In this document: positions 1 through 64,000 of the stretch, piece after piece
Numbering within the stretch: position 1 is the first letter of the stretch
Layout of the letters: every line of letters begins with the position of its first letter
Sequence record: PP391266.1
From: Escherichia phage PJNS034
Strand: one strand, 5' to 3'
DNA length: 64,000 bases
Notes under the pieces: generated by a model
What the model saw: only the letters and a program-made list of their open reading frames with translations
Told to the model about the DNA's origin: nothing
The model's database searches: none
Position numbers and translations under genes: made by a program

Positions 1-54
1 CGTAAAGATGTAAAAGGTAATGGCGGTTACTACGAACACAAAGATGAAATCAGC

Positions 55-267
55 ATGGGTAAATCTACTGCTTATTATCACAGTGACATGCCTTCTCGTG
101 GAGGCCGCTGGAGAATGACCGGCCCTGCTAAGGAGGACGAAAAGGTAACTCGTCGCAACTACATGCACAACGTCAATGCTCGTGATTTGTTGGATGAAGA
201 TGTTGACCTTGTTAATTGTGATAAGGTTTCTCGGAAACAAACCAACAAACACTATGCCCATTACTAA
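55..267 (+). CDS. hypothetical protein (70 aa)
   Basis: ORF-track ORF, co-oriented and tightly spaced with downstream early genes; no recognisable motif. Confidence 0.3.
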   Translation: MGKSTAYYHSDMPSRGGRWRMTGPAKEDEKVTRRNYMHNVNARDLLDEDVDLVNCDKVSRKQTNKHYAHY

Positions 268-313
268 AATCAAGGCTGGCTGAAAAGCTGGCCTTTCTTG
301 TCTCTGAGGTATT

Positions 314-511
314 ATGAAAGTCAGCATTGATTATATTATACGTTCTGCCATTCTTAAACATGGTGAACGGAAGTGGGCTTTGCTAGAAATCCAGCATAGC
401 TTAGGTGTCAGTCGAACTCGTGCAAAAGAACTCTTCTTTGCTTTTACCTATCATGCAAATGAAGAAAACTTACAACGTATTGCTCGTGGTGAAAAGGTAG
501 GTAAAATTTGA
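314..511 (+). CDS. hypothetical protein (65 aa)
   Basis: ORF-track ORF; its end overlaps the next ORF start at 508. Confidence 0.3.
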   Translation: MKVSIDYIIRSAILKHGERKWALLEIQHSLGVSRTRAKELFFAFTYHANEENLQRIARGEKVGKI

Positions 512-759
512 GTATACAACGCATTATCGGTGAACTTGAAGATATCGAAGTTCGCATGGATTCTCTTGAAACAGAGAATGCTGAGTTACGTGATGAACTT
601 AACCGTCTCGCTGAAGAACGTGATGAAGCTATCGAGGAGCGTGATGAAGCATTAGAGCAACTGGAAGTCGTAAACGACGCTCTTGCTCAGGGTGCAGATA
701 TCATTGCTCGTCAAAACGACGTGATTCGTGAATTAGAAAACGAACTCCAAGGAAGTTAA
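508..759 (+). CDS. hypothetical acidic coiled-coil protein (83 aa)
   Basis: ORF-track ORF rich in E/L/R heptad-like sequence (ELRDELNRLAEERDEAIEERDEALEQLE); start codon read as TTG. Confidence 0.3.
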   Translation: MSIQRIIGELEDIEVRMDSLETENAELRDELNRLAEERDEAIEERDEALEQLEVVNDALAQGADIIARQNDVIRELENELQGS

Positions 760-760
760 T

Positions 761-2446
761 TTGGCAAATATTTGGACAACTCCGCTCGCTTTGGAAGCGA
801 AGATAGCAAACATTATCTCCAATCAAGGGAAACATGGTGTTAACTTCAACAAGGCCAAAGCAGCGTTCGGTGTGTTTGTTCTTGCAGAGAAGATTATAAA
901 CATCGACAAAGAGCTTGTCCCTATGCTTCCCATGATGATGCACGTGGGCACTGAATATAAGGCTCCATTCAAAGCGAATGGCGACTTTAAGGTGTTTGTG
1001 CAGAAATATGCGGATAAGGTAGGGTTAAGTCGTTGCGATGTTGGTGGGCCGTTTACAGCGGTTCATTTCACACCATTTGACCCTTCCAAGACTGACCGCA
1101 TGAAGCACGTCATGGCTGACGCTGGATGGGTTCCGGCAGTTTGGAATATCAAGAAGAATCCGATTCAAGAGTTGGATGGTCTTGGTTATATAGAGCGTCA
1201 GAATGCGGAAGCATTGCTTCTTGATAAGTATATCGAGAAGAACATCTTAGGTCATGGTGCTGCATGGACTGAGTTGATGTTGAAAGAGCTTAAATTCCGT
1301 GGACAGCGGAAGATTAGTAAGCTCAAAGAACACATCAGAAAGGCTCGTTATTGGCCTACTTCACCGAAGATTACACCAGATGAAGACAAGTTCGTTGGTG
1401 ATTCAAGAATCGGTGAATTAATTCAATCTCGTATGGTATGGTCACATCGTCGGTCATTACTTGAAGGATTGATTAAACTTGTCAGACCAGATGGGAAGAT
1501 TAGCGCTGATGCAAACAGTTGTGCAACACCCACTGCTCGTATGCGGCATCGTGGTGTGGTCAACATTCCTGCCGCTCGTGCTCCTTTTGGTTATTGGTGC
1601 CGAAGTCTTTTCATGGGAGACTATGACAAGACGGTTAAGAAAGGTTCTGTGTTCTATCCGTTTGGTAAGGAATTGCCAGAAGGATTAAGACGTAAACCGG
1701 GCACAAACATTGTCGAGGAATACGACAAGAAGAAAGATAAATGGAAACACGCTGGTAAATATCGGAAGTTTGTTCCAGCGGGTCAACATATCTTTGTTGG
1801 TTATGATGGTGCAGGTCTTGAACTTCGTATGTTGGCTCACTATGTTGGTGATGAAAACTTTACGAACCAGATTCTTCACGGTGATATTCATAGCCACAAC
1901 CAGTCACTTGCTGGTCTTCCAACTCGTGATAACGCAAAGACGTTTATCTACGCATTCCTGTATGGTGCAGGTGATGCGAAAATCGGTTCTATCATCGGTG
2001 GTACTGCTGATGATGGTGCAGAAATCAAAGCTCGATTCATGAAATCACTTCCGAAACTTGCAGCACTGATTGAGCGTGTTCAACAGATTGCAGGAACTGA
2101 TGGTTATGTCGAAGCGATTGATGGTCGTCGTTTGTATCTTCGTAAAGGTACGAATGGTAAGTATCAGACTCACAAAGCATTGAACGTCTTGTTACAAGGT
2201 GCAGGTGCAATTGTCATGAAGTATGCGATGGCTTGGTTGGATTCTCAGATTAAGAAACAAGGTCTGAGGGCTTACAAGGTTATCGACATGCACGATGAAG
2301 GGCAATTCTCAGTGCATCCTGATGATGTTCCAGCGGTTCGTGAACTGATGGAAAGTTGTGTTAAATGGGCTGGTGAGTTCTTGAAAATGAACTGTCCACT
2401 GGCATCCGATTCAATTGTTGGTCATGACTGGTTTGACACGCATTGA
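761..2446 (+). CDS. DNA polymerase, family A, polymerase domain only (T7 gp5-like C-terminal part)
   Basis: Motif A-like YDGAGLELRMLAHY, motif B-like RDNAKTFIYAFLYGAGDAKIG, motif C-like HDEGQF; strong resemblance by recall to T7 gp5 around these motifs; no 3'-5' exonuclease motifs in this ORF; ORF-track start reads as TTG, first ATG is at codon 55. Confidence 0.85.
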   Translation: MANIWTTPLALEAKIANIISNQGKHGVNFNKAKAAFGVFVLAEKIINIDKELVPMLPMMMHVGTEYKAPFKANGDFKVFVQKYADKVGLSRCDVGGPFTAVHFTPFDPSKTDRMKHVMADAGWVPAVWNIKKNPIQELDGLGYIERQNAEALLLDKYIEKNILGHGAAWTELMLKELKFRGQRKISKLKEHIRKARYWPTSPKITPDEDKFVGDSRIGELIQSRMVWSHRRSLLEGLIKLVRPDGKISADANSCATPTARMRHRGVVNIPAARAPFGYWCRSLFMGDYDKTVKKGSVFYPFGKELPEGLRRKPGTNIVEEYDKKKDKWKHAGKYRKFVPAGQHIFVGYDGAGLELRMLAHYVGDENFTNQILHGDIHSHNQSLAGLPTRDNAKTFIYAFLYGAGDAKIGSIIGGTADDGAEIKARFMKSLPKLAALIERVQQIAGTDGYVEAIDGRRLYLRKGTNGKYQTHKALNVLLQGAGAIVMKYAMAWLDSQIKKQGLRAYKVIDMHDEGQFSVHPDDVPAVRELMESCVKWAGEFLKMNCPLASDSIVGHDWFDTH

Positions 2447-2862
2447 TTCACCCTAATCATTTTAAAGGTGCGGCATCTGAAATGAAGGCTGCTGCACACT
2501 TCCTATCGAAAGGTTACGAAGTATTCTTTCCAGCTATCACACAAAGTGCGGCTGACTTCGTTGTAAAAAGTGAAAGGGGTTATGAAGGTGTTCAAGTCAA
2601 ATCTGCAACACCTTTGAAGTCTGGTGAGGCGAACTACCTCCAAATACGACTACAAGGGAAACCTACTCCATATGCTACCCACAACTATTTAGAAGGTGAT
2701 TTCGAACATCTGGTAGTGGTTTATGGTGATATGATGTGGGACTTTCCGTGGGAATTAGTCAAAGACAAAACATCAATGACCTTCGGACGCCTGAATGAAG
2801 ATGGAACGATATCTACATCAGGGCGAGGTGGTTATAACCCAGAGGATTACAGACTACGATGA
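2443..2862 (+). CDS. hypothetical protein, possible PD-(D/E)xK nuclease fold
   Basis: ORF overlapping the polymerase stop; segment AADFVVKSERGYEGVQVKS resembles a D...E-x-K nuclease core; weak. Confidence 0.3.
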   Translation: MIHPNHFKGAASEMKAAAHFLSKGYEVFFPAITQSAADFVVKSERGYEGVQVKSATPLKSGEANYLQIRLQGKPTPYATHNYLEGDFEHLVVVYGDMMWDFPWELVKDKTSMTFGRLNEDGTISTSGRGGYNPEDYRLR

Positions 2863-3050
2863 TTCGTGTATACTATATGACTCGTGACTGTGGCGACGGT
2901 ACTTCCGTCGTCGATTTCTTCACTGACTTAGCATTTGCTGAGAGCCTTCGTGAAAACGACGAAGAGTTCTTCATGAACGAAAGCATTGATTACTTTGATG
3001 TTCCTGCTCTCGGTACTATCTCTATCTCAACTCCCAAGGATTATGAATAA
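2859..3050 (+). CDS. hypothetical protein (63 aa)
   Basis: ORF-track ORF with start/stop overlap to neighbours. Confidence 0.25.
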   Translation: MIRVYYMTRDCGDGTSVVDFFTDLAFAESLRENDEEFFMNESIDYFDVPALGTISISTPKDYE

Positions 3051-3304
3051 TGTCTCACTTATCTACTCAGAAAACTCTCAAATGGTCTGTAGCCTATCAG
3101 ATTGATACTTCTAAAGCTGTGACACACAGCCTCTTCAATACTCGTGAGGAGGCTCGTGAGCATAAGCGTGGTATGCAGAAGCTGTTAGCTGGTATGCCTA
3201 ACCAGAAGAATCACAAAGTCTGGCTGGAGCGTCATGAGACTGTGTACGACTTCAAAGATGGCAAACGCCACTTCACTATCACCAACGTATCTCGTATTCG
3301 CTAA
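3050..3304 (+). CDS. hypothetical protein (84 aa)
   Basis: ORF-track ORF, operon-like packing. Confidence 0.3.
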   Translation: MSHLSTQKTLKWSVAYQIDTSKAVTHSLFNTREEAREHKRGMQKLLAGMPNQKNHKVWLERHETVYDFKDGKRHFTITNVSRIR

Positions 3305-3597
3305 TGCAAAAGGAAACTACTGTGACGAACCCTATTAAACTGGAAGACGATGCAATCGCTGTTGTGGCATTCTCTGGCAAAGTTATCAAGAAGTCCTTCG
3401 AAGACCTTGACCGACTGATTCCTGACGATGCTGTAGTATCTAACGAGCTTGTGGAGTTCATGAGCACTATGTGGGCAATCATCGAGAAAGGTGTTGAACC
3501 AGTGACACCTGAAATGATTGCTGAAATGGAGGCTGAGGAAGGTGAGATTCAGCCAGACGACCGTTCTGCAATTGAGGGAGAACGTAAAGATGGGTAA
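3304..3597 (+). CDS. hypothetical acidic protein (97 aa)
   Basis: ORF-track ORF, start overlaps previous stop. Confidence 0.3.
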   Translation: MQKETTVTNPIKLEDDAIAVVAFSGKVIKKSFEDLDRLIPDDAVVSNELVEFMSTMWAIIEKGVEPVTPEMIAEMEAEEGEIQPDDRSAIEGERKDG

Positions 3598-3723
3598 ATT
3601 CTTCCTGAAACTGGTTAAGATTTTCAACATGATGGTTGATATCTTTGTCCTGTATGTTCTGCTGTTTGGTCATATGTCAGCGAACATCGGTGGTAAACTT
3701 TACGAATTTAATGGACTGTTCCT

Positions 3724-4047
3724 ATGATTCTATCTGGCACTGTAAATCTTCAAACTGTTAACACTGAGAAGTTAGTAGAAATTGGTGAAGCTGTCTGCAT
3801 CGCTATGGAGCAACGTAAGCAGCTCCTACGCAAGAAGTTCCGAAAGCATGGTAAGGATGCCCTTACTGACTTTGAACTCCGCCTGATTGACGAGGCGCAC
3901 GATTTGGGCACAGACTTCAACGAAGCACTGACTCTTGAATCAAAACGACACGATGAACAACTTGAATCTGACTTCGCTGCTATGAACGCTGCTGATAACG
4001 TCGGTTCAGAAACATTAAAACTGTTAGACATTCCAGCAGAACGATGA
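3724..4047 (+). CDS. hypothetical protein (107 aa)
   Basis: ORF-track ORF. Confidence 0.3.
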   Translation: MILSGTVNLQTVNTEKLVEIGEAVCIAMEQRKQLLRKKFRKHGKDALTDFELRLIDEAHDLGTDFNEALTLESKRHDEQLESDFAAMNAADNVGSETLKLLDIPAER

Positions 4048-4074
4048 TACTCTAGGGCTTCCCGTTAGGGGAGA

Positions 4075-4130
4075 GTAAGAAATAATATAAGGAATATTAG
4101 TAAGATATAATATTCCTTAATATTACTCCT
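4075..4130. repeat. AT-rich palindromic element (aaggaatatta / taatattcctt) with TAAGAAATAATATAAG core
   Basis: 11-bp inverted arms separated by 8 nt, immediately upstream of 4141. Confidence 0.5.
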
Positions 4131-4140
4131 GAGGTGACTC

Positions 4141-4335
4141 ATGCTTGACTCAAAATGTTCACTATGCGGTTGCACTGGTATTCATGCCTGTATGGGCAAG
4201 CCTTTAAGTGATGGTGTTATCTATTCAACTTACGGTAACACCGAAGTTAGAAAGTTAGCCGCGAAAGAGATTCAAGAAATCCAAGAATTATTGGAAAAGA
4301 TTGTTGACACACAACCCAATAACTTGGTATCTTAA
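4141..4335 (+). CDS. hypothetical small Cys-rich protein (64 aa)
   Basis: ATG at 4141 preceded by GAGG; CSLCGC...HAC cluster; sits just upstream of the tRNA array. Confidence 0.3.
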   Translation: MLDSKCSLCGCTGIHACMGKPLSDGVIYSTYGNTEVRKLAAKEIQEIQELLEKIVDTQPNNLVS

Positions 4336-4422
4336 ATACATGGGGTGAGCAATCACCTCTTCCAGAAGTAGTTGGTGTCCACTGTCCCACAAGGGCTGAA
4401 ACGGAACAGAACTTCTGGGTAT

Positions 4423-4500
4423 CTTGATGTAGCTCAGTTTGGTAGCAGCACTTGCTTTGGGAGCAAGGGGTCGAAGGTTCGAATCCTTCCATCAAGACCA
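4423..4500 (+). tRNA. tRNA-Pro (anticodon TGG), CCA encoded
   Basis: Hand-folded cloverleaf: acceptor cttgatg/catcaag, anticodon stem cttgc/gcaag with loop tttggga, T-arm gaagg-ttcgaat-ccttc; D-stem only 3 bp. Confidence 0.7.
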
Positions 4501-4501
4501 A

Positions 4502-4583
4502 GTGGGATTGGCTGAGTGGTCGAAAGCACCTGACTGTAAATCAGGCATATCACGCGGTGGTTCGAATCCATCATCCCACACCA
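4502..4583 (+). tRNA. tRNA-Tyr (anticodon GTA), CCA encoded
   Basis: Acceptor gtgggat/atcccac, anticodon stem cctga/tcagg with loop ctgtaaa, extended variable region, T-arm ggtgg-ttcgaat-ccatc. Confidence 0.65.
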
Positions 4584-4585
4584 AA

Positions 4586-4662
4586 GCGTCACTAACTCAA
4601 TTGGTTAGAGTAGCGGTCTTTTAAACCGCAGGTTCTGAGTTCGAGTCTCAGGTGGCGTACCA
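4586..4662 (+). tRNA. tRNA-Lys (anticodon TTT), CCA encoded
   Basis: Acceptor gcgtcac/gtggcgt (two G-U pairs), D-arm actc...gagt, anticodon stem gcggt/accgc with loop cttttaa, T-arm ctgag-ttcgagt-ctcag. Confidence 0.8.
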
Positions 4663-4664
4663 AA

Positions 4665-4754
4665 GGAAGTTAGGGCTTTGTGGAAAGCAATCGGTCTTGA
4701 AAACCGACCCACTGTAGCGATATGGTGATGGTTCGACTCCATTAGCTTCCTCCA
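4665..4754 (+). tRNA. tRNA-Ser (anticodon TGA), type II, CCA encoded
   Basis: Acceptor ggaagtt/agcttcc, anticodon stem tcggt/accga with loop cttgaaa, long variable arm, T-loop ttcgact. Confidence 0.75.
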
Positions 4755-4756
4755 AT

Positions 4757-4833
4757 TGTTTCGTAGCTCAGTTGGTAAGAGCGTTCGGCTGATAACCGAA
4801 AGGTCACAAGTTCGAGTCTTGTCGAAACAACCA
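4757..4833 (+). tRNA. tRNA-Ile (anticodon GAT), CCA encoded
   Basis: Canonical cloverleaf: acceptor tgtttcg/cgaaaca, D-arm gctc-agttggtaa-gagc, anticodon stem ttcgg/ccgaa with loop ctgataa, T-arm acaag-ttcgagt-cttgt. Confidence 0.85.
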
Positions 4834-4836
4834 AAT

Positions 4837-4925
4837 GACGGGTTGGCAGAGTTGGTTTATTGCAGCAGCTTGCTAAGTTGCCGAGTCGAAAGGCTCCGTG
4901 GGTTCGAATCCCACACCCGACGCCA
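4837..4925 (+). tRNA. tRNA-Ser (anticodon GCT), type II, CCA encoded
   Basis: Anticodon stem gcagc/gttgc with loop ttgctaa, 16-nt variable arm, T-arm gtggg-ttcgaat-cccac; acceptor has one A-A mismatch as read. Confidence 0.6.
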
Positions 4926-4926
4926 A

Positions 4927-5002
4927 GGACGATAAGCACATGTGGATGTGCGGCAGGCTGTTAACCTGATGGCAGTTGGTTCGAATCCAACATCGTCCGC
5001 CA
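4927..5002 (+). tRNA. tRNA-Asn (anticodon GTT), CCA encoded
   Basis: Acceptor ggacgat/atcgtcc, D-arm gcac...gtgc, anticodon loop ctgttaa, T-arm gttgg-ttcgaat-ccaac. Confidence 0.75.
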
Positions 5003-5004
5003 AT

Positions 5005-5079
5005 AGCGAGATAGTTCAGTGGTAGAATATCGGTTTCATACGCCGACCGTCGATGGTTCGATTCCATCTCTCGCTACCA
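5005..5079 (+). tRNA. tRNA with CAT anticodon (elongator Met or Ile2 type), CCA encoded
   Basis: Acceptor agcgaga/tctcgct fully paired at 1:72 (not initiator-like), anticodon stem tcggt/gccga with loop ttcatac, T-arm gatgg-ttcgatt-ccatc. Confidence 0.75.
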
Positions 5080-5095
5080 AACCTCTTTATCCGAT

Positions 5096-5167
5096 GGGAG
5101 TGTCCTTCTGGGAAGGATGTGGATTCCAACCCCACTAAGTAGAGTTCGATTCTTTACACTCCCGCCA
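5096..5167 (+). tRNA. tRNA-like, possibly tRNA-Gly (anticodon TCC), CCA encoded
   Basis: Acceptor gggagtg/cactccc and T-arm tagag-ttcgatt-cttta fold well; D-loop very short and one mismatch in the anticodon stem. Confidence 0.45.
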
Positions 5168-5174
5168 AATCCCT

Positions 5175-5251
5175 AGCCTTGTAGTGTAGTCTGGTTAGCA
5201 CACGTGACTTTGACTCACGGAGCTTAGGTTCGAATCCTGACAGGGCTGCCA
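5175..5251 (+). tRNA. tRNA-Gln (anticodon TTG), CCA encoded
   Basis: Acceptor agccttg/cagggct, D-arm gtgt...gcac, anticodon stem cgtga/tcacg with loop ctttgac, T-arm ttagg-ttcgaat-cctga. Confidence 0.8.
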
Positions 5252-5267
5252 ATAAGAGGTAATATCA

Positions 5268-5558
5268 ATGTCTGTTCGTTGTTGGAATGCCGCTGGAAAG
5301 CTGGTAGCAGATGTTGGTGACTACAATGTCCGATACTTAGGACGTCAGACGATTACTTACCCTGCGAAAGCTGCTTCAGCAAGAGGCAACTTAGCGGGGT
5401 TAACTGCATCTGGCTCCTTTGGAGTCATTGTGGGAGCCAGTCAAGGTGCCTTTAATGATTATGTAGTAAAGGCAGTTAACGGTGGGTATGAAGTTCTGGC
5501 TAACAGGACAATCTACCAAAATACGACACTTACAGTGGATTTATATAGCTTCGTATGA
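5268..5558 (+). CDS. hypothetical protein (96 aa)
   Basis: ATG at 5268 preceded by AAGAGG; no recognisable motif. Confidence 0.35.
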   Translation: MSVRCWNAAGKLVADVGDYNVRYLGRQTITYPAKAASARGNLAGLTASGSFGVIVGASQGAFNDYVVKAVNGGYEVLANRTIYQNTTLTVDLYSFV

Positions 5559-6220
5559 GTACCATTCAACTTCGTAATTCAGCAGGTGCGATAACGGTAG
5601 ACTCAGATAACAAGGCTGCCCACTACCGTGACCACGTAGCCATGACCACTATTACTGACCGAGGGTATTATGTTTTACCCAATAAGTTAGGTGGTACTGG
5701 TGATATGGGTTATCCTGCAAGGAATCAGCAATTTAAAGCTGATGATAACCTTCAATGGTTCCGATTCAATAACAATGCCAAAGCAATGTTCTGCATCAAC
5801 CAATACCTTGGTGGTGGCTTAGTTACACAGAATGCTGGAGTGATGGCTCGTACACACTTCAACCTTCCGGTAGCTAAAGGCTATATCAACATCTGGAATG
5901 CTCAAGGTCAGTTGATTTGGTCAGATGCTCAGGCAGCGAAGATTCCACGTATTGTGGGCTTCTTCACAATTCCTCCAAACTTTGACTTAGACAACAACGT
6001 GTACTCCCAAAACATTGGTCTGGACAAGTTCATTCTTGCCAGTATGTGTCCGGGTGAAATCAGTGATGATGGTACAGTAGCAGGTTGGTCAGGCTTGTTC
6101 TTTCGAATGGTAAATGGAACGCTGCAAGTGCAGTGGCTCAACAAATACCAGAAAACATGGGCGCAAACTTTTAAGGCAACAGGGATGAAAATCCCATATG
6201 CAATTTTTCCAAACTTATAG
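5555..6220 (+). CDS. hypothetical protein (221 aa)
   Basis: ORF-track ORF whose start overlaps the previous stop. Confidence 0.35.
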   Translation: MSTIQLRNSAGAITVDSDNKAAHYRDHVAMTTITDRGYYVLPNKLGGTGDMGYPARNQQFKADDNLQWFRFNNNAKAMFCINQYLGGGLVTQNAGVMARTHFNLPVAKGYINIWNAQGQLIWSDAQAAKIPRIVGFFTIPPNFDLDNNVYSQNIGLDKFILASMCPGEISDDGTVAGWSGLFFRMVNGTLQVQWLNKYQKTWAQTFKATGMKIPYAIFPNL

Positions 6221-6421
6221 TTGACGCCAAAGGTTCAATTTAGTATATTGAACTTAACAGAGATGTGTTCCCTGTTACGGCATTGCGTTCGTCATCACAG
6301 CACATCCTTCAACAAATTACCTTGGGACTTAGCCTCTACGCTTCTTCGGAACTAGAGGCTTTTCTTCCCTCATGAGGTTGTCCAAGCGACAACAAAACAA
6401 TCGACAAAGTGAGTATACATA

Positions 6422-7201
6422 ATGGCTAAGATTCCTTCTTCTCGTTCCGCTAAAGTTTCCAAAGTTCAGTACGAAGCAACCAAACCGGGTCTGTACCCTG
6501 CACGTCTGGTTCGTTTCACCGGTCTGGGCACTCAGCCTCAGCCAGAGTTCCAAGGTCAGGCTAAAGACCCTGCACCGAAAGTAGCTGTAATGTTTGAGTT
6601 GTATGACCCGCAGACAGCGAAACCTCTGGATGTTATCGGTGTGAACATCGAAACGGAAGAGAAGGTGGCACGTCCTTCTTGTGTGTTCCAAGACTACTTC
6701 CTGTTCCCAGGCGCTACTCGTGGTAAAGTCTTCGAGTTGACTCAGGCTCTGGATGCAAGCATGGAAAAAGTTCCAGATGATTTCGAATGGTTCCTGTCTC
6801 GTCTCGGTGCTCCAGTTCAGGTTCAGGTAGGCAACTACAAGAAGAAAGATGGTTCTGTTGGTGTTAAAGTTGTTTCCGTAACAGGTGTCAACTCTTTCGT
6901 TTCCAACGCAATGGAACCTGCTCGTTCTGAACTGGTTGGCTTTGACCCATACGATGATAACGTTGAGAAGTTCGAACGTGCTTATGCTCAGATGTTCCCA
7001 TTCCAGCGTACCATGCTGAAAGATGCACTGGATGCGAAACACATTCCTCTGGCTGGTACTGAACCAGTTAAGATTGACGATAACCCAGCTAACACTGAAA
7101 ACCGTCAGACTTCCAAGCCGGAAACTACTGTGACGCAAACTGGTTCTGCTCCAAGCGAACCGACTGGTAATTGGGAAGATGACGACGACCGTCCTTTCTA
7201 A
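6422..7201 (+). CDS. putative ssDNA-binding protein (acidic C-terminal tip)
   Basis: C-terminus NWEDDDDRPF resembles the acidic, aromatic-ended tip of bacterial SSB and T7 gp2.5; sits in the replication module and is followed by a strong terminator; body not recognised. Confidence 0.4.
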   Translation: MAKIPSSRSAKVSKVQYEATKPGLYPARLVRFTGLGTQPQPEFQGQAKDPAPKVAVMFELYDPQTAKPLDVIGVNIETEEKVARPSCVFQDYFLFPGATRGKVFELTQALDASMEKVPDDFEWFLSRLGAPVQVQVGNYKKKDGSVGVKVVSVTGVNSFVSNAMEPARSELVGFDPYDDNVEKFERAYAQMFPFQRTMLKDALDAKHIPLAGTEPVKIDDNPANTENRQTSKPETTVTQTGSAPSEPTGNWEDDDDRPF

Positions 7202-7210
7202 TTAAATAAT

Positions 7211-7239
7211 AACCTCGCCTTCGGGCGGGGTTTCTTTGT
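7211..7239 (+). terminator. Rho-independent terminator after 6422..7201
   Basis: Stem cctcgcc/ggcgggg with ttcg loop, followed by tttcttt. Confidence 0.6.
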
Positions 7240-7259
7240 CCCTAAATTCGAGGTAATAC

Positions 7260-7457
7260 ATGGCTGCTAAGCTGACAATTAAACGTACTGAAAAAGATAA
7301 CTTCCACATTCGCTTTGGTAACTTCGAAACTTACCTGACCTTTGTTGAACTGAGCGAAATCAGTGAACAAATTCGTGAAGTGGTAAGTGATGAAGAGTCT
7401 CGTCTGCTACAGGCAGAACTGAGCGGTTCTCTGGTTTGTGATGGTTGCACTATTTAA
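7260..7457 (+). CDS. hypothetical protein (65 aa)
   Basis: ORF-track ORF downstream of terminator, preceded by GAGG. Confidence 0.3.
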   Translation: MAAKLTIKRTEKDNFHIRFGNFETYLTFVELSEISEQIREVVSDEESRLLQAELSGSLVCDGCTI

Positions 7458-7460
7458 GGA

Positions 7461-7760
7461 ATGAAGATGGAAAAGTTAAAGATTGCAGGTTGTGGTAAAG
7501 TTCATCGTGAAGGTCGTTTCATTCACTTCGAAGTAAAACAGAAATCTCCCGGTTCTGCTTACCTGAAGGTAGTAGGCCAGATTCTGAATATCGTTGATGC
7601 TACTGGTCAGCGTGAGAACATCATCATTGACGTGAACAGTGACCACCCTGAGTTACATGCAATGCGAGCTAACTTGCATCGTATGCACCGTCATACTGGC
7701 ATCAAGGTAATGATTCGTCGTCATGGCGTACATGGCACTGTAACTGAGTTCGGGTGGTAA
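7461..7760 (+). CDS. hypothetical protein (99 aa)
   Basis: ORF-track ORF. Confidence 0.3.
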   Translation: MKMEKLKIAGCGKVHREGRFIHFEVKQKSPGSAYLKVVGQILNIVDATGQRENIIIDVNSDHPELHAMRANLHRMHRHTGIKVMIRRHGVHGTVTEFGW

Positions 7761-7761
7761 T

Positions 7762-7983
7762 ATGGAATTAGAGGTTGGTCGTCGCTATAAAGTGCTTTAC
7801 CGTAATTACAAAGGTGAATGGGCTTGGCGTAAGATTGAAGTCATTGGCTTCAACTTCAAGGTCAACACATTCCATAGCCCACAGGAGGCTCTATACTTAA
7901 CTGTGCTGGACGTAGAGCGTGAAGTAGTACGAGACTTCAAACCGTCTGACATTCGTGCTGTAACTCGCAAGGGAGCGAAATGA
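7762..7983 (+). CDS. hypothetical protein (73 aa)
   Basis: ORF-track ORF. Confidence 0.3.
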   Translation: MELEVGRRYKVLYRNYKGEWAWRKIEVIGFNFKVNTFHSPQEALYLTVLDVEREVVRDFKPSDIRAVTRKGAK

Positions 7984-8131
7984 CAGTATATGTCTTAATG
8001 GTTGAGAACCAAGTTGAAAGTGAGTGGGTGTTTGAGATGGACTCTATCTACTCCACTCACGAGAAAGCAACTGCGGCAGGGAAAGCCTTGCCAAGTGATT
8101 TTAATTTCTATGTCGAACCGATGGAGGTCGA

Positions 8132-8404
8132 ATGAGCGCATTAAATACTATGGTTGGTGGTTCACACTATCAGGCAGAAGGTGGCATTCAGCCGATTCAG
8201 TTCTACCACGCAAATCCACAGTTGAACTTTCAACAGTGTAATATGATTAAGTATGCTTTCCGTCACAAAGATAAGAACGGTTTGCAGGACTTACTCAAGG
8301 TTGTGCATTATGCCATGCTGGAGGCAGAGTTCCATTATCCGAAAGAAGATGTTGAGAAGTGGAAGTTACAGGTAGCGAATCTGATTGACCCACCTGCTTT
8401 TTGA
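8132..8404 (+). CDS. hypothetical protein (90 aa)
   Basis: ORF-track ORF. Confidence 0.3.
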   Translation: MSALNTMVGGSHYQAEGGIQPIQFYHANPQLNFQQCNMIKYAFRHKDKNGLQDLLKVVHYAMLEAEFHYPKEDVEKWKLQVANLIDPPAF

Positions 8405-8463
8405 TGTTACATTGGCTTTATTGATTCAGAACAATTTTAATTTCCATTCCAAGGTGGCAATAC

Positions 8464-8772
8464 ATGAACATGATTTACTCTAACGCACATTACGCAATCT
8501 ACTTCGTACCGAACGGTACTCCTGAGAAAGAACACGACTTTACCAAGCAGTTCACCATCGTGAATATGCACCTCGGTACTGTCGAAGCTCAGGTTGGTTC
8601 TTTCCCACATGCTGTACAGTATTGCGATGTGTTTGCTGCTGATTGGGAAGCACTGGTAATGAATGCAAAAGGCCAGTTCAATCCTGAGATTCAGGGCAAC
8701 GATAATGGTGCTGATAAAGCCGAAGCAAAAGCTGGTCTGAAACTGGCAACTGTGGATGGTGAAAACGTATAA
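8464..8772 (+). CDS. hypothetical protein (102 aa)
   Basis: ORF-track ORF; stop overlaps start of exonuclease gene. Confidence 0.3.
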   Translation: MNMIYSNAHYAIYFVPNGTPEKEHDFTKQFTIVNMHLGTVEAQVGSFPHAVQYCDVFAADWEALVMNAKGQFNPEIQGNDNGADKAEAKAGLKLATVDGENV

Positions 8773-9797
8773 TGAGCAAAATCCCCGTATGTAAGACAAC
8801 ACGACCTACGGTGGATTTAGCACTCATTGACGCAGACGTACTGCGTTACGAATTAGGGGCTGTGCAACTAGACCATCCTTATATCAAGGGTGAGAAGGTT
8901 CCAGCCCCTTCCTCGTTTGTTGAGGGCTTAGTTCAAGACCGTATTGAAACTATTCTGGACAGAACTGGTGCGAAAGACTTCTTATTGTTCCTCACAGGGC
9001 CGGGAAACTTCCGGTTTGATATTGCCAAACAGCAACCATATAAAGGCAACCGAGAAGATTTTGAAAAGCCTTTCCATTGGAAGACTGTTGACCGTTACCT
9101 CCGAACCGTTTATCCCTCCAAAATCCGTGAAGCATTCGGTAACGAGGCAGATGATGAATTGGGCATTACTCAATTACGTTCTGTCCTCGCAGGGGATAAG
9201 GATAACACCTGCATCGCTTCTCGTGACAAAGACCTGAGAACAGTGGAAGGATGGCATTACTCTTGGGCATGTGGTGAAGACCAGCCTGAGAAACCACTAC
9301 GTTACATCACTCAGCTTGAAGGTTATCGCTTCTTCTTCCAACAGATGCTTACTGGTGATAACACTGATAACATCATTGGTTGTGGTAAAAAGAAAGAAGT
9401 GATGTGGGGTGGTAAGCTCATGATGCGGCGTAAAGGCGTGGGCAAGAAAACTGCTGAGAAGTTACTTGCAGAGCTTGAGAACCAACAACAAATGTACGAT
9501 GTTGTTCGTGAACAGTATGTCGAAGTGTTTGAGGATGAAGCTGATACAGTGATGCTCGAACAAGCTCGGTTATTGTTTATTGGACAGACTGAGAAACAAC
9601 AATTTAAATGGCACTGGATTGAGGTGGTTGAATATGGAATTGGCTCCGAAGAAAGCGAAGTTGTGGAAGGAAAAGAACCTGAAGGGACGTTGGATGTTCC
9701 TGAGGAAAATCGACGGAGTGAGAGCACTTCGGAACCTAGACCCAACGATTCCAGCGAAGTATGTGAGCCGGAATGCGAAACCTCTGTACAATCTTGA
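8772..9797 (+). CDS. 5'-3' exonuclease (T7 gp6-like, FEN/RNase H-like)
   Basis: Segments ASRDKDLRTV and GDNTDNIIGCGKK match the CDKDF and GDITDGYSGIAGWG regions of T7 gene 6 exonuclease as recalled; last ~55 codons are low-complexity and overlap the ligase ORF. Confidence 0.7.
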   Translation: MSKIPVCKTTRPTVDLALIDADVLRYELGAVQLDHPYIKGEKVPAPSSFVEGLVQDRIETILDRTGAKDFLLFLTGPGNFRFDIAKQQPYKGNREDFEKPFHWKTVDRYLRTVYPSKIREAFGNEADDELGITQLRSVLAGDKDNTCIASRDKDLRTVEGWHYSWACGEDQPEKPLRYITQLEGYRFFFQQMLTGDNTDNIIGCGKKKEVMWGGKLMMRRKGVGKKTAEKLLAELENQQQMYDVVREQYVEVFEDEADTVMLEQARLLFIGQTEKQQFKWHWIEVVEYGIGSEESEVVEGKEPEGTLDVPEENRRSESTSEPRPNDSSEVCEPECETSVQS

Positions 9798-10332
9798 CCA
9801 CTTGGAGTTTGATGATGCTGAAATCTTTAATCAAAATTGGGAAACTTCCGTTTCAATGGTGCGTACTCATTGTGCGGCTCCTGTTCCTGCTGATTGCGTT
9901 TATCGTCTTGGTGATGGTCAGACCGATTCACGATTATACTTGTTCACGGTGCAAGACCCAACCGAAGAGTTCATTCGGAAGCATCTGGAAGAAGCTCTGG
10001 CGAAAGGTGATGAAGGCTTAATATTAAGGGAGGCCGATGTTGACGACCCGAAATGGCTCAAAGTCAAAAATAAAGAAACTCATGACGTGGTGGTTACGGG
10101 TTATCAGCCGGGCACCGGTAAGCATGAAGGACGGATGGGTGCTCTACTTACGACGAGAGGCAAAGTTGGTACAGGCTTCACAGACAGTGAACGAGACTAC
10201 TGGCAGCAACGCTGGGAAGAGGGTACTGTCGTAGGTGTTACGATTGAGGTGGAATGTATGGAGTTAACTTCCACTGGTAAATTCAGACACCCACGCTTTA
10301 TCCGTGAACGCCTTGATAAAGATGGCGAATAG
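9634..10332 (+). CDS. ATP-dependent DNA ligase (compact, T7 gp1.3-like)
   Basis: Adenylation motif I KIDGVR, EGLIL, WLKVK and C-terminal RHPRF-like motif; start placed at ATG 9634 (GAGG 10 nt upstream) rather than the TTG at 9580 given by the ORF track. Confidence 0.7.
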   Translation: MELAPKKAKLWKEKNLKGRWMFLRKIDGVRALRNLDPTIPAKYVSRNAKPLYNLDHLEFDDAEIFNQNWETSVSMVRTHCAAPVPADCVYRLGDGQTDSRLYLFTVQDPTEEFIRKHLEEALAKGDEGLILREADVDDPKWLKVKNKETHDVVVTGYQPGTGKHEGRMGALLTTRGKVGTGFTDSERDYWQQRWEEGTVVGVTIEVECMELTSTGKFRHPRFIRERLDKDGE

Positions 10333-10345
10333 CAGTATATTAACT

Positions 10346-10371
10346 AAGGTCACTTCGGTGGCCTTTTCTTT
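10346..10371 (+). terminator. Rho-independent terminator after ligase
   Basis: Stem aggtcac/gtggcct with ttcg loop, followed by tttcttt. Confidence 0.55.
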
Positions 10372-10450
10372 CATCTAACTATAGGCAAAACAATGAAACA
10401 GGCTGTATTTGATTTCGCTTCTCGCATGGTCGATAAGCTGACTGCTGATT

Positions 10451-11092
10451 ATGACAAAGCAGAAACCTCTGACGTTGCAGAACGCATCATGTCAGAACTC
10501 AAAAACTACATCAAAATGCGTGATGATGCACAACGTTCTCTGGAGAAAGCTAATGCGTAAGGTTTATATTGCAGGTCATATGTTAACTCGTGGTGCTCAG
10601 ATGCAACGTGCTGAGGAACGTGAGCTGGTATCTTCTTTGGGTCATCAACTCTACAACCCAATGGACAACAAGGAAATTAACGACAAGAAGCTCCACAAGG
10701 ACGATACAGGGCTGGCTGAACGAATCGTTAAGCAAGACACCGACGCTATTTTCTGGGCTGATACAGTGCTGATTGAGCCGCTTGCTGAGGCAAATGGCAC
10801 TCTGGTTGAGTTAGGACAGATTAAAGGTATGAAAGACCTCGCCAAGAAGCTGATGGAGTTACCTGCAACAAATGAGATTGAGTTCGCTGACCAAGCAATT
10901 GAATTGCTCAAACGAATCCTAGACCAGAAGGTTGTTGCTCACTTCGAAGATATCCGACGTGTCGAAGGTATCACCGAAACAGGCGACCGTCGCTCTCTTG
11001 GCATTAACCAGTATGTATATGGTACTGTCCTTGACCTGACAGATGGCAAAGGCTTCACTGAGTTTAAAGACTTGCCGGAGGCTCTTGCTTGA
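10451..11092 (+). CDS. nucleoside 2-deoxyribosyltransferase / Rcl(DNPH1)-like N-glycosidase family protein
   Basis: VYIAGHM near N-terminus and DTDAIFWADTVLIEPLAEANGTLVELGQ match the Rossmann-like core and Glu-containing active-site stretch of this family as recalled; true start probably the internal Met (codon 35). Confidence 0.55.
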   Translation: MTKQKPLTLQNASCQNSKTTSKCVMMHNVLWRKLMRKVYIAGHMLTRGAQMQRAEERELVSSLGHQLYNPMDNKEINDKKLHKDDTGLAERIVKQDTDAIFWADTVLIEPLAEANGTLVELGQIKGMKDLAKKLMELPATNEIEFADQAIELLKRILDQKVVAHFEDIRRVEGITETGDRRSLGINQYVYGTVLDLTDGKGFTEFKDLPEALA

Positions 11093-11751
11093 ACTGGAGA
11101 TTAATATGGTCAGTCTTTGCCGTGCTATCCATTCTGTTTGGGTGCGTTGTTTCAAAAGCAAGTTACGAAGTAATGGCGACGTCCCTAGTGGGCGTCATGT
11201 TCGTGATAGGGGTAGCCTTCAAGAAAGCAAGTGCGAATCTTTTGGGGGCTATACTGTGCGCTATGCTTGGGTTGATGAGCTGGCAAGCTGGATACTACAT
11301 GAACGCGATTATCAACATCTTCTTATTGCTACCACTCCAGTTATTAGCTTACGCCAATTGGACGACAGGGGTGTCGAAGCGAGAGCATCACAGGTACTTG
11401 GTGGAAACGGTCTGTCGCAAACGATTCTTGATTTACACATGTTGGCTAATTCCTCTCTTGGTAGCCGCATACTTCTCAGGCAGCCGTTTGTGGGTACACG
11501 ATGCTGTGACAGCCTCACTTGTGATTGTCGCAACACTTCTCCTCATGTTCAATACCAAAGAGCAATGGCAATTCTGGATTCCATACAATCTGGTAGAAGT
11601 CTTCATGTGGTTCATCGCAGCGAGTACAGCCCCTGAAATGCTTGCAATTATGTTCATGCGTATTGTATTCTTCATTAACAGTCTGATTGGCTATTACGAA
11701 TGGAGGAACGATGGCAATCCACGGACGCTACTTTCGACAGAAACCCGCTGA
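11089..11751 (+). CDS. PnuC-like nicotinamide riboside transporter (putative)
   Basis: 220-aa polytopic membrane protein; C-terminal LIGYYEWRN resembles the PnuC IYGWYEW signature; start overlaps stop of upstream Rcl-like gene. Confidence 0.45.
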   Translation: MNWRLIWSVFAVLSILFGCVVSKASYEVMATSLVGVMFVIGVAFKKASANLLGAILCAMLGLMSWQAGYYMNAIINIFLLLPLQLLAYANWTTGVSKREHHRYLVETVCRKRFLIYTCWLIPLLVAAYFSGSRLWVHDAVTASLVIVATLLLMFNTKEQWQFWIPYNLVEVFMWFIAASTAPEMLAIMFMRIVFFINSLIGYYEWRNDGNPRTLLSTETR

Positions 11752-12172
11752 GTTAAAAGGTACTGACTATGACTCACGTCTTGAGAAAAGGCTGCATGAG
11801 GCGCTTCCCGTCCTCAACCACCATCCAGCGAAAAGGCCGTATGTTCGACACCATACCTACGAGCCAGATTTCGAAGTACAAGGAAACAAGACATATCTTG
11901 TTGAAGCCAAAGGTTACTTCCAAGACCGTAACGAACTTGGCAAGTACCTCCCCATTGCGGAGTCTCTGGGCGATAGTGCTGAGTTGGTATTTGTGTTTGA
12001 GAATGCCGACAAACCAATCCACTTCCAAGCCAAACGTAAGGATGGAAGCAAAATGACACATCGTGAGTGGTGTGTTAAGAATGGATTTCAAGTCTTTGAC
12101 GAGGATGAGTTCCGAGTATGGATTCCAAGTGTTACTACTGTGACGGAATCGGGAGACACAGAGCTTTCGTAA
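11687..12172 (+). CDS. endonuclease I-like Holliday-junction resolvase (T7 gp3-like)
   Basis: HTYEPDFEVQGNKTYLVEAKGYF matches the T7 endonuclease I core HTYTPDFLLPNGIFVETKGLW (PD...E-x-K). Confidence 0.75.
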   Translation: MAITNGGTMAIHGRYFRQKPAELKGTDYDSRLEKRLHEALPVLNHHPAKRPYVRHHTYEPDFEVQGNKTYLVEAKGYFQDRNELGKYLPIAESLGDSAELVFVFENADKPIHFQAKRKDGSKMTHREWCVKNGFQVFDEDEFRVWIPSVTTVTESGDTELS

Positions 12173-12264
12173 TGAAAGTTCTTCTCTGCGAGAAATGTCA
12201 TGCCGCTGAATTAGCCAGTGTTCGTAAAGAGTACATGCCGATTCGCAAATACCGCCCCTATTGA
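12172..12264 (+). CDS. possible small protein (30 aa, CxxC-H)
   Basis: ATG overlapping the resolvase stop (TAATGA); read by eye, below ORF-track length cut-off. Confidence 0.2.
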   Translation: MKVLLCEKCHAAELASVRKEYMPIRKYRPY

Positions 12265-12271
12265 TACAACA

Positions 12272-12308
12272 AAGCCCCAAGGGATTTCTCCCAAGGGGCT
12301 TTTCTTTT
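12272..12308. terminator. bidirectional terminator between convergent gene blocks
   Basis: Palindromic agcccc-aaggga-tttc-tccc-aa-ggggct with T-runs on both strands, exactly where plus- and minus-strand gene blocks meet. Confidence 0.55.
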
Positions 12309-15300
12309 ACGCCATTCCTGCCACAGAACCACCGAGATTCATGTACTCTGCAAGGTTAGTGCCGTAAGCATCAGTTGCTCGTAAGTTACGAGACTGGAGA
12401 GCTTTCTTAACAGCACCATGACCAAGCAAGTGAGCAGAAGCTCGGATGCCTTCCATAGTTACCGGAACACCATCAATAGTCTGACCGATGTACTGGTCAA
12501 GACCCATGTTTTTGGTACGACGGTCTAACATCTTATTCCAATCTTCAAAAGCCTTTTCCTGTGCTTCTGGAGAGTTCAGGAACTCCTCTTTCGAGTTAAC
12601 CCCATACTTACCAGTCCAGTTAGACTTCTCGTTCAGAATAGATTTCTGACCACGACCAACACGACCTTGTGACTTGATAATACCTAAGTCAACAAGAGCA
12701 GGCCATCCAAATTGGTACTTACCGACATAACCGAGAGTGTTCTCGATATCGTACTTACCACCGGATTCACGCTGGCCTAACACGTCACCATATGCACTCA
12801 TCATACCTCCTGCATAAGCGCTACCAGCAAACATAGAAGTCAGACCAATTGCACTCAAACCTAATTTCTTAGCCAGTGCATTAGCTGATTTCTCGTTACG
12901 GGCATAACGAACGATAGTTTCTTTATCAGGGTCAACCATCGCATACTCATAGCCTTTATCAAAGGCTACCTCTGGTGAATCAACACCTTCTGCCAGTTCG
13001 TATGGGTTTACCACTTTGATTTCTGGGTCAGATTCCAGTGCTTTACCATCCAGAGCTTCTGCTGCGGTGTCTACAACTTGCTTAACCTGTTCGGTTGGCA
13101 TGTCTTGCATAGCATCGAGCATATTCTCTACTGGTGCTTCTGGAGTAGGAGTCGGTTCAGGTTGTGGTTCAGTTACCACTGGTTCTTCACGTACTGGAGC
13201 AGCAAAGTCTTCCTCAGCCATAACTACTGGCTTCTGTACTGGTTCATCCATCATCGCCTTAGCAATTGGGGATTCATCAGCACGTAAGGCTTGTTTGTAG
13301 TCTTCCAGACTGTTGTAAACCTTCGGAGCACGTTCTGGGTCATACAGGCCGTAAGCAGATGCGATTGCTCGCTGGTTAGCTGGCCCCATATAGTTGGTAG
13401 TCTCACCTTTCCCGAACACTGCTTTAATCTGGTTACGCATGTCCATAGTGTACAGGCCGTTAGCCCCATTCACCATTTTATCGTAGCCTTTAGAGCGACG
13501 GTATTCGATAGCACCAAGTACATCACCCATCGTCTTCGCCTGAGTCATTACGTCAGTAACAGATTCAGAAGCCTTACCTGCGTTGATTGCTTTCTTACCG
13601 AAGTTCTGAATTTGTTTCAGCATCGCATTGGATGCAGTAGCAATGTCAGCTTTCAGGGAATCAGCAATTGCAGCCACTTCTTCTGGAGTGTTACGGGCAA
13701 TGATTTCATCCAACGATGCACGAGTCTGTGCAGCCGTTTCTTCCAGTGACTTAACTTGCTCTTTCAGTGCCTTGATTGGAGCATCCAGTTGAGTTGCTTT
13801 CTTCTCAAGAATTTCCAGCTTACGTTCGTGTGCTTCTTTGCGTTTCTGCTCAGCAGCTTGTTCACGTTTCTGTTTGTCTTGGAGAGCCTTCTCTTCCTTC
13901 GCCTGTTTATCACGGAGAGCTTTGTCAGCAGCTTCTTGCTTATCGTGCATCTTCTGATATTCAGCAGCCAGTTTACGTTGTTCACGTTCCCAAGCCATAT
14001 CAGCTTTCTCACGAGCAGCTTCGTCTTTCGCTTGAGCTTTCGCTTCATCACGTTTAACACGAGCAGCATCTAACAGTTCTTTCTCACGGGCTTTGAAAGC
14101 AGCAATTTCCTCAGCATGTGAATCACGCTGTAAACGTTCTTCTGCACGTTGAGTTTCTTTCAGACGTTTCTGTTCAGCACTTGCTTGTTCTTTCTTCAGA
14201 CGGTCGCCACGTTGTAACAGCTTGTTAGCAGTTGCACGAAGTTCTTTCTGAGTCAGTGGAGCAGTAGAGCCGAAGGTCTGTGCTTCAACAACTTGTAATG
14301 CTTGTTCTTTCGGAATGCCAAGTGAATCAGCAAAGTCCATCAGGTTTTCATGCTGAGCATAAATCTGATTAACTGCATCATCTTCAGCTTTACGGGCTAC
14401 AGTCTCTTCTGGAGTCTCAGCACCTTTAGCCAGAGCATCACGCTCACGTTGCATTGCCTTAATCAGTGAAGCCTTCTCACTATTCGTAAGCTGACGCATA
14501 GAGCCAGTTACAGGGTCAATGTAAGGTGAAGTCAGGTCGTCCATTACGAACTGGTCAAGGCCGTACTTACTTGCCAAACCGGAAATATGTTCGTTCTGGG
14601 TTGTGATGTTTTTAGCTGCTTCATCACGGATACCTGCTTTAACTTCCTCTGCCTCTGTCTTAGCTTTCTCAGCCTGTGCATTACGAGCTTCCTCACGAGC
14701 ACGTTGAGCCAATTCAGTAATCTCACCAGCATCACGGATGTTAGCGATTTGGTCTTCCGGTACACCTGCACGACGAGCACGTTCTTCCAATGCTTGACGT
14801 TCAACTTGTGCTGCACGGTTACGAATGGTTTCAGTTTCACGAATAGCTGCACCCAATACTGCATCCAGACCACGAGGTGCTGGAGCATTTGGAGCAGGAG
14901 CCGCTGGAGTAGGTTCACCAGTTGCCAGTGCTTGCAGGTCAGATGGGTCACGAACTACAGGGGCAGGTTCTGGAACAACAGTAGGCTCTACAACCGTTGG
15001 TTCAGGAGTACGAGCGTATTCCATTGAAGCCAGAGATTGTAATGCTGCTTGTTCTTCTGCACGACTAATGAATCGAGCAGCCTGTTCAGAGTTAACTTCC
15101 GCAATCTGAGCATCAGACCAACCTTTGTTACGAAGCACTTCTGCCTGTACAGGAGAAACACCACCATCAGGTGCTGGCTGAGTCATTTCTGGAGTAACAA
15201 CTGGTTCAGGAGTTACAGTCTGTTCTGGAGCTACAGGTGGTACATCTGGAGTCGGCTCTGGAGCAACATCTGCTGGTGGCGGAGTTGGTTCTTCTGGAGC

Positions 15301-17139
15301 ACGAGCAGCCATAACACGGTTCTGAGCATCTGAGTCACGAGCGATTGCACGTAAGCCTTCGAAGTCCTGAGCCATACGAGCACGAGCTTTACCTTCACGA
15401 GAACGAGCGATGATACCCGGTAATTCAGTTGCACCGAAGGTTTTCAGAGCTACTACTGGCTTAGCCACTTTACCGATTGTCGCTGGTTGTGAAGCATAAT
15501 CTTCAATACCGTAACGATAAGCAGGGTCTTGGTTTGCCAACATCTTATCTTTGTAGATAAAGGATGCAGCATTCATTGCTGGGTTAAAACCTTTGTCACC
15601 AACAGTGAAACCATAGGTATCAAGTTGACGAGAGAGGTTTTCAGCACGTTGACCAATTGCATCGTAAATCAGTGAACGGTCAGAAGCGGTATCACGCATT
15701 GCTTTCACAATAGCGTTTGCATCGTTCATCATGTTACGCAGATTACGTTGCTGAGATATAGAAGCAGCAGGGTCAATCTCACCCATATCTTGACGCAGTT
15801 TCAGTTCCTGAATTGAATCATTCAACTGGTTAACTACATCTTCGAAAGCTGATACGTCTTGTGCTTGTGCTTTCTTACCATTACGACGGGCAGTAGCCAA
15901 TTCTTCTGGAGAGAACACGCGAGAACCGAAGTCCAAGTCACCAAGTGCTGATGCACCTGAAATCTTACGACGACGAGCAGCAGAGCGAATGTCACCTTCA
16001 GTCAGACCCATCATAGCTGCGGCAGAGCCGTAATCATCAGACAGTTCAGACAAGCCACGTTTCACACCAATGTCACGCATTGCTTCTGGAGAAATATCAA
16101 CACCAGCATCTTTCAAATCACCAAACGCTTTATAGAAAGCAGATGGGCCGATGTTTTCATTTACCTGAGCACGTTCCGTTACCAGTGCTTCACGCTGTTC
16201 TGGAGTAAGGTCTTTACCTACGAGGCTATTCAGTTCTTCATCACGGTGAAGGTTACGCATAGCTTCAACTTGGTCACGTTCAGTCAGGGCTGGATTACCA
16301 CCTGCTTCACGGATGTTACGGTCATTACGACCTGCAAAGCTACGAACTGCTGGAGCAATTTCCATTGGGGCACGAATACCACCAGAAACCAGACCACCAG
16401 TTACTGCATAATCCAACAGGTTTTGTGGGTCAACAGCAAGTTCCTGACGACGACCCATTTCGTATGCTGCACCAGAAGCGCCTGCACCGATTGCACCAGT
16501 TGCTACGGTTTCCGCCATTCGTCCAAGAGCAGTTTTACCGACAGTTGCAAAAGGCTTCCCATAGGGAATAAGCCCTAGAGCGGCTGCGGCAGTACCAGCA
16601 GTACGAGCGATATCCGTGTTACCAGCACCCTCTTGTTCAGCGTAGATAGAACCAGTGGTAGGGCCATATGAAGTAGCACCGAATGCTAAGTCACCAGCCA
16701 TTGTTGGTAAGCCAGATGCAGTTTGTTCTGCAACAAACGTACCCAAGTCACCTAAACCACGAATGTCACGCCAGTTTTCCACGGCATAACGTTGGTTCTT
16801 CTCACCATGCTCACGTAACTTACGGGCAAGTTCACGGTCATGATAAGACTGTTTAGTAACTTCACCTTCTTGCGTCTGACCAGCTTTCTGAGCCAAATCA
16901 GCCTGACGTGCTGCTGCTGCACCAAACAAACCTGATGCCAGTTCAGTACGTCCACGAGTAAACGCATTAGAGATGTTACCGAAGAATCCACGGTCTTCTG
17001 TTGGAGCTTCTTGTACAGGCAGGGGAGCCTGAGAGATGTTTTGTTCCTGAGCCATTGGGACATTGCCCGTAGGTTGTGGAGAGCCACCGCTTCCACTTTC
17101 CAATTGACGCAGTAATTCTGGGTCTGTAATTGGAGTCAT
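12307..17139 (-). CDS. large virion protein (1610 aa) with C-terminal lytic transglycosylase-like domain; internal ejection protein or tape-measure-like
   Basis: Gly/Ala-rich N-terminal third, Pro-rich linker (PEPTPDVPPVAPEQTVTPEP), long K/E/A coiled-coil, C-terminal QRESGGKY...GKYQFG resembling an SLT catalytic Glu-Ser segment. Confidence 0.55.
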   Translation of the reverse strand: MTPITDPELLRQLESGSGGSPQPTGNVPMAQEQNISQAPLPVQEAPTEDRGFFGNISNAFTRGRTELASGLFGAAAARQADLAQKAGQTQEGEVTKQSYHDRELARKLREHGEKNQRYAVENWRDIRGLGDLGTFVAEQTASGLPTMAGDLAFGATSYGPTTGSIYAEQEGAGNTDIARTAGTAAAALGLIPYGKPFATVGKTALGRMAETVATGAIGAGASGAAYEMGRRQELAVDPQNLLDYAVTGGLVSGGIRAPMEIAPAVRSFAGRNDRNIREAGGNPALTERDQVEAMRNLHRDEELNSLVGKDLTPEQREALVTERAQVNENIGPSAFYKAFGDLKDAGVDISPEAMRDIGVKRGLSELSDDYGSAAAMMGLTEGDIRSAARRRKISGASALGDLDFGSRVFSPEELATARRNGKKAQAQDVSAFEDVVNQLNDSIQELKLRQDMGEIDPAASISQQRNLRNMMNDANAIVKAMRDTASDRSLIYDAIGQRAENLSRQLDTYGFTVGDKGFNPAMNAASFIYKDKMLANQDPAYRYGIEDYASQPATIGKVAKPVVALKTFGATELPGIIARSREGKARARMAQDFEGLRAIARDSDAQNRVMAARAPEEPTPPPADVAPEPTPDVPPVAPEQTVTPEPVVTPEMTQPAPDGGVSPVQAEVLRNKGWSDAQIAEVNSEQAARFISRAEEQAALQSLASMEYARTPEPTVVEPTVVPEPAPVVRDPSDLQALATGEPTPAAPAPNAPAPRGLDAVLGAAIRETETIRNRAAQVERQALEERARRAGVPEDQIANIRDAGEITELAQRAREEARNAQAEKAKTEAEEVKAGIRDEAAKNITTQNEHISGLASKYGLDQFVMDDLTSPYIDPVTGSMRQLTNSEKASLIKAMQRERDALAKGAETPEETVARKAEDDAVNQIYAQHENLMDFADSLGIPKEQALQVVEAQTFGSTAPLTQKELRATANKLLQRGDRLKKEQASAEQKRLKETQRAEERLQRDSHAEEIAAFKAREKELLDAARVKRDEAKAQAKDEAAREKADMAWEREQRKLAAEYQKMHDKQEAADKALRDKQAKEEKALQDKQKREQAAEQKRKEAHERKLEILEKKATQLDAPIKALKEQVKSLEETAAQTRASLDEIIARNTPEEVAAIADSLKADIATASNAMLKQIQNFGKKAINAGKASESVTDVMTQAKTMGDVLGAIEYRRSKGYDKMVNGANGLYTMDMRNQIKAVFGKGETTNYMGPANQRAIASAYGLYDPERAPKVYNSLEDYKQALRADESPIAKAMMDEPVQKPVVMAEEDFAAPVREEPVVTEPQPEPTPTPEAPVENMLDAMQDMPTEQVKQVVDTAAEALDGKALESDPEIKVVNPYELAEGVDSPEVAFDKGYEYAMVDPDKETIVRYARNEKSANALAKKLGLSAIGLTSMFAGSAYAGGMMSAYGDVLGQRESGGKYDIENTLGYVGKYQFGWPALVDLGIIKSQGRVGRGQKSILNEKSNWTGKYGVNSKEEFLNSPEAQEKAFEDWNKMLDRRTKNMGLDQYIGQTIDGVPVTMEGIRASAHLLGHGAVKKALQSRNLRATDAYGTNLAEYMNLGGSVAGMA

Positions 17140-17200
17140 TTAAAGTCCTCACTCGTTAGGTCGTTTTAGAGAGTTTATTGGGTAATTATACACCGTACTC

Positions 17201-17229
17201 TACAAATAAGAAAGCCCTCCGAAGAGGGC
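17201..17229 (-). terminator. Rho-independent terminator (minus strand) after 17236..18729
   Basis: Stem gccctc/gagggc, UUCG loop on the minus-sense RNA, followed by U-rich tract. Confidence 0.5.
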
Positions 17230-17235
17230 AGTATA

Positions 17236-18729
17236 TTATTTACGATGCGTTGGGTCGCCACCAACAAGGTCAGAAACTTTGTACCAGTTTCCATCTTCCA
17301 GTTTAACAGCACCTGCACCACGGTTGTAATCACGCACTTTACCAGCGTAACCAGCCATTTCCTGAACGACTTTCTCACCTTGGTTATCAGACATGTTACC
17401 AGACTGAGCAAGGTTATACAGACTCTGAACAGTCATGTCACGTAACCACTGTTTCTGTCGGATAGATTGCTGAGTATCACCACGACGAGGGAAGTAGATG
17501 TGACCGTAGTTCTTCCATTCAGCCAAGCCGATAGCAGAACCAGATTCAGGACGCAGAACACCAGCCAGATAACCCATTTCGTTATCACGAGCTTTGATGA
17601 TTTCTGGATACACCGCTTTGAGAGCCGCAGGAATCATTCCCGGTTTCCAGTCAGAGACTTCATCCATGTACATCGCTGGAAGCGTTGCAAGTGGGTAGTC
17701 TTTAACATCCTGAGCAACATCACCATAGCTTTCCATCCAACGGTTCTGAGAAGCCAGAGCACGGTCAGCACCGAACTGAGCTTTCGCTTGTTGTTCAGTT
17801 AAACCTTTCGCACCTTTAGCCTGAGCAGCAGCCAGCTTGTCTTGAGCCATTTGCAGCTTAGTAGCTGATGGAATTTCAGGAAGAACACCTTCGTGAACGT
17901 AGTTATTAATCTCCGCAGAGTTATAACCTTTGCCATAAAGTTCTTTGGCATCTTGTTCACGTTGACGCATACCTTCTGTACCAGCCCAAGCAGCACCAGC
18001 GGCAGCAAGAGCAAATGGAATACCTGCACCAGTAGCAATGAACCCACCAAAGGTTGCCAGAGTAGCAAGGCTAGATACCAGTTTGGCACCGAAACTTTCA
18101 CGCTGTACATCGGCATCTTTCCCGGTCAGTACACCCTCTTTTCCCGGAGCTTGTTGAGCCTTTTGTGCTTCTGCCATCTTAGCGTTAGCTAAATCTTTAG
18201 CAAATGCAGTTGAGTCTGCAACAGTCTGAGCAGCAGGGTCGTCTACAGCGGCACGTTCAGCATTAGCCTGAGCGGTACGAGTAGGGTCAGTCGGGGTCAG
18301 AGGCTTAGCACCAATTGGTGATGGAGTACCAACCTCAGCTTCTGCTGCTTCGAGAACACCTTTAGGTGCAATTCGAGTTGCAACACCACGCTGTAAATCA
18401 GTCAACCAGTCACCTGAGCCACTCTCACCATACTGCTTATTCAGATAGGCTTGTTCATCCGCTGGCATACCACCTTGTGCCTTGACAGCCATTTGCCCTT
18501 CTGGAGTAGCCAGTTGAGCTTGAGCAGCAGGAGATAACTTCCCACCACCAGTAGCAATCATCAATTTACGTTGACGTGCTTCTTCATCCTCACGAGCTTT
18601 CTTCTGCTTCTGCATTTCGAGGACAGTAGGGTCAGTAGAACGCTTCTCGTACTTCAATCCCGTTTCAGGGTCAGTTGGACTCCAATCAGGCATCCAACCT
18701 TTAATTGTATCGAGTACACCGCCAGCCAT
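17236..18729 (-). CDS. virion-module protein (497 aa), function unknown
   Basis: Ala/Gln-rich protein with hydrophobic Gly-rich segment (LATLATFGGFIATGAGIPFALAAAGAAWAG), between the 1610-aa protein and tail fibre genes. Confidence 0.4.
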   Translation of the reverse strand: MAGGVLDTIKGWMPDWSPTDPETGLKYEKRSTDPTVLEMQKQKKAREDEEARQRKLMIATGGGKLSPAAQAQLATPEGQMAVKAQGGMPADEQAYLNKQYGESGSGDWLTDLQRGVATRIAPKGVLEAAEAEVGTPSPIGAKPLTPTDPTRTAQANAERAAVDDPAAQTVADSTAFAKDLANAKMAEAQKAQQAPGKEGVLTGKDADVQRESFGAKLVSSLATLATFGGFIATGAGIPFALAAAGAAWAGTEGMRQREQDAKELYGKGYNSAEINNYVHEGVLPEIPSATKLQMAQDKLAAAQAKGAKGLTEQQAKAQFGADRALASQNRWMESYGDVAQDVKDYPLATLPAMYMDEVSDWKPGMIPAALKAVYPEIIKARDNEMGYLAGVLRPESGSAIGLAEWKNYGHIYFPRRGDTQQSIRQKQWLRDMTVQSLYNLAQSGNMSDNQGEKVVQEMAGYAGKVRDYNRGAGAVKLEDGNWYKVSDLVGGDPTHRK

Positions 18730-19055
18730 TACTGTAACTCCCGTGCAATGAACAACTGAACTTGACGTTTGGCTTCGTCAGGAGAAATGTTCGGGTTAGT
18801 CTCACGAAGACCTTCTGCGAATTGCTGAACCTTCTGCATAGCGTTCTGTAAATCAGGGTCGCTATTCATATAGTTCTCAAACTGAGAAGCCTTCTCTTGG
18901 GTATCAACGTGTCGGGATAAGGCACTTGGAGGTTCCATCATCCCTTCCATACCAGATACATTGGGACGGGAAGTTTGATAACCTGCGTTGCCTGAAGTGA
19001 TTTGTTGTTGACGAACACTTGCATTACCACGAATGCGGTCATAAATATCTGGCAT
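18729..19055 (-). CDS. hypothetical protein (108 aa)
   Basis: ORF-track ORF in virion module; stop overlaps next start. Confidence 0.3.
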   Translation of the reverse strand: MPDIYDRIRGNASVRQQQITSGNAGYQTSRPNVSGMEGMMEPPSALSRHVDTQEKASQFENYMNSDPDLQNAMQKVQQFAEGLRETNPNISPDEAKRQVQLFIARELQ

Positions 19056-19116
19056 GTTGCCTCCTTCTTTTTAGTTATTATATCCCAACGGATTTACAAA
19101 CTCAAAATTATATGGT

Positions 19117-19152
19117 ATTTTAAGCTTCTAGCGTCCGAAGGGAAATAATAGG
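19117..19152. repeat. conserved ~36-bp intergenic element, copy 1 (tattttaagcttctagcgtccgaagggaaataatagg)
   Basis: Near-identical to 33004..33039; lies between minus-strand genes, preceded in transcript sense by a hairpin. Confidence 0.6.
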
Positions 19153-19196
19153 TAATAATATAGAAGGGAGAGATGTTACTCCCTCCCAACATACTA

Positions 19197-20213
19197 TTAC
19201 TTAAATGAACCTGTAGCACCCATAGAGGTATTCGAGGTAGAGCCAGAGGTTTTGCCAGAGCCAGTGGTGGTTTTGTCCATCAGTGGGTTCATCTTATTCA
19301 GAATATCCATGATAGTGTTAATATCCGTCACACCTGCATCTTTCAACTGCTGACCGACTTGGTTCATGTAGCCAGTGTCCAGTTCCTTCTGACCTTGTTG
19401 CTGCTGGAGATTACCAGACAGTAACTGGTTGAGGATAGACTGCTGACCTGCACCACTGATACGGTCAAGCTGGCCTAACGCCGAAGTACCACCTGAGATG
19501 GAGCCTAACAGACCTTGCAGACGGTTTTGAACGTTCTGCTGGTTCATGTTCTGAGAGATACCAAGACCTTGCTGATACATCTGAGAAGTCAAGTCAGCTT
19601 TCTGCTGGTTCGCTTGGTTCAAGATGTTTTGAGCAACATTGGAACTCTGCTCCATAGCTCCACGAGCAGCCACACCTTGAGCGATAGCAGAACGACTAGA
19701 GCCAACGTTGCCTTCGCCAACACCCTGACGGTAGATTGAGGGCATTGTGTTTTCTTGGAGGTTACGCTGGATAAGGCGGTTTGCTTGCTCAACTGAGCTT
19801 TGTGCAGACTGGTCGATTGCATCAGTTTGGTTCTTGAGAAAGTCACTGTTGACCATATCAAGAGCGCCCTGAGTCAGCTTACCAGTGGTCTGGTCAAAAG
19901 CACCTTCACCCATTTGGTTCAGGCTATCAACTGTACCCCACAGCTTATCAATACCGCCCTGAGTTTGGTCAAGAACAGATTGTAAGTGACCTGACTGATT
20001 GAGACGTTGAAGCGCAGCAAGCTGTTCTTCATTCATGCTCTCAATCTGTTTCTCAGTATAGCCTTGTTCTTTTAGCTTGTTATAGACACCATTGGCATCA
20101 CCTTTAATGGCATCAATGACGTCTTTTGGCAAGCCGGTTTGAGAAGTAGAAGTCGAAGACGACTTGCTGCTGCTCTTACCTTTACTCTTACCGAAACTTA
20201 ATCCGAAACCCAT
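19197..20213 (-). CDS. virion-module protein (338 aa), Ser/Gln/Asn-rich
   Basis: ORF-track ORF; start overlaps tail fibre stop; low-complexity S/T-rich C-terminus. Confidence 0.35.
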   Translation of the reverse strand: MGFGLSFGKSKGKSSSKSSSTSTSQTGLPKDVIDAIKGDANGVYNKLKEQGYTEKQIESMNEEQLAALQRLNQSGHLQSVLDQTQGGIDKLWGTVDSLNQMGEGAFDQTTGKLTQGALDMVNSDFLKNQTDAIDQSAQSSVEQANRLIQRNLQENTMPSIYRQGVGEGNVGSSRSAIAQGVAARGAMEQSSNVAQNILNQANQQKADLTSQMYQQGLGISQNMNQQNVQNRLQGLLGSISGGTSALGQLDRISGAGQQSILNQLLSGNLQQQQGQKELDTGYMNQVGQQLKDAGVTDINTIMDILNKMNPLMDKTTTGSGKTSGSTSNTSMGATGSFK

Positions 20214-22483
20214 TATGGAGTCTCCTCGTTGTTGATAGGAGGAGCCTCCGTAGAGACTCCATTCATCTTGTCATTATACAACGCATCCAGCTTCATCTCA
20301 AGCACTTGGACTCGTTCGTCAATCAGCCCCTTCACATTACTCTGTAACAGCTCTAAGGTCGTCCTGAGTGTCTCATTGTCGGCTTTGAGTTGTCGGTTCT
20401 GAGCAGAAAGTTCCTTGATAGCCTCGATGTGCAAAGCATGTAGCTGGTTGTAATCTACAGTGTAATAGTCCTCTTCATCCTCTTCGTCATTTGGATTGTT
20501 CCCAACGAAGACGGCATTGTCATATACTCCAAGCAATTCCTGAGCAATAACGCCTGCACTTGGTACATCGGAACCGTTATACATGAACGTATAACCATTC
20601 AGCTTCTCTACAGTTTCCAAGGCATTATCAACCTTTGTAACACTGTGTTTGAGACGTTCATCCGAGGCATTAACAACCTGACCAGTAATCTGACCATTCA
20701 CAGATAACTTAGATTGGTTATTTGCCAGACCTGTATTACGCTCCAGATACATGCCGTAGGGAAGACCTTCCCAACCCCATTCCAGAACAGTCTCACGAGC
20801 ACCAGAGCCCCACAAACGAAGGTTAGCCTCACGACCAGCACCATTAATACGTTTCCAGTATTGAGTAGAGTTGTAGTAAGTTGCACCATTCAAATGCGTA
20901 GGACAACCAAAAGAGGTAGCACCGTCGGTCATATTGATAGTGATAGGACGATGCCCTGTCCAGCCTCCCCAGCCGCCATCTGTATGAGATAACAGGAAGT
21001 ACATGTTTGCACCATCCTGACGGAATATGAAACCTTTGTTACCGTAGACAGCTCGGAATGAGTCAGCATGGGTCGAAGCTACACCGTAATACACAAACTT
21101 GTTAGGGTCGAAGTAACCTTTAACTGCACTGTTTGACCAGAGGTTTACTGCACCATCTGCTCGGAAGCCAAAACCTGAGTCATTATCGCCAATAGCTAAC
21201 TGTAAGGTGTTGTTAGCTTTGCTCTCAAGTTGGATTCGATTCCCAACATTCACAATGTCCTTGATGTTTGCATTACCTGAAGATGTAATGCTACGGTTGC
21301 AGATGTAACTATCTGTAGAAGTCTTCAGGTCAACTAACAAGTTGGCATTGGTTGGAGTTGTTACAGGGCCGACAGGAAATACAGCAGCATTAGGGGCAGT
21401 TCCCAACGATACTTGAGCTTTATGCAGAATTGGTGGAGTCTGAGACTCAATGTGGTATACATTATCTCCACGGACATAAACTACAAAACCGTAAAAATCC
21501 CTGCTACCAGCGAAAATGCCACCAAGTGTACGTTCATTATAATCGTAGACTGACAAAACACCGGAAACTACTTGAGGTGTATCAGACCAACCAGATGCTT
21601 GTACAAAACCAATAAATGAGTTCTGGTTGAAGGGGTCAGTACCGCCACGAGCTGTAGATTTGATACTCAGTCGAGTAGAGTTCCAAGTTTGGTCAAGGTT
21701 AAACTGGATTGGATAGAACCAGTCTTTATTCAATCCACGGGTATCAATTACATACCGTTTACCAATGTCCTGAGAAGCAGCATTCAATTCATCAAGAGAA
21801 GGTTTACGGCCTGTATGGTACACATCTTGGTCACTGTAAGTAAGGCGCCCATCATCTTTTAGTTGAAGGTACTTATTGGTTGCACCATTCTTCAGATAAA
21901 TGTCACCAGAACCAACGCCAAGGTCAAGAACTTTATTACCAGTTAGTTGTAGGTTCCCACCCTTCGGGATGTACTTACTGTCAGATTCACCTTTGGTATA
22001 AACACTAATCTTAGCCGCATATCCATTATCTGACTGAGCTTTAGTGTAGTATCGACCATCAGCTTCTGCTTTTGAATAGTATTGTTTGAGAGCTACCTGT
22101 ACTCGTGATTCTAGGTCTTGAATCCCTTCCGCTTGCTTGTTGAAATATGCAATAGCTGCTGAGATACGTTTAGCAAAGTCAGCAATTGTTTCATTCAGTG
22201 TGTTGATAATTGCATACTCCGTATCAGTCACACTGTCTTTGTTGAAAGCGGTACGAAGTTCAATCTCTGTGTTGGAGTTGACAGTCTTAATCTCTGCCAT
22301 CATGACATTATCGTCAGCAATAGAAATCAACACCAAGTCACCCGGAGTGATTCCCATCTTATCATCAGCCCACAAGGTATTTTTACCAGTGATTAAGGCT
22401 GAACCTGCCTTGTACGTTACCGTACCAGTTTTATACCACATACTACCTCCGAGGGAAGAAAGGCTCCAGAAGGAGCCAGTCAA
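20213..22483 (-). CDS. tail fibre/spike with C-terminal intramolecular chaperone (peptidase S74-like) domain
   Basis: C-terminal segment SDERLK...LNGYTFMYNG...GVIAQEL matches the self-cleaving chaperone module of endosialidase and T5 L-shaped fibre as recalled. Confidence 0.7.
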   Translation of the reverse strand: MTGSFWSLSSLGGSMWYKTGTVTYKAGSALITGKNTLWADDKMGITPGDLVLISIADDNVMMAEIKTVNSNTEIELRTAFNKDSVTDTEYAIINTLNETIADFAKRISAAIAYFNKQAEGIQDLESRVQVALKQYYSKAEADGRYYTKAQSDNGYAAKISVYTKGESDSKYIPKGGNLQLTGNKVLDLGVGSGDIYLKNGATNKYLQLKDDGRLTYSDQDVYHTGRKPSLDELNAASQDIGKRYVIDTRGLNKDWFYPIQFNLDQTWNSTRLSIKSTARGGTDPFNQNSFIGFVQASGWSDTPQVVSGVLSVYDYNERTLGGIFAGSRDFYGFVVYVRGDNVYHIESQTPPILHKAQVSLGTAPNAAVFPVGPVTTPTNANLLVDLKTSTDSYICNRSITSSGNANIKDIVNVGNRIQLESKANNTLQLAIGDNDSGFGFRADGAVNLWSNSAVKGYFDPNKFVYYGVASTHADSFRAVYGNKGFIFRQDGANMYFLLSHTDGGWGGWTGHRPITINMTDGATSFGCPTHLNGATYYNSTQYWKRINGAGREANLRLWGSGARETVLEWGWEGLPYGMYLERNTGLANNQSKLSVNGQITGQVVNASDERLKHSVTKVDNALETVEKLNGYTFMYNGSDVPSAGVIAQELLGVYDNAVFVGNNPNDEEDEEDYYTVDYNQLHALHIEAIKELSAQNRQLKADNETLRTTLELLQSNVKGLIDERVQVLEMKLDALYNDKMNGVSTEAPPINNEETP

Positions 22484-22735
22484 TTACTGCAACTTGCTGG
22501 CTAAGTCGCCATACAGATTATTCAATTCCATCATCTGATTAGTCAGGTCGAAAATTTGATTAGAGGTTTCAATTTTAAATGAAACCAACTGAGAGTTAAG
22601 TTCATCCACTTCTTTCTGAAGCTTACGGTTATTCTCAGCATTACTCTCAATCAAATCACGAAGTTCTTGAAGACGGCTATCGTGAGAAGACAGGGAATTT
22701 TCGATACCTGACAAGCGAAGTTCTAGTTCAGTCAT
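22484..22735 (-). CDS. hypothetical coiled-coil protein (83 aa)
   Basis: ORF-track ORF; heptad-rich. Confidence 0.3.
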   Translation of the reverse strand: MTELELRLSGIENSLSSHDSRLQELRDLIESNAENNRKLQKEVDELNSQLVSFKIETSNQIFDLTNQMMELNNLYGDLASKLQ

Positions 22736-22764
22736 TATTCACCTCAATGTTGTTGATAAATTAA

Positions 22765-25647
22765 TTATAACGAAATTTGTACACGCAGTACACCGGCATT
22801 GTCGTAGAGTCGGATTGCATTATTAGAAATCTTCAGACCACGGTTTGCGGCAGTGTTATCTTGAATCAAGATATTACCATTTGACTCCACCTTCATTCGG
22901 TTTGAAATATTCAAAGTACCACCTGTGATGTTAGTACCATTGATATTACCTCCATTAATGTTAGAGCCAGTGATGGTTGCACCATTCAAGTTCTTAACAT
23001 TAATCTGCTGTGCTGCAAGGTTCACAATAGCAGCAGTATCGATGTAGGCAGTCTTGATTCGGACTGTACCATTGATAATCTCAAATGGATTGATGGAGTT
23101 CTTTGAGTCTCGGTTACGAACAATGAATCGGTCAGCATCAACCACAAATGCAGAGTTAGCACCACCGTTAATCAAGCCAAAACCAGCAGGTACACCAGCC
23201 ACATTTGAACGAACAGCCCAAAGAGCTTCGTGCTTGTTGTTAGCACTAGATGCAACACTTGAGACTTGCTGTAAGGTAGTTTTAGTACCATTCAGGTCAG
23301 TCTGTAAAGTGTTTGCCTGAGAGGTAAGTGCATTCGTCTTATCAGTCAGAGTTTTTACCTCGTTCGTGATTCGAGAAGTGTTTGCATTCACCTTAGCATC
23401 AACGGAAGATACACGAGATGCCATTGCGGTATCTTTGGCAGTCACCACCTTTTCCAGTGCGGCAATCTGAGCCTTAACAGAAGTGTTCACTGTTGACTCA
23501 AGGCTGTTCAGTCGAGAGGTTACGTTACCATCGAGAGTAGAAACAGATTTCTTCACATCGTTGATAGAACCTTCGGCTGTACCTAAACGAGTGCTCAGTC
23601 CAGATACCTGAGTAGCGGTTGCGTTGGCTTTATCTGCTGTTGCCTTAACATCAGTTGTCACTTGTGCAATAGTTTTGCTCTGTGAATCTAAATTAAGAGC
23701 ATTATTAACTCCCGCTTTAGAAGCAGAATCAACACTAGCAACAAGATTGTCAACCCGCTGTGCAAGAGAAGAAGTGGAATCAGCAACTGTCTTCTTGAGT
23801 GCTTGTACCGATGCGTCATTGTCATTTACCGTTGATTGCATCGCTTCTACTTGCTTTGAAATAGCCAAGATAGCAGTAGAACGAGCTTCGCTTTCCGCCT
23901 GAATCTTAGATTCGTTACCGGCAACACGAGAATCCATGCTGTCTACTTTCTTAACTGCTGCATCCATTTTGGTGGTTACAGTGCTTTCCAGTTCGGTAAC
24001 TTTAGCGATAGTCTCGCCAATACGAGATTCAGCCCCAGATACTTTCTCAGTCACAGCTTTCAGTGCATCAGCCTGAGTCTGAGTTTGTTCTTTGATTGCA
24101 GCCTCATTGTGGTTAGCTTTTGCCTCGACACCACTTAACTGAGTAGCCAGAGAACCCATAGCATCTGAGCGAGCTTTGCTTTCATCAGTAATTCGAGTAT
24201 TAGCTAACTGCACTTCTTTCTCAAAGCGTTCAGCCTGAGAGTTGATACGGTCTTCAATCTCTTGGAATTGAGTAGCGGTAAAGCCATCTAAACCAGTCAA
24301 TTGGTCACGATACATAGAAGTGGTAACGTTGATTTTACCATCCATTTCAGGACGACCCACATGCTCCATACCTTGACCAGCGGGGATAGTGTCATATCCC
24401 ATCAGGGCATAAGAACCACCTTCTGCAACTGAGTCGATGCCAATTTCCGTACCACCAAGAGCAATCAGAGATTCTTTCAGTTTTGGAAGGAACTCACCAG
24501 CATACTGATAAGTATAAACCATCTGTAAGTAATCACGATTGAAGGATGCTACACGGTCTTTGAAATCTTGAACCCATTTAGCATCATCACCATCATTGAA
24601 CGACCAGTTGTAAGCACCAGTACGTTCCTGAGTCTTACGATTGATAACGACTAAGTTAATACCGGGTTTTGCAGTTGACAGGACAGTTTCTTCACGCAGT
24701 TCACGTACACCAAAGAACTCAGGGGCAGCCGCTTCACGTGAGGATGAAGCCACTTCTTCGTGAGGAGCACCGGCAGTAGACATATTATATGTCTTCATGA
24801 ACTCAGTGCTGTTCATTGCCATCTCTCCAGCTTTCTTCGCCTCGACAAAGGCTTGGTTCGCTGTATCGTTGACGTTGGTGTACTTGGTTTCTAGATTATC
24901 AATCTTCTGAGCAGTTGATTCCTTGTCAGTAGTGATAGTCTGCTTCATCTGCTCAATGTCAGCTTTGTTGGTGTTGGACTGTGACTTAACACCTTCAATC
25001 TGAGTAGCTGTAGCTTTGTCCTGTTCAGTTACAACCTGTTGGAATGCAGCCAATTGAGCCAGAACCAAATCATCACCAGCTTTCACCTTCTCAGCGATAT
25101 CAGATGATAGCGCATCCTTAATCCCCTGAAGGGCTTCCCCATCTGCACCAATGTTATCCCATTTCTCTTGAGCCTCTGTTGCTGACTTATTCAGATTCGA
25201 AATCTGTTCAGACAGTTTGGTTTGAGACTCTTTAAGAGCTTCACGAGCTTCATTGGTTTCTTTCAGGAGTTGGTTAACGACTTCATCCTGAGCGTGGGAG
25301 ATATCTTCACGGAGAAACTCACTCAACTTCTTGGTAAGGGCATCTTCATCAGTAGAGATTGCATCAAGTTGCTTTTTAACTTCATCAACTTGCTTTCCAA
25401 TGTCACCAAGTTCTGTCCCATTCAGTTTGTTGATAGCCTCCCAAAGTTTCTTGATTTCTTCCTTGAGAGCTTCAATAGCAGCGGGGTCGCCTCCCGAAGA
25501 AGAGAGGCGCATCAGTTCATCAATAGCGATTTCGAGTTTGTCGAACTCAGCCATTACGTCTGCCACCGACTGAGTTAAGTCGTTAGCGGTAATAAAACCA
25601 CGACGATATGGTAACGCTACTTCTAAACGCTTATTAGTGGCAGCCAT
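22765..25647 (-). CDS. fibrous virion protein (960 aa), tail fibre/needle-like
   Basis: Long coiled-coil/low-complexity T/S/A-rich central region and C-terminal NINGGNINGTNITGG repeats. Confidence 0.45.
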   Translation of the reverse strand: MAATNKRLEVALPYRRGFITANDLTQSVADVMAEFDKLEIAIDELMRLSSSGGDPAAIEALKEEIKKLWEAINKLNGTELGDIGKQVDEVKKQLDAISTDEDALTKKLSEFLREDISHAQDEVVNQLLKETNEAREALKESQTKLSEQISNLNKSATEAQEKWDNIGADGEALQGIKDALSSDIAEKVKAGDDLVLAQLAAFQQVVTEQDKATATQIEGVKSQSNTNKADIEQMKQTITTDKESTAQKIDNLETKYTNVNDTANQAFVEAKKAGEMAMNSTEFMKTYNMSTAGAPHEEVASSSREAAAPEFFGVRELREETVLSTAKPGINLVVINRKTQERTGAYNWSFNDGDDAKWVQDFKDRVASFNRDYLQMVYTYQYAGEFLPKLKESLIALGGTEIGIDSVAEGGSYALMGYDTIPAGQGMEHVGRPEMDGKINVTTSMYRDQLTGLDGFTATQFQEIEDRINSQAERFEKEVQLANTRITDESKARSDAMGSLATQLSGVEAKANHNEAAIKEQTQTQADALKAVTEKVSGAESRIGETIAKVTELESTVTTKMDAAVKKVDSMDSRVAGNESKIQAESEARSTAILAISKQVEAMQSTVNDNDASVQALKKTVADSTSSLAQRVDNLVASVDSASKAGVNNALNLDSQSKTIAQVTTDVKATADKANATATQVSGLSTRLGTAEGSINDVKKSVSTLDGNVTSRLNSLESTVNTSVKAQIAALEKVVTAKDTAMASRVSSVDAKVNANTSRITNEVKTLTDKTNALTSQANTLQTDLNGTKTTLQQVSSVASSANNKHEALWAVRSNVAGVPAGFGLINGGANSAFVVDADRFIVRNRDSKNSINPFEIINGTVRIKTAYIDTAAIVNLAAQQINVKNLNGATITGSNINGGNINGTNITGGTLNISNRMKVESNGNILIQDNTAANRGLKISNNAIRLYDNAGVLRVQISL

Positions 25648-25650
25648 AAT

Positions 25651-27375
25651 TTATCGAACTCCTCCTGCGACAATATCTAAGTCGTAGCCTGTAAATGCCC
25701 AACGACCGATATTATCATCTGTGAATCGCATAGCGATGTATTTATTGTTGGTTCGGAATGAAGTTTGGTACTGCTGACCAATGGTAAACATTTGCTGTTC
25801 TTTCCAATTTGGTGCCGAGTTAGAGTCATTAACACCACCAACTTCGATACGAACTGAACCCTCACCAGTGAATTGAGGGTAGCATTTACGAACCTTCACA
25901 TTCCCCCAAGTCTGTAGGCCAACCTCGTCAAAGTCCAACTGACGACGTTCCATTCGTGCCAGAAGAGGCTTCTGAACACTTTGATAAACATCCTGAGTAA
26001 TTGGGATAATAGCACCTGAGTCGGGCTTGTTATATGCCTCTGTGAACTCGTCGTTATAGAATCGCTCACCAGTATCAATCTGGAATACTGTACCGAACTT
26101 GCCCATAGCAACAAAGTGTTGAGATGCAAAGTTCTGAGAAGTGATTTCCCACTGTTCAAGAGGGTCAACATTTGCCCAAGAGTGTTTCGGGTCGTTAACA
26201 TCCTGACCATCATAGTCTTCCCATTTACGGGTATCAACTGCCAGAGGTGCTACGAGGTTTACGTCTGTGTTATCTGGAAGGTCATAGAAAGTCCAAGTAT
26301 CGAACTCCCAATTCCATACAGCAGCACGGTTCGTAGTCCAGTCACCTTCGTTACGTAAGTCAGTACCGGGACGTGCATAACACACCCAAATCTCTTTCTT
26401 TGGATAAATGGTGAATACACGAGTTGCCAGTGGGTTAACAGAGGTAATCTCACGCATCAATCGTTCACGAATACGACCAGCAACAATAGACTTACGAGAA
26501 GAACCGTCATGAACGTATACGTCGTTGTTAGAGATTACGAAGTGCTTACCATCGAACTCTGCAACACATTGACGTCCAAGAATACCGGAACCAGAGAACA
26601 GCTTGGTGAAACGGAAGATAGAGTTACCACCGATGAACTGCATCTGGAAGGTATCTTCTGTAGTGTAGATGATGAATGAGTCACGCATAGGCAGACCATC
26701 AATAATCTCACCAGTTGCATCAGTCAGGTCGTTAAAACCAGCACTGTTAGTTGTAGAGCGGTCATCCCAATCTTGTGGAAGGTCGTTTACATCGGCAATG
26801 TCACTCCAGCGAATACGCTGTGGATACTCTTTACCATCCTCGAAGGTGTTCAGAGCAATCAGGAAGTTTTTGTATGAACGCATCAGATAGGTACGCCATT
26901 CCAACTTCACCTTCTTACCATCTGCACCAGTAACCATACCCCACTCAGGTAATGGCTGGAACTTCTCTTCTGTTGGACGAATGCCTTGAGGTTCATCACC
27001 AAGGTTGTTCATTACCAAGCAGTTTGACAAGGTTGTATAGTACCAAGTCTGAGAAGGACGAGCATTGTATCCATCGAGAGTAGAAGAAGCAATAATTACA
27101 TCTGTTGGAGATTTAATTTTGTAGAGATTCTTGGTTGTACCGATAATCCATGAAGAGTCTGTACGGGTATCACGAAGCCCTGCAATTGCCAGAGTTACTT
27201 CACCATCCTTAACCTTACGCTCCATTGCACGGGAGTTACCACCAAACTTCTCAACCTTAGAACCTTCAAAGCGAACGTTCTGAGCATCATTCCACGCATT
27301 AGGTGGAAGGTCATATGGAGGGATATCTGAGATAACTCCCACCTGACCAACATTTCGAACTTTATACGTTGGCAT
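25651..27375 (-). CDS. virion structural protein (574 aa), function unknown
   Basis: ORF-track ORF in structural block; no motif recognised. Confidence 0.35.
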   Translation of the reverse strand: MPTYKVRNVGQVGVISDIPPYDLPPNAWNDAQNVRFEGSKVEKFGGNSRAMERKVKDGEVTLAIAGLRDTRTDSSWIIGTTKNLYKIKSPTDVIIASSTLDGYNARPSQTWYYTTLSNCLVMNNLGDEPQGIRPTEEKFQPLPEWGMVTGADGKKVKLEWRTYLMRSYKNFLIALNTFEDGKEYPQRIRWSDIADVNDLPQDWDDRSTTNSAGFNDLTDATGEIIDGLPMRDSFIIYTTEDTFQMQFIGGNSIFRFTKLFSGSGILGRQCVAEFDGKHFVISNNDVYVHDGSSRKSIVAGRIRERLMREITSVNPLATRVFTIYPKKEIWVCYARPGTDLRNEGDWTTNRAAVWNWEFDTWTFYDLPDNTDVNLVAPLAVDTRKWEDYDGQDVNDPKHSWANVDPLEQWEITSQNFASQHFVAMGKFGTVFQIDTGERFYNDEFTEAYNKPDSGAIIPITQDVYQSVQKPLLARMERRQLDFDEVGLQTWGNVKVRKCYPQFTGEGSVRIEVGGVNDSNSAPNWKEQQMFTIGQQYQTSFRTNNKYIAMRFTDDNIGRWAFTGYDLDIVAGGVR

Positions 27376-27430
27376 CTAATAAATCCTTTGGGTTTGTGTC
27401 AAGTTTTATTTTAGCACATTTGCTGTCGTT

Positions 27431-27458
27431 GTATACAAGAAAACCCTCCGAAGAGGGT
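27431..27458 (-). terminator. Rho-independent terminator (minus strand) after 27466..28350
   Basis: Stem aaccctc/gagggtt, UUCG loop on minus-sense RNA, then uuuucuugu. Confidence 0.5.
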
Positions 27459-27465
27459 TAACTTA

Positions 27466-28350
27466 TTAGGCAGTACGTTGCCAGATGAACATCGCAAAGC
27501 CTGGGTCATATGTATCGAAACGAGCGTTACCACCAGTGTTCTGAGAACGGAAGTCGATTCGGTGTGAGTGATTACCAGCCGCAGAGGTGTTGGTATCAAT
27601 ATACAGGAATCGGTCGTTATCGTTATCTGAACCTTTGGAACCGAGGTTACGGTTATAGCCACCCGGAGTTGGTTCGATAAAAGGCAGTGACCATACAGTC
27701 GTGTTTGCTTCGATGTAGTAACGGTCACGGTATGGGTGGGTGTGGTTCCCAGCATCCTGGGTCTGACCTACAACTTGGTGGCTGTGAGCAGGTAAGTTAC
27801 CTTCAACCAACTGAGTTTTATAGAAGCCCGGAGTCTTACCAACGTTAGGGAAGTTGATAGAATCACGACCATCTGAGTCAGAGCCTTGACCTACAATATA
27901 ACGACCAGCAGCAATACGAACCCAAGTACCTACGCCAAGTAACTGAGCAGGGTTTTGGTTTACCATAGTGAAGTACACAGAGCCTACAGGCCATGCTTGT
28001 CCACGAGCTGCTGCTGAGTTGAAGTAAGCAAGAGTTACTGCATCCTGAGGAGCAGCAGGGTTGGATACGTTCTGAAGACGGTTGCCACCACAGTTCATGG
28101 TCTTATTAGCTGCCATCGTTACAGAACCATTGATAGTCACATCACCATTCGTGTTAGTAGCTGAGAACGTCTTATCAAGGTTATTCAACTTGTCAGCACT
28201 CATTGTGACAACTTTGTTGATATTCGGGAAGGTAGTTTTCAGTACCTGCTTAATCAAACGGAGGTGGTCATCACCTTCTTTAATCAAGTCAACGTTACGC
28301 GGGAATGATGGATTGAGTTGGTCAATAGTGTTAGCTACTTCTACACTCAT
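27466..28350 (-). CDS. tail fibre-like protein (294 aa)
   Basis: Segment CGGNRLQNVSNPAAPQDAVTLAYF resembles the conserved attachment motif of many phage tail fibre proteins; followed by a terminator. Confidence 0.45.
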   Translation of the reverse strand: MSVEVANTIDQLNPSFPRNVDLIKEGDDHLRLIKQVLKTTFPNINKVVTMSADKLNNLDKTFSATNTNGDVTINGSVTMAANKTMNCGGNRLQNVSNPAAPQDAVTLAYFNSAAARGQAWPVGSVYFTMVNQNPAQLLGVGTWVRIAAGRYIVGQGSDSDGRDSINFPNVGKTPGFYKTQLVEGNLPAHSHQVVGQTQDAGNHTHPYRDRYYIEANTTVWSLPFIEPTPGGYNRNLGSKGSDNDNDRFLYIDTNTSAAGNHSHRIDFRSQNTGGNARFDTYDPGFAMFIWQRTA

Positions 28351-28595
28351 TTGCGTTTGTCCTCTTTCAGTTCTCGAAGTGCATCTTTCACTGCATCAAG
28401 AGCTTGGTTATTCAGGGCGACTTGCTTTTCCAGAGAAGCTACAACAGTAGACAAACTTGATTGCTGCTCTTGCTTCGCTTTCAGGATTTGCACGTCAGTA
28501 TAGAGAGTTAAGGCTAATCCAAGAGTAATAACAGATAGGGATGTTGCCACCCCTACCAACCACTCTTTCATAACCCCTTGTGGTTTGTTGTCCAT
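28347..28595 (-). CDS. membrane-anchored coiled-coil protein (82 aa); possible spanin- or holin-like
   Basis: N-terminal hydrophobic helix (WLVGVATSLSVITLGLALTLY) then coiled-coil; assignment speculative. Confidence 0.3.
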   Translation of the reverse strand: MDNKPQGVMKEWLVGVATSLSVITLGLALTLYTDVQILKAKQEQQSSLSTVVASLEKQVALNNQALDAVKDALRELKEDKRK

Positions 28596-28599
28596 TCGA

Positions 28600-31467
28600 T
28601 TACTTGTTCGTTTTGTCAGGTTTGATAGTCAGGTCGTACATGTCGTCGCCGACGTTCATCTGTTTCGTCAACAGATACAAGGCCATTCCTCGGAGAATCT
28701 CACCAGACCAGAAACCGAAGAACATACCGTTGTCAGTGCCCAGACGTACTGCTGGACTCCAAGAACCATTCATGATTTGGTCAGGTACACCAGTGTTAAT
28801 GAAGTTGTTTTCCAACTCAGTCACACAAGTTTCAATGAGGAAATCAAGACCTTCAACCTTACTACCAGCCAGCTTAGCGAAACAAGAACCTGCTAACCAC
28901 AGACCACACATGTGACCAGTGAAGTCATTCGGGTCAGGCTTAGGAAGGCTTTCTGGTGGGAAGTCAGTTGGAGTGATACCACCACTGTCCTTCACGAACT
29001 GTACAAGCCATTTAATCCAGTTCTCGGAATAATCTTTGAGCTTCTGAGGGATGGGCTTGCCTTGCAGCATAAGCTCATACCAAGCTCGACATGCACCCAT
29101 CATAGCACGAGGTTGGTATCCAGACCAAGCAGTTCCATCACCCCAATGGTACATTGTCCACGTATCAGGTTTACCATATTTCAGGTTATCCCAACGGTTC
29201 CAGATGTAAGCACTCATGCCCGGCCCAACGACACCAAATTTCTTCGTGTATGCAACCTGAGAGTCCCACAACATGTTAACCATCTGTGTCATGTGTCCCG
29301 CCCACTCGTTTGGAGTCTGGTCAATGGTGTAGATGAATGGATACTGATATCCCGGATAAGGCATACCACGCCAACCATCGAACTGAGCAGTATCAGGAAC
29401 AGAGATGTTCGAGAATGGAATAGTTCCCGGTGTGTACGCCAAGTTATTCTCTTTGAAGTCAACAATCGTACAGTCACCAACCTTAGCTACGAAGTCTTTC
29501 TGACCACTAATAGTTAAGGAGAATAGGAGAGTGTAAGTATCATTGGTAGTGAATCGACGAGGCAGTTCGTTTACAGAGTACCACTGGAAATAGCAATCCT
29601 TCTCGGTGTCCAGAATCACAGCAACAACTTGTTTCAGCTTGGTGTAATTAGGACGAGAAGGACGAGGAGGTGGAACCCAACCCGGAGGCTTGCCTTCTGG
29701 GTCTTCATTTGGCTGATACTCATTCAGAATCAAAGAAGAGCGAGGTAATGATTTATTTACCCACTTATCTTTTGTATCCTGCATCACCCAATGCCAACGC
29801 CAACCATCATCATCGACAACACGAAGCTCGAATGAGTTGTTAGTCTTGAACGACATTGCTGTTACATCCAGCGCTTCATCATCTAGAAGCCAGAAGCCGA
29901 TAATCAAGCCATCACTGAATTTAGACATATCCACTCGGTTAGTCAAGGCAGAGCGAGTATCAACAACATTGTTCTCATACACCATGTCTGATTTGGCATC
30001 ACCATAGACTACCACAGAACGAGAATCTGACAGGACGAATGATGAACCATCTGCTTTAGTTGCTTCAACCAAGCCAGAGAACGGAATATCAAAAGTATTA
30101 ACTGCACTCGTCTTTGAAACAGGGAAAGGGGCAGCCCAACGAGTTGAACCCGGAGCATCTGAATCTTTAACTGAGTTTAAGCGTAATACAGCACGAGCCT
30201 CTAATGCACTACCATCTGATGCAACACCACCGTATTGAACACGCAGTTTGGAGTTCTGACCAGCACGGAACCAAATAGCCTGTTGCTCAATCGTAACCTG
30301 AGCACCAGTTGGCTCTTTAATTTGGATGTTGATATAACCTTCTTCATCACGAGTGTAGATGGGTTCTACTTCAGATGGGTAGGTGTAATCGTAGGAGATG
30401 CCATCAGTGAATGGGGTATTATCGTTGACTGACTTACGGAAGAATTTATCTTTGCTGTCAATCTCTGAATAAGCACGACATGTTTCAAGGGCACATTGCC
30501 AACCCATCCAATACTTATCTTCGCCAGTAACACGCCACATCAGGTAACAAGCATCCGCCCACCATAACTCAGCATCCGCAGCATTACCAAGATAGTCAGG
30601 AGGTACAGGAACGTTCAAGGGGCGGTTGTGCCAAGGTTGGTTACGTTCGATATACTCACCACCAAACTCGATAGGTTGACGGTTAGCGAAGTTAGTTTTG
30701 TGTTCACCATTCACAGTGGTGTCTTGAAGTTTAATCAGACCTTTCTGGTCTTCAGGTAAACCTTCCTCAATTACATCACCATCCCAATTGATTTTCTTCC
30801 CTTCCCAATTGACAATCCAATCCACTGGATAAACAACACCGTCGTGATTCCAGTCAGTTGAACCATCTTCATTGATAGCCTGTACACTTGCGTTGATTGC
30901 ATCCCAAGCAAGAGCACCATCAAATGCGAAGGTAGCTTTATCAAGGAACTGACCGAAGTATTTATCATCGTGTGGAATCTGAGTGATACCATTATTGTAG
31001 AACATCATCTCACCCTTAAAACCTGAGTGAGTTGGAGCCTTACGGTCAATAGGCCAGTTAGCAAGGATAGGCTCCTTACCATTCACAATCCAGTTACAAA
31101 TGAACGGTTGTGGTGAGGTCGGCATCTTCTGACCCCAATAGAAGAAGTTGAAGTAAGCATCCCAACACCACTTCGCTTTCTCCAACCAAACTTCATCACG
31201 AGTTGCAATGTACATGTACACATAACCCATCACCTGAAGAGACTGACCTTCCGTGGTCGCGTCTCCATTAGGCTGTGCTTCCATCTGTGATGCAGCAATG
31301 AAGTGACGGTTGTTTGCAAGTACGCCATCAGGGTTAAACACAAAGTGGTCTACCTGAGCGTCATTAGTCAGGCCAGTGTTACGGTCGAGAAAGTATTGGT
31401 GGCCTTTAGCCATTTGCAATACACCTGCCGTATCACTAATGTTCTCGAAGCACAGCGATTTAATCAT
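28600..31467 (-). CDS. large virion protein (955 aa), tail/tailspike-like
   Basis: ORF-track ORF in structural block, aromatic-rich; no motif recognised. Confidence 0.4.
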   Translation of the reverse strand: MIKSLCFENISDTAGVLQMAKGHQYFLDRNTGLTNDAQVDHFVFNPDGVLANNRHFIAASQMEAQPNGDATTEGQSLQVMGYVYMYIATRDEVWLEKAKWCWDAYFNFFYWGQKMPTSPQPFICNWIVNGKEPILANWPIDRKAPTHSGFKGEMMFYNNGITQIPHDDKYFGQFLDKATFAFDGALAWDAINASVQAINEDGSTDWNHDGVVYPVDWIVNWEGKKINWDGDVIEEGLPEDQKGLIKLQDTTVNGEHKTNFANRQPIEFGGEYIERNQPWHNRPLNVPVPPDYLGNAADAELWWADACYLMWRVTGEDKYWMGWQCALETCRAYSEIDSKDKFFRKSVNDNTPFTDGISYDYTYPSEVEPIYTRDEEGYINIQIKEPTGAQVTIEQQAIWFRAGQNSKLRVQYGGVASDGSALEARAVLRLNSVKDSDAPGSTRWAAPFPVSKTSAVNTFDIPFSGLVEATKADGSSFVLSDSRSVVVYGDAKSDMVYENNVVDTRSALTNRVDMSKFSDGLIIGFWLLDDEALDVTAMSFKTNNSFELRVVDDDGWRWHWVMQDTKDKWVNKSLPRSSLILNEYQPNEDPEGKPPGWVPPPRPSRPNYTKLKQVVAVILDTEKDCYFQWYSVNELPRRFTTNDTYTLLFSLTISGQKDFVAKVGDCTIVDFKENNLAYTPGTIPFSNISVPDTAQFDGWRGMPYPGYQYPFIYTIDQTPNEWAGHMTQMVNMLWDSQVAYTKKFGVVGPGMSAYIWNRWDNLKYGKPDTWTMYHWGDGTAWSGYQPRAMMGACRAWYELMLQGKPIPQKLKDYSENWIKWLVQFVKDSGGITPTDFPPESLPKPDPNDFTGHMCGLWLAGSCFAKLAGSKVEGLDFLIETCVTELENNFINTGVPDQIMNGSWSPAVRLGTDNGMFFGFWSGEILRGMALYLLTKQMNVGDDMYDLTIKPDKTNK

Positions 31468-32282
31468 TTAAACCAACCTCCATTGAAGAATCCTAACCAA
31501 GTTTTACCTTCGTCATAAGTCAGGAGCGTAACAACATCCTTACGTCCCATTTCCAATGATAACACAGGTTTACGGTCTTGACTCCACTTAATCTTGCTGT
31601 CCCAATTTGGAATCTTGTTCGCACCAGTACCTTGTTCCAGAATAACAGTCAACTGACGTGCTACTGTAGGCTCTGTCTTGAACTCAGCAAAACTGACAGA
31701 GGTTTCTGCTTCCATGAGTACATGGTGAGATACAGAACCCTTAGTTGGGTCTAGTACGATGAAGTTGGATGCGTCTTCTTCCCAGAAAGAGTAAGCAGAA
31801 GCAAGGGCGTAAGACTTAATCAAAGCTAAGGTTTCATTTACTTCTTTTCGGAAGTTAGCCATCTGAACTTCAAGGGCATTCATCTCACCCTTCAGTTCTT
31901 CTGACATTTGACGAATCACAACAACTTGAGCATCAATGTAAGGCTTCTGAACATTAACAATGTCGTCGTACACTTCCATGATGTTATCCAGAACACCGAG
32001 CTTATCAATGATTTCTTCCAGACGAGGATAGTAATCATCAATCAGCTTCATATAGTCCTGCATCTTTTCATCAATCTGACGAACCTCTTTAAGCGTATCC
32101 TCAATCAACTGAGTCTTATACAGCAGAGAAATGATATCCATAATCTCTGCTGTGTTATTCCCGAACTGACCAACGTTTGCCTCATAACGTTCGATGATTG
32201 CACGTTGCTCAGCATCGAGAGCTTCAGCGGGCATGATTGAGTTGGGAGCATAAGATTCGACAGTACGTGAATATAAGCCCAT
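31464..32282 (-). CDS. virion-module protein (272 aa)
   Basis: ORF-track ORF; stop overlaps next start. Confidence 0.35.
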   Translation of the reverse strand: MGLYSRTVESYAPNSIMPAEALDAEQRAIIERYEANVGQFGNNTAEIMDIISLLYKTQLIEDTLKEVRQIDEKMQDYMKLIDDYYPRLEEIIDKLGVLDNIMEVYDDIVNVQKPYIDAQVVVIRQMSEELKGEMNALEVQMANFRKEVNETLALIKSYALASAYSFWEEDASNFIVLDPTKGSVSHHVLMEAETSVSFAEFKTEPTVARQLTVILEQGTGANKIPNWDSKIKWSQDRKPVLSLEMGRKDVVTLLTYDEGKTWLGFFNGGWFK

Positions 32283-32291
32283 CTCTAGTCC

Positions 32292-32957
32292 TTACCAGTA
32301 AACGCGAGAACGAGTCTCACTATAGAATTGAGTATTCTTCTCAACCACCTGAGGAGAACCTGACATGTCATCGTCTTCGAGTTGTTGCTTAACTTCACCC
32401 ATGACGTTATCTGCACGTTGTTCCCAAATCGCAGCCTTCTCCATGTCTTCCGCGTAAACAGAACCATGACGTAACGCTGTGAACAAAAGCAGGTCAGGGG
32501 ATAGAGTCAGGAGGGGAGTTACTTGGTTGTTATAGCTCAACTCTTCTGGGTCACAGAAATAGTGACAATATACTTCCAACTTCCCTTCATCACCCGGAGC
32601 ACTATCCATGTCCTTGAAGAAGTGGTACTCGTTACCAACACGAGAGAAATAGAACTGCTCATGCAGAACATCATCTGATTGGTGACGAATCAATTCTCGG
32701 TGTGAGGTATGACGACCGACACGTTTGTCGTTTGTATAAATCTCGATAAGCTGGACGAGGTTAAATGGAACCTCTGCACGACCATTCTTAATAGTCAGTT
32801 GCACTACCGATTCATAAACAGGAAGTTTCAGAACACGATAGATTTCCTTCTCAGCGAAGTTGATGAACGTTGGGATTCGGTTGATTGTGTCAGGGTCATC
32901 TCGGTTGAGCCAAGCCTTAACTTCTTCAACCAGTTCCGCATAGTTAGTTGCTGCCAT
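32292..32957 (-). CDS. virion-module protein (221 aa)
   Basis: ORF-track ORF; the conserved 36-bp element lies ~46 nt upstream. Confidence 0.35.
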   Translation of the reverse strand: MAATNYAELVEEVKAWLNRDDPDTINRIPTFINFAEKEIYRVLKLPVYESVVQLTIKNGRAEVPFNLVQLIEIYTNDKRVGRHTSHRELIRHQSDDVLHEQFYFSRVGNEYHFFKDMDSAPGDEGKLEVYCHYFCDPEELSYNNQVTPLLTLSPDLLLFTALRHGSVYAEDMEKAAIWEQRADNVMGEVKQQLEDDDMSGSPQVVEKNTQFYSETRSRVYW

Positions 32958-33003
32958 GTTTCACCTCGTTGAAATAACACTTCCCTTCTTCAACTTTTCA
33001 TGC

Positions 33004-33039
33004 TATTTTAAGCTTCTAGCGTCCGAAGGGAATAATAGG
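33004..33039. repeat. conserved ~36-bp intergenic element, copy 2
   Basis: tattttaagcttctagcgtccgaagggaataatagg; differs from copy 1 by one A. Confidence 0.6.
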
Positions 33040-33214
33040 GTATGTATTACCAACCCATAGTTTTCTTCACCTTCTCCCACACTTCATCATCGTATGGGGT
33101 CTTGGTGTTCTTCACTAACACATCAATTGATGCTTTAGCGATAGCTTGAGTCAGTTGCAAACCAAGAGCCTTCATAGCCCAAGTCAGAACGATTGGCATA
33201 ATGCCTCCTACAAT

Positions 33215-33478
33215 TTAGATTTCATCCCACCAGTTTACACCCATCTCACTAAAAGGTACACCCGACATTGAGGGATTGTTGACGTACTGTTTGTACGCTT
33301 TCAAAGCTCGCTTACGCCATTTCAGTTTGTAACCGTAACGTTGCAAGTTGTCTGCTGCATTACTCTCATCCAGTGAGAATGCGATGATTGCTTTCACTTG
33401 GTTAAGGATATGAGGTGATGCCCAGAATTTCTGAGCTTCGGGAGTTTCAATTGGAAAGTTGAGAATGGTCTTTGCCAT
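33215..33478 (-). CDS. hypothetical protein (87 aa)
   Basis: ORF-track ORF in structural block. Confidence 0.3.
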   Translation of the reverse strand: MAKTILNFPIETPEAQKFWASPHILNQVKAIIAFSLDESNAADNLQRYGYKLKWRKRALKAYKQYVNNPSMSGVPFSEMGVNWWDEI

Positions 33479-33816
33479 ACAAACCTCATAAACGAAAAAA
33501 GGGAGGCGGAGAGATTAACCCTCCAACCTCCCATTCAGGTTGTTACTCCTATTAACTCCATAGAGTTATTTAAGAGCTTCTTAGTGTGAAACCACACACT
33601 TACTTGACTCTACCGACCCATGCAGAGGTGCGGAGGCTACGAAATGAACCGTACCTACGCGGTTGTCGATAAGAGTATCCTGTAGTGTCTCTAATGACTC
33701 GTCTCGAATAAGACTCCCATCAAGGAACCACTGGAAAGTAGAACGCTTATCTACTACTCCTGTTAGCTGCCAGTTCTCCCCTTCCGTTGCTTTCAACGTT
33801 GGAGGAAGGTCGGTTA

Positions 33817-34278
33817 CTACATTACCGCTTCAAGGTCTTCCGCAGGGATTACATTCACTCGGCTACCACCAGTAGGGCCGGTAGTCCACTCGCTACCATC
33901 AACGGTAACTTTAAAACCAATACGACCACCGCCACCCGCTGTAACACCAGTTAGGTCACAAGACTTACCATCAGCAGATTGTTTGAAAGTGAAGCTTCCT
34001 TCTTGCCCAGAGTCATAAGTAGCGAACCACTCATACACAGCAGAATCAGGAAGAGTACCACCAGAAATAACCACTTTGTCAGTTTTAGTCTCACCTACTT
34101 TGAGGTCTTGACCAATACCATCAGTATCAATTGAAATGTCTAACACTTCAACTTCGATTGAATCTTTCTTAGTTGCATCACTCACAGACTCTACAGTAAT
34201 AGTGCTGGTGCCCTTATCGACACCAGTCACTTCAAGAGCCTGAGTAGCGAGAGCAGCTTTAGCTTGACGCTTCGCCAT
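33817..34278 (-). CDS. Ig-like domain protein (153 aa), possible capsid decoration
   Basis: Ig-like beta-rich sequence (GTSTITVESVSD...KVTVDGSEW); own ATG with AAGAGGA upstream. Confidence 0.45.
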   Translation of the reverse strand: MAKRQAKAALATQALEVTGVDKGTSTITVESVSDATKKDSIEVEVLDISIDTDGIGQDLKVGETKTDKVVISGGTLPDSAVYEWFATYDSGQEGSFTFKQSADGKSCDLTGVTAGGGGRIGFKVTVDGSEWTTGPTGGSRVNVIPAEDLEAVM

Positions 34279-34290
34279 TCACGATTCCTC

Positions 34291-34692
34291 TTATGCTACA
34301 GTTGCAGCAGCAGGGTCGCTAGAGGTTGCTTTAATTTCCTGAGGAGCACCATCTGGAGAGACAGTTACTGACAGAGGAAGTTTAGCACCCTTCTTAACGT
34401 ACCGCTTTTTTGCACCGGCTATTGCCACACTTTCTACGGCTGGTTGTTCGTCGTTGACTACCACAGTTGCTGCATTGGTAGGAGTAGTACCAACTTTGTT
34501 AGTAAACTCGGCTACATACGAACCTGCATCTTCTTTCTGAGCATTAGCTTTGGTGAAAGATGGAGAGGTTGCACCTTCGATTGCAGCCCCATCCTTTTTC
34601 CACTGCACGGAGTCAAAGTTCTCCGCAGCAGCAGTTAAGGTAAAACTACCGCCAACAACGACGGTAGCATTACTTGGATGGGTTAGGATTTT
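34291..34692 (-). CDS. Ig-like C-terminal extension of major capsid protein reached by predicted -1 frameshift
   Basis: Frame -1 relative to capsid ORF stays open from the slippery site and encodes [27 protein letters not shown]...VTVSPDGA. Confidence 0.5.
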
Positions 34693-35588
34693 GGGGCAGT
34701 ATCTCCACCCGCTTTAGCAGTAATCATAGCCGCTGCTTTAGGGTTGTTCAGACGCAGACCAACTTCCTGCTCAATCATGAACTTCTCAGCAGAACCAGAT
34801 TTCGCCAGAGCTACTTTCTTAGGAGCACGCAGTACAGCCATACCGAGGTCAGATGGGTTGAAGATGTAGATAACATCTTTCGGCATCCAACGGTTAGGAA
34901 TGCACTTCAGTTCCTGGCCCAGCGGGTCAACGATGTACTCAACCTGCTTAACAAAGCGTTTGTCGTTCTCGAAGATACGCATACGAGTACCAGACTTCTC
35001 TTGCAGTGAAGCGAAGAAGTCAGCTTTGCTTGGGTGGTACATGATGATGCTTGGGTCAGCACCTTCGGTGTACAGCAGAGCAGTAGTTTCGAACAGCAGT
35101 TCTTCTTTCAGCTCGCCAGTTTTCTTCATGGTTGCATCAATCATCGTACCGAAAGAAGCAGTCAGACGAGCAGTACCAGCAGCACCCGGAGTTGCTTTCT
35201 GGTCAGCCAACAGGAAGATACCTTCGTTGTCACGCTTCAGCTCTTTAGCAGCTTTCTTCAGTTGATAGAACAGCTCTTTCTCACGACCATGAGAACTAAC
35301 GGCGTTAGCAGAGTCAGATACGAACACAACTTTACGCATAATCTGAGTGTAGTTCTGAACCACAGTGGTTGGGGTCAGGTCTACGTCTTCAGCATCAGAT
35401 GCTTCAGCGAATGCGTTGCCGGTGTTGATATCACTCAGCTTATCCCACTGCCACTGGAACATAGTGTTGTGAACAGGGAATTTGCGAATCATGGAAATCA
35501 GCGGAGTGTATTCAGGAGAGATGTTGCTGACCCAATCAGCAAAGTCTTCCTTGATGCCAGCCATCTTGTAAGTCTGGTAAGTTGCCAT
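34683..35588 (-). CDS. major capsid protein
   Basis: Follows scaffold in terminase-portal-scaffold-capsid order; [13 protein letters not shown] resembles T7 gp10 LTAGGAGTAREGT as recalled. Confidence 0.65.
34689..34695 (-). other. candidate -1 programmed frameshift slippery heptamer CCCAAAA
   Basis: X_XXY_YYZ heptamer two codons before capsid stop; hairpin ctaccg...cggtag ~21 nt downstream. Confidence 0.5.
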
Positions 35589-35609
35589 GAGTTTGTTTCC
35601 TCAATAGTG

Positions 35610-36629
35610 TTAAATGAATTTCAAGAACTCGGTAAACTCAGAGGCTTCCGAACCTTGTAGGCCAGTAGTATTCACAGGCTTCTTAGAAGCAGTGGATTTC
35701 TTGGCTTGAGCAGAGACTACACGTGATGGAGACTTAACAGCCTTCTTCACTTTCGCCTTAACAACATTCTCGCCCTTAGCTAAACGCATAGAGTCGTAGA
35801 ACGCCTTGAGTACGCTGGCATCAGTACAGGTGGTAATGTATTTTTCATCCACACCTGAGTTCACAGCATATTCTAGGATTTGGTGATACAGACCATTGCT
35901 CCAGCCCGGAATGTTCTTCTGAAGAGAACGAACACACTCTACAGCTTTCGCTTGGTTTTCTGTTTCGGCTTTCTTAGCTTCTTTAGCATTAAGGTCAGCC
36001 ATTGCTTTCTGAATGTCTTGGGAACGCTTCTGATAGCGCTCGACAAACATTTTAGTTTTGCCAAACTCTTCTGGCGATTCTTGCAGGAGTGCATTCCAGT
36101 CGAAGCCTTCAAACTTCTCTAGCACATCATCTGCTTCCAGCTTAGCCAGTTTCAGCTTATCGGACAGGTCAGCATACTGAGAAGCATATTCATCTTCTTT
36201 TGCTTTCAGAGCTTGTTCACGTTCAGCGATAAGGGTGTTATCGGCAAAGCCTTGAGTCAATTCTTCAATAGTACGTTCAGTACCATCGGGCAGAGTAATA
36301 ACGGTATCGAGGTCAACTTCGAGAGGGGAATCATCCTCCTCAGCCTCTTCTTCATCGTTTTCTTCTGCGGGGAGTTCTTCTTCCTCTTCCTCAGTTTCAG
36401 ACTCTTCTTCGTCTTCATCTGCTGGGAGTGGTTCATCGTTTTCTTCATCGACCGCTTCATCAGGGTCAACAGGAATTTCGTTTTCGTCGGACTCAGGTTC
36501 AGCAGTGACGGATTCACCGTTCATCATTGCTAGGAAACCTTCATAGTCGTCTTCGGGGCGAATCACGCTATCGGTGATTACTTCGTTTTCGTCATCCATC
36601 GTTTCAACCTTCGTCGTCTTCAAGTTCAT
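35610..36629 (-). CDS. scaffolding protein (putative)
   Basis: Highly acidic (EEEEELPAEENDEEEAEEDD), between portal and capsid. Confidence 0.5.
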   Translation of the reverse strand: MNLKTTKVETMDDENEVITDSVIRPEDDYEGFLAMMNGESVTAEPESDENEIPVDPDEAVDEENDEPLPADEDEEESETEEEEEELPAEENDEEEAEEDDSPLEVDLDTVITLPDGTERTIEELTQGFADNTLIAEREQALKAKEDEYASQYADLSDKLKLAKLEADDVLEKFEGFDWNALLQESPEEFGKTKMFVERYQKRSQDIQKAMADLNAKEAKKAETENQAKAVECVRSLQKNIPGWSNGLYHQILEYAVNSGVDEKYITTCTDASVLKAFYDSMRLAKGENVVKAKVKKAVKSPSRVVSAQAKKSTASKKPVNTTGLQGSEASEFTEFLKFI

Positions 36630-36822
36630 TCATGACATTTTGGATTTCAGATTCAAGTGCTTTCAACCCACGAATCATATTGATAGTATCGTCTAATGCC
36701 TTCGGATTGTCAATAGTTAATTTGAAGGAATTGTAACATTTTTTATCAATGATTGATGTTAGGGTTGAAAGGGCACCCGACTCTACAAGATTGCGAATAC
36801 ACGCACGTTGGTAGTCGTTCAC
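36604..36822 (-). CDS. hypothetical protein (72 aa)
   Basis: ORF-track ORF between portal and scaffold. Confidence 0.3.
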   Translation of the reverse strand: MNDYQRACIRNLVESGALSTLTSIIDKKCYNSFKLTIDNPKALDDTINMIRGLKALESEIQNVMNELEDDEG

Positions 36823-36835
36823 CCTTTCTTACCTC

Positions 36836-39016
36836 TTATTGTGGAAGTGTGGTTGTTGGTTTGCGAGTTCCCATAGACAGGGCTACAGGTCGCTGTTGAG
36901 CCATTTCAAGTTGAGCTTCAATCTCAATCTGACGAGCCTTGAGGTCTAACTCTTGCTTCATCAGCTCAAGCTCCAGCATCTTGAGTTCCAGCTTACGTTC
37001 TTCAAGTTCCAATCCACGTTCAGCAACAAACGAATCACTAGCCATCTTACTCTGACGAGATTCAGATTCAGCTTGGTCAATGTTCATCTTATCACCTGCA
37101 ACCGCTTCATCCAACTCAGCACGTTTCAGCTTAGCTTGCGCTTCCATCTGCTCAGCCTGCATACGACCAGTTGCAACTTCCATCTCATTCTGAATCTTCT
37201 GGAGTTCAAGTTGAACACGTTGTGATTCGAGTTCGATACGTTGCTGCTCAGCTTGCTGTTCTGGAGTCGGGCCTTGAGGTTGAACTTGTTCCATCGGAGT
37301 GATGAAGTTGTTCACATCATAGAATCCCATTGCCAGTGTAAGTTCACGAGCAAGGTGGTTTGCATTCTCAGCGGTGAAAGTAGTACCAGCCAGTAACGGG
37401 TTCTGGGTCAAGAACTGAGAGAGTTGTACAAGGTTGTTAGCACGTTCACGACGTTCGTTCTGACCAATCGCAACTGCAACAATCACTTTGTCTCGGTCAG
37501 GCCAATTCGCTGGCATGACTTCCTTCATCTCACCATTAACTTCAATACGGAGGGTGTTTGTTTCACTCTCTTTCAGAAGACGGTAGATAGCAAGGAACAG
37601 TTGAGTCATGAAGTTCTGAGCGATGTTACGAGCAACCATACGCATACGGTTCTGTGCAGCACTCATCATCATATCAACAGTAGCGTAGCTGTTGTCGTTC
37701 TTAAACACTTCAGGGGACAAGCCCATGCCGATACGGGTTACACCAGTACGACGTTCTTTAGCTTGTTCGATTTGTTCAAGGATATTATCAACACCTGCTG
37801 GCAGGGGGTGATGTGGGAACAGGTCTACCATCCCTACAGCATTCTCTTCTACTACACCACCCGGACGGTTATCCAGAAGGGAGCGCTTATCATACTGACC
37901 TTTAACAGCACGGAAGCGACCATAGTTAGCAGACATGATGTTATCAATGTAACCACGAACCAGTGCAGTCTTAACGTTCTGAATGTCACGAGTAATATCG
38001 AAGACTGACTCACCAATGATGCTGCCCGGAACAGGGAATGGGGTACAGACGTCGAATGGAATCTCACTCACTTCCTCGTAACTGACAATCTGGTTGTTCA
38101 CTTGGAACACCTGATACAGACGAGTCTTACGTCCTTTCAGATTAGTACGAACATAGACTTCATCTACGATGTACTTCTCAAAGTCACGTGGGTCGCCAAA
38201 GTCCAGACCAGTCATGTCTTGGTCACGAGTCATTTCGATATCTTCTGCCACAAGGTCAGTTGAACCTGCACGAGCACGTTCGATATCTTCTTCATCAAAG
38301 CCAAGGTCTACCAGTTCGTTACGAGTCTTCTGAACACGATGGCGGAAGTATGAACATTCCTGAATATTCTTGGAGAATTGGTCGAAGTCGATTTCCTCAG
38401 CGGGAACAAACTCAACACGTACACCAGAGGTATTCACTGGAATGGAGATAGTAGCAGAAACAGTACCATCGTCATTCTTCTCAATCGTCAACATTGAATC
38501 GTCAACTTCATCATTGTCGTCATATTCAGACAGGATGATTTTCAGTTCGTCTTCAGTGACATGCTCCACCTTACGAACGTCTTGTTCAACAGAATGCTGC
38601 CAGTAACGTTTAACAAACGAAACTTTAGACAGGAGACACTCTTTGAATGCGTCGTGAAGTGTGATGTAACCGGGGTTGTCACGCAGCAGAACTTTGTTAA
38701 CCATTGCAGTAGCAGCACGGGCACCATCTGCATCGTAACTGTTTAGAGGAGCAAATCGAACAGCATCTTCACCTGATGTAAATACATTGAGCAGGTCTTG
38801 AAGAGTACCGTTAACTGATTCCCATACAGTTCGGTCAACATAAGAACTACCACCGCGAGTATAAGCAGCAGGAAGTTCACCATAGTAATACTTGTATGCC
38901 TCCTTGATTGATTCACCCAACTTACCTTCCGTAATCGTCAGACTACGACCAGTAAATTGGGTGATGGCTGACTTGAGTTTAGTTAACTCTTTCGTGTCAC
39001 GTTTAATCGCCATCAC
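36836..39016 (-). CDS. portal protein (putative)
   Basis: 726-aa protein immediately downstream of terminase large subunit; C-terminal coiled-coil; assignment by synteny and size. Confidence 0.6.
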   Translation of the reverse strand: MMAIKRDTKELTKLKSAITQFTGRSLTITEGKLGESIKEAYKYYYGELPAAYTRGGSSYVDRTVWESVNGTLQDLLNVFTSGEDAVRFAPLNSYDADGARAATAMVNKVLLRDNPGYITLHDAFKECLLSKVSFVKRYWQHSVEQDVRKVEHVTEDELKIILSEYDDNDEVDDSMLTIEKNDDGTVSATISIPVNTSGVRVEFVPAEEIDFDQFSKNIQECSYFRHRVQKTRNELVDLGFDEEDIERARAGSTDLVAEDIEMTRDQDMTGLDFGDPRDFEKYIVDEVYVRTNLKGRKTRLYQVFQVNNQIVSYEEVSEIPFDVCTPFPVPGSIIGESVFDITRDIQNVKTALVRGYIDNIMSANYGRFRAVKGQYDKRSLLDNRPGGVVEENAVGMVDLFPHHPLPAGVDNILEQIEQAKERRTGVTRIGMGLSPEVFKNDNSYATVDMMMSAAQNRMRMVARNIAQNFMTQLFLAIYRLLKESETNTLRIEVNGEMKEVMPANWPDRDKVIVAVAIGQNERRERANNLVQLSQFLTQNPLLAGTTFTAENANHLARELTLAMGFYDVNNFITPMEQVQPQGPTPEQQAEQQRIELESQRVQLELQKIQNEMEVATGRMQAEQMEAQAKLKRAELDEAVAGDKMNIDQAESESRQSKMASDSFVAERGLELEERKLELKMLELELMKQELDLKARQIEIEAQLEMAQQRPVALSMGTRKPTTTLPQ

Positions 39017-39025
39017 CGCTCCTAA

Positions 39026-40525
39026 TTAATAAGCGTTATTGAAGTTATTCCAGTTGTCATTATAACTCATTGAGCCATTAAGTCCAGCATGTTCTGAAAT
39101 ACCTCGATGGGTAACAGACAATGCTGCATAACGCATAGCATCCACAGAGTCATCTTCGACCTTTTTAATCTTACCTTCTTTACGTTGGTAAGAGCGCATT
39201 TCTTCGAAGATTTTATGACAAGTGTTGAAGATTTTGAATCGACCGGTTTTCATTCGCTGGAGAATTTCCATGATGCCGGGTTCAACAAAGTTATTTTTCT
39301 TCCCATCAAACCCGATTGGGTTGTAGAAAGTGTCTGGCTGTACGTTCACACCAGCTTCACGATAGTACATAGCAACACTACGTCCAGAACCACGTTCAAC
39401 GTTGTCAGCGTCGTGAGGCAGAACAACAGGAATCCAAGTCCCTCGTTGGTTAATGGCGTGTGCGTGGATGGCTGGGATGCCTTCGGCTGCTGCATAGTGG
39501 TCATAGATGTAAATCGTGTCTGTATCGACGTCATAAGCCGCCCAAGAAGCCGCAGTATCGTGGTTGATACCGATATCAACACCACATACACGAGGCCAAT
39601 GGTCTGGAATTTTGAAGGGTTCCACCTTAATGGATTCTTCACTAACTGGATACACGAGTCCGCTCCCCAAGATTGGTAAACCTTTAGAACGCATGTCATG
39701 TTGCCACTCAGGAATAGACGCCAGAAGCTCTTTCTTCGTCTCTTCACTCAGGTGAGGTGCATCATCCCACGTTGCGTTCTGCCAATACAGTGCTCCAGAC
39801 TCATCATTCATGAACTTCTTAACCAGTTCAGTCAGACCGTTCTCAGGAGTAGCTGTGATAGTTACAAGACCGCCTGTAGTAGCTGTACGAGTAACACATT
39901 GTGCATAAATCTGCATTGAACGATAAGGGTCTTCTTCGTCAATCCAGATAAAATCAACTGTAGCACCCATCAGAACGTGTTCACCCTGCTGGGTAGAACG
40001 AAATTCGATAGTGCTGTAACCATCTTGACGTCCTTTCGCATCAAAATGCTTAATTCGACAGGCCAGAATACGTTGACCGTCTTTTGCCAGCGAATCAAAG
40101 TCGATATATTTCTTCGGAATAGCACCAGTACCAATAGCTTTTGTATCACGCACGTCAGCAGTACCGAACAATTCCTTCTGAAGCACCTTCTGGGTTGATT
40201 CACCAGTAATACCAACACACCAAGCTAGAATCGGCTTCTCAAAACGATGCCCATCCCACCAATCCTTATATACGCCTGTAAGGTGCTGAGACACTTCCTG
40301 TGCCTCTGAAAAGGATTTACCAATACGGTTAGCTGCACAAAGAAAACGTCGCTTAAAACGCTTCCCAGCCGCATAGAAATCGCGTTGGAATTTGTAAGGT
40401 TTGAAGTAATCCAGCGAGTTGTAGCGTTGATACTGCTCTCGCATCTGGATTAGCTCCAGTAACTCAATCTTGTCGTCAGGAGATAAGGCTGACAGGTCGA
40501 GTCCTTGCAGAATTTCATCAATCAT
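39026..40525 (-). CDS. terminase large subunit
   Basis: Walker A-like AANRIGKS in N-terminal ATPase region; typical size and position. Confidence 0.8.
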   Translation of the reverse strand: MIDEILQGLDLSALSPDDKIELLELIQMREQYQRYNSLDYFKPYKFQRDFYAAGKRFKRRFLCAANRIGKSFSEAQEVSQHLTGVYKDWWDGHRFEKPILAWCVGITGESTQKVLQKELFGTADVRDTKAIGTGAIPKKYIDFDSLAKDGQRILACRIKHFDAKGRQDGYSTIEFRSTQQGEHVLMGATVDFIWIDEEDPYRSMQIYAQCVTRTATTGGLVTITATPENGLTELVKKFMNDESGALYWQNATWDDAPHLSEETKKELLASIPEWQHDMRSKGLPILGSGLVYPVSEESIKVEPFKIPDHWPRVCGVDIGINHDTAASWAAYDVDTDTIYIYDHYAAAEGIPAIHAHAINQRGTWIPVVLPHDADNVERGSGRSVAMYYREAGVNVQPDTFYNPIGFDGKKNNFVEPGIMEILQRMKTGRFKIFNTCHKIFEEMRSYQRKEGKIKKVEDDSVDAMRYAALSVTHRGISEHAGLNGSMSYNDNWNNFNNAY

Positions 40526-40745
40526 AGAAGCCTCTCACTTCTGTATCGACGGCTCGACACCGCCAACCTTTAACTTTCACATCACAGTGCATTAAAAGGG
40601 TTAAGTCTTCATCCTTAATCCCTTGTTCCAGAGCAAATTTTCGAGGGTGGCTGACGACGACATGTTCAAATGGGTCAGCATCCTTGTAGAACTCATAGGT
40701 GCGTACAGTCAGAATACCATCATCCGAGTAAATCATCGCCAGCAC
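40518..40745 (-). CDS. hypothetical protein (75 aa)
   Basis: ORF-track ORF between the two terminase genes. Confidence 0.25.
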   Translation of the reverse strand: MLAMIYSDDGILTVRTYEFYKDADPFEHVVVSHPRKFALEQGIKDEDLTLLMHCDVKVKGWRCRAVDTEVRGFYD

Positions 40746-40748
40746 CTC

Positions 40749-41204
40749 TTAGTTACTTTCTGGAACAGCAACAGTCAGCTTAATACCAGCCAACTTGTCT
40801 GCAATCATCTTGTCCAGCTCTTCAGCAGTCAGTTCTTCATCATTCTTAATGTCCACTTCAACAGAAGCAGCTTTAGGATAGACGATATCGACCAGCTTCA
40901 TAGCAGCCATCAGACGCTCTTTAGGAGTAGCTGTGGGGCTTTCCATCACATCAATGAGGTATTCATCAGGGCGAATACGAGCGTTTGCTATAGCGTCTAA
41001 CATTTGCTGTGTGAGCTTGTTACGGGAGCCTTTCTTACGACCGCGACCAAAATTATTGCCGGGTAAGAAGGTGTTTTTGACAAGATTTCGACCTTTCGAG
41101 CAGGGATGGCCTTCTTCACTGAAAAATTCAATGGTTTTGCCTTTATACTCGTCTCCTACGCTGAGATGAGAGTAATCATCCACATAAGTCTTTTCATTAG
41201 ACAT
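40749..41204 (-). CDS. terminase small subunit (putative)
   Basis: First gene of the leftward block, directly upstream of the large subunit; basic GRGRKKGSRNKLTQ segment. Confidence 0.5.
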   Translation of the reverse strand: MSNEKTYVDDYSHLSVGDEYKGKTIEFFSEEGHPCSKGRNLVKNTFLPGNNFGRGRKKGSRNKLTQQMLDAIANARIRPDEYLIDVMESPTATPKERLMAAMKLVDIVYPKAASVEVDIKNDEELTAEELDKMIADKLAGIKLTVAVPESN

Positions 41205-42072
41205 TCATGCCACCTAATAATGGGGTTAGTTGAAAGATACACTGTAAGATGGAACCATTCATGCCAGTTCATCTACATGCCATGTCATAAGTATACACTG
41301 ATAAGAGGCTATCATGCCACCTCATACATGCCAGTCCATACTTCTGTGGGGATATAGGTAAGAGATGCTACATCTTACACTACTTATACCTATTATTTCC
41401 CTTCGGAATATAATGTTTAGGGTACAGGAAGAAGTGCCATATGACAAGACTTATTTACCAATTGAATTACAAATTCAGTGAATTTATAAGTGTGAGATAA
41501 CAAAGTGTGGATATTGCTCACTTTTTAACCAGAAACGTAAATTTCACTTGAGCGGTATGTGGCATATCAGCTTTAGCATAATGTTCAAAAAGGGGGAACG
41601 GGTTCCGCTCATGTTCCGGCGTGTGAATGAGGCGTGTAGACTACCACTAGCCCCTACCCTGAGTCAATACCCTCACTGGTCTGATGAGTGTGACTGCTCA
41701 AGTAGTAACCGTGTGATGCCGTGTGATGAGTACCCATCGTGCATAGTTATTCATGATAATTTATTTTTGGATAGCCTGAATAAATAATAGCCAGTGACCC
41801 GTTAGAATCTGCGTGCGTGTCTGATACTGCCTGAGTTATACCTCCATAACGCCAACGTTTAAACGGTGTATTGATAACGGGTAACAAGCCAGCGACAAGT
41901 GAATAAATATTCCAAGAGATAGCATATCTAATCAATCTATCTTCTCTTTATTCCTTTTACAGTGTAATTCTTATTTGTTTATAAGTAATAATTCTCCTCG
42001 ACCTATTGACAATTACCGTCGAGTAAATTACGCGTGTGTTTCATTACGTCTTAAAGAAATGATTTGTTTGTT

Positions 42073-42100
42073 TTGCTATTGACTTTTTAACTCATTCGTT
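42073..42100 (+). promoter_or_regulatory. sigma70-type promoter (TTGACT-16-TAATAT)
   Basis: Hexamers read directly from sequence. Confidence 0.5.
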
Positions 42101-42161
42101 TAATATAGCTCCCCGTTGAAACGCAGAACATCGCGGAGTAAACAAGTTAATCACTAAGTGG

Positions 42162-42190
42162 TTGACTGAATCGGGTTAGTATGTTTTAAT
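42162..42190 (+). promoter_or_regulatory. sigma70-type promoter (TTGACT-17-TTTAAT)
   Basis: Hexamers read directly; followed by AACGCTCTTTAA leader motif. Confidence 0.4.
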
Positions 42191-42371
42191 GCTTACCGAT
42201 TCAAACGCTCTTTAAAAATGTGGTCTGTCTTTAGGTGGTGTTTAACATCATTACTACAAGGCGCTTAGTTAGTTATCTGGTTTTGATTCCTGTTTCATTA
42301 GTGATTCAGGCGGATTGATAAAGCATCTTCAATAAGTCTTTAACAGTTCGATACTTCGAAGAAATTAACGA

Positions 42372-42399
42372 TTGACAGCGTACTAGATTCCTGTAAGAT
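42372..42399 (+). promoter_or_regulatory. sigma70-type promoter (TTGACA-16-TAAGAT)
   Basis: Consensus -35; followed by AACGCTCTTTAA leader motif. Confidence 0.5.
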
Positions 42400-42517
42400 A
42401 GACCACGTTTTAACGCTCTTTAACAATATGAATCATTAACGCTTAAACGTTAGTTTAATCAGACGTTATCAAGTGAAGCTGAAAAGTAACACGATAACAA
42501 ATGATGAAAATAAACGG

Positions 42518-42545
42518 TTGACAGCGTGAAATGATTCGGTATAAT
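42518..42545 (+). promoter_or_regulatory. strong sigma70-type promoter (TTGACA-16-TATAAT)
   Basis: Both hexamers perfect consensus. Confidence 0.65.
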
Positions 42546-43026
42546 GAGCGCCATCGAATGACAGAACGTTGTCAGACGATAGCCGGATAAGTGGATAACT
42601 TATAACGGCAGTTCGATAAAGTAGTGTGGTAGCGGGTAGCGGTATGTAACACGGATAATCTACGGATTAACGGCTTATTTGTTGCTTGCTTAAAGCATAA
42701 AACGTCGGGCGGCACGATGGGAGAAGTGCATAAAATCAATTAGGCTCCCTGACTCTTTAACAATTAGGAAACTACGCACCACAATTAACGTTGGATAACG
42801 TAAAGAGTGGGTTAATTTAGGGTGATTCCCTGCGTAGGCTTGTCGAGCTGATAACAGCGGTATGTGATGGACGCTTATATACTCCCTCCATGATAGTGTA
42901 TGACTGATTCCACCTAGGCCAAAGTGAAAGGGCGATAACGAATAGCAAGTAACAATCTCGTTTGATATGGGCATTTAATAGTGAGTGTCCAGATTAAACG
43001 ATAAAACTGAATTGAGGATTAAACCT

Positions 43027-43608
43027 ATGTCTATCTTAATTGCTGACCTGATTCGTAACGCTGACGGTGTTAACTCTCTGGCTGACTCTATCCAGTCCGA
43101 AGGTAAAAAGCTGGATAACATGATTCATCTGGCGCTGGCTTCTGCTACTGTTCTGGTGCATGAGCATGGCGATGTTACCGTGTTAAACCGTGTCATTAAC
43201 AAGCTGTCTTCTGGTGTCCGTACCAATGCGGCTCGTGCTTTCGCTGAAACTTTCGCTCCGGTAACTTTCGATAAGAAAGCAAAAGAGTTCCGCTTCAACA
43301 AACACAAACGCAATGAAGCATTCATTGACAGTGAAGCGGCGAAAGAAATGTGTGAAACTGTCTGGACTAAATTCCGTCCTGAGCCTGAGTATAAGCCAAT
43401 GAATCTGGCTGACTCTTTCACTAAGCTGATTGACCGTGCCGCTAACGATATGGATAAGAACGACACCATTTCCGAAGCACAAATCGCTCTGCTGCGCTCT
43501 TTCCAAGAGCAATTGGTAACACTCCAGACCAAAGAAGCGGCTGAACGTGATGCGGCAAAGGCACAAGCTGCAATCGCTGACGCTCCGGCTGAGGAAGTAG
43601 CGGCATAA
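43027..43608 (+). CDS. first early protein (193 aa), function unknown
   Basis: First ORF downstream of the promoter cluster; ATG 43027 with GAGG upstream (ORF track starts at GTG 42985); followed by a hairpin. Confidence 0.5.
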   Translation: MSILIADLIRNADGVNSLADSIQSEGKKLDNMIHLALASATVLVHEHGDVTVLNRVINKLSSGVRTNAARAFAETFAPVTFDKKAKEFRFNKHKRNEAFIDSEAAKEMCETVWTKFRPEPEYKPMNLADSFTKLIDRAANDMDKNDTISEAQIALLRSFQEQLVTLQTKEAAERDAAKAQAAIADAPAEEVAA

Positions 43609-43632
43609 GATAGGCGATAGTCTATAAACATC

Positions 43633-43670
43633 TAGCCCCTTGCATTGAATAAATGTGAGGGGCTTTTTGT
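43633..43670 (+). terminator. terminator-like hairpin after first early gene
   Basis: agcccct...aggggct stem with large loop, then tttttgttt. Confidence 0.4.
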
Positions 43671-43681
43671 TTATGTACTGA

Positions 43682-44002
43682 ATGGAATTAATCCGCATGA
43701 CTCCTTTACAGATTAGACGTAACGCCAAACGTAAGGCGGCAGCAATGAAACAAGTTGTAACTCTCAAGTCTAAGCGTGAGAAAACTTTACTCATTACTCC
43801 ACCTGACGATGTTAAAAAGATTGTGGATAACTTTAAGTTCCCATCTGGTAAAACGTTTCGGGCTGTTCCCACTCGCAACAAAGGCACTGATGCGAAAGGT
43901 GCTAGCAGTGCTGATAAGATTGCTTGCCGTGGTAAACAGAAGTGTAAAGGGTCTAGCGTTAGGCCGTCTGGTTGGTATAGCAAGTCACAATTAGCGGGGT
44001 AA
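43682..44002 (+). CDS. basic protein (106 aa), possible nucleic-acid binding
   Basis: Lys/Arg-rich ORF. Confidence 0.35.
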   Translation: MELIRMTPLQIRRNAKRKAAAMKQVVTLKSKREKTLLITPPDDVKKIVDNFKFPSGKTFRAVPTRNKGTDAKGASSADKIACRGKQKCKGSSVRPSGWYSKSQLAG

Positions 44003-44003
44003 C

Positions 44004-44264
44004 ATGGCTGCGGGATATTTAGGCGGTGATTGTGTACACGGTGAGATTCAAGCCGTTGTAGATAACGCCGTTGACTTTGCCCGTTCTCAATTGAATTGTG
44101 GCGAGTCAGAAATGTTTTGTCTTGAATGTGATGAAGAAATCCCACAAGCAAGGCGTGAGGTTGCGAAAGGCTGCAAGTATTGTATTACCTGCCAGTCTAA
44201 GCACGATAGAAAACAAGCCAGCCAATTCAACAGGCGAGGCAGTAAAGATAGTCAATTGAGGTAA
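44004..44264 (+). CDS. DksA/TraR-family C4 zinc-finger protein
   Basis: FCLECDEEIPQARREVAKGCKYCITC matches the C-x2-C...C-x2-C TraR/DksA zinc finger as recalled. Confidence 0.7.
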   Translation: MAAGYLGGDCVHGEIQAVVDNAVDFARSQLNCGESEMFCLECDEEIPQARREVAKGCKYCITCQSKHDRKQASQFNRRGSKDSQLR

Positions 44265-44268
44265 TAGA

Positions 44269-44850
44269 ATGAGTCAGTGGTCTGAGTTTTACAAAGGGCG
44301 TCTAGGTGGACGCTATCAAGCCCACGTTTTAAAGCAGTATGCCCCATTCATCAATCGAATCATTCAGGCTGGGCGTGGTATCAGTTCGCCAGTGGTTAAC
44401 TTCCGTGAGGAGGGCGCTGGTATTGGTACGGTTACGGCTATCCTGCAACAATATGCTGAGTCTCGCTTTGACTTAGACAACTGGAAGTTTGAAATGGTTG
44501 ACCGTTGCCCTGAAATGGCTGAGTTAGCTTTTCAAAATACCGGTGTACGCTGTGAGATATTCGATATCCTTAAACGGCGTGAAATGCTGGATTCTTTACG
44601 GCCTCACATTATCCATTCTCATGGTGTACTTGAACACTTCGAGGACGATGATATACGGGCAATCATTGACAATCAGCGTACACTTGCAAAGTCTTGTGTA
44701 ATTGCATACGTTCCCACTAACGGCTATGAAAAGCCTAGCTTCGGTGATGAACGGCTCTTAGATGTGAAACATTGGGTCAAAGAGTTTAGACCTACAGATG
44801 TTCACGCTTTCAACAATGGCTGCGACCTGATGCTTTACTGGCGGGCGTAG
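44269..44850 (+). CDS. hypothetical protein (193 aa)
   Basis: ORF-track ORF; weak Gly-rich loop EEGAGIG. Confidence 0.35.
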   Translation: MSQWSEFYKGRLGGRYQAHVLKQYAPFINRIIQAGRGISSPVVNFREEGAGIGTVTAILQQYAESRFDLDNWKFEMVDRCPEMAELAFQNTGVRCEIFDILKRREMLDSLRPHIIHSHGVLEHFEDDDIRAIIDNQRTLAKSCVIAYVPTNGYEKPSFGDERLLDVKHWVKEFRPTDVHAFNNGCDLMLYWRA

Positions 44851-44928
44851 TTTACTACTGTGACGGGTGGCTCTTATGGTCGAGTATGGTGAAGAAGATT
44901 TTGTTAAGGCGGCTAATCGCTTCTGGCT

Positions 44929-45171
44929 TTGGGTCGCTATCGTTGGGACTGTAATTATCTGGGCGGTGTGCTGATGGAAGTATTAACAATGTTCGCTGTG
45001 TTCGTCATAGAGCTTCTCTGGGTGCATCCTATGGCATTCTTCGCAGACTTAGGTGCTGCGGGTCACTTTGGCTGGTCTTTGGCCTTCCTGATGGTGTACG
45101 GGCTGTTTATCGCTACGTTGCCATACAATATCCTCAAGCTATTCATTAAACGTAAGGAAATCCCTGCATGA
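44929..45171 (+). CDS. small membrane protein (80 aa)
   Basis: Two hydrophobic helices. Confidence 0.3.
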   Translation: MGRYRWDCNYLGGVLMEVLTMFAVFVIELLWVHPMAFFADLGAAGHFGWSLAFLMVYGLFIATLPYNILKLFIKRKEIPA

Positions 45172-45494
45172 TTACTATCGGAGACCGTGTACTGTATCGT
45201 TATTCACCTGCTGGCTTACCTGTGTATGGTGTGGTAGCTGATGTGTTTCAAGGTGTTGCGGCTGTAAGGGTTAACATTGAGAACCCAAACCAGACAAGAA
45301 GCGGCACTAAGGCGCTAGTCATGTATCGTAAGGTGGAAAGCTGGGAGCCTTTGAGTGAGAAGTCGCCTCTTCACGATGATTTTGTGTTGCTTGTACTGCC
45401 TCATAACGTTCGTATTTGGATTGTTAAGCAGTTGAAACGACACTCCGTAACACCCGTCATGCTTGAAAAGCTGATGGATATGAGCCGAGTTTAA
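45168..45494 (+). CDS. hypothetical protein (108 aa)
   Basis: ORF-track ORF; start overlaps previous stop. Confidence 0.3.
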   Translation: MITIGDRVLYRYSPAGLPVYGVVADVFQGVAAVRVNIENPNQTRSGTKALVMYRKVESWEPLSEKSPLHDDFVLLVLPHNVRIWIVKQLKRHSVTPVMLEKLMDMSRV

Positions 45495-45527
45495 TCCGGC
45501 TATTGACAACCTTCGGATGTGACGGTA

Positions 45528-45615
45528 AGCTAAGCCCAAGCGTCCGAAGGGAATATTACTAAGAAATAATATAAGAAAGATTATATCTAACTATATTACT
45601 TCTTATTAATATTCC
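45528..45615. repeat. AT-rich palindromic element sharing TAAGAAATAATATAAG core with 4075..4130
   Basis: Inverted arms gggaatattactaagaa / ttcttattaatattccc; same 16-mer as upstream of 4141. Confidence 0.5.
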
Positions 45616-45717
45616 CTTACTTATTGGAGGAGTTATGTTATCTCTTATCAAACTTCATCAAGATAAACTAATCATTGCACTGGTTGTGATTCTGTCCTGC
45701 TTGAACATGGATGGTGT

Positions 45718-46077
45718 GTGATGCAGGGTGTTTATCTTAAACCTCGCATTCAAGACCACATTAAAGCGACTCTGGACTTTCACTCTGCGGGTGGCAAGAT
45801 TAACGAGGTGATGGTGTTGGAGTTGTGTGATGTGATGCTGACCTTCGGCATATGTCTGCGAAATCATCCACCAGAAGCTCAAGGACAGGCTCTAAAGGGT
45901 TGCGCTAGGGAAATGCTCAAGCGGATTAAATATCCTGCCCTGCGTATTCTGGTGCGTAAAATGCTAGTGCCTTTCGCTTTACCTAAAGGTGTGTTTAACG
46001 AGTTGGAACACATCATGGAATCCTGCATCAACGGGATGAATGAAACAACTCACCAAACGATTGAACAAAAGGATTAA
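45718..46077 (+). CDS. hypothetical protein (119 aa)
   Basis: ORF-track ORF. Confidence 0.3.
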   Translation: MMQGVYLKPRIQDHIKATLDFHSAGGKINEVMVLELCDVMLTFGICLRNHPPEAQGQALKGCAREMLKRIKYPALRILVRKMLVPFALPKGVFNELEHIMESCINGMNETTHQTIEQKD

Positions 46078-46336
46078 TAACATGGCTAAGATTGCAACTG
46101 TGTGGTTTAACAAAACTGGTACTAACACTGTGTACCTCAAGCTGAATGGTAAGCTGCACAAGACTGAGGTGACTATCCCTCGTACTCACCTTATCAGCGG
46201 TCACATGCTAAATGATGCTGTTAAGAAGAAGCTGGTCGAAGAAGCGATTCGTGCTGACCTCGGCTGTGGCGTAGTTATCGCTGACAACCTCAAGAACTAT
46301 CAACACAATGGGGTACGCTTCCAGTATGGAAAATAA
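46040..46336 (+). CDS. hypothetical protein (start probably at internal Met, MAKIATVW)
   Basis: ORF-track ORF. Confidence 0.3.
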   Translation: MKQLTKRLNKRINNMAKIATVWFNKTGTNTVYLKLNGKLHKTEVTIPRTHLISGHMLNDAVKKKLVEEAIRADLGCGVVIADNLKNYQHNGVRFQYGK

Positions 46337-46754
46337 AATGAAGCGTGTGCTTAACCTGTCTGCCGATAAGGTGAACGGGTATGTGTTTAAAGATAGCCCG
46401 TCTATCTACTGGTCATGGTGGCATGTATTGCTCACCGTGGCCTTTGTTGTATTGGTGGTGTTCGCTTTGTGTGCTCCATTCAGTAAGGCACACGCTGCAT
46501 CATTCCCTGCTGGTGAGCATTTACAATGCCGCATTGAATTAGAAAGTGTTGGTGGTGGTCGTAAGCTGACGTTTAAATCTTACGATGATTCACACATCAA
46601 ACTTGCTAATAGTAATACTCTGGTGCTTCGCGGTGATGCTCAAGTGCCTGAGTCAACTGTTAACCTGAACAATGGTGAGTTGTTCGCAACAAGGGGTAGC
46701 TGGACTTATCGCGGCCTCTGTAAAAACGTAGATAATATCAGGATAAACCCATGA
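46308..46754 (+). CDS. membrane-anchored protein (148 aa)
   Basis: One hydrophobic helix followed by soluble domain. Confidence 0.35.
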   Translation: MGYASSMENKMKRVLNLSADKVNGYVFKDSPSIYWSWWHVLLTVAFVVLVVFALCAPFSKAHAASFPAGEHLQCRIELESVGGGRKLTFKSYDDSHIKLANSNTLVLRGDAQVPESTVNLNNGELFATRGSWTYRGLCKNVDNIRINP

Positions 46755-47074
46755 AAAAGATTTTTACTACTGTGACGATTCTGGCTGGCCTGTTTGCTTC
46801 ATCGGCTAACGCCTTTGTTTGCACTGGTACTGCTACCCATAAAGACGGTGGCACGGCTGACATTATCGTTAACACCAACGATATGGTGTTTGATGATGCT
46901 GTCGGTCTGTATCGTGCTGAAACTCAGTGGCATCCTAAGCTGGCCTCTACGCTGTATGTAGACCAGTCTGAAAAGACAATCGAAGGTGTTGGCTTCCGTG
47001 GCATGTACACCGCCGTAGCAGTCGATAGCAAAGACGTTATCATGATTGCTGACGACCTTGTTTGCTATGAGTAA
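46751..47074 (+). CDS. secreted protein with signal peptide (107 aa)
   Basis: N-terminal MKKIFTTVTILAGLFASSANA signal-like sequence. Confidence 0.4.
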   Translation: MKKIFTTVTILAGLFASSANAFVCTGTATHKDGGTADIIVNTNDMVFDDAVGLYRAETQWHPKLASTLYVDQSEKTIEGVGFRGMYTAVAVDSKDVIMIADDLVCYE

Positions 47075-47459
47075 ACTTGAGTGGGCTTGGTATATCTTTG
47101 CAATTACTGCCATAGTTGCATGGGGTGTATGGCTCAATAGTCTGCTGTAAGCTGCCTAATGCCTGCCTCATTGGTGGGCATTGTGAAGCATACCGCTTCA
47201 AACAACATTCTCATTAATTCCCTTTAGGGACTATCGCTATGTCTGAATGGCAATCCGATAGCCAACTTGGAACCTGTCCGTGAGTTGAAAAGAATCCTCT
47301 ATATGAGGGGTTTTGGGATAAGTAACGCAATATGGTAATCAACCTCAGGGGTGGGGTTGGTTATCTAAGTGTGTTTACGGAAATCATTGGTCATTGAGCT
47401 AAAGTACCAGTGGTAACTGATAAGCATACTTAGACAACCAACTAAATAAGGAATCCCCA

Positions 47460-47738
47460 ATGAAAAGAATTGCAATGCTGTTAAGTGCTGTAATGCTGAC
47501 TGGCTGTGTATCACTGACTGAGCAGACTGATAAAGAGTTGTGCTTTGGTTATGGTCGTGCTGAGTCAGAAGCGATGCGTGATGCTATCTTGCAAGAGATG
47601 CAAGAGCGTCAGGATGCTGGTATGTTCCCGATTGCTATCGAGGAATGTAAGAAGCAAGTGTTTCGTGGTATTCAATCACGGAATGAATCAAACCTTCTAT
47701 CTGCGAGCATGATTGGTGCTCGTTACCAACAACAATAA
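47460..47738 (+). CDS. lipoprotein (92 aa)
   Basis: Lipobox-like MKRIAMLLSAVMLTGC. Confidence 0.45.
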   Translation: MKRIAMLLSAVMLTGCVSLTEQTDKELCFGYGRAESEAMRDAILQEMQERQDAGMFPIAIEECKKQVFRGIQSRNESNLLSASMIGARYQQQ

Positions 47739-48198
47739 GGATGTAACAATGTCTCAAGTTCTGAATGATGTAAACCGCAGCTTTGGTTATGAGTTCTACG
47801 AAGAATCAAAAGCTCTGTCTGGTGTTCAAGGCTATCTGGCTGACCAGCCTAAGTTTCGTGTGTTCCTCAAGCTGCGTCGTCGCATGATTGAAGGTGAACT
47901 GCGTCAACTGAAAGTGATGCTGAAAACTGCCTCTGGTCTGGATGCTGCCGCTATCTACAAGCTGCGCTCTGCACTGAAAGATGATTTGCGTCGTATCGGT
48001 CAGCAACTGAAAGACCTGCGACTGCATACGCTGGGTGCTAAGAAAGCAGAAGCACAGCGTTACCTGAACGTAATGGCAATGCACGACCAGTGTGAGAAGG
48101 TCGGTGTTGATGGTACAAAACTCCTGAATGAAGTACATGCTGAAATTCAGGCTCGTAAGGCTTTGGATAATGAGTCTCGCAAACTGGTTTCTGAATAA
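47713..48198 (+). CDS. hypothetical protein (161 aa)
   Basis: ORF-track ORF. Confidence 0.3.
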   Translation: MVLVTNNNKDVTMSQVLNDVNRSFGYEFYEESKALSGVQGYLADQPKFRVFLKLRRRMIEGELRQLKVMLKTASGLDAAAIYKLRSALKDDLRRIGQQLKDLRLHTLGAKKAEAQRYLNVMAMHDQCEKVGVDGTKLLNEVHAEIQARKALDNESRKLVSE

Positions 48199-48339
48199 GA
48201 TGGAAGCAGGGGTTGATTTGACCCCTGTTAAAAATGTAGGGCTGGTTAAGGCCAGCACCTCACACAATGGCGGCGTTAACTTATCTGAGAAAGAACGTTA
48301 TCGTCGTCGTGAATTATCTGGAGGGATTGCTGAGCATCA

Positions 48340-49059
48340 TTGCACACATCCCGGTTATCAAATCTTCCCTTCATAAGAGAGTACAAAGTGAAACGTCCTG
48401 AAACTGCAATCCGACCGTTTATGAAGTCCAGCATTGAGAAGCTGGAAGCTGGTCAACTGTTCTATGTTCGCAATGAGAAAGGTAGTGGTTATCGTCCTCG
48501 TTGCTTTGTTGGTGTGTTGCCTGATGGTAAGACGTATCAGTATCAGTCTTACATGAACAACGATATCTTTGATTCGGTTTATGAAGAACCGCATCTTGAC
48601 GACCAGCCTGTGTTTGTCCCGAAACCATTTGCAATGAAAATCATGCAACGTGGTAAGGCACTGGCTGAGGAAGTTGCTGAGGTATTCAGCGAGATTCCAG
48701 CGAACGAAATTCAACGTTCGAATCTGGATGAACTGTTCGACCGTCTGCCTGATGAAGTTATCGACTACGACGCTTATGAAGCGATTCGTCAGGCTGTACG
48801 TCGTTTGGGTTGGCAGGACGCATCAATTGTTCGTCGTCAGAATGGCGGCTGGATGGTTGATGATGAAGCGTTTGAATATATGTACAACGCTGTGACTGGC
48901 AAGGCTGAGCGTGAAGCAGCGGATACTACTGTGACGATTGCTCCGGTGGTTGATGTGGTTGATAGCTCGATTAGCCGACCAAAAGCTAATTCATTCGTTA
49001 AGAAGCTGAGCGGTTTCTTGTTTGGTAATTCTAAGCAAGGGGATAGCTGCGGCATCTAA
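48340..49059 (+). CDS. hypothetical protein (239 aa)
   Basis: ORF-track ORF. Confidence 0.3.
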   Translation: MHTSRLSNLPFIREYKVKRPETAIRPFMKSSIEKLEAGQLFYVRNEKGSGYRPRCFVGVLPDGKTYQYQSYMNNDIFDSVYEEPHLDDQPVFVPKPFAMKIMQRGKALAEEVAEVFSEIPANEIQRSNLDELFDRLPDEVIDYDAYEAIRQAVRRLGWQDASIVRRQNGGWMVDDEAFEYMYNAVTGKAEREAADTTVTIAPVVDVVDSSISRPKANSFVKKLSGFLFGNSKQGDSCGI

Positions 49060-49070
49060 ACGGTGATTGT

Positions 49071-49520
49071 ATGAGTGTTGCAGCAACAGCAGCATTTCTG
49101 TGTATGACGTTAGTTATTCACGAAGAAGCACGAGGCGAGCCTATCGCTGTGAAATACGAGGTAGGCCACGTGGTGAAGAATCGGATGGATTCACGCCAGT
49201 ATCCAGATACATGCGAGGCGGTTGTACTGCAACCCAAACAGTTCTCGTGGACAAAAACAAAAGGTGTACAAGATGAGTACGATTTGCGACAACGTTATTA
49301 TCGCGTCCTTGACTCGCTCGACACTCCCCAAAAGCGACTTTCGTTTGCTGCTTCTCAAAGAGCGGCAGATGAAGTGCTCAGTGGTAAGCATAAATCTCGA
49401 ATCGGAGCTGCGCTCCACTTCGTTACTCGCGGTCACTCAACTCATTGGGCGTCCAAATTTAAACGCCATACTATAGCAGGTATGGATTTCCTACTCCCAA
49501 GGAAGAAGAAAAATGCTTAA
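49071..49520 (+). CDS. SleB-like cell-wall hydrolase (endolysin candidate)
   Basis: HEEARGEP matches the conserved EARGE segment of the SleB/Hydrolase_2 family as recalled. Confidence 0.55.
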   Translation: MSVAATAAFLCMTLVIHEEARGEPIAVKYEVGHVVKNRMDSRQYPDTCEAVVLQPKQFSWTKTKGVQDEYDLRQRYYRVLDSLDTPQKRLSFAASQRAADEVLSGKHKSRIGAALHFVTRGHSTHWASKFKRHTIAGMDFLLPRKKKNA

Positions 49521-49716
49521 ATGGCTGTTCCGTCAGGGAAAAGACCTGAACTCTATTCTGGCTCCGCTTCGTAAGATGAAGCTGGAACTGGAAGAACGCC
49601 TCCACAAGAATGCTGATGATATTGTGGAAGCACAAAAGACCATCACCGAAAAGACCAAAGAAAATGGTTCTATTGGTGAAGCCCTGCAAACTGACCTGTT
49701 CAAATCTATCAAGTGA
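49513..49716 (+). CDS. hypothetical protein (67 aa)
   Basis: ORF-track ORF overlapping neighbours at both ends. Confidence 0.3.
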   Translation: MLKWLFRQGKDLNSILAPLRKMKLELEERLHKNADDIVEAQKTITEKTKENGSIGEALQTDLFKSIK

Positions 49717-50645
49717 GACAAACGACTATGATTCGCACCCCATTCGGTAACTTCTCTGGTAAGACTATCGGTATCACTGCTGGCGTGATTGTGTTCCTCT
49801 TCATCCTGCTGCTGTTGAAGCCGTTCAAAGTTATCTCTGACACCGAGGAGGGTGTGCAGAAGTCGTGGTCAGGCCAGATTTACAGTCAACCAATGACTGC
49901 TGGCTTCCACTGGATGAACCCGTTCAACAGCGTCACAACGTTCCCAATGACGTATAAGAACGTTCAACTGACAAATATCGGCGTTCCTGCTCAGGACGGT
50001 TTCAAAACCACGATGGATATCAGCGTAACTGGTAAATTTATTCCGGGCATGACCCCTGCTGTCCTGAAGTCTACCGGTAATTCTGAACAGTTTGCAGCAG
50101 TGCATATCTCTAAACGTATCACAGCTAAGCTGATTGATGCTGGTAAGAAGCACGCTGTAATCAGTCAGAACTTCTACGATGAAAGCACTCTGAACAAAGT
50201 TCGTGAAGAAATCATCGTAACGGCTAACCAAGAGCTTGAGCCTCTGGGTTGGAAAGTGACTGCGGTTGAAATCAGCAACATCGACCTGCCGGACGTTATC
50301 AAGAACGCTATCAGCGAGTCCAAGGTTCGTGCTGAACAGGTTAAGCGTCAGAAAGAATCCTTAGCAATTGCTGCTCTGAAAGCACAAGAGATTGAGAAAG
50401 TTGCAGAGTCTAACTCTAAAGCAACTATCCTCGATGCTGATGCTAACGAGTACAAAGCTAAGAAAGAAGCTGATGCTAAAGTGTATGCTGCTGCTCAGGA
50501 AGCAAAAGGTAACAAAGAAGTTGCTGCCTCTGTAACTCCTGCTCTGGTTGAATACATGAATGCTCAAGCTAAGATGAAGTGGGATGGTCAGATGCCAACA
50601 ACGAATGTTGGTTCTAACACTCCTGTCATCATGAGCATGAAGTAA
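49713..50645 (+). CDS. SPFH/band-7 (stomatin/prohibitin-like) membrane protein
   Basis: N-terminal hydrophobic anchor, then band-7-like core and Ala/Lys/Glu-rich coiled-coil tail. Confidence 0.55.
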   Translation: MRQTTMIRTPFGNFSGKTIGITAGVIVFLFILLLLKPFKVISDTEEGVQKSWSGQIYSQPMTAGFHWMNPFNSVTTFPMTYKNVQLTNIGVPAQDGFKTTMDISVTGKFIPGMTPAVLKSTGNSEQFAAVHISKRITAKLIDAGKKHAVISQNFYDESTLNKVREEIIVTANQELEPLGWKVTAVEISNIDLPDVIKNAISESKVRAEQVKRQKESLAIAALKAQEIEKVAESNSKATILDADANEYKAKKEADAKVYAAAQEAKGNKEVAASVTPALVEYMNAQAKMKWDGQMPTTNVGSNTPVIMSMK

Positions 50646-50653
50646 TATACTCA

Positions 50654-50677
50654 AGCCCATCTATATGGTGGGCTTTA
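50654..50677 (+). terminator. intergenic hairpin with conserved flanks (cassette copy 1)
   Basis: agcccatc...gatgggct stem, flanked by ATACTCAAG and CTTTATGAAT. Confidence 0.4.
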
Positions 50678-50706
50678 TGAATGTTACTTAAACGAGGAAC
50701 TAAAAG

Positions 50707-50844
50707 ATGTTTGAATTTATCGGTGATTGTATTGCAACAACACTCAAGGCTGGATTGGGTGTGGTATTCATTGTGCTTATCTGGGTTGGCTTCCAGATGG
50801 CATGGAACTGGACGCTTGACCGTATTCGCTGGGGATTCAAATGA
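50707..50844 (+). CDS. small membrane protein (45 aa), holin-like size
   Basis: Read by eye: MFEFIGDCIATTLKAGLGVVFIVLIWVGFQMAWNW; preceded by conserved leader. Confidence 0.3.
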   Translation: MFEFIGDCIATTLKAGLGVVFIVLIWVGFQMAWNWTLDRIRWGFK

Positions 50845-51014
50845 AAATTGAGTTCACTGGAATGAAAGGTGGTCAGCATTGCTTCAAGAAAGGGGCATTG
50901 ACTTACCGCTTTAGCGAGGACGAACTCGCACAAATCGTTGGCTATGCTGTACGTATGGCAAAGGCTAACAACAACAAAACCCTGAAACAAACTAACTCCA
51001 AAAAGGACAAATGA
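50841..51014 (+). CDS. hypothetical small protein (57 aa)
   Basis: Read by eye; ATGA overlap with previous ORF. Confidence 0.25.
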   Translation: MKIEFTGMKGGQHCFKKGALTYRFSEDELAQIVGYAVRMAKANNNKTLKQTNSKKDK

Positions 51015-51015
51015 A

Positions 51016-52413
51016 ATGCCAATCGTAACTATCGTAACTAACCGTAATAACTCTGAAACTAAGCGTGTTGAAGCTCAGTCAGGCGGTTGCTTCGGCTTTA
51101 TGGCATCAACCTCTTTCTTCCGTGACCATCGCCGCGATGTTGAGTACGTTGGTTATCATATGGAGTCATCCAATCAGGCTAAGCATTGTAGCGAAGTCTT
51201 TGATGGTAAGAATAAGTTATTCCCGTATCACAAATTCATGACCAACAATGAGTTCCATGCTATGTTCGGTGAGAACTTTGTGGATACTCGCCACGGTACT
51301 GTTAGTCACCACGGTTATGTGGTTGTTGAAATGCAGCCAGAAGGTTTTGAAGGTGTTGGTATTCCACAGGACATGTTCATCTCTGGTCTGTTCACTGCTC
51401 GTCAGTTGAGCTATGGCCTGTATCCGAACATGCGTGACACCATTAAGAAAGGTGTTCACCCAATGATGGCTTACGTTATCAGTGAGCTGATTCAGTGGGA
51501 AGATACAAGCACTGCTCTTGCTGCACAGCTTCGCTGGAAACGTCAGCGTGTTAGTTCTTCCAACATCGACAGCACAGCGTTCGGTAAGAAGAACCTGATT
51601 AACATGTTCAACTGCCTGAAAGGTAAGAAGCATGTGCCTTACTTCGGTCACGAAGGTGGCATCATTCAGCGTGGTGGTTACAAGCGTGACCATAACTTCA
51701 ACACCTCTGCTGATAATCGTCCGGGTATTTATCAGACAATCACGGCGAACATGAACACTTCATCTGCACCGATTGAAGCTGATGAACCAATCATCAACCC
51801 GTTCCACTTCTCTCCAGCTTACCTCGGTCATGTACTGAATGAACTGCTGGGTTGTGAAGTATTTGATATGTCGAAGATGCTTGACCGTCAGGGTATGAAA
51901 GTTAACCCAAAATCTTCGGTGTACAAGTTCTACCAGATGCGTGATGTGAAGTTCCGTAAGTCATATCGAAAAGGTGATATGGTTGAAGTTCGTGCTGATA
52001 TGTTCGGTGCTGACCAGTACATCAACCGTCACAACACTCCGCTGAGCAATCTGGTTTCTTATCGTCATGGTGAGAACAACACCACTAACCGTGTTGGTTT
52101 CGTACCGGTTAAGACTCATGTTGAGAAGGTCAGCGTGAAGAACGGTGTGGAAAGCGTTAAGCTGGAAAACGGTTGCTGGGTATCTCCACGTTACATCAAA
52201 ACTGCTGGTACTCATGCGGTTGAAGGTGTGAAGATTCAGGCAGGTACTGACACTCCGGTAAATGCACTGTATACAGTTCGTAATTCAAAAGAAGTGTATG
52301 CTGCACGTACCTTTGACTTGTTCGAAGCATCTGTTCGACTGATTCAGGTTACTGGTAACAGTATCGGTCAAGAGATTATCAAGCGTCCACGTGACCTGAT
52401 TCCAGCGCTCTAA
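51016..52413 (+). CDS. hypothetical protein (465 aa), first large gene of the ligase cluster
   Basis: Long ORF with no motif I can assign; contiguous with the amide-ligase genes. Confidence 0.5.
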   Translation: MPIVTIVTNRNNSETKRVEAQSGGCFGFMASTSFFRDHRRDVEYVGYHMESSNQAKHCSEVFDGKNKLFPYHKFMTNNEFHAMFGENFVDTRHGTVSHHGYVVVEMQPEGFEGVGIPQDMFISGLFTARQLSYGLYPNMRDTIKKGVHPMMAYVISELIQWEDTSTALAAQLRWKRQRVSSSNIDSTAFGKKNLINMFNCLKGKKHVPYFGHEGGIIQRGGYKRDHNFNTSADNRPGIYQTITANMNTSSAPIEADEPIINPFHFSPAYLGHVLNELLGCEVFDMSKMLDRQGMKVNPKSSVYKFYQMRDVKFRKSYRKGDMVEVRADMFGADQYINRHNTPLSNLVSYRHGENNTTNRVGFVPVKTHVEKVSVKNGVESVKLENGCWVSPRYIKTAGTHAVEGVKIQAGTDTPVNALYTVRNSKEVYAARTFDLFEASVRLIQVTGNSIGQEIIKRPRDLIPAL

Positions 52414-52567
52414 TGGGTATTAATAAGACCATGACTACAGCGTTCTTTATCCTCGCTGTAGCATCGCCAATACTTGCCTGTTTCAATACAACAGCAGCAG
52501 CATTTAGTGCTGGCATGGCTGTCTTCGCAATGCTTTGTTATGTTGTAGCGAACGGTTGATATACTCA

Positions 52568-52595
52568 AGGTCATTCACAAAGTGAGTGGCCTTTA
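52568..52595 (+). terminator. intergenic hairpin with conserved flanks (cassette copy 2)
   Basis: aggtcattcac / gtgagtggcct stem, flanked by ATACTCAAG and CTTTATGAAT. Confidence 0.4.
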
Positions 52596-52645
52596 TGAAT
52601 ATCATCTGCCAATAACGGCAACTTAAACTGAACGAGGAAACTACT

Positions 52646-53455
52646 ATGACGATTCGCCTGATTACTCTTGGTGCTGACCCTGAAACTATTGTTGCTCGCA
52701 ACGGTGTTCCAACTCACGCTATTGGTCTTATCGGCGGTACTAAGGAAGAACCACGTAAGATTATCCGTGGTGGTCGTGAAGTTGGTGCGGTGCAGGAAGA
52801 TAATGTCCTGTATGAGTTCAACATCATGCCACACGATACTCGTCAGGGATTCATTGACAACATTCAGCAGATGTTGGAAGTGGGTCGTGAGATTCTGGGT
52901 GATGGTTACGAAATCACTAATAAGACTTCTCACATCTTCTCTGATGAAGACATGGCTCATTTCCCTGACTCAGCGTTTATCTTCGGTTGTGAACCGGATT
53001 TCTTCGCTGGTAATGGTGAGATGAATCCGAAGCCTGCTGCACCGTGGCCGGGTCTGCGTACCGCAGGTGGTCATGTTCACTTCGGGTTCGATGAGCGTGT
53101 AGTTCGTGATGATGAGAATGTTCGTTCTCTGATTCAACTGTGCGATATGTATATGGCGTTGCCGTCAATGCTTCTGGACACTGACGACCTGCGTAAAGAA
53201 CTGTATGGTAAGGCCGGTGCATTCCGTCCGAAAGCATATGGTGCTGAATATCGTACACTGTCAGGTTTCTGGATTCATAATCCTGAAAATACTGGCTTCG
53301 TGTTTGACCAAGCGCAGAAAGCGTATGATGCGTTGGCAACTGGTCTGGGTCGTGAGATGTTGGCACGTTTCCCATACGAACTGGTTGTCGATATCATCAA
53401 CAGCAATGACCGTGGACGTGCTGAACGTGCCCTGAAAGTTATGCAGGTTGCATAA
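52646..53455 (+). CDS. amidoligase-like protein, divergent (269 aa)
   Basis: GADPETIV and TAGGHVHFGF parallel the GLELELE and STHVHLD segments of the downstream amidoligase-like ORF; preceded by conserved leader. Confidence 0.4.
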   Translation: MTIRLITLGADPETIVARNGVPTHAIGLIGGTKEEPRKIIRGGREVGAVQEDNVLYEFNIMPHDTRQGFIDNIQQMLEVGREILGDGYEITNKTSHIFSDEDMAHFPDSAFIFGCEPDFFAGNGEMNPKPAAPWPGLRTAGGHVHFGFDERVVRDDENVRSLIQLCDMYMALPSMLLDTDDLRKELYGKAGAFRPKAYGAEYRTLSGFWIHNPENTGFVFDQAQKAYDALATGLGREMLARFPYELVVDIINSNDRGRAERALKVMQVA

Positions 53456-53637
53456 TGGAAGAAGGTCTGCTGATTAGCTGGGTTGAATCTCCAGCGAACC
53501 GTAAGACCAAGACTCATACCCTCTTCTTCGAAAGCCTGGACGAGGGTTATGAGTTCATGGCCTCTAAAAGTTGTGTAATTCAAGTACAACGCATTCCACT
53601 GGTGAGAAAGAATGGCGAAACTGGTAACGGTAAATAA
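53455..53637 (+). CDS. hypothetical protein (60 aa)
   Basis: ORF-track ORF, start overlaps previous stop. Confidence 0.25.
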   Translation: MEEGLLISWVESPANRKTKTHTLFFESLDEGYEFMASKSCVIQVQRIPLVRKNGETGNGK

Positions 53638-53803
53638 CGCAGATAAAACTGTAACTCGTCGTGTCTTTATGGACAACGAAGAGGGTATCATGTGGGCAGT
53701 TGACCAAGCCCGCACAGCACTGTCAGTCGTGACTGATGATGTGGAAGTGGTCGAGGCTTCCAGCCGTAAAGGTTGGGAAGGTCATATCGCATGTGATTGC
53801 TAA
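53612..53803 (+). CDS. hypothetical protein (63 aa)
   Basis: ORF-track ORF. Confidence 0.25.
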   Translation: MAKLVTVNNADKTVTRRVFMDNEEGIMWAVDQARTALSVVTDDVEVVEASSRKGWEGHIACDC

Positions 53804-53827
53804 TTTAAACTGAACGAGAGAACTAAA

Positions 53828-54436
53828 ATGTCAATCAATATGTCAAGTGGTGATTTACGTCTGTATTGGGGTGGGTGTTATGCACCTGTTGCATGGGATG
53901 CAGCAGATAGTGGCGTAGCAACACTGGTAATTCACGACGTTCGTGTGATAAATCCAATGTCACGTGACTACACCGAAGCACGAGTTCAAGGTGAACTATT
54001 CTTCATTCGTAATGGAGAAGAGGCTCGTGGTAATTTTGAAGGTCGTATGTCTGACCTCCTCGGTGATGGGTTCACCACTCCTCAACGCAATATCGGTTAT
54101 ATCCGTGTTCACGGTCAACCGTATTGGATTACCTTCAAACGTCGTCGTACAAATCGTAAAGGCATCACCAATGACCGTCTGGCTGTGTATGTAGCTGGGC
54201 ATCGTGGTGAAGCAGGTTTGAACTTCGGTAGTGATGTGTTGTGTCGTCTGTATGCAACCTTTGATGGTCGTATCTCTGATGATTTCTGTATTCATCAGAA
54301 CATGATTCATTATAAAGGTGTGGTTGTCGGACGTTATGAGCGTCACAATCGTATTGTATTAGCTGAACGTTTTGCGTATCTTAGCTGGTCGCTGGAACGT
54401 ATCGGTGGTTACGACGTAACGGTGGAGGTTGAGTAA
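53828..54436 (+). CDS. hypothetical protein (202 aa) inside ligase cluster
   Basis: Preceded by conserved TTAAACTGAACGAG leader; stop overlaps amidoligase start. Confidence 0.4.
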   Translation: MSINMSSGDLRLYWGGCYAPVAWDAADSGVATLVIHDVRVINPMSRDYTEARVQGELFFIRNGEEARGNFEGRMSDLLGDGFTTPQRNIGYIRVHGQPYWITFKRRRTNRKGITNDRLAVYVAGHRGEAGLNFGSDVLCRLYATFDGRISDDFCIHQNMIHYKGVVVGRYERHNRIVLAERFAYLSWSLERIGGYDVTVEVE

Positions 54437-55260
54437 TGATTATTGCTGACATTTTAGGGCATGGTCGTGGGTCGGATGTTGTTGATACGCATCCGTTGAT
54501 TGTTGGTCGAGGCCGTGTAGGACTCGAATTAGAACTGGAGAATATGCCAAATGCTCGACAAGCTGCTGGTTGGACAGTTACTGGTGACGGTTCTCTGCGT
54601 AATAGCGGCGTGGAATATGTACTCCGTGGTGCTCAGGGAGGTATGGAGTTATTTAATTCGATACTTTCTCTGGAAGAAGCACTCATGGCACATCAATGTG
54701 ATGCTAACCTTCGCTGCTCTACTCACGTTCACCTTGATATACGTCGGCTCACTGTGGCTCAACTCAAGCGTTTACTTCTGGCTTATACAGTCTTTGAGCC
54801 ATTAATCTTTGAGTTGTCCGGTGCGCATCGTCGTACTAACAACTTCTGTCCGTCGTTTAGTTTCGCTCAGCAACAAATTCGTAAGCTGAGTAACAACTGG
54901 CATCATGATGGTGAACGATTCCTTGCTCGTATTGTGGAAGGTCGTGACCGCCAATCCAGTGATAAGTATTCAGCACTGAATCTGGTTCCAATCTTCACTC
55001 AGGGTTCTGTAGAGTTCCGTGGTGCAGAAGCGAAGCCAAGTGCAGGTAAGATGATTCGTCTGGCTAACCGTATTCTAAGTCTGTATGACTTAGCGGTTAA
55101 CTCTGATATGAATCAGTCTGATGCTGAGTTCATTAACTCACTGGCGAACCTTGATGTTCAACAGGCATTGATGGGTACGATTCCTCGTGACTTCGAACTC
55201 AGCGAAGAACTGGTGAATGAAGGACGTGTCTTAGCGTTCGATATTATCTCTCTGGGGTGA
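54436..55260 (+). CDS. amidoligase (Amidoligase_2 / carboxylate-amine ligase-like) protein
   Basis: VGLELELE...DGSLRNSGVEYV...STHVHLD resembles the putative amidoligase family (glutamine-synthetase-like fold) as recalled. Confidence 0.5.
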   Translation: MIIADILGHGRGSDVVDTHPLIVGRGRVGLELELENMPNARQAAGWTVTGDGSLRNSGVEYVLRGAQGGMELFNSILSLEEALMAHQCDANLRCSTHVHLDIRRLTVAQLKRLLLAYTVFEPLIFELSGAHRRTNNFCPSFSFAQQQIRKLSNNWHHDGERFLARIVEGRDRQSSDKYSALNLVPIFTQGSVEFRGAEAKPSAGKMIRLANRILSLYDLAVNSDMNQSDAEFINSLANLDVQQALMGTIPRDFELSEELVNEGRVLAFDIISLG

Positions 55261-55261
55261 C

Positions 55262-55477
55262 ATGAGCTGGAACGAACGAGAGTATCGTAAACCAAAGTTG
55301 GGCACTGTATGTGTCCACTTCGAACCTTCGTATAAGTCAACCTTTGGAAGTACGAAGAAGTTCCCTAACGCATCGTTCTACTTGAGTACGAACGGTGTAA
55401 TCATCATCCGTGATATGGATGGTGACAACATCTGTGCATACCCTGAAGGTGTGTGGCTGAATGTTGAAATGAAGTGA
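55262..55477 (+). CDS. hypothetical protein (71 aa)
   Basis: ORF-track ORF; followed by a clean terminator hairpin. Confidence 0.3.
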   Translation: MSWNEREYRKPKLGTVCVHFEPSYKSTFGSTKKFPNASFYLSTNGVIIIRDMDGDNICAYPEGVWLNVEMK

Positions 55478-55485
55478 TTAACTCA

Positions 55486-55508
55486 AGCCCTTCTTCGGGA
55501 GGGTTTTA
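55486..55508 (+). terminator. Rho-independent terminator (cassette copy 3)
   Basis: 8-bp stem agcccttc/ggagggtt with ttcg loop, then tttta; preceded by AACTCAAG. Confidence 0.55.
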
Positions 55509-55563
55509 TGGTAATCATTACCACAAACTATTGAAACTAACTATTGAACTTGAGGAAAGTATT

Positions 55564-57156
55564 ATGTGCGGAATCGTTGGAATTATGCGTGGCGTTATGA
55601 CTGAAGGTATGGTGGACATGTTTGAACAACTGCTGTATGCAGATGTGTTCCGTGGCCCGCACTCCACTGGCGTCTATCGTGTTAATAAAGATGGTCAATC
55701 AGGGTTGTATAAGGATGCAGTACCTGCGTCTTTATATCTTGGCTCGAAAGGCTGGGATGATTTACGTGGGAATCTGAATGGAACTGCTGGTCATCAGGCA
55801 CTGTCTCAAGTTTATGTTGGTCATAACCGTTGGGCAACTGTAGGTGCAGTTAACGCTGTGAACTCACATCCATTCAAGTGCGGTAACATCACGATGGTAC
55901 ACAATGGTACTGTTGCGAAGTGGCGTTTGAATGACCACCTGAAGTATGACGTTGATAGTCATGCGGTGTGTGCGATGTTGGATTCACATGGTCTGGCTGA
56001 AACTCTGAAAGTTCTGGATGGTAAGTTTACTCTGGTGTGGCATGACGCATCTGATAACACCATGAACTTTATCCGTAATGCAGAACGTCCTCTGCACATG
56101 GTTGAGTTCACTGATGGTGGTTGGGCGTTTGCATCAGAAGGTGAGATGTTAACGTGGATTAATGGTCGTCGTAAGACCCCGTTTGGTATTAAACGTGCTT
56201 TCGAACTGCCAGTTGGCTTCCATCATAAATTCCAGTTATCCGCGAGCAAAGTAGAGCTTGCGGAGGTCGTTAAGTACGAACTCCCAAAGTTCACCAGCTA
56301 CGCCAGCAACAGCACGTATTATCCAAACCGAAGCTCAGTCGCAAGCAGCAGCGCAAGCTCAACAAACTCAGAAAGCGCAACCGCTAGACGTGTGCGTCTG
56401 ATGAAAGAGTGGGGCATTGACGTTGGAGACCGCAAAGATGTAGAGAACATGATTGTGTCTCTGGATAACATCGCGTTCACAGCGTACTCAACCAATGCAG
56501 CATCAGGTCGTATTGATGCAGACGCATGGGGTTACGATGAAGCTGTTGATGCCTGTGATGCTGGTCATATGGAAATTGACTGTAAGCGTGGTGGTAAAAC
56601 TGAAGATGTTCAGGTAACAGTTTACGGTGTTGATACTGTTAAGTGGAAAGACAACTACTCTCAGGGCGACCGTCTGTACGGTAAGATTGACAGTGTGTTT
56701 GAATCCACTGAGCATGGCAAGACTCGTCTTCGTATCACTTTGAAACCACTGACTCTGTGTACTGAGTTGGCTGATGGCGTTGAAGCCTTTAATGAGAAAG
56801 TGTTCCCGCTCCTCATTAAGAAAGAGGCCGAAAAGGTTGATGCCGACAAAAGTAAATCAGATGTTGCAGGAAGCACTGGAAGCGCAGGAACTGCAACTGG
56901 TCAGGGAACTCAGTTATCGGTTGTAGTGGATAACACTGCAAAAAAGCCGGAAGGTACGGACTCATCAAGCGGCTCGCCGAACTTGTTCAACATGTCCGCA
57001 ATTCCAATGAGTCTTAAAGACTTGCGTGAAGACAAGCTGAGTTGTGCTTGGTGCGGAAATGCAATCCACGAACATAACTACGAAATGTCTGATATGTTCT
57101 TTAAATCTCACATCTGCCCAGATTGTGCCAAGGAGTTACCGGGTTATGGCGACTGA
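55564..57156 (+). CDS. class II (Ntn-type) glutamine amidotransferase-like protein with C-terminal zinc ribbon
   Basis: Begins MCGIVGI (Cys directly after Met, hallmark of N-terminal nucleophile amidotransferases); Ser-rich linker; C-terminal CAWCG...CPDC; start moved to internal ATG with GAGG upstream. Confidence 0.7.
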   Translation: MCGIVGIMRGVMTEGMVDMFEQLLYADVFRGPHSTGVYRVNKDGQSGLYKDAVPASLYLGSKGWDDLRGNLNGTAGHQALSQVYVGHNRWATVGAVNAVNSHPFKCGNITMVHNGTVAKWRLNDHLKYDVDSHAVCAMLDSHGLAETLKVLDGKFTLVWHDASDNTMNFIRNAERPLHMVEFTDGGWAFASEGEMLTWINGRRKTPFGIKRAFELPVGFHHKFQLSASKVELAEVVKYELPKFTSYASNSTYYPNRSSVASSSASSTNSESATARRVRLMKEWGIDVGDRKDVENMIVSLDNIAFTAYSTNAASGRIDADAWGYDEAVDACDAGHMEIDCKRGGKTEDVQVTVYGVDTVKWKDNYSQGDRLYGKIDSVFESTEHGKTRLRITLKPLTLCTELADGVEAFNEKVFPLLIKKEAEKVDADKSKSDVAGSTGSAGTATGQGTQLSVVVDNTAKKPEGTDSSSGSPNLFNMSAIPMSLKDLREDKLSCAWCGNAIHEHNYEMSDMFFKSHICPDCAKELPGYGD

Positions 57157-57439
57157 TAAAATTGTAATTCGTATGCCGAAAGACGACATTGAATGTGAGC
57201 GGAAATATCCGTTCACTTACTTCATGAATGCAGCGCTGCGTGGTATGCAGCGTCGCTACTCTGAACAAGCGTCGGCAAAGTTTGGTAGTGAAGTTGAGAT
57301 TCTATTCCCAACTGCATTATCAAAAATGATTCATGACCACATGGTCACTCTGTATCAACAGGAAGGATTCGAACTCGCTGAAGAAGATTTCGAAGACTCC
57401 GAACAATACCGCAAATATCTGAAACTAATTAAGGGCTAA
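57146..57439 (+). CDS. hypothetical protein (97 aa)
   Basis: ATG overlapping the amidotransferase stop; ORF-track frame. Confidence 0.35.
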   Translation: MATDKIVIRMPKDDIECERKYPFTYFMNAALRGMQRRYSEQASAKFGSEVEILFPTALSKMIHDHMVTLYQQEGFELAEEDFEDSEQYRKYLKLIKG

Positions 57440-57444
57440 AACAA

Positions 57445-58938
57445 ATGCTGCGTATCTTCAACTACAACAACGGTTCTCAAGGTCTGGGTGCTCTGCGTGA
57501 ACATGTAGAGCCATTGATTCGTGAGATGAATACTCATCGTGGTTTCCGTAACATTCGTCCGGTTATGGGTAGCGAGAATGGTTCTGCTCGTCTGTTTCAG
57601 GCGACTAACCGCTTCATTATGAACTGGGGTTCTTCGCAACCCCTGAACACTGATGAAAGCAACTTCGTTCTCAACAAACCGGAAGCTGTTGGTTTAGCAA
57701 CTCATAAACTCCGCTTCTTCCAACATGTTCACCAGTGGAACCAAGAGAAGATTGCTCAGGGTGTGAATGGCCTGACTGTTCCGATTCCTGAGTGGACAAC
57801 TTCTCGTGATGAAGCTCAGACTTGGGCAGGGCATGACCATCTGGTTTATGCCCGTCAACGTCTGCAAGGTCATAGCGGTGAAGGTATCGAAGTATACGGT
57901 ATCAATCAGGTTGTTGAACGTGCTCCACTGTACACCAAAGGCATCATCGGTGCTCGTCGTGAGTATCGTGTTCATGTCATTGCTGGTCAGGTGGCACTGG
58001 TTCAGTTGAAGAAACGCCGCAATGGTGGTGAGGCTGTGGGCAATGGTAATGACCATGTTCGTAACCTCGGCTCTGGTTGGGTGTATGCAGTAAGTGATGC
58101 TCGTCCATCACCAGTCGTATTGAGTGCAGCACAGAATGCAGTTCGTGCTCTGGGTCTGGACTTTGGTGCGGTAGACATTATCGCTAAAGGTCGTAAAGGT
58201 CAGGAGCGTGAGTGCTGGGTGTTGGAAGTTAACACTGCACCGGGTCAGCGTGGTGATACTACTGTGACGCTGTATGCTCGTGCTGTTGCATCGGCATATG
58301 CAATCTGGATGAATCGTGATAGCGTTGACGTCCGTGATTTAGGAGGTGTCAAAGCTGCATGGGAAACACTTCCTTGGCTGAACGATGAAACCTTCCTTGC
58401 TCTGATGCGTGATGAAGGTGCAGATGGTTCGGTACTTCTGCGTTCTCAGCGTGAAACTCAGGCAGCAGAGGCAGAAATGCCTAACACTGACGATGATGTG
58501 GCGGCAGATGAAAACTTTGCCCTTCCTGCTGATGAACTGACACCTGCTCGTGCAACCTCTGGTGCTCATGTAGTTCACACTGGTACTCGTTGGGTTGATG
58601 TAGAAGCAGCACCTCAAGTTCGTGCTGAGCCTGTACGTCGTCGTGACGGTGAGCCAATGCCGTTCAATGGTAATCCATTCGATGCACGTATTCGTCGTGA
58701 ACCTGCACCACGTCCTGCACCTGAACCGGTTGTAATGCCAGAACGTCGTGTCATGTTGTCTCGTCTGGGACAGAATGACCCACAGAACGAACAGTTCGTG
58801 GTATTCACATGGAACGGTCGTCGTGAAGTCGGTGTAGTCAATACTCGTCTGGGTGTTGTTTACATGGCTGGTAGCGAAGTTCAACTTCCACTGGCTCAGG
58901 TTGATTTGATTGCGGTAGTTGATACCGAAATTCGTTAA
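57445..58938 (+). CDS. ATP-grasp ligase (RimK-like) with ~200-aa C-terminal extension
   Basis: YRVHVIAG and GLDFGAVDII...VLEVNTAPG match the RimK/GshB-type ATP-grasp C-terminal motifs as recalled; C-terminal half Pro/Arg-rich, unassigned. Confidence 0.7.
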   Translation: MLRIFNYNNGSQGLGALREHVEPLIREMNTHRGFRNIRPVMGSENGSARLFQATNRFIMNWGSSQPLNTDESNFVLNKPEAVGLATHKLRFFQHVHQWNQEKIAQGVNGLTVPIPEWTTSRDEAQTWAGHDHLVYARQRLQGHSGEGIEVYGINQVVERAPLYTKGIIGARREYRVHVIAGQVALVQLKKRRNGGEAVGNGNDHVRNLGSGWVYAVSDARPSPVVLSAAQNAVRALGLDFGAVDIIAKGRKGQERECWVLEVNTAPGQRGDTTVTLYARAVASAYAIWMNRDSVDVRDLGGVKAAWETLPWLNDETFLALMRDEGADGSVLLRSQRETQAAEAEMPNTDDDVAADENFALPADELTPARATSGAHVVHTGTRWVDVEAAPQVRAEPVRRRDGEPMPFNGNPFDARIRREPAPRPAPEPVVMPERRVMLSRLGQNDPQNEQFVVFTWNGRREVGVVNTRLGVVYMAGSEVQLPLAQVDLIAVVDTEIR

Positions 58939-58967
58939 TTGCTTTAGGGTATTCTTCGGAGTACCCT

Positions 58968-59189
58968 ATGTCGATTGAACCGAACGAGGAATATATGAAA
59001 GTATGGGTAGTTATGTTCCAAGAGTATGACCTAGCCGAAGTGCTGGAAATCTACTCGAAGGAAGAAGATGCTATAGCACATCGTCAGGCTGAAATTGATA
59101 AGAGCTTGTCATACGCTAAGAAGTGGAATGTCAAACCACACCCTGCGCTCGAACAGTTTTATACAATTCACGAAAAAGAGGTAAAGTAA
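58968..59189 (+). CDS. hypothetical protein (73 aa)
   Basis: ATG lies at the 3' edge of a hairpin whose loop carries GGAG. Confidence 0.3.
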   Translation: MSIEPNEEYMKVWVVMFQEYDLAEVLEIYSKEEDAIAHRQAEIDKSLSYAKKWNVKPHPALEQFYTIHEKEVK

Positions 59190-59596
59190 TGAGCAATTTA
59201 GTCGCTGTATATGGTTCCCTTCTGTCTGGTCTGCATAACCACGGTGTTATGGAACGTGCAAAGGGTAAGTTGATTGGTGCTGGTGAATCGGTGCAGAACA
59301 TCAACATGTATTCTCTGGGTGGTTTCCCTTCCATCTCTCTGGAACACTCCAGCCACGGTAATACAATTCGTGTTGAAGTATATGAAGTACCGGATGAAGG
59401 TATGCGTCCTCTGAATGCACTGGAAGGTTATCGTGGTGAAGATGGCCCGAACTTCTACAACCGCACTCCAATCAAAATTAAGATGGACAACGGTGATATG
59501 CTGGAAGCGTTCATCTATCACATCGACGAAACTCAATCCCATCCGGTTATTGATGGTGACTGGCGTAAATATCTGGAACAGCGAGGTCGTGCATAG
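59189..59596 (+). CDS. gamma-glutamyl cyclotransferase-like (AIG2/GGCT fold) protein
   Basis: N-terminal VAVYGSLL matches the YGS(L/N) signature; conserved Glu in LEGYRGE; start moved to internal ATG with AGAGG upstream. Confidence 0.6.
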   Translation: MSNLVAVYGSLLSGLHNHGVMERAKGKLIGAGESVQNINMYSLGGFPSISLEHSSHGNTIRVEVYEVPDEGMRPLNALEGYRGEDGPNFYNRTPIKIKMDNGDMLEAFIYHIDETQSHPVIDGDWRKYLEQRGRA

Positions 59597-59808
59597 TGGA
59601 ATATGATGCAATCCTTGAAGACCCAAGACTCTCACCAATTAGTAAGAGCAAGAAGGTCGCCGTAGGTTATATCTACGAAGATAAGAAAGGCCGCTGGCCT
59701 GATGGAACTTTCATTCGTACCTCTCTGATTGAAAAGGAAATCAAAGAAGGGAATGATGTTTACATCAAAACAATGAACACTGTGTATAAGGTGCGTGAGA
59801 ATGCCTAA
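59596..59808 (+). CDS. hypothetical protein (70 aa)
   Basis: ORF-track ORF. Confidence 0.3.
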   Translation: MEYDAILEDPRLSPISKSKKVAVGYIYEDKKGRWPDGTFIRTSLIEKEIKEGNDVYIKTMNTVYKVRENA

Positions 59809-60220
59809 TGTTGTAATTTTCCAGAAGCGTAATGGTCTGTATGTTCAATTCAATGAACGTGGTGAGCGTATTGCAACACCGTACATTCATCTGGCTAAAC
59901 GTTACGAAGCTGGTGAGGAAACTCGTCGTGTCATTACGCAGTTGAATGCGAATGGTCATGAGTTCTCCGCTGTAGTGGTAACTAATCCGCCGTATTACAG
60001 TGAACGTGGTGGCTGGCACCTGACGTCAGTGAAGGAAGCTAAGAAATTAGCTGAAGCTCTGGGAATTAAGAATGTATCCCGTTTCATTAACCAAATCCCA
60101 CACATGCGAGCATTAGCCGATGCTGGGAAGATTGAGGAGTTAAACGAGTATGTCTTATCCATCAAATCTAGTCGGGTCGCAATCGGTTATCCTAACTCGT
60201 ATACCTACTACAACGGTTGA
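59795..60220 (+). CDS. hypothetical protein (141 aa)
   Basis: ORF-track ORF; contains VVTNPPYY but lacks other methyltransferase motifs. Confidence 0.3.
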   Translation: MRMPNVVIFQKRNGLYVQFNERGERIATPYIHLAKRYEAGEETRRVITQLNANGHEFSAVVVTNPPYYSERGGWHLTSVKEAKKLAEALGIKNVSRFINQIPHMRALADAGKIEELNEYVLSIKSSRVAIGYPNSYTYYNG

Positions 60221-60396
60221 GTTTCTCAGAGACTTAGCTGATGTATGTAACAAACATGGGATGGGCATTCACCCGTCCCACGAACCACTTGAAGTGTACA
60301 AATTTGACCGGATGGATTTTCACTTTGACTTCCGGTTCTCTAACTCCAGTGAATTGGTAGATAAATTTCTACCGTCCCTTTTCCCAATCCAAGGTA

Positions 60397-60855
60397 ATGA
60401 TAATGAATCTGTCTAAAATCGAAAACAAAGCTGACTTCCTGCGTCGTGTCTCTGCTGGTAAGTTCATTGTTCGTAAGCGTGGTGTGAGTGTTCTGGGCTT
60501 CTATAAGGTTCGCTCTGTCACTGAGCGTCATATCATCACTGATACCCGTACCTTTACCTATCAGGAGCTGTTCAACTTCGCTAAGGTGTTCCTGCTGACT
60601 GGCGAGATTGCACCGAAGGAAGAGACAGCACCTCAATTCAAGAAAGATGCGAAGTTCATCCTGTGGGCACCGAAGTCAAACAAGCCACCTCGTGTAGTGC
60701 TGGAAGATGGTATCGACGCTGCCCTGCATGTAGCGAATGATATGGCTCGTCGTCACGGTGGCAAGTTCTACGTTGCCCATCTGGTCGCTGAGGCTGAGAA
60801 GAAAGTAACTCGTCGTGTTATCGAAGATGTTACTCAAACCTCTCGTATGCTGTAA
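60397..60855 (+). CDS. hypothetical protein (152 aa)
   Basis: ORF-track ORF. Confidence 0.35.
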   Translation: MIMNLSKIENKADFLRRVSAGKFIVRKRGVSVLGFYKVRSVTERHIITDTRTFTYQELFNFAKVFLLTGEIAPKEETAPQFKKDAKFILWAPKSNKPPRVVLEDGIDAALHVANDMARRHGGKFYVAHLVAEAEKKVTRRVIEDVTQTSRML

Positions 60856-61022
60856 GGAGCCATCATGCTACCATTATCTTGCCTCCTAATTGGAGGCTTG
60901 ATTGGCTTCTTTATCAGCGGTATGATTGTCTCCTCTGTCTACAAGCGTCAGATTCGTGATGGCTATGTGGAAATCAAAGGTGTGGTCTACCGTACCTATA
61001 AAGCAAGCAAGTGAGGTAAACA

Positions 61023-62765
61023 TTGTCCCAAGAGTATCAAGGTGGTAAACGATTAACGCACGACGGCCCATGTCCAACATGTCGTTCTCATGGACGTGAC
61101 AGAACTGGCAACCACTTACAGTTCTGGGAGAATGATAAAGGCGAGCATTGGGCTTTCTGTAACCGATGCGGTCACTACGAAGACGATGGAAACAAACTCG
61201 GCTCGTATGAAAAGAAAGAACGTCGTGAGTTAAGCGATGAAGAAGTAGCGGAGGTGTTGTCAGAGATTGCCGAACTTCCGTATCAAGCGTTGGGTAGTCG
61301 TGGTATCACATTAGCAGTTGCCGAACGTTATGGTGTTCGTGTTGGATTAAGTCCACAGGACGGACAAACTCAAGTCTCTCACTTCTATCCGAAGATGAAG
61401 GGCAAGGATATCACTGGTTACAAAGTACGTCAGTTGAATCCGAAGTTCTTTTATCATCAAGGTCGTGGTGGTGGATGTGACTTGTTTGGTATGCAGCAAG
61501 CGTTGTTGAAGGATGTGTTTAAACATTCGTTGTATATCTTCGAAGATGAGTTGTCGGCAATGTCTGGTTTTCAGGTATTGAAACAATTCGCAAAAGAGGG
61601 TTACAAGAACTACTCACCAGCGGTTGTTTCATTGCCAGATGGAACGAAATCAGCAGCACGAGTGTGTGGTCAGAACCGTGAGTTCATCCAGAGTTTCAAA
61701 GAAGTTGTTGTCTGTATGGATAACGACAAAGCTGGTGATGATGCGGTTGAAGTGATTCGTTCACTTTATCCTGACAAAGTAAAAGTGGTACGACTTCCGC
61801 TGAAAGATGCGAACGATATGCTTATGGCAGGTCGTGAAATGGAGTTGTATCAGCACTTACGATTCAATGCCAAGACTGAGACGCCAGACGGTGCAGTATC
61901 CATTATGGATTGCATTGAAGATGCGTTGAAGAAACCGGAATGGGGTTTATCATTCCCGTGGCAGGGTCTTACGAACTTAACTTATGGCATTCAGTACGGT
62001 GAGATTATCGCTGTTGGTGGTGGTGTAGGTTTGGGTAAGACCTTGATTGGTCATGAGTTGTGTGCTCACTTGATTAATGTCGAGAAACAACGAATCGGCA
62101 TGTTCATGCTGGAGGAAACTGTTGGCAATACCATCAAGAACATTTCTGGTAAGGTTGCTAATATTCCTTTCCATCGCCCAGATGTTGAGTATGACCCTCA
62201 AACCCTTCGTGACGTAGCAATGTCGTTTGGCGACAATGTAGCGTTGTGGCAGAACAAAGGTCAGAACTCATGGGAGAACATTAAGGCATGTATGCGGTTC
62301 TGGGCTGTAGTTGAGGGTCGTAAGATTATGATTCTCGATAACATCACAGCGTTAACTGCTCACTTAACTCCAAGTGAAATCAACACGGAAATCAGTAAGA
62401 TTGCATCTGAACTTGCTGGCCTGTGTGACGAGTTAGGTATTGCATGTTTTGTATTCTCTCACTTAAATCCACCGTCAGGTGGTAAGCCACACGAAGAAGG
62501 TGGTGAAGTTAAAGAGGTTCAGTTCACTGGTTCACGAGCGTTGATGCGTTGGTGTCAGGTGATTCTTGGCTTCGAACGTAACAAATATGCAGAAGGGGAT
62601 GCAAAGAACATCTCACGCATTAAGTTACTGAAAGACCGTAAGTATGGTCAGTCTGGTTATATTCATACACGGTTCTATCCTGAAACTGGTCGTTTACTCG
62701 AAGTGACTGAACAAGAAGCTGGCGAGTACGAACAGACAGAGGAAGATAAAGACCGTTCATTCTAA
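61023..62765 (+). CDS. primase-helicase (T7 gp4-like)
   Basis: N-terminal zinc-binding CPTC...CNRC, central primase-like region, helicase Walker A GGGVGLGKT and Walker B-like MILDNIT; start read as TTG. Confidence 0.85.
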   Translation: MSQEYQGGKRLTHDGPCPTCRSHGRDRTGNHLQFWENDKGEHWAFCNRCGHYEDDGNKLGSYEKKERRELSDEEVAEVLSEIAELPYQALGSRGITLAVAERYGVRVGLSPQDGQTQVSHFYPKMKGKDITGYKVRQLNPKFFYHQGRGGGCDLFGMQQALLKDVFKHSLYIFEDELSAMSGFQVLKQFAKEGYKNYSPAVVSLPDGTKSAARVCGQNREFIQSFKEVVVCMDNDKAGDDAVEVIRSLYPDKVKVVRLPLKDANDMLMAGREMELYQHLRFNAKTETPDGAVSIMDCIEDALKKPEWGLSFPWQGLTNLTYGIQYGEIIAVGGGVGLGKTLIGHELCAHLINVEKQRIGMFMLEETVGNTIKNISGKVANIPFHRPDVEYDPQTLRDVAMSFGDNVALWQNKGQNSWENIKACMRFWAVVEGRKIMILDNITALTAHLTPSEINTEISKIASELAGLCDELGIACFVFSHLNPPSGGKPHEEGGEVKEVQFTGSRALMRWCQVILGFERNKYAEGDAKNISRIKLLKDRKYGQSGYIHTRFYPETGRLLEVTEQEAGEYEQTEEDKDRSF

Positions 62766-62777
62766 GAGGTAAGTTAT

Positions 62778-63080
62778 ATGTCCAATGGTATTACATTAGA
62801 AGTTCATGACTGGCACAAAGATGGTACTCGTCGTCCATTCTTCGGAAATAATGATAAGGGTTACTTCTGGCTTCACCTGTATTATGCTTCTGGTGTGCAA
62901 GCATCTTTGGGTGGCTCGATTGAACACTACTTCATGAAAGAAGATGAAACTACCAAAGCAACCTCGAAGATGAATGTTGCTATCCGTGGTAATGATGGTA
63001 AGTTTATCTCTTACCGTAAACTTCAGAACACTGACCATGAACATGTGTTTGAGGGGATTGATGCACTACCAAACATTTGA
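62778..63080 (+). CDS. hypothetical protein (100 aa)
   Basis: ORF-track ORF between primase-helicase and exonuclease-domain gene. Confidence 0.3.
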   Translation: MSNGITLEVHDWHKDGTRRPFFGNNDKGYFWLHLYYASGVQASLGGSIEHYFMKEDETTKATSKMNVAIRGNDGKFISYRKLQNTDHEHVFEGIDALPNI

Positions 63081-63609
63081 TGCGTTCGATATTGAGACGG
63101 ATAACTTATATCATGGAGTTACCCGTCTTTGGTGCAGCAGTCACATCGACGTTGATAGCGGTTGTGTTACTGAGTATCGTCCTGAATGTTATCAAAGCGT
63201 TGGTGAGCACTTATTACGGTGTAAACGAGACAACGTTGTTGTGGTCGGTCATAACATCGTAGACTTCGACTTACCAGCGATTGAGAAAGTGTTGGGTGTG
63301 GATTTGGATGGTATTGCATTCATTGATACACTCGTCATTTCTCGTGCTCTGGAACCTGACCTCGAAGGAGGTCATTCCTTGAAGATGTGGGGTAAACGTC
63401 TTGGTATCTTAAAAGGTACTTATGGGGAAGATGAAGGGGAAGCAGCATGGGACAAGTTCTCAGAAGACATGATGGAATACTGTACACAGGACGTTAAGGT
63501 CACTGTTGCACTGGTTAAACATCTGCTTGAGGATTTAGCAGGTATCCCACGGAACGAATGGTACAAGGTTGTACAAGTTTATAATTCACCACTTAAAGGT
63601 AAACGTTAA
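63061..63609 (+). CDS. DNA polymerase 3'-5' proofreading exonuclease domain, separately encoded
   Basis: Exo I-like FDIETD and Exo II-like VVGHNIVDFD; ends in a stop overlapping the dUTPase start; start taken at internal ATG with GAGG upstream. Confidence 0.75.
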   Translation: MHYQTFDAFDIETDNLYHGVTRLWCSSHIDVDSGCVTEYRPECYQSVGEHLLRCKRDNVVVVGHNIVDFDLPAIEKVLGVDLDGIAFIDTLVISRALEPDLEGGHSLKMWGKRLGILKGTYGEDEGEAAWDKFSEDMMEYCTQDVKVTVALVKHLLEDLAGIPRNEWYKVVQVYNSPLKGKR

Positions 63610-64000
63610 TGTCTGCAAAAATTAAAGTTGAAGTAATCGGTAATGCACCTGTAGCAATGTCTCCGGGTGCGAATGGCATGGACGTTAAGGCAGCGAAGAC
63701 TGTCGTAATCCCGGCAGGTGGTATTGCTCTGGTTCCAACTGGAACTCGTATTCAAATCATTGACGAGGATGTGAATGACCCAACTAACGACGTTACAATC
63801 GCTACGCTGTCTCTTCCACGTTCCTCGCTTGCCAAGTCTGGTCTTATGCTGGCTAACAGTGTTGGCCTTATCGACACCGACTATCAAGGCGATATCGGAT
63901 TCATGTTCTTCAACCGAACTAGTGAAGATATTACAGTCGAGAAAGACACTCGGTTAGGTCAGCTTCTGTTTACTCTTGCAGTCAAGCCAAGTATGTTTGA
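63609..64000 (+). CDS. dut: dUTPase (partial, runs off window end)
   Basis: Read by eye: motif III-like GLIDTDYQGD and motif IV-like RLGQLLF; no stop before window end. Confidence 0.7.
   Translation, partial: MSAKIKVEVIGNAPVAMSPGANGMDVKAAKTVVIPAGGIALVPTGTRIQIIDEDVNDPTNDVTIATLSLPRSSLAKSGLMLANSVGLIDTDYQGDIGFMFFNRTSEDITVEKDTRLGQLLFTLAVKPSMF

What the first reader, a model, noticed from the sequence alone, without database searches (positions are those of the whole stretch)
49071..50645. SleB-type cell-wall hydrolase next to an SPFH/band-7 membrane protein
The endolysin candidate belongs to a family best known from spore-cortex lysis rather than classical phage lysozymes, and the next large gene encodes a stomatin/prohibitin-like membrane scaffold, uncommon in phages. 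Small membrane proteins follow (50707..50844). The scaffold protein could organise lysis timing or membrane microdomains, or be unrelated to lysis.
Basis: partly seen in the sequence, partly recalled or inferred. Interest (0 to 1): 0.45.

Follow-up and report, generated by a model that had tools for sequence, protein, structure and literature searches.

The report
Phage wall-cutting enzyme beside SPFH scaffold
A phage gene for a cell-wall-cutting enzyme of the SleB family sits in a tight, conserved operon with a membrane scaffold (SPFH) gene, and the same pairing recurs in several unrelated phages, which suggests, but does not prove, that the scaffold helps control an exported wall-cutting enzyme.

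Summary
49071-49520 encodes a 149-aa single-domain SleB/Hydrolase_2 lytic transglycosylase with its catalytic Glu intact. 49728-50645 encodes a 306-aa single-pass SPFH protein with every part of a cage-forming subunit.

Neither family is rare in phages: Hydrolase_2 homologues occur in 1,295 and SPFH homologues in about 750 of 50,697 phage records.

The hydrolase is the only free muralytic enzyme found in this TacPo2-like genome, so it is the default endolysin. It lies in the early/middle strand block, not in a holin-spanin cassette. It lacks a cleavable signal, but its N-terminal 16 residues are as hydrophobic as one; homologues in T5-like, Certrevirus and another phage carry apparent Sec signals.

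In 17 SPFH-bearing lineages, a Hydrolase_2 gene lies within 2.5 kb in six, once in reversed order with overlapping genes. Kayviruses pair an SPFH protein with an unrelated secreted transglycosylase. Against coupling, SPFH also occurs, transfers and is replaced on its own.

Best reading (confidence about 0.4): an envelope or lysis-control module acting at the periplasmic face of the inner membrane. The main rival is unrelated neighbours.

The parts
49071..49520 (+). 149-aa single-domain SleB/Hydrolase_2-family lytic transglycosylase. It is the default endolysin. The N-terminal 16 residues are uncharged and hydrophobic, directly before catalytic Glu19. The C-terminus is basic (pI 9.8, net +10).
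   Evidence: Pfam and PHROG hits. Alignment to SleB 4f55/4fet. AlphaFold model and Foldseek search. GGTGA ribosome-binding site. Invariant E19, R38, P45, Q54, Q57, F58, W60 and W126 in 11 homologues. Hydrophobicity comparison.
49513..49716 (+). 67-aa coiled-coil protein without a TM segment. Its start overlaps the hydrolase stop (translational coupling). It belongs to a small family that follows SleB-type genes or precedes SPFH genes in related phages.
   Evidence: ORF and AGGAAG ribosome-binding site. 92-94% identical in TacPo2, L004 and L008. An HMM built from the window lineage finds SE131 gp125 (2e-5), a T5_ev219 71-aa CDS (4e-5), an L017 fragment and GAP52_090 (0.007-0.011). Alignments A2 and A3.
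49728..50645 (+). 306-aa SPFH/Band 7 protein. It has a short basic N-tail, one TM helix (residues 11-29), an SPFH domain (33-186), an 80-residue helix (189-268), a second helix (271-283) and a C-terminal tail. The SPFH domain is probably periplasmic.
   Evidence: Pfam and PHROG 200 hits. Homologue length. AlphaFold model with pLDDT 88. Full-length Foldseek matches to cage-forming SPFH subunits. Family profile best hit QmcA at 1.2e-15. Charge bias across 132 family representatives.
50707..50844 (+). 45-aa single-pass membrane protein directly after the SPFH gene. It is a possible small partner or client of SPFH.
   Evidence: GAGGA ribosome-binding site. dN/dS 0.17-0.30. Conserved in L004 and L008 but absent from TacPo2. 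The HMM hits the 40-aa ORF directly after the SPFH gene of Moazamivirus SE131 (1e-7). Non-homologous 32-51-aa single-TM ORFs occupy the same position in LAh_9, Miller and Enterococcus phage TJE1.
50841..51014 (+). 57-aa soluble protein of unknown function. Its start overlaps the p45 stop. It is identical in L004 and L008.
51016..52413 (+). 465-aa protein of unknown function, a conserved neighbour. Distant homologues sit directly upstream of the hydrolase gene in L005 and L017.
   Evidence: No Pfam, PHROG, NCBIfam or PADLOC hit. Homology to TacPo2_5, L015 528 aa and L017 474 aa.
44974..45171 (+). 65-aa protein with two TM segments and a basic C-terminus. It is a tentative class II holin or pinholin candidate, 4 kb upstream on the same strand.
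   Evidence: TM scan. Conserved in TacPo2 (79%), L004 and L008. No family hit. Assignment rests on features only and is not tested.
12307..17139 (-). Context only: a 1610-aa virion or ejection protein whose C-terminus carries the only other muralytic-type domain found in the window.
   Evidence: PHROG 27932 'baseplate hub subunit and tail lysozyme', residues 1451-1608, 2.8e-20.

Best explanation
Window 49071-52413 is a tightly packed, conserved accessory operon of a TacPo2-like podovirus. It contains four relevant genes.

1. A minimal SleB-family lytic transglycosylase. It is the only free muralytic enzyme found in the window, so it is the enzyme that destroys the wall at lysis.
2. A 67-aa coiled-coil protein that is translationally coupled to the hydrolase.
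3. An SPFH protein with all the parts of a cage-forming subunit. It is anchored N-in, so the dome would sit on the periplasmic face of the inner membrane, as in HflK/C.
4. A 45-aa single-pass membrane protein.

Phage enzymes of this family appear to work from the periplasmic side. The T5-like, Certrevirus and L019 homologues carry N-terminal segments that read as ordinary Sec signals. The window enzyme has none, but its first 16 residues, which form helix alpha-1 ending at the catalytic Glu, are uncharged and as hydrophobic as a signal peptide. I therefore propose that it is exported and held on the membrane as an uncleaved signal-anchor, in the manner of a SAR (signal-anchor-release) endolysin. 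I further propose that the SPFH assembly acts on the same membrane face. It would organise, hold or help export the hydrolase until the membrane is de-energised. On this reading the locus is a lysis-control or envelope module, not a classical holin-endolysin-spanin cassette.

Shown here: protein identities, architecture, conservation, purifying selection, and a non-random genomic association between the two families.

Inferred: topology, export, tethering and the client relationship.
For: **Identity**
- Family hits, alignments, models and fold matches.
- No other endolysin family among 60 ORFs scanned.

**Operon packing**
- Overlapping or nearly abutting genes, each with its own ribosome-binding site.

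**Conservation of hydrolase-p67-SPFH**
- The trio is kept in TacPo2, L004, L008 and L015/L016, down to 54% SPFH identity and 70% hydrolase identity.
- Beyond that clade the genes stay close despite rearrangement. In L017 the gap is 0.4 kb. In L005 it is 2.4 kb, with p68 staying next to SPFH.
- L019 has the reversed order DNA polymerase, SPFH, hydrolase, with a 4-nt gene overlap, in a phage whose polymerase is only 29% identical.
- In T5-likes the two genes are 1.6 kb apart, and in Moazamivirus SE131 6.5 kb.

**Survey and base rate**
- Of 17 SPFH lineages surveyed, 6 have Hydrolase_2 within 2.5 kb.
- The genome-level base rate is 1,295 of 50,697 records, or 2.6%.

**Export**
- The T5-like, CR8 and L019 homologues have N-terminal segments that read as signal sequences.
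- The Certrevirus CB7_83 protein has a signal peptide and is toxic when expressed, and CR3_087 has been implicated in lysis (PMC7344957).
- The 16 residues before the catalytic Glu have mean hydropathy +1.1 to +1.7 with 0-1 charged residues in the signal-less forms. In the forms with signals the values are -0.2 to -0.3 with 1-5 charged residues.

**SPFH topology**
- Charge bias favours N-in in 89 of 132 family representatives and the opposite in 21.

**Independent parallels**
- The Kayvirus lytic module places the SPFH protein MbpS beside Tgl. Tgl is an unrelated, Sec-secreted, early-expressed lytic transglycosylase that needs loss of proton-motive force to lyse cells (PMC7150955).
- Faecalibacterium phage Toutatis has a 3D-domain protein with a signal-like N-terminus 1.3 kb upstream of its prohibitin gene.
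Against: - **SPFH without the hydrolase.** SPFH occurs with no Hydrolase_2 gene in the available flanks in 10 of 17 lineages. These include T7-like, T4-like and N4-like phages.
- **Hydrolase without SPFH.** Hydrolase_2 occurs with no SPFH nearby in CR8, a Manatee Spring podovirus and GAP52. It is also found in more phage records than SPFH.
- **Independent transfer.** SPFH genes of T5-like, Moazamivirus and T4-like phages are 72-78% identical, while their SleB genes are only 36% identical.
- **Independent replacement.** In L004 the SPFH gene alone has been replaced by a 64%-identical allele between flanks that are 86-100% identical.
- **SAR criteria only partly met.** The hydrophobic stretch is 16 residues, there is no basic n-region, and AlphaFold packs it as helix alpha-1 of the fold.
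- **Limits of the survey.** Lineages were chosen by similarity to this SPFH and are not phylogenetically independent. SPFH also tends to lie a few kb from the amidoligase cluster, so simple co-location in an accessory-gene island could explain part of the pattern.
- **No direct data.** There is no evidence here on expression timing, protein interaction or topology.
Confidence: 0.4

Rival explanations
1. The two genes are unrelated neighbours in an accessory-gene island. The hydrolase is a canonical cytoplasmic endolysin released by a holin encoded elsewhere, for example the 65-aa two-TM protein at 44974-45171. The SPFH protein is an autonomous, horizontally mobile membrane accessory with its own role, such as membrane stabilisation, superinfection exclusion or protection from membrane-targeting host defences.
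For: - SPFH lacks a nearby Hydrolase_2 gene in 10 of 17 lineages.
- SPFH genes are 72-78% identical across three phage families, while their SleB genes are only 36% identical.
- SPFH alone was replaced by a divergent allele in L004.
- SPFH is also often a few kb from the amidoligase, GGCT or GSP-synthase genes.
- The hydrolase has no canonical signal peptide, and AlphaFold folds the N-terminus into the domain.
- A conserved two-TM holin-like gene exists on the same strand.
Against: - Adjacency persists through rearrangement and deep divergence, including the reversed and overlapping pair in L019.
- The association is far above the 2.6% genome-level base rate.
- The p67 family is found next to the hydrolase gene in some phages and next to the SPFH gene in others.
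- Parallel pairings with non-homologous exported transglycosylases exist in Kayvirus and Toutatis.
- The N-terminus is unusually hydrophobic compared with mature secreted homologues.
Confidence: 0.35
2. The SleB-type enzyme is not the lysis enzyme. It would be an early, periplasmic wall-remodelling enzyme, as its T5-like homologues seem to be, where a separate M15 peptidase sits next to the holin. The real lysis genes of this phage would then be unrecognised.
For: - In T5-like phages the SleB-domain gene lies far from the holin, and the M15 endolysin is adjacent to it (PMC11180984).
- Phapecoctavirus carries both a GH24 lysozyme and a Hydrolase_2 protein (PMC10793346).
- The gene lies in the strand block that holds the replication genes, downstream of consensus sigma-70 promoters.
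- No holin or spanin could be assigned with confidence.
Against: - No other endolysin family was detected in about 64 kb that spans essentially the whole genome; TacPo2 is 65 kb.
- The homologues in GAP52 and 7-11 are the only annotated endolysin candidates.
- CR3_087 has been implicated in lysis.
- The basic C-terminus is a feature reported for lysins of phages of Gram-negative hosts that carry Hydrolase_2 and two other catalytic domains.
Confidence: 0.12
3. The SPFH protein mimics HflK/C or QmcA and cages or modulates the host FtsH protease. That would protect phage membrane proteins or rewire host proteolysis, with no link to the hydrolase.
For: - Full-length structural similarity to HflC/K and QmcA.
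- A weak hflC hit in NCBIfam.
- Predicted HflK/C-like topology.
- The role of HflK/C as an FtsH modulator is established knowledge (PDB 7vhp/7wi3 titles), and an FtsH-related role has been suggested for another phage's SPFH protein (PMC10269572).
Against: - The hflC score of 22.8 bits is far below the cut-off of 134.4.
- There is only one SPFH gene, not a K/C pair.
- Nothing in the neighbourhood points to FtsH.
- It does not explain the recurrent proximity to exported muralytic genes.
Confidence: 0.1

Closest known systems
Catalytic domain of Bacillus SleB (PDB 4FET, 4F55; Pfam PF07486 Hydrolase_2), a germination-specific lytic transglycosylase
   Same: The fold is the same (Foldseek E 5e-5, TM 0.66/0.80). 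The motif around the catalytic Glu is conserved. The Pfam score is above the cut-off.
   Different: Only the catalytic domain is present. There is no N-terminal peptidoglycan-binding domain and no Sec signal. The score against the SleB equivalog model is 33 bits against a cut-off of 236.5. No YpeB-like partner is present. It is a phage gene of a Gram-negative host, and its helix alpha-1 is fully hydrophobic.
SleB-like 'cell wall hydrolases' of T5-like phages and Vequintavirinae (CB7_83, CR3_087, CR8 gp090)
   Same: They belong to the same family (27-36% identity). They are small single-domain enzymes placed among early or replication genes, often followed by a small membrane or coiled-coil gene.
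   Different: Those enzymes carry N-terminal segments that read as Sec signal peptides; this one does not. In T5-likes the enzyme is a second hydrolase beside an M15 endolysin; here it is the only candidate.
Kayvirus Tgl-MbpS (PMC7150955)
   Same: A phage-encoded lytic transglycosylase that reaches the wall without a holin pore sits beside an SPFH-domain membrane protein. Tgl is transcribed like an early gene, and lysis needs loss of proton-motive force. The authors suggested that MbpS aids Sec export of Tgl.
   Different: Tgl belongs to the IsaA/SceD type and is not homologous to Hydrolase_2. The host is Gram-positive. A separate major endolysin (LysK) and a holin are adjacent. The role of MbpS has not been tested either.
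Cage-forming bacterial SPFH complexes: HflK/C-FtsH and QmcA-YbbJ (PDB 7VHP, 7WI3, 8Z5G)
   Same: The subunit architecture is the same: an N-terminal TM helix, an SPFH domain, a long coiled-coil helix and a C-terminal tail. QmcA is the best sequence match (1.2e-15). The predicted topology resembles HflK/C.
   Different: There is a single gene rather than a K/C pair. There is no NfeD partner. Identity to solved structures is only 11-20%. The protein belongs to a compact phage clade of 638 clusters at E<=1e-3 among 1.84 billion representatives. Its clients are unknown.
SAR (signal-anchor-release) endolysins such as P1 Lyz and phage 21 R (compared from my own knowledge of these proteins)
   Same: An uncleaved hydrophobic N-terminus rich in Ala, Thr and Ser lies immediately before the catalytic residue, and a conserved Cys lies inside it.
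   Different: The enzyme family is different. The hydrophobic stretch is only about 16 residues. There is no basic n-region. No pinholin has been demonstrated. Export has not been tested.
PHROG 200 (phage SPFH family, labelled 'lipoprotein')
   Same: Strong full-length match (1.3e-40). Members are found in T5-like, T4-like, N4-like, Moazamivirus and Lahexavirus phages.
   Different: Identity to those members is 23-31%. The 'lipoprotein' label does not fit: no lipobox was seen by eye in the window, T5-like, SE131 or Miller proteins.

Membership tests
Hydrolase_2 / SleB catalytic-domain family (PF07486) | Profile match above the curated cut-off | tested here: met
   60.2 bits against a cut-off of 27, E 3.2e-16.
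Hydrolase_2 / SleB catalytic-domain family (PF07486) | Catalytic glutamate in the conserved E-[AS]-x-G-E motif | tested here: met
   Glu19 aligns with the Glu of 'YGESRGEP' in 4f55/4fet and is invariant in 11 homologues. That this Glu is the catalytic residue comes from my own knowledge of the SleB structures.
Hydrolase_2 / SleB catalytic-domain family (PF07486) | SleB catalytic-domain fold | tested here: met
   The AlphaFold model has pLDDT 90.8. The only significant PDB matches are 4fet and 4f55.
Hydrolase_2 / SleB catalytic-domain family (PF07486) | Muralytic (lytic transglycosylase) activity | not testable with these tools
   Needs zymography or muropeptide analysis.
Genuine spore-cortex SleB (TIGR02869 equivalog) | Full-length match, including the signal peptide and N-terminal peptidoglycan-binding domain | tested here: not met
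   33.4 bits against a cut-off of 236.5. Only residues 12-59 match. The protein is 149 aa with no extra domain.
Canonical holin-dependent endolysin | Muralytic enzyme with no export signal, encoded with or near a holin and spanins | tested here: inconclusive
   There is no cleavable signal, but the N-terminus is strongly hydrophobic. No holin or spanin is adjacent. One 65-aa two-TM candidate lies 4 kb upstream. No spanin pair was recognised.
SAR endolysin | Uncleaved N-terminal TM segment rich in weakly hydrophobic residues | tested here: inconclusive
   Residues 2-16 are uncharged, with 8 of 15 being Ala, Thr, Ser or Cys (by eye, sequence). The 16 residues before the catalytic Glu have mean hydropathy 1.68. 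The segment is only about 16 residues long and also forms helix alpha-1 of the fold.
SAR endolysin | Basic n-region before the hydrophobic segment | tested here: not met
   The N-terminus is 'MSVAATAAF...' with no Lys or Arg. L019's signal-like segment also lacks one.
SAR endolysin | Sec-dependent export and release when the membrane is depolarised | not testable with these tools
   Needs reporter fusions and experiments with energy poisons.
SPFH / Band 7 (PF01145) | Profile match above the curated cut-off | tested here: met
   57.6 bits against a cut-off of 23.6. PHROG 200 at 1.3e-40.
SPFH / Band 7 (PF01145) | Cage-subunit architecture: membrane anchor, SPFH domain, long coiled-coil helices and C-terminal segment | tested here: met
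   AlphaFold elements are H11-29, strands and helices 33-186, H189-268 and H271-283. Foldseek alignments of about 300 columns to erlin, HflC/K, prohibitin, stomatin and QmcA.
SPFH / Band 7 (PF01145) | Assembly into a closed oligomeric cage | not testable with these tools
   Needs BN-PAGE or cryo-EM.
HflK/HflC | Equivalog-level similarity and a heteromeric pair of two paralogous genes | tested here: not met
   The hflC model scores 22.8 bits against a cut-off of 134.4. Only one SPFH gene was found in the window.
SPFH-NfeD operon (QmcA-YbbJ type) | Adjacent NfeD gene (TM segments plus a C-terminal OB-fold domain) | tested here: not met
   The neighbours p67, p45 and p57 have no Pfam hit above its curated cut-off and no NCBIfam hit. 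At 45 aa with one TM segment, p45 is too small to carry an OB-fold domain.
Known anti-phage defence proteins (PADLOC) | Match to a defence-system model | tested here: not met
   No hit for the hydrolase, p67, SPFH, p57, p465 or p239; p45 was not scanned.

The most novel reading that the evidence does not exclude
Phage SPFH proteins build a periplasm-facing dome on the inner membrane that encloses, or gates the export of, a membrane-tethered or Sec-exported lytic transglycosylase. The enzyme can then be made early and kept away from the wall until the membrane is de-energised. This would be a previously undescribed lysis-control device. It would be used with non-homologous enzymes in unrelated phages: SleB-type in T5-like, TacPo2-like and L019 phages; Tgl in Kayvirus; a 3D-domain protein in Toutatis. 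In this phage the client would be the first SAR-like endolysin of the SleB family, with the small single-TM protein after the SPFH gene as a further component.
Probability: 0.15. Interest if true: 0.85.

Novelty: new variant of a known kind. Interest (0 to 1): 0.5.

Why it matters
Phage SPFH proteins have been noticed since 2006, and a 2026 paper still calls their role unclear (PMC1524935, PMC13239085). No functional study turned up in my searches.

The recurrent proximity to exported wall-cutting enzymes gives that open question a concrete, testable hypothesis. A cultured relative, Pantoea phage TacPo2, carries the hydrolase, the 67-aa gene and the SPFH gene in the same order but lacks the 45-aa gene.

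If the link is real, it would add a new layer to the known ways phages time lysis (holins, pinholins, SAR endolysins, antiholins). It would also identify the first client for a viral SPFH cage.

If the link is not real, the locus is still useful. It shows a signal-less SleB-type endolysin with an unusually hydrophobic N-terminus, and an SPFH gene that is exchanged between phage families and swapped as an allele. That behaviour is typical of genes involved in host or competitor interactions.

Tried and rejected
**Searches that gave nothing usable**
- Four attempts to collect related loci from IMG/VR failed, so the neighbourhood survey rests on 17 hand-collected lineages. The window SPFH and P0012 found no confirmed relatives.
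- The word-indexed protein search found only 7 SPFH and 6 hydrolase relatives.
- The PADLOC scan found nothing for the locus genes; p45 was not scanned.
- No paper mentions TacPo2.
- The BSPM4 ORF52 antiholin paper turned out to concern an unrelated Chi-like phage.

**Ideas considered and dropped**
- Lipoprotein 47460-47738 plus the coiled-coil protein 47713-48198 as a spanin pair. Rejected because the coiled-coil protein has no TM segment and the lipoprotein is not proline-rich and has no C-terminal TM segment.
- The 48-aa ORF 52413-52559 as a holin. Rejected because that stretch is poorly conserved in L004 (0.56) and L008 (0.29).
- The 168-aa minus-strand ORF 11774-12280 as a lysis gene. Rejected because the plus-strand 161-aa ORF there looks nuclease-like by eye.
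- The 'lipoprotein' label of PHROG 200. Rejected because I saw no lipobox in the sequences I read.
- p45 as an NfeD homologue. Rejected on size and domain content.
- The 499-aa gene upstream of SPFH in L019 as a p465 homologue. It is a DNA polymerase.

**Side lead not pursued**
- The amidoligase cluster. One literature search gave nothing useful.
Full report
**1. What is at the coordinates**

The ORFs are real.

The ORF at 49071-49520 (149 aa) matches Pfam Hydrolase_2 at E 3.2e-16, 60.2 bits against a cut-off of 27. It also matches PHROG 938 'endolysin'. It aligns to the crystallised SleB catalytic domains, with Glu19 ('HEEARGEP') on the Glu of 'YGESRGEP'. Glu19, R38, P45, Q54, Q57, F58, W60 and W126 are invariant in 11 diverse homologues. 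An AlphaFold model (pLDDT 90.8) has as its only significant PDB matches the SleB catalytic domains 4FET and 4F55, which the depositors describe as a germination-specific lytic transglycosylase. It is not a SleB orthologue. The equivalog model scores 33 bits against a cut-off of 236.5, and there is no peptidoglycan-binding domain.

The ORF at 49713-50645 matches Band_7 (57.6 bits against a cut-off of 23.6) and PHROG 200 (1.3e-40). Homologues are 306 aa, so the start is the ATG at 49728. Its model (pLDDT 88) has a TM helix at residues 11-29, an SPFH domain at 33-186, an 80-residue helix at 189-268 and a second helix at 271-283. It aligns over about 300 columns to erlin, HflC/K, prohibitin, stomatin and QmcA subunits. 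A family profile hits QmcA best, at 1.2e-15.

It has an AGGAAG ribosome-binding site and its start overlaps the hydrolase stop.

The 'small membrane proteins' are one 45-aa single-TM gene at 50707-50844. It has a GAGGA ribosome-binding site and dN/dS of 0.17-0.30. A soluble 57-aa gene and a 465-aa gene of unknown function follow, and all are tightly packed. dN/dS is 0.13-0.47 for the genes that could be compared.

**2. Genome context**

The window is nearly a whole phage genome.
- The only DNA relative among 50,697 phage records is Pantoea phage TacPo2 (65 kb, every gene annotated 'hypothetical', 83-86% nucleotide identity).
- The minus-strand block at 12.3-41 kb is structural. It holds terminase, portal, scaffold, major capsid and tail genes, and a 1610-aa internal protein with a lysozyme-like C-terminus.
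- The plus-strand block at 42-64 kb and 1-12 kb holds three consensus-like sigma-70 promoters at 42.1-42.5 kb and a strong terminator at 43.6 kb.
- The same block holds DksA-like, secreted and lipoprotein genes, then the locus studied here.
- Further along it holds a phiEco32-type amidoligase cluster, primase/helicase, DNA polymerase, 10 tRNA genes, an exonuclease and a PnuC-like transporter.

So the locus is in the early/middle strand block, not at the end of the late operon. Among 60 ORFs scanned, no other endolysin, holin or spanin family was hit. The hydrolase is therefore the default endolysin. Some ORFs under 100 aa were not scanned, and about 1 kb of the genome may lie outside the window. 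The best holin-like gene is a conserved 65-aa two-TM protein at 44974-45171.

**3. How unusual the two families are in phages**

Neither is rare. Hydrolase_2 homologues occur in 1,295 of 50,697 phage records. A published survey names the domain, with two others, as dominating among lysins of phages of Gram-negative hosts (PMC8223927). SPFH homologues occur in 730-756 records, in T5-like, T4-like, N4-like, Moazamivirus and Lahexavirus phages. They were noted in 2006 (PMC1524935). A 2026 paper still calls their role unclear (PMC13239085), and I found no functional study.

**4. Whether the pairing is more than chance**

Within the lineage, the hydrolase-p67-SPFH trio is kept in TacPo2, L004, L008 and L015/L016. 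That holds down to 70% hydrolase identity and 54% SPFH identity.

Further out:
- L017: hydrolase 0.4 kb upstream of SPFH.
- L005: 2.4 kb apart, with three inserted genes. The p67 homologue stays next to SPFH.
- L019: the order is DNA polymerase, SPFH, hydrolase, with a 4-nt overlap. The polymerase is only 29% identical to the window's, so this is a distant phage.
- T5-like phages: 1.6 kb apart, with a tRNA gene between them.
- Moazamivirus SE131: 6.5 kb apart.

No Hydrolase_2 gene lies in the available flanks of SPFH in ten other lineages. These are a T7-like phage, L020, L021, L022, L025, a T4-like contig, Lahexavirus LAh_9, T4-like Miller, an N4-like Vibrio phage and Toutatis. Some of those contigs are only 4-7 kb long. 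Conversely CR8, a Manatee Spring podovirus and GAP52 have the hydrolase with no SPFH nearby.

Six of 17 lineages within 2.5 kb is far above the 2.6% genome-level base rate. However, the lineages were chosen by similarity to this SPFH and are not independent. I count about three or four independent instances. My rough estimate is that four hits in twelve trials at p = 0.026 has a probability near 2e-4.

An HMM of p67 built only from the window lineage also finds the small genes near SleB in SE131 (2e-5), T5_ev219 (4e-5) and GAP52 (0.007-0.011). So a third gene tracks the pair.

**5. Evidence against obligate coupling**

The SPFH genes of a T5-like phage, Moazamivirus SE131 and T4-like Miller are 72-78% identical, although these phages belong to three different families. 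Their SleB genes are only 36% identical, and Miller has none nearby.

In L004, nucleotide identity to the window falls to 0.61-0.77 exactly over the SPFH gene, while the flanks are 0.86-1.0. SPFH is therefore exchanged on its own.

SPFH also tends to sit a few kb from amidoligase, GGCT or GSP-synthase genes. Part of the pattern could simply be co-location in accessory-gene islands.

**6. Compartment**

The T5-like homologue begins 'MKAALLLVAALTFSFSSQA|SHD'. CR8 begins 'MKKSTAALFAASALSFASVPALA|KD'. L019 begins 'MILYAGIFIIFLSSLAA|SNNPP'. I read these as signal peptides by eye. The Certrevirus CB7_83 protein was reported to have a signal peptide and to be toxic on expression, and CR3_087 was implicated in lysis (PMC7344957).

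The window enzyme and its relatives in SE131 and GAP52 start directly with helix alpha-1. In these, the 16 residues before the catalytic Glu have mean hydropathy of +1.1 to +1.7 with 0-1 charged residues. In the mature secreted forms the values are -0.2 to -0.3 with 1-5 charged residues. This N-terminus is the most conserved part of the protein in the clade. This fits an uncleaved signal-anchor, as in SAR endolysins. Against that, the stretch is short, it lacks a basic n-region, and AlphaFold packs it into the fold. The protein is basic (pI 9.8, net +10).

For SPFH, the residues before the TM helix are more basic and less acidic than those after it in 89 of 132 family representatives, and the reverse holds in 21. 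The T5-type proteins have six Lys/Arg in the N-tail. This predicts an N-in topology with the SPFH domain in the periplasm, as in HflK/C. That comparison rests on my own knowledge of HflK/C and QmcA topology.

**7. Parallels elsewhere**

In Kayviruses the lytic module places MbpS, an SPFH-domain membrane protein, between the endolysin gene lysK and tgl. Tgl is a Sec-secreted lytic transglycosylase of a different family. It is transcribed like an early gene, lyses E. coli when expressed, and in S. aureus needs nisin, which mimics holin action. The authors speculated that MbpS helps its Sec transport (PMC7150955).

In Faecalibacterium phage Toutatis a 3D-domain protein with a signal-like N-terminus lies 1.3 kb upstream of a prohibitin-family gene.

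A 32-51-aa single-TM ORF directly follows the SPFH gene in five lineages. These are the window clade, SE131 (homologous to p45; HMM 1e-7), LAh_9, Miller and Enterococcus phage TJE1.

**8. Verdict**

The parts are ordinary family members, and the locus is not a classical lysis cassette.

The best-supported reading (confidence about 0.4) is a conserved envelope or lysis-control module. In it, an exported or membrane-tethered SleB-type transglycosylase and a periplasm-facing SPFH assembly act at the same membrane face. Identity, architecture, conservation and the non-random association are shown here. Topology, export and the client relationship are inferred.

The main rival (about 0.35) is that they are unrelated neighbours and SPFH is an autonomous mobile accessory. 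Lesser rivals are that the enzyme is a non-lytic early wall remodeller (0.12) or that SPFH is an FtsH modulator (0.1).

The association of phage SPFH genes with exported muralytic genes did not appear as a general pattern in the papers I could search. One case, Kayvirus, has been discussed.

Noticed in passing
window 49801-50600 compared with L004:5753-6673: In the close relative L004, nucleotide identity to the window drops to 0.61-0.77 exactly over the SPFH gene, while the flanks stay at 0.86-1.0. The SPFH gene alone has been replaced by a 64%-identical allele. The SPFH-domain core is the most divergent part (50-57% amino-acid identity).
   Followed up: yes
L009:4848-5795, L011:7875-8795, L012:7878-8792: The SPFH proteins of a T5-like siphovirus, a Moazamivirus podovirus and a T4-like myovirus are 72-78% identical to one another. 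This implies recent horizontal transfer between phage families. SE131 also shares two further neighbouring genes with T5-like phages, judged by matching lengths of about 234 and 213 aa; I did not compare their sequences.
   Followed up: partly
window 52646-59596: A phiEco32-type peptide-ligase cluster lies directly downstream of the locus. It comprises a COOH.NH2 ligase, an amidoligase, a glutamine amidotransferase, a RimK-like ATP-grasp enzyme and a gamma-glutamyl cyclotransferase. The same kind of cluster lies a few kb from SPFH genes in L005, L015, L022 and Aeromonas phage LAh_9.
   Followed up: partly
window 49101-49103 and 49212-49214 (Cys11 and Cys48 of the hydrolase): A Cys pair sits at -8 and about +29 relative to the catalytic Glu. 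By eye it is conserved in the window clade, L005, L017, the secreted T5-like and L019 enzymes, and the Manatee enzyme. It is absent from Bacillus SleB, CR8 and GAP52. This would fit a periplasmic disulfide.
   Followed up: partly
window 50653-50675: A 7-bp hairpin (AAGCCCA, 9-nt loop, TGGGCTT) sits in the 61-nt gap between the SPFH and p45 genes. No T-run follows it. It could be an RNA-stability or attenuation element.
   Followed up: no
window 46308-47738: A run of envelope-directed small proteins lies upstream of the locus. It comprises a 148-aa protein with an N-terminal TM or signal segment, a 107-aa protein with a signal peptide, a 34-aa TM ORF, and a 92-aa lipoprotein (lipobox LTGC, weak Cor-like PHROG hit). 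None has a known function.
   Followed up: partly
window 28347-28595 (- strand): An 82-aa protein with an N-terminal TM helix followed by a coiled coil lies inside the tail-gene block. It looks like an i-spanin, but it matches a PHROG labelled 'virion structural protein' and has no lipoprotein partner.
   Followed up: no
window 42079-42545 and 43634-43664: Three sigma-70-like promoters face the plus-strand block, and one is a perfect TTGACA-16-TATAAT. A 13-bp terminator hairpin follows after the first gene. This fits host-polymerase early transcription.
   Followed up: no
window 4423-5251; 10451-11751: There are ten clustered tRNA genes (TacPo2 has eleven, in a partly different set). Next to each other lie a nucleoside 2-deoxyribosyltransferase gene and a PnuC-like NMN transporter gene.
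   Followed up: no
L012:7124-8945 (Citrobacter phage Miller): The SPFH gene lies two genes downstream of the T4-like lysis-inhibition gene (rI type). An unannotated 32-aa single-TM ORF follows it. This may be no more than T4 synteny.
   Followed up: no
PHROG 200 and GenBank annotations: The 'lipoprotein' label that propagates through phage annotations for this SPFH family looks wrong. I saw no lipobox in the window, T5-like, SE131 or Miller proteins.
   Followed up: partly
window 52401-52600: The stretch holding the 48-aa hydrophobic ORF (52413-52559) is poorly conserved in L004 (identity 0.56) and L008 (0.29), unlike its flanks. It is a small variable spot between p465 and the ligase gene.
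   Followed up: partly

What the first reader, a model, noticed from the sequence alone, without database searches (positions are those of the whole stretch)
50645..55563. Repeated intergenic cassette: ACTCAAG - GC hairpin - TTTATG(A/G)(A/T), and a conserved pre-ATG leader
Three intergenic regions (about 50647-50685, 52561-52600, 55478-55510) share the flanks A(T/A)ACTCAAG and (C/T)TTTATG around hairpins of different sequence. Three genes (starts 50707, 52646, 53828) are preceded by the near-identical leader TTAAAC(TG)AACGAG(G/A)(A)AACTA(A/C). Conserved flanks around variable stems suggest a recognised processing or termination signal rather than chance; the common leader suggests co-regulated translation initiation.
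Basis: seen in the sequence. Interest (0 to 1): 0.5.

Follow-up and report, generated by a model that had tools for sequence, protein, structure and literature searches.

The report
T7-type RNase III sites, non-T7 phage
The three repeated intergenic "cassettes" match the well-known hairpins at which the host enzyme RNase III cuts phage T7's long messenger RNAs; here they sit in an unrelated 65-kb phage, so this is a familiar mechanism in a new place.

Summary
The pattern ACTCAAG-hairpin-TTTATG occurs three times, against 0.06 expected by chance, always on the gene strand and directly after a stop codon.

Each copy is about 50 nt and has four parts:
- a lower stem that contains the upstream gene's stop codon;
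- an asymmetric internal loop, ACUC on the 5' side and UAUGA or UAUGG on the 3' side;
- a 9-12 bp upper stem that starts AAG and ends CUU or UUU;
- an apical loop.

This is the architecture and the conserved sequence of phage T7's RNase III processing signals R0.3, R0.5, R1.1 and R18.5. The second cassette is almost identical to T7 R1.1.

I built a covariance model from T7-group sites only. In the window it finds exactly these three sites (48, 46.5 and 32.7 bits). It also finds two orthologous sites in the closest relative, Pantoea phage TacPo2, and an untrained T7 site, R6.5.

The phage is a KSP100/TacPo2-like relative of phiEco32. It has no T7-type RNA polymerase, so host polymerase must make the transcripts.

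The most likely mechanism is a single RNase III cut at UAU^G. This would leave a protective 3' hairpin on the upstream mRNA and a G-poor leader on the downstream one. Cleavage has not been tested.

The shared pre-ATG leader is also real and is conserved in TacPo2. It resembles the T7 gene 0.3 leader. Co-regulation is unproven.

This is a new member of a known kind.

The parts
50640..50689 (+). RNase III-type processing hairpin W1. Lower stem 50640-50648 / 50681-50689, containing the TAA stop codon (50643-50645) of the SPFH-domain gene. Internal loop ACUC 50649-50652 / UAUGA 50676-50680. Upper stem 50653-50661 / 50667-50675. Apical loop 50662-50666. Predicted cut between U50678 and G50679.
   Evidence: The T7-only covariance model scores it 48.0 bits, E=2e-8. 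The centroid fold has the same architecture as T7 R1.1 and R0.3, z=-5.8. The lower stem and loop flanks are identical in TacPo2 while the upper stem has been replaced by a different, still paired sequence.
52557..52604 (+). RNase III-type processing hairpin W2. Lower stem 52557-52562 / 52599-52604, containing the TGA stop codon (52557-52559) of the 48-aa ORF. Internal loop ACUC 52563-52566 / UAUGA 52594-52598. Upper stem 52567-52578 / 52582-52593. Apical loop 52579-52581. Predicted cut between U52596 and G52597.
   Evidence: 46.5 bits, E=4.7e-8; z=-5.2. The first 10 bp of the upper stem are identical to T7 R1.1. The TacPo2 orthologue L124 3236-3290 scores 59.2 bits.
55474..55518 (+). RNase III-type processing hairpin W3. 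Lower stem 55474-55480 / 55512-55518, containing the TGA stop codon (55475-55477) of the 71-aa ORF. Internal loop ACUC 55481-55484 / UAUGG 55507-55511. Upper stem 55485-55493 / 55498-55506. UUCG tetraloop 55494-55497. Predicted cut between U55509 and G55510.
   Evidence: 32.7 bits, E=1e-4; z=-3.6. Its 3' loop UAUGG matches T7 R18.5. The cassette is absent from TacPo2 as a clean 44-nt gap in the alignment.
50688..50709 (+). Leader and ribosome-binding region TTAAAC-GAGG-AACTAAAAG-ATG of the 45-aa ORF. It begins in the last 2 nt of the W1 lower stem.
   Evidence: TTAAAC directly after the lower stem is conserved in TacPo2.
52623..52648 (+). Leader TTAAACTGAACGAGGAAACTACT-ATG of the COOH-NH2 ligase gene, 26 nt downstream of the predicted W2 cut.
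   Evidence: Exact 14-mer shared with 53805. It matches TacPo2 at 25 of 26 positions even though a 16-nt indel lies between hairpin and leader. It resembles the T7 gene 0.3 leader AACTGCACGAGGTAAC.
53805..53830 (+). Leader TTAAACTGAACGAGAGAACTAAA-ATG of the 202-aa ORF. No hairpin precedes it; the intergenic gap is only 24 nt.
   Evidence: The TacPo2 orthologue has ACTGAACGAGAAAACTGAAT-ATG.

Best explanation
The three cassettes are processing signals for the host's RNase III, of the same type as the phage T7 sites R0.3, R0.5, R1.1 and R18.5.

Proposed mechanism
1. Host RNA polymerase makes long polycistronic + strand transcripts across the SPFH / amidoligase / glutamine-amidotransferase gene cluster.
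2. Each cassette in that RNA folds into a lower stem, a 4/5-nt asymmetric internal loop and an upper stem of about 9-12 bp.
3. RNase III binds the AAG/CUU proximal part of the upper stem. Because of the internal loop, it cuts only one strand, on the 3' side, at UAU^G (50678^50679, 52596^52597, 55509^55510).
4. The upstream mRNA then ends in the upper hairpin, which shields it from 3'-to-5' exonucleases.
5. The downstream mRNA starts with a short, G-poor, unstructured leader carrying a GAGG Shine-Dalgarno sequence.
6. The result is discrete mRNA segments of about 1.9 kb and 2.9 kb whose stability and translation can differ.

Shown here: the sequence and structure match, covariation in both stems, position and strand, recurrence in TacPo2, and the absence of a T7-type polymerase.

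Inferred: cleavage itself, the exact cut position, and the effects on stability and translation.
For: 1. Same conserved sequence as T7 sites
- The pattern hits T7 at 862-891 (directly upstream of gene 0.3), 1437-1469, 5857-5888 and 36826-36857. A variant lies at 13863-13893.
- These positions correspond to R0.3, R0.5, R1.1, R18.5 and R4.7 as I recall them from Dunn & Studier 1983.

2. Same geometry
- PMC6121014 describes R1.1 as having an asymmetric 4 nt/5 nt internal loop. The centroid folds of W1 and W2 show exactly 4 and 5 unpaired nt between two stems. W3 does so in the T7 register of the model alignment, although its own predicted fold extends the lower stem by two pairs into that loop. 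T7 R1.1 and R0.3 fold like W1 and W2 in the same run.

3. Independent model
- Covariance model R1 was trained on 17 T7-group sites only.
- In the 64-kb window it finds exactly W1, W2 and W3, all on the + strand, with filters on or off. The next hit has E=0.38.
- It also recovers T7 R6.5, which was not in the training set, at 47.9 bits.

4. Covariation
- On 15 sites, 95.7% of cells are paired and 14 of 17 pairs change on both sides. Versions with the partners slid by 1-3 columns are 39-54% paired.
- Within the window the lower stems covary: TAATAT/ATGTTA, TGATAT/ATATCA and TGATTA/TAATCA.

5. Conservation pattern in TacPo2
- At the W1 orthologue the lower stem and loop flanks are 100% identical, while the upper stem is a completely different sequence that still pairs.

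6. Stop-codon register
- The stop codon sits in the lower stem in the same register (stop + 3 nt + ACUC) as in T7 R0.5 and R18.5.

7. Literature
- Internal loops restrict RNase III to one phosphodiester, and the resulting 3' hairpin protects against 3'-5' exonucleases (PMC1540722).
- The T7 early transcript of about 7 kb, made by host polymerase, is cut at five such sites (PMC4858673).

8. Who transcribes
- No T7-type RNA polymerase or T7 0.7 kinase is encoded.
- Strong sigma70-type promoters lie upstream at 42.1-42.5 kb.
Against: - No transcript or cleavage data exist for this phage.
- The host is inferred only from relatives (Serratia KSP100, Pantoea TacPo2), and its RNase III was not examined.
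- W3 scores lower (32.7 bits) and has a G-U instead of G-C at the third pair of the upper stem.
- The TacPo2 orthologue of W1 has GGA/UCC in place of AAG/CUU. G-C pairs in the proximal box can inhibit RNase III (PMC1540722), so not every copy need be an efficient substrate.
- The cut positions rest partly on T7 coordinates recalled from memory.
Confidence: 0.85

Rival explanations
1. The cassettes are Rho-independent (intrinsic) transcription terminators that end transcripts after the upstream gene.
For: Each has a GC-rich hairpin directly after a stop codon, followed by UUU(U)AU. W3 passes the tool's terminator filter. Partial termination at such hairpins cannot be excluded from sequence alone.
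Against: - W1 and W2 fail the terminator filter because their tails have fewer than 5 T in 8.
- The genome's evident terminators have longer, different tails (UUUCUU...) at 7211, 10346, 17229(-), 22477(-), 27459(-) and 43634.
- The conserved 5' ACUC and the covarying lower stem have no role in intrinsic termination.
- The TacPo2 orthologue of W1 keeps the structure but has CCUCUGA, with no U-tract.
- Host polymerase reads through five equivalent T7 sites to make a ~7-kb precursor (PMC4858673).
Confidence: 0.07
2. The 5' flank TATACT / TTAACT is a -10 element, and the cassettes mark weak sigma70 promoters.
For: The scan reports CTGTCA-17-TATACT at 50623-50651, 9 of 12 matches. The T7 record annotates the minor 'E. 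coli promoter E' at 36836, inside R18.5, which shares GTGATATACTCAAGG.
Against: - No promoter-like match was reported at W2 or W3, and W3 has TTAACT.
- Promoter-like matches in the region are fewer than in shuffles: 16 against 31.5.
- A start about 7 nt downstream would fall inside the upper stem, which leaves the two-stem covariation unexplained.
- This reading could coexist with the main explanation as a minor side activity.
Confidence: 0.03
3. The hairpins are binding sites for a phage-encoded RNA-binding regulator, or small mobile DNA repeats with no RNA function.
For: W3 is present in the window and absent from TacPo2 as a clean 44-nt indel. The sequence context around W2 differs between the two phages.
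Against: - All copies lie on the coding strand.
- G-U pairs are tolerated and a UUCG tetraloop is present, which are RNA-level features.
- I saw no flanking direct repeats at the W3 indel.
- The element is shared with T7, where the cutting enzyme is known, so no extra factor is needed.
Confidence: 0.03

Closest known systems
Phage T7 RNase III processing signals with an asymmetric internal loop (R0.3, R0.5, R1.1, R4.7, R18.5; Dunn & Studier 1983; the R1.1 model substrate of Nicholson's laboratory)
   Same: - Conserved ACUCAAG ... CUUUAUG(A/G) sequence.
- 4/5-nt internal loop between a lower stem and a 9-12 bp upper stem.
- Intercistronic position on the gene strand.
- Stop codon inside the lower stem in the same register.
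- Followed by a G-poor leader with a GAGG Shine-Dalgarno sequence.
- W2 and its TacPo2 orthologue are nearly identical to R1.1. The TacPo2 copy has 1 mismatch in the central 34 nt.
   Different: - The host genome is a ~65-kb phiEco32-related podovirus, not an autographivirus. Its primase-helicase and DNA polymerase are only about 27% identical to T7's, and it has no T7-type RNA polymerase or 0.7 kinase.
- There are only three sites, clustered in 5 kb of one gene cluster.
- None is paired with a phage-polymerase promoter.
- Cleavage has not been shown.
Intrinsic (Rho-independent) terminators
   Same: A GC-rich stem-loop after a stop codon, followed by a few U residues.
   Different: The U-tract is short and interrupted. 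There is an additional conserved 5' flank and a covarying lower stem. The genome's own terminators carry different tails.
Other bacterial and phage RNase III substrates (lambda N-leader and sib, rRNA precursor stems, mRNA sites mapped in E. coli)
   Same: The same enzyme would act, on a helix of roughly two turns.
   Different: By my recollection, those substrates lack the ACUCAAG/CUUUAUG consensus and are mostly cut on both strands. They were not examined here. The window's sites belong specifically to the single-cut T7 type.
T7 gene 0.3 leader / ribosome-binding region
   Same: AACTGCACGAGGTAAC in T7 against AACTGAACGAGGAAAC at 52626-52641. Both lie downstream of an RNase III hairpin and are G-poor.
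   Different: The leader at 53805 has no hairpin upstream. No functional data exist for the TTAAAC part. The similarity may reflect shared constraints rather than common descent.

Membership tests
T7-type single-cleavage RNase III processing signal | Irregular hairpin: lower stem, asymmetric 4 nt/5 nt internal loop, and an upper stem of about 9-12 bp closed by a small loop | tested here: met
   Centroid folds of W1 and W2 have the same architecture as T7 R1.1 and R0.3. W3 matches in the model alignment, though its own predicted fold adds two pairs inside the internal loop. All five were folded in the same run. The 4/5 loop of R1.1 is described in PMC6121014.
T7-type single-cleavage RNase III processing signal | Conserved sequence around the internal loop and proximal helix: ACUC-AAG ... 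CUU-UAUG(A/G) | tested here: met
   Present exactly in W1 and W2. W3 has UUU-UAUGG, which resembles R18.5.
T7-type single-cleavage RNase III processing signal | Significant score against a sequence-plus-structure model built only from T7-group sites | tested here: met
   48.0, 46.5 and 32.7 bits (E = 2e-8, 4.7e-8, 1e-4), with no other significant hit in 64 kb. The model also recovers the untrained T7 R6.5.
T7-type single-cleavage RNase III processing signal | Base pairing maintained by compensatory changes in both stems | tested here: met
   95.7% of cells paired and 14 of 17 pairs changed on both sides, against 39-54% paired when the partners are slid. The alignment was fitted to the model, which inflates these figures somewhat. 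The independent MAFFT alignment A1 gave 92.4%.
T7-type single-cleavage RNase III processing signal | Intercistronic location within a polycistronic transcript, on the sense strand | tested here: met
   All three lie on the + strand between + strand ORFs, directly after stop codons. That the region is transcribed as one polycistronic RNA is inferred, not shown.
T7-type single-cleavage RNase III processing signal | Cleavage by RNase III at one phosphodiester on the 3' side of the internal loop, in vivo and in vitro | not testable with these tools
   This needs RNA end mapping in wild-type and rnc-deficient hosts, or an in vitro assay.
Intrinsic terminator | Stable GC-rich hairpin immediately followed by a U-rich tract (at least 5 U in 8) | tested here: not met
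   W1 and W2 are not reported by the terminator scan; only W3 is. The TacPo2 orthologue of W1 has no U-tract.
Rfam-curated RNA family | Match at gathering score to any Rfam 15 model | tested here: not met
   The only matches in the window are nine tRNAs. Nothing in Rfam 15 matched the cassettes at its gathering score.

The most novel reading that the evidence does not exclude
The RNase III hairpin, possibly together with its leader, is a small regulatory module that moves horizontally between unrelated enterobacterial phage families rather than arising by convergence.

Support
- W2 and its TacPo2 orthologue are almost base-for-base T7 R1.1, including the variable upper stem, in a genome whose best-conserved proteins are only about 27% identical to T7's.
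- W3 is present or absent between close relatives.
- Isolated copies occur in a 7-11-like phage (L127) and in other non-T7 contigs (L058, L088, L119).

If true, phages that rely entirely on host RNA polymerase could acquire ready-made mRNA-processing punctuation by recombination.
Probability: 0.4. Interest if true: 0.5.

Novelty: new member of a known kind. Interest (0 to 1): 0.35.

Why it matters
- It supplies a concrete, testable annotation for three unannotated intergenic elements. It also corrects a gene start in the only sequenced close relative.
- T7-style mRNA processing by host RNase III is not confined to T7-like phages. It also appears in a lineage that uses host RNA polymerase throughout.
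- The near identity to T7 R1.1, set against very distant proteins, makes these elements a useful marker for exchange of regulatory RNA modules between phage families.
- The covariance model built here could annotate such sites across phage genomes, where they are often mislabelled as terminators or absorbed into over-extended CDSs.

Tried and rejected
- ACTCAAG alone is not enriched (16 against 12.5 expected), so the heptamer by itself means nothing.
- A degenerate search for the leader with 2 mismatches is no better than chance (9 against 5.9). Only the exact pair is informative.
- The search for related loci with the 465-aa protein found no relatives in viral contigs. tblastn of that protein found only TacPo2, so deep comparative data for the orthologous sites are lacking.
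- Of 120 viral-contig pattern matches, about 100 are chance hits without a hairpin.
- Rfam shows nothing at the cassettes.
- A phage sigma-dependent promoter reading of the leader was considered. The published phiEco32 (tAATGTAtA) and 7-11 (GTAAtg-16-aCTA) promoter motifs (PMC8948821) are not evident in these leaders by eye. A transcription start 6-9 nt downstream would also remove the conserved Shine-Dalgarno sequence.
- A Pfam scan of ten early or middle proteins found no sigma factor. These sigmas are very divergent, so this is not informative.
- ECBP2, a phiEco32-like phage with the syntenic amidoligase cluster, has no T7-type site in 39.5 kb. The sites are therefore not a general feature of that gene cluster.
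- Literature searches for tables of T7 site coordinates failed.
Full report
**1. What is in the sequence**

ACTCAAG on its own is not enriched: there are 16 copies against 12.5 expected. The composite ACTCAAG-N8-36-TTTATG, however, occurs three times against a mean of 0.063 in 300 first-order Markov resamples, and none of those had three. All three copies lie on the + strand, each directly after the stop codon of a + strand ORF.

**2. Anatomy**

Folding the intergenic regions shows that the "conserved flanks" are not single-stranded. AAG pairs with CTT (TTT in W3) at the base of the GC-rich hairpin. A further 6-9 bp outer stem encloses the whole element. Each cassette therefore consists of a lower stem, an internal loop of 4 nt (ACUC) opposite 5 nt (UAUGA or UAUGG), a 9-12 bp upper stem, and an apical loop.

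| Site | Extent | z-score against 200 shuffles |
|---|---|---|
| W1 | 50640-50689 | -5.8 |
| W2 | 52557-52604 | -5.2 |
| W3 | 55474-55518 | -3.6 |

The lower stems differ in sequence but stay complementary: TAATAT/ATGTTA, TGATAT/ATATCA and TGATTA/TAATCA. Each contains the upstream ORF's stop codon.

**3. Identification**

- An exact-pattern scan of viral contigs returned many contigs of about 39-40 kb, including T7 itself. In T7 the match lies directly upstream of gene 0.3.
- In the complete T7 sequence the same flanks occur at 862-891, 1437-1469, 5857-5888 and 36826-36857, with a variant at 13863-13893.
- As I recall from Dunn & Studier 1983, RNase III cuts after 890 (R0.3), 1468 (R0.5), 5887 (R1.1) and 36856 (R18.5), with R4.7 at the variant site. 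In each of the four the cut falls at UAU^G within the motif.
- I could not retrieve a coordinate table from the literature. The literature held does confirm three things:
  - R1.1 lies between genes 1 and 1.1 and has an asymmetric 4 nt/5 nt internal loop with one primary cleavage site (PMC6121014).
  - R1.1 RNA is cut at a single phosphodiester (PMC4858673).
  - T7 has ten RNase III sites (PMC6938266).
- W2 shares the first 10 bp of its upper stem with R1.1.
- The TacPo2 orthologue of W2 differs from R1.1 at one position in the central 34 nt.

**4. Independent test**

I aligned 17 sites from T7 and T7-like contigs, excluding the window and TacPo2 (A1). On that alignment the proposed two-stem structure is 92.4% paired, and 11 pairs change on both sides. 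I then built covariance model R1 from it.

| Source | Site | Bits | E-value |
|---|---|---|---|
| Window | W1 | 48.0 | 2e-8 |
| Window | W2 | 46.5 | 4.7e-8 |
| Window | W3 | 32.7 | 1e-4 |
| TacPo2 | W2 orthologue | 59.2 | 3.9e-11 |
| TacPo2 | W1 orthologue | 31.2 | 2.3e-4 |
| T7 | R6.5 (untrained) | 47.9 | 3.1e-8 |

With filters off, nothing else in the window is significant; the next hit has E=0.38. W1 and W2 therefore score like authentic T7 sites; R1.3, for comparison, scores 48.0 bits. On the 15-site alignment A5, 95.7% of cells pair and 14 of 17 pairs show changes on both sides. Slid controls pair at 39-54%. Rfam shows nothing at the cassettes at its gathering scores.

**5. Genome context**

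- The window is most of a ~65-kb phage genome.
- Its portal protein is 93% identical to that of Serratia phage KSP100 and 89% identical to that of Pantoea phage TacPo2. It is 41-48% identical to portals of phiEco32-like and 7-11-like podoviruses.
- The cassettes lie in a cluster whose order matches phiEco32-like phages: SPFH gene, COOH-NH2 ligase, amidoligase, glutamine amidotransferase, ATP-grasp gene.
- tblastn with 23 T7 proteins finds only gp4 and gp5 homologues at about 27% identity, plus a shorter gp5 piece at 31%. There is no T7 RNA polymerase and no 0.7 kinase.
- Strong sigma70-type promoters lie at 42.1-42.5 kb on the + strand, including a perfect TTGACA-16-TATAAT.
- The cassette RNAs are therefore most probably made by host RNA polymerase, like the T7 early region. 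[quoted passage not shown]

**6. Comparison with TacPo2**

- W1's orthologue has identical lower-stem and loop flanks. Its upper stem is entirely different yet fully paired, and the 3' loop is UCUGA with no U-tract.
- W2's orthologue is conserved although the upstream ORF differs. A 16-nt indel separates the hairpin from the leader.
- W3 is absent from TacPo2 as a clean 44-nt indel.
- This pattern fits an RNA structure under selection, and a modular element that can be gained or lost.

**7. Mechanism**

Internal loops limit RNase III to one phosphodiester. [quoted passage not shown] By analogy I predict cuts at 50678^50679, 52596^52597 and 55509^55510. The upstream mRNAs would end in the upper hairpin. 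The downstream mRNAs would begin with GAAUGUUACUUAAACGAGG..., GAAUAUCAUC... and GGUAAUCAUUACC.... This step is inferred, not shown.

**8. Rival explanations**

- *Terminator.* Only W3 passes the scan's filter. The genome's evident terminators have UUUCUU-type tails. The lower stem and the ACUC have no role in termination. T7's equivalent sites are read through by host polymerase (PMC4858673).
- *Promoter.* TATACT resembles a -10 element, and T7's minor E. coli promoter E is annotated inside R18.5. However, W3 has TTAACT, W2 and W3 have no promoter-like match, and a promoter would not explain covariation in two stems.
- *Regulator site or mobile repeat.* I saw no flanking direct repeats at the W3 indel. 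The G-U pairs and the UUCG loop are RNA-level features.

**9. The leader**

- TTAAACTGAACGAG is exact at 52623 and 53805 and occurs nowhere else. The two leaders match at 22 of 27 positions in the same register to the ATG. 50688-50706 is a shorter form.
- The 52623 leader is 25/26 identical in TacPo2 despite the adjacent indel. The 53805 leader is also largely conserved there.
- Related versions of the form AAACT..TGAAY.GAGGA precede the genes at 43027 and 55564.
- It resembles the T7 gene 0.3 leader, AACTGCACGAGGTAAC. More generally it resembles the G-poor, A/C-rich leaders with a GAGG Shine-Dalgarno sequence that follow RNase III sites in T7-like phages.
- The simplest reading is an efficient, unstructured ribosome-binding region. 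Specific co-regulation is possible but untested.

**10. Distribution and novelty**

- W2 has blastn matches in 1083 phage records. In the sample of 60 listed, all but one are genomes of 37-45 kb from T7-, SP6-, KP32- and ICP3-like phages.
- Outside that group, R1 finds a single R1.3-like site in the 7-11-like Salmonella phage pSal-SNUABM-01 (L127 25753-25807, 31.5 bits).
- It finds one site each on three non-T7 contigs.
- It finds none in 39.5 kb of the phiEco32-like phage ECBP2.
- A search of the paper library for phiEco32 together with RNase III returned only a general review, with nothing specific to such sites.
- The finding is therefore a new member of a well-known kind. The one less ordinary aspect is near identity to T7 R1.1 in a phage whose proteins are very distant, which points to horizontal exchange of a small regulatory module.

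Noticed in passing
window 42079-42763 (+): Early control region with three sigma70-like promoters: 42079-42106, 42372-42399, and a perfect TTGACA-16-TATAAT at 42518-42545. It also holds three boxA-like antitermination motifs: GCTCTTTAACAA exact at 42415, and one mismatch each at 42207 and 42752. T7 has CGCTCTTTAACAA just upstream of R0.3. Together this suggests a T7-early-like strategy in which host polymerase makes long, antiterminated transcripts.
   Followed up: partly
window 19134-19152 (-), ~33010-33050 (-), 41389-41407 (+): A repeat of about 40 nt, CCTATTATT(T)CCCTTCGGACGCTAGAAGCTTAAAATA, lies upstream of two blocks of structural genes on the - strand. Its first 19 nt also occur once on the + strand at 41389. 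The 19-mer is found twice against 0.03 expected. These are candidate late promoters or regulatory sites.
   Followed up: partly
window ~4075-4130 and ~45550-45620: Two long AT-rich inverted repeats share TAAGAAATAATATAAG and form extended predicted hairpins in intergenic regions. Their function is unknown.
   Followed up: no
window 4423-5248 (+): A cluster of nine tRNA genes. TacPo2 has eleven at the corresponding place.
   Followed up: no
L124 (TacPo2) 3256-3311: The annotated start of TacPo2_6 (3256) runs through the RNase III hairpin. The conserved leader and the ATG at 3311 (MTIRNITLGADPE...) indicate the real start. Every CDS of the record listed here is annotated 'hypothetical protein'.
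   Followed up: yes
window 63088-63549 and 761-2446 (+): T7 gp5-like DNA polymerase is encoded in two separate ORFs: an exonuclease part near the window's right end and a polymerase part near its left end. phiEco32-like phages have the same split. The window therefore appears to be a circularly permuted view of the genome.
   Followed up: partly
window 58945-58970 (+): The hairpin GGGTATTC-TTCG-GAGTACCC ends in the start codon of the 58968 ORF and is preceded by TTGCTTTAGGG, faintly like T7 R1.3. Model R1 scores it only 11.7 bits (E=5.9). It may be a translational-control hairpin or a degenerate processing site.
   Followed up: partly
L127 25753-25807; L058 10223-10280; L088 4503-4559 (-); L119 728-782: Isolated T7-type RNase III hairpins occur in phages that are not T7-like: a 7-11-like Salmonella phage and three metagenomic or prophage contigs. 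This suggests a patchy distribution of the element across phage families.
   Followed up: partly
window 272-296 and 10346-10366 (+): Two terminator-like hairpins begin AAGG and end CCTT, like the upper stem of the cassettes, but are followed by TCTT/TTCTTT tails and lack the ACUC loop and the lower stem. Model R1 scores them 16.6 and 12.4 bits, which is not significant. They may be related to the cassettes in origin.
   Followed up: no

What the first reader, a model, noticed from the sequence alone, without database searches (positions are those of the whole stretch)
51016..59596. Gene cluster combining amidoligases, an Ntn-amidotransferase, an ATP-grasp ligase and a gamma-glutamyl cyclotransferase
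Within 8.6 kb on one strand lie two amidoligase-like genes (glutamine-synthetase-type carboxylate-amine ligases), an N-terminal-Cys class II amidotransferase-like protein with a zinc ribbon, a RimK-like ATP-grasp ligase and a GGCT-like enzyme, interleaved with unknown ORFs of 465, 202 and 97 aa. Established enzymology of these families: ATP-dependent amide bond formation, glutamine-amide transfer or thiol-peptidase chemistry, and removal of a gamma-glutamyl group as 5-oxoproline. Together that looks like a build-and-trim pathway for a glutamyl- or peptide-type amide adduct. The cluster sits among replication genes (primase-helicase, polymerase exonuclease domain, dUTPase), which is where phages usually keep DNA-modification genes, so DNA or nucleotide hypermodification is my leading hypothesis. 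Alternatives are synthesis of a small peptide-like metabolite or covalent modification of a protein. I cannot match the combination to any characterised pathway.
Basis: partly seen in the sequence, partly recalled or inferred. Interest (0 to 1): 0.92.

Follow-up and report, generated by a model that had tools for sequence, protein, structure and literature searches.

The report
Known phiEco32-type phage amidoligase module
The gene cluster is real, but it is a module that comparative genomics already found in hundreds of phages (phiEco32, LUZ24 and relatives).

Summary
Every enzyme assignment was confirmed: COOH-NH2 ligase type 2, Amidoligase_2, an Ntn (class II) amidotransferase with a C-terminal zinc ribbon, a RimK-like ATP-grasp ligase and a GGCT. 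Two starts needed correcting.

The combination is not new. Pfam PF14395 is named after this phage module. The same gene order recurs in Kuravirus, Bruynoghevirus/Vicosavirus, Privateervirus, Lahexavirus, Zobellviridae and many metagenomic contigs (92 loci compared). Papers call it a putative peptidoglycan-modification module, citing Iyer et al. 2009. I found no experimental work.

- The 202-aa ORF is a universal component with no fold relative.
- The 465-aa ORF is a divergent member of an upstream family that has one invariant cysteine.
- GGCT and a Peptidase_C26 gamma-glutamyl hydrolase almost always replace each other. The conserved chemistry is therefore adding and then removing a gamma-glutamyl group.

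DNA hypermodification is disfavoured:
- The window has no base-handle enzyme.
- Module carriers have restrictable DNA, and one shows no base modification by nanopore.
- The window has no GATC at all and strong palindrome avoidance.

The acceptor remains unknown; I marginally favour a cell-envelope peptide. This is a new member of a known but uncharacterised kind.

The parts
51016..52413 (+). 465-aa protein. Divergent member of the family that sits upstream of the module in other phages (U1/U2/V/W). Has an invariant Cys25 in a C[FYH]G motif. The C-terminal part forms SH3/KOW/Tudor-like beta-barrels.
52646..53455 (+). COOH-NH2 ligase type 2 (glutamine-synthetase/GCS2-like carboxylate-amine ligase)
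   Evidence: PF14395 4.6e-10; phrog_3815 1.7e-85. 35 invariant columns, including Glu/His/Arg. 310 phage records hold a homologue.
53455..53637 (+). 60-aa ORF, start overlapping the ligase stop; weakly conserved
   Evidence: 37% identity to the TacPo2 positional homologue, E 5e-6. No family hit.
53612..53803 (+). 63-aa ORF, lineage-specific
   Evidence: 73% identical in TacPo2. No Pfam or PHROG hit.
53828..54436 (+). 202-aa core protein of unknown fold (phrog_4877), always between the two ligases
54436..55260 (+). Amidoligase_2 carboxylate-amine ligase
   Evidence: PF12224 5.7e-12; phrog_7469 1.2e-60. Invariant GxExExE, DGSLR, HxH and GSxExR motifs. Start overlaps the stop of the 202-aa gene.
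55262..55477 (+). 71-aa ORF, lineage-specific
   Evidence: 75% identical in TacPo2. No family hit.
55489..55503 (+). Terminator-like hairpin followed by a T run
   Evidence: Consensus scan and sequence. It argues against the GTG 55474 start.
55564..57156 (+). Ntn (class II) glutamine-amidotransferase-like enzyme: N-terminal Cys, a middle region, a low-complexity linker and a C-terminal zinc ribbon
   Evidence: GATase_6 3.3e-18; phrog_4736 2.9e-94; NCBIfam GlmS/AsnB/EgtC N-domains and a zinc finger at 490-524. Cys1/Arg/Asn-Gly/Asp conserved in 89-90 of 90. Zinc ribbon in at least 52/85.
57146..57439 (+). 97-aa DUF7195 protein with a strand-helix-helix pattern; accessory
   Evidence: PF23825 9.2e-07. 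Found in 24/92 loci, only in lineages of the window's architecture type (B-D-E-G-h-I, most with U1/U2 or the 465-aa protein upstream). C-termini are not conserved.
57445..58938 (+). RimK-like ATP-grasp ligase (residues ~1-300) with a lineage-specific C-terminal extension
   Evidence: phrog_2599 2.3e-75. Profile versus PDB: RimK 2.3e-07. Invariant GHSGxGI, ExR, VRN and ExN motifs. A homologue hits PF08443 at 1.2e-08.
58968..59189 (+). 73-aa ORF; doubtful gene
   Evidence: No homologue in TacPo2 or any locus. No family hit.
59186..59596 (+). Gamma-glutamyl cyclotransferase (GGACT/AIG2-like)
   Evidence: PF06094 2.7e-19; phrog_2520 1.7e-37. YG[ST]L and catalytic Glu in 37/37. SD AAGAGG precedes ATG 59186.
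49071..49520 (+). Context: SleB-type cell-wall hydrolase (Hydrolase_2)
   Evidence: PF07486 3.2e-16; endolysin PHROGs. Recurs upstream of the module in L004, L012, L015, L018, L020, L071, L092 and L093.
49713..50645 (+). Context: SPFH/Band 7 membrane protein
   Evidence: PF01145 2.2e-15. Found in 13/92 loci upstream of the module.
61023..62765 (+). Context: primase-helicase downstream of the module
   Evidence: 49-94% identical to phage primase/helicases. Lies downstream of the module in 47/57 complete loci.

Best explanation
This is a member of the phiEco32-type phage amidoligase module. It is co-transcribed and partly translationally coupled, and all its proteins are cytoplasmic.

Proposed mechanism (inferred from family enzymology):
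1. The two glutamine-synthetase/GCS-like ligases (COOH-NH2 ligase, Amidoligase_2) and the RimK-like ATP-grasp ligase each use ATP to make one amide bond. Together they build a short adduct, containing glutamate, on an acceptor that has a free amine or carboxylate.
2. The Ntn enzyme keeps a complete glutamine/gamma-glutamyl pocket. It either supplies ammonia from glutamine to amidate a carboxylate, or cleaves a gamma-glutamyl amide (as EgtC does).
3. GGCT finally removes a gamma-glutamyl group as 5-oxoproline. The gamma-glutamyl group would then be a transient protecting or activating handle.
4. The universal 202-aa protein and the upstream Cys-bearing protein (the 465-aa ORF here) are further obligatory components of unknown role.

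Favoured acceptor (weakly; the published guess): the peptide of a cytoplasmic cell-wall precursor. The infected cell would then build altered peptidoglycan, giving superinfection exclusion or lysis conditioning.

My estimates:
- Membership of the known module: about 0.95.
- Gamma-glutamyl add-and-remove chemistry: about 0.7.
- Acceptor is not DNA: about 0.85-0.9.
- Acceptor is a cell-envelope peptide: about 0.3. This is the confidence given for the statement as a whole.
For: Shown:
- Family assignments and intact active sites.
- The order ligase / ~200-aa protein / Amidoligase_2 / Ntn enzyme / (DUF7195) / ATP-grasp / GGCT / primase-helicase is the same in TacPo2, Kuravirus MN05, PaP3, UFV-P2 and Rembedalsseter. 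All but the last two elements also hold in Proteus 3H10_20, which has no detectable GGCT or adjacent primase-helicase, and in Aeromonas LAh_9, where GGCT lies upstream.
- All four enzymes are present in 57/57 loci with full flanks.
- Among those 57 loci, 20 have GGCT only, 30 have Peptidase_C26 only, 2 have both and 5 have neither (Fisher p 8e-9, not corrected for phylogeny). The C26 members score PF07722 at 1e-16 and keep the Cys-His-Glu triad. Two unrelated gamma-glutamyl-removing enzymes filling one slot is the best evidence for the trim step.
- Genes are packed with 1-11-nt overlaps.

Context for an envelope target:
- Hydrolase_2, Band_7 and lipoprotein-like ORFs lie directly upstream.
- This arrangement is kept in relatives only 36% identical and in Privateervirus.
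- Citing papers describe the module as a putative peptidoglycan-modification or superinfection-exclusion module (PMC11945000; PMC10580990, which cites Iyer 2009).
- Established precedents, from my own knowledge: MurT/GatD and AsnB1/LtsA amidate peptidoglycan carboxylates with glutamine.
Against: - No experiment on any member was found.
- No Mur-ligase, UDP- or lipid-binding domain occurs in any variant, including the longest ones.
- GGCT, C26 and the Ntn pocket are known for L-gamma-glutamyl substrates, whereas the peptidoglycan stem has D-isoglutamate.
- The cell-wall hydrolase is near the module in only 8/92 loci and SPFH in 13/92. Synteny within a phage lineage is weak evidence.
- Changing the wall through precursors is slow relative to a lytic cycle.
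- The same enzyme pairings occur in small-molecule pathways (PuuA/PuuD, EgtA/EgtC, GshA/GshB/ChaC, BtrJ/BtrG).
- The roles of the 202-aa and 465-aa proteins are unexplained.
Confidence: 0.3

Rival explanations
1. Small-molecule pathway. The module makes or transforms a cytoplasmic amine or peptide metabolite, for example a gamma-glutamylated polyamine or a glutathione-like gamma-glutamyl peptide. The gamma-glutamyl group is added by a GS/GCS-like ligase and later removed. The benefit could be DNA condensation, redox or nitrogen rerouting, or neutralising a host danger or defence metabolite.
For: - The family pairings equal known small-molecule routes (my own knowledge): PuuA (GS-like) with PuuD (Peptidase_C26) for putrescine; EgtA with EgtC (Ntn); GshA/GshB (ATP-grasp) with GGCT/ChaC; BtrJ (ATP-grasp) with BtrG (GGCT).
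- NCBIfam lists EgtC among the matches of the Ntn domain.
- C26 replaces GGCT in 30/57 loci.
- All proteins look cytoplasmic, and no target protein with a conserved terminus is encoded.
- There are no defence-system relatives.
Against: - Two to three large conserved proteins without enzyme signatures (the 202-aa family; U1/U2 or the 465-aa protein) and a conserved zinc ribbon on the Ntn enzyme are unusual for a simple metabolite pathway.
- No transporter or further tailoring enzyme is consistently linked.
- No metabolomic evidence was found.
Confidence: 0.25
2. Protein modification. The ligases add glutamate or a short peptide tag to a host or phage protein, as RimK does on the C-terminus of ribosomal protein S6. 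The Ntn enzyme and GGCT trim or reverse the tag. The 202-aa protein or the Cys-bearing upstream protein is the substrate, an adaptor or a thioester carrier.
For: - The closest solved relatives of the ATP-grasp are RimK enzymes.
- The source paper of the family concerns peptide modifications of proteins, as cited in PMC4431377.
- The zinc ribbon and SH3/Tudor-like barrels are typical macromolecule-binding modules.
- The upstream family has a single invariant Cys.
Against: - No module-encoded protein has a conserved acidic C-terminus.
- DUF7195 termini vary, and it is present in only 24/92 loci.
- No E1/E2/Pup-like partner is present.
- PDB profile searches of the ligase and the upstream family find nothing.
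Confidence: 0.17
3. DNA or nucleotide hypermodification. The ligases attach an amino-acid-type group to a base or nucleotide, and the trimming enzymes mature it, protecting the DNA from restriction.
For: - The module sits directly upstream of primase-helicase in 47/57 loci.
- ATP-dependent amide ligation on DNA has a precedent in CmoY (PMC12783734).
- Amidoligase and amidotransferase Pfam hits co-occur with thymidine-hypermodification genes in some viral contigs (PMC8989533).
Against: - The window holds no enzyme that installs a handle: no hydroxymethylase, thymidylate-synthase homologue, 5-HMUDK, aGPT-Pplase, MTase, CmoA/X, TET/JBP or DpdA.
- Rembedalsseter has the full module, yet native-versus-WGA nanopore comparison showed only nicks.
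- U17 DNA was sensitive to 11 of 16 enzymes.
- Bruynoghevirus Delta gives normal BamHI patterns.
- The window has 0 GATC against about 245 expected, and 6-bp palindromes at 0.39 of expectation. All module carriers examined lie at 0.37-0.77. This implies selection on unmodified sites and offers another reason for the RM resistance.
Confidence: 0.08

Closest known systems
phiEco32-like amidoligase module (Iyer, Abhiman, Burroughs & Aravind 2009, Mol Biosyst 5:1636; Pfam PF14395 'Phage phiEco32-like COOH.NH2 ligase-type 2' and PF12224)
   Same: The gene content and order match Kuravirus, Bruynoghevirus and Vicosavirus: COOH-NH2 ligase, ~200-aa protein, Amidoligase_2, Ntn amidotransferase-like enzyme with zinc ribbon, DUF7195, ATP-grasp, GGCT, then primase-helicase.
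   Different: One 465-aa protein with C-terminal SH3-like barrels replaces the two ~300-aa paralogues U1/U2. The ATP-grasp carries a ~200-aa extension. Amidoligase_2 is the short form (274 aa). Extra small ORFs are present. Protein identities are only 30-45%. The function is untested for every member.
Zobellviridae/VPp1-type variant of the same module (TC6, WD615, Asterion, OM43 phages)
   Same: The same five core proteins.
   Different: That variant has Peptidase_C26 instead of GGCT, and V/W upstream proteins. It lacks DUF7195, and the Ntn gene is often placed before the ligase.
Gamma-glutamyl handle pathways: PuuA/PuuD (putrescine), EgtA/EgtC (ergothioneine), BtrJ/BtrG (butirosin), GshA/GshB/GGCT (gamma-glutamyl cycle)
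   Same: They use the same enzyme superfamilies in the same logic: an ATP-dependent gamma-glutamyl or peptide ligation, followed by removal of the gamma-glutamyl group by a C26, Ntn or GGCT enzyme.
   Different: There is no orthology. Similarity is at the superfamily level only. The phage module has three ligases and two or three extra proteins of unknown fold. The substrates are unknown.
Peptidoglycan amidation systems MurT/GatD and AsnB1/LtsA
   Same: A glutamine-hydrolysing subunit is coupled to an ATP-dependent ligase acting on a peptide carboxylate. AsnB1/LtsA use an Ntn class II domain.
   Different: No Mur-ligase or asparagine-synthetase (PP-loop) domain is present here. Those systems have no GGCT, C26 or ATP-grasp partner.
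Phage DNA hypermodification clusters (5-hmdU-derived pathways; CmoA/CmoX/CmoY)
   Same: Phage-encoded, near replication genes, and can include ATP-dependent amide formation (PMC12783734, PMC8989533).
   Different: Those clusters depend on an enzyme that first installs a hydroxymethyl, phosphomethyl or carboxymethyl handle. None is present in the window. CmoY is an asparagine-synthetase homologue, not one of these ligase families.
RimK (ribosomal protein S6 glutamate ligase)
   Same: It is the best solved relative of the ATP-grasp, with shared nucleotide and Mg motifs.
   Different: The relationship is weak: profile E 2e-7 over two short stretches, and the window protein itself is below Pfam thresholds. 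The PHROG label 'S6 glutaminyl transferase' is annotation transfer, not evidence of the substrate.

Membership tests
phiEco32-type phage amidoligase module | COOH-NH2 ligase type 2 (PF14395) present | tested here: met
   4.6e-10, above the Pfam cut-off; phrog_3815 1.7e-85.
phiEco32-type phage amidoligase module | A second GS/GCS-like ligase (Amidoligase_2), an Ntn amidotransferase-like enzyme and an ATP-grasp ligase in the same operon | tested here: met
   All four enzymes co-occur in 57/57 complete loci.
phiEco32-type phage amidoligase module | Conserved gene order, including the ~200-aa protein between the two ligases | tested here: met
   The order B-D-E-G-h-I-K-P is identical to L002, L003, L014-L017 and L094.
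phiEco32-type phage amidoligase module | A gamma-glutamyl-removing enzyme (GGCT or Peptidase_C26) attached | tested here: met
   GGACT 2.7e-19, with catalytic Glu and the YGSL motif.
phiEco32-type phage amidoligase module | Biochemical product or target (proposed: peptidoglycan peptide) | not testable with these tools
   No experimental report was found. The original paper is not held.
Class II (Ntn) glutamine amidotransferase | N-terminal nucleophile Cys directly after the initiator Met, plus the Arg / Asn-Gly / Asp glutamine-binding residues | tested here: met
   MCGIVG at ATG 55564. Cys in 90/90 and the other residues in 89/90 homologues.
Class II (Ntn) glutamine amidotransferase | A fused or partnered synthase domain that accepts the ammonia (GlmS isomerase, PurF PRTase, AsnB PP-loop, GltS) | tested here: not met
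   No known domain follows residue ~270 except a zinc ribbon. It may therefore be an amidohydrolase (EgtC-like), or it may deliver NH3 to a separate ligase.
ATP-grasp, RimK-like | ATP-grasp nucleotide and Mg motifs, with a significant profile match to solved members | tested here: met
   Invariant GHSGxGI, ExR and ExN motifs. RimK 2.3e-07 and Ddl 2.9e-04.
ATP-grasp, RimK-like | Pfam or NCBIfam RimK model above the curated cut-off | tested here: not met
   No Pfam hit. TIGR00768 gives 14 bits against a 143-bit cut-off. The homologue L004 does pass PF08443.
GGCT / GGACT (AIG2-like) | Pfam model above cut-off, the YGSL motif and the catalytic Glu | tested here: met
   70.3 bits against a 22.8-bit cut-off. 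Motif and Glu conserved in 37/37.
Phage DNA hypermodification pathway | An enzyme that installs the reactive handle on a base or nucleotide (dUMP/dCMP hydroxymethylase, 5-HMUDK, aGPT-Pplase, CmoA/CmoX, TET/JBP, DpdA) | tested here: not met
   None appears in the Pfam sweep of 47 ORFs or the PHROG scans of 20 larger ORFs. About 1.7 kb of the genome lies outside the window.
Phage DNA hypermodification pathway | Non-canonical nucleosides in virion DNA, or restriction resistance in vitro | not testable with these tools
   Indirect evidence only. Carriers Rembedalsseter and U17 show none. The window avoids GATC and palindromes. Kuravirus RM resistance in vivo is unexplained.
Peptidoglycan precursor-modifying system | A domain that recognises UDP-MurNAc-peptide or lipid II (Mur-ligase or Fem-type) | tested here: not met
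   No such Pfam or NCBIfam domain is found in window proteins or in enlarged homologues.
Peptidoglycan precursor-modifying system | Linkage to envelope genes | tested here: inconclusive
   Hydrolase_2 and Band_7 are adjacent here and in L004, L012, L018, L092 and L093. But they are present in only 8 and 13 of 92 loci.
LysW-type amino-group carrier system (RimK-family ligase plus a small carrier) | A small zinc-ribbon protein with a conserved acidic C-terminal Glu as the attachment site | tested here: not met
   DUF7195 has no Cys pairs and its C-termini vary. The tails after the zinc ribbon of the Ntn enzyme are not conserved.

The most novel reading that the evidence does not exclude
The module installs a covalent modification, or makes a metabolite, that has never been characterised. 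It would do so by three successive ATP-dependent amide ligations with a transient gamma-glutamyl handle. It would need two phage-only protein families with no detectable fold relatives: the universal ~200-aa protein, and the upstream family with a single invariant cysteine, possibly a thioester carrier or a new thiol enzyme. The product would serve in host takeover, superinfection exclusion or counter-defence in hundreds of phages, including therapeutic Pseudomonas and E. coli phages.
Probability: 0.5. Interest if true: 0.75.

Novelty: new member of a known kind. Interest (0 to 1): 0.45.

Why it matters
The module is among the most widespread multi-enzyme gene sets in podophage-type genomes that still has no known product.
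- 310 of 50,697 deposited phage records hold the marker ligase.
- 373 IMG/VR stretches encode a relative of it.
- The ~200-aa partner family alone spans 2,639 clusters at 50% identity.
- Carriers include LUZ24-like and Kuravirus phages used or proposed for therapy.

Identifying the product would fill a 15-year-old gap left by a purely computational prediction. It could also reveal new amide-ligase chemistry and a new way for phages to remodel the host.

For this window, the practical message is that it should not be filed as a DNA-modification locus. The GGCT/C26 swap, the conserved glutamine pocket and the two proteins of unknown fold give concrete handles for experiments.

Tried and rejected
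1. Rosetta-stone search. Pfam on the longest variants of each component found no extra informative domain: 846-aa Ntn enzyme, 524-567-aa Amidoligase_2, 618-aa ATP-grasp, 448-aa D fusion.
3. Fold of the 465-aa protein. Only the C-terminal SH3/KOW/Tudor-like barrels match. I considered a Hint/intein-like reading of the 'SGG-CFG' motif and dropped it, because no Hint fold was returned.
4. Sequence-profile searches of the COOH-NH2 ligase and the upstream family against the PDB found nothing.
5. DUF7195 as a LysW-like carrier: rejected.
6. Defence or anti-defence relatives: none in PADLOC.
7. Literature. The Iyer 2009 and Savalia 2008 papers are not held. A metabolomics search returned only irrelevant papers. 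The fimbrial ATP-grasp paper is unrelated.
9. Near-identical DNA search. Only Pantoea phage TacPo2 matched (about 80% identity), and it is annotated entirely as hypothetical.

Full report
**Observation.**
The + strand between 51016 and 59596 carries a tight gene array.
- 52646-53455: COOH-NH2_lig, PF14395 4.6e-10, phrog_3815 1.7e-85.
- 54436-55260: Amidoligase_2, PF12224 5.7e-12.
- The Ntn class II amidotransferase-like protein: GATase_6 3.3e-18.
- GGACT: PF06094 2.7e-19.
- The ATP-grasp has no Pfam hit of its own. It matches phrog_2599 at 2.3e-75. A profile built with eight homologues finds RimK structures at 2.3e-07 and D-Ala-D-Ala ligases at about 3e-04. The ATP-grasp motifs are invariant.

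Two starts need correction.
- The amidotransferase begins at ATG 55564. This gives Met-Cys-Gly, is preceded by GAGGAAA, and follows a terminator-like hairpin at 55489-55503.
- GGCT begins at ATG 59186.

The 97-aa ORF is DUF7195 and the 202-aa ORF is phrog_4877. A dUTPase was not found. Successive genes overlap by 1-11 nt, as in an operon.

**Source and relatives.**
The 465-aa protein is 100% identical to a hypothetical protein of Escherichia phage PJNS034, on a 65,715-bp contig. The only close DNA relative in the phage collection is Pantoea phage TacPo2. It is about 80% identical, syntenic, and annotated entirely as hypothetical.

**The combination is already known.**
The marker ligase has homologues in 310 phage records. 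The same order is annotated in Kuravirus MN05, Bruynoghevirus PaP3, UFV-P2 and Vicosavirus Rembedalsseter. That order is: ligase, ~200-aa protein, Amidoligase_2, Ntn enzyme, ~72-aa protein, ATP-grasp, GGCT, primase-helicase. Proteus 3H10_20 and Aeromonas LAh_9 keep the order through the ATP-grasp. The Proteus phage has no detectable GGCT, LAh_9 has GGCT upstream of the module, and neither has the primase-helicase next to it.

Pfam's own name for PF14395 is 'Phage phiEco32-like COOH.NH2 ligase-type 2'. Papers on carriers call the set a putative peptidoglycan-modification module. They say it could make three unusual peptide linkages, and might prevent superinfection or prepare lysis (PMC11945000; PMC10580990, which attributes this to Iyer et al. 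2009). That paper is not held. I found no experimental study of any member.

**Survey of 92 loci.**
I fetched 80 IMG/VR loci with a ligase alignment. I added nine annotated or metagenomic loci and built iterated HMMs for each component.
- In the 57 loci with enough flank on both sides, the COOH-NH2 ligase, Amidoligase_2, Ntn enzyme and ATP-grasp are present in 57/57.
- The ~200-aa protein is detected in 50/57. In nearly all loci where it is missed, a ~200-220-aa ORF fills the same gap. It is therefore a core component.
- Its family is large: 2,639 clusters at E<=1e-3.

**The trim step.**
Many loci lack GGCT. Instead they carry a ~210-aa protein that scores as Peptidase_C26 / class I GATase (1e-16) with its Cys-His-Glu triad conserved. 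Among the 57 complete loci, 30 have C26 only, 20 have GGCT only, 2 have both and 5 have neither. The Fisher p is 8e-9, not corrected for shared ancestry.

Both families are known to remove gamma-glutamyl groups. GGCT releases 5-oxoproline; C26 acts by hydrolysis, as in PuuD and gamma-glutamyl hydrolase (established enzymology). Two unrelated enzymes occupying one functional slot is the strongest internal evidence that the conserved chemistry includes making and then removing a gamma-glutamyl linkage.

The Ntn enzyme keeps the nucleophile Cys (90/90) and the Arg, Asn-Gly and Asp that hold the alpha-amino and alpha-carboxylate of glutamine (89/90). It lacks any known ammonia-accepting synthase domain. 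It could therefore be a glutaminase feeding a ligase, or an EgtC-like gamma-glutamyl amidase. Its C-terminal zinc ribbon is ancestral, present in at least 52/85 homologues. The ribbon's partner is unknown.

**The 465-aa ORF.**
It has only seven database relatives besides TacPo2. Relatives at 36% identity still sit between a Hydrolase_2 / Band_7 pair and the module.

Profile comparison links it to U2 (83.8%, E 8e-6) and U1 (65%). These are the two paralogous ~300-aa proteins found upstream of the ligase in Kuravirus, Bruynoghevirus, Privateervirus and Lahexavirus. U1 links in turn to the V/W proteins of the C26-type lineages. An alignment of 45 such proteins has a single invariant column, Cys25, in a C[FYH]G motif.

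The model (pLDDT 77.8) shows an N-terminal ~300-aa domain with no structural relative, and C-terminal SH3/KOW/Tudor-like barrels. I therefore count this ORF as part of the module. Its role is unknown.

DUF7195 occurs in only 24 loci, looks strand-helix-helix, and has no conserved terminus. It is not a LysW-type carrier.

**DNA hypermodification.**
- Known routes need an enzyme that first installs a handle. No hydroxymethylase, thymidylate-synthase homologue, base kinase, methyltransferase, CmoA/X, TET/JBP or DpdA is present in the window (compare PMC8989533 and PMC12783734).
- Rembedalsseter carries the complete module. A native-versus-amplified nanopore comparison gave only a nick-associated motif (PMC11780129).
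- LUZ24-like U17 DNA was sensitive to 11 of 16 restriction enzymes. Bruynoghevirus Delta gives normal BamHI patterns.
- The window contains no GATC at all, against about 245 expected. It has only 402 six-base palindromes against 1,025 expected from composition, and 29 palindromes are absent. The depletion is even along the window. TacPo2 shows the same pattern. All carriers examined are depleted, at 0.37-0.77 of expectation. Site avoidance implies that the DNA meets restriction enzymes unmodified.

In favour of the hypothesis there remain two points. One is the position next to primase-helicase (47/57 loci), which may simply be inherited synteny. The other is the unexplained resistance of Gordonclarkvirinae to RM systems (PMC11990801), for which site avoidance is an alternative explanation. 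I put this rival at about 0.08.

**Which acceptor?**
This cannot be settled with these tools.
- For the published cell-wall idea: a SleB-type cell-wall hydrolase (49071-49520), an SPFH protein (49713-50645) and lipoprotein-like ORFs lie directly upstream, and recur in several lineages. Glutamine-dependent amidation of peptidoglycan carboxylates is established elsewhere.
- Against it: there is no Mur-type or lipid-binding domain. The L-gamma-glutamyl specificity typical of these families does not fit the D-isoglutamate of the stem peptide. The linkage to envelope genes is low (8 and 13 of 92 loci).
- The same enzyme pairings in PuuA/PuuD, EgtA/EgtC, GshA/GshB/GGCT and BtrJ/BtrG make a small-molecule product nearly as likely.
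- RimK-likeness, the zinc ribbon and the Cys-bearing protein keep a protein target open.

My estimates are: envelope peptide 0.30, small molecule 0.25, protein 0.17, DNA or nucleotide 0.08, and something else for the rest.

**Verdict.**

Its interest lies in the module as a whole. It is widespread, it occurs in therapeutic phages, it has two core proteins of unknown fold, and it now has a clear biochemical prediction of gamma-glutamyl addition and removal. The interest does not lie in any novelty of this particular window.

Noticed in passing
window 1-64000 (whole window): GATC is completely absent (0 observed, about 245-258 expected). Six-base palindromes are at 0.39 of composition expectation, and 29 are absent, including GAATTC, CTGCAG, CAGCTG and ATGCAT. 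The depletion is even along the window. The TacPo2, Vibrio WD615 and metagenomic L092 loci also have 0 GATC, and the Klebsiella Asterion locus has 1.
   Followed up: partly
window 4423-5251: An array of ten tRNA genes on the + strand (Pro, Tyr, Lys, Ser x2, Ile, Asn, Met, Trp, Gln), set among the replication genes.
   Followed up: no
window 62974-63609 and 761-2446: The DNA polymerase is split into a separate exonuclease-domain gene and a polymerase-domain gene. They lie near opposite ends of the window, with about 1.7 kb of the 65.7-kb genome outside it. The window is thus a permuted, near-complete genome of Escherichia phage PJNS034.
   Followed up: partly
window 46751-50645: An envelope-related block lies directly upstream of the module: an ORF with a signal-peptide-like N-terminus (46751), a lipoprotein-like ORF (47460...LLSAVMLTGC), a SleB-type cell-wall hydrolase (49071-49520) and an SPFH/Band 7 protein (49713-50645). 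All are in the early/middle transcription direction, away from the minus-strand block that holds the large ORFs.
   Followed up: partly
window 10451-11751: A nucleoside 2-deoxyribosyltransferase gene is followed by a PnuC-like nicotinamide-riboside/NMN transporter gene, next to the DNA ligase and an endonuclease. The BASEL paper points to a dCTP deaminase and a nucleotidyltransferase in related Gordonclarkvirinae as possible DNA-modification genes.
   Followed up: no
window 51016-52413; loci L002-L009 and others: The proteins upstream of the module (the 465-aa ORF, U1, U2, V, W) share one invariant cysteine in a C[FYH]G motif. In this lineage it reads SGG-CFG, reminiscent of autoprocessing sites. 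No Hint or known thiol-enzyme fold was found.
   Followed up: partly
L004, L012, L018, L020, L038 (Privateervirus-type loci): These complete modules have neither GGCT nor Peptidase_C26 within 10 kb. Two small proteins after the ATP-grasp (164 and 146 aa in L004) have no Pfam hit and might fill the slot.
   Followed up: partly
L005 (Aeromonas phage LAh_9) 16006-18798: Ribose-phosphate pyrophosphokinase and nicotinamide phosphoribosyltransferase genes lie immediately downstream of the module in this phage (an NAD salvage pair). An RNA ligase lies upstream here, and one does also in Proteus 3H10_20.
   Followed up: no
window 12307-17139 (- strand): A very large ORF of 1,610 aa opens the minus-strand block, which was not examined with any family search.
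   Followed up: no
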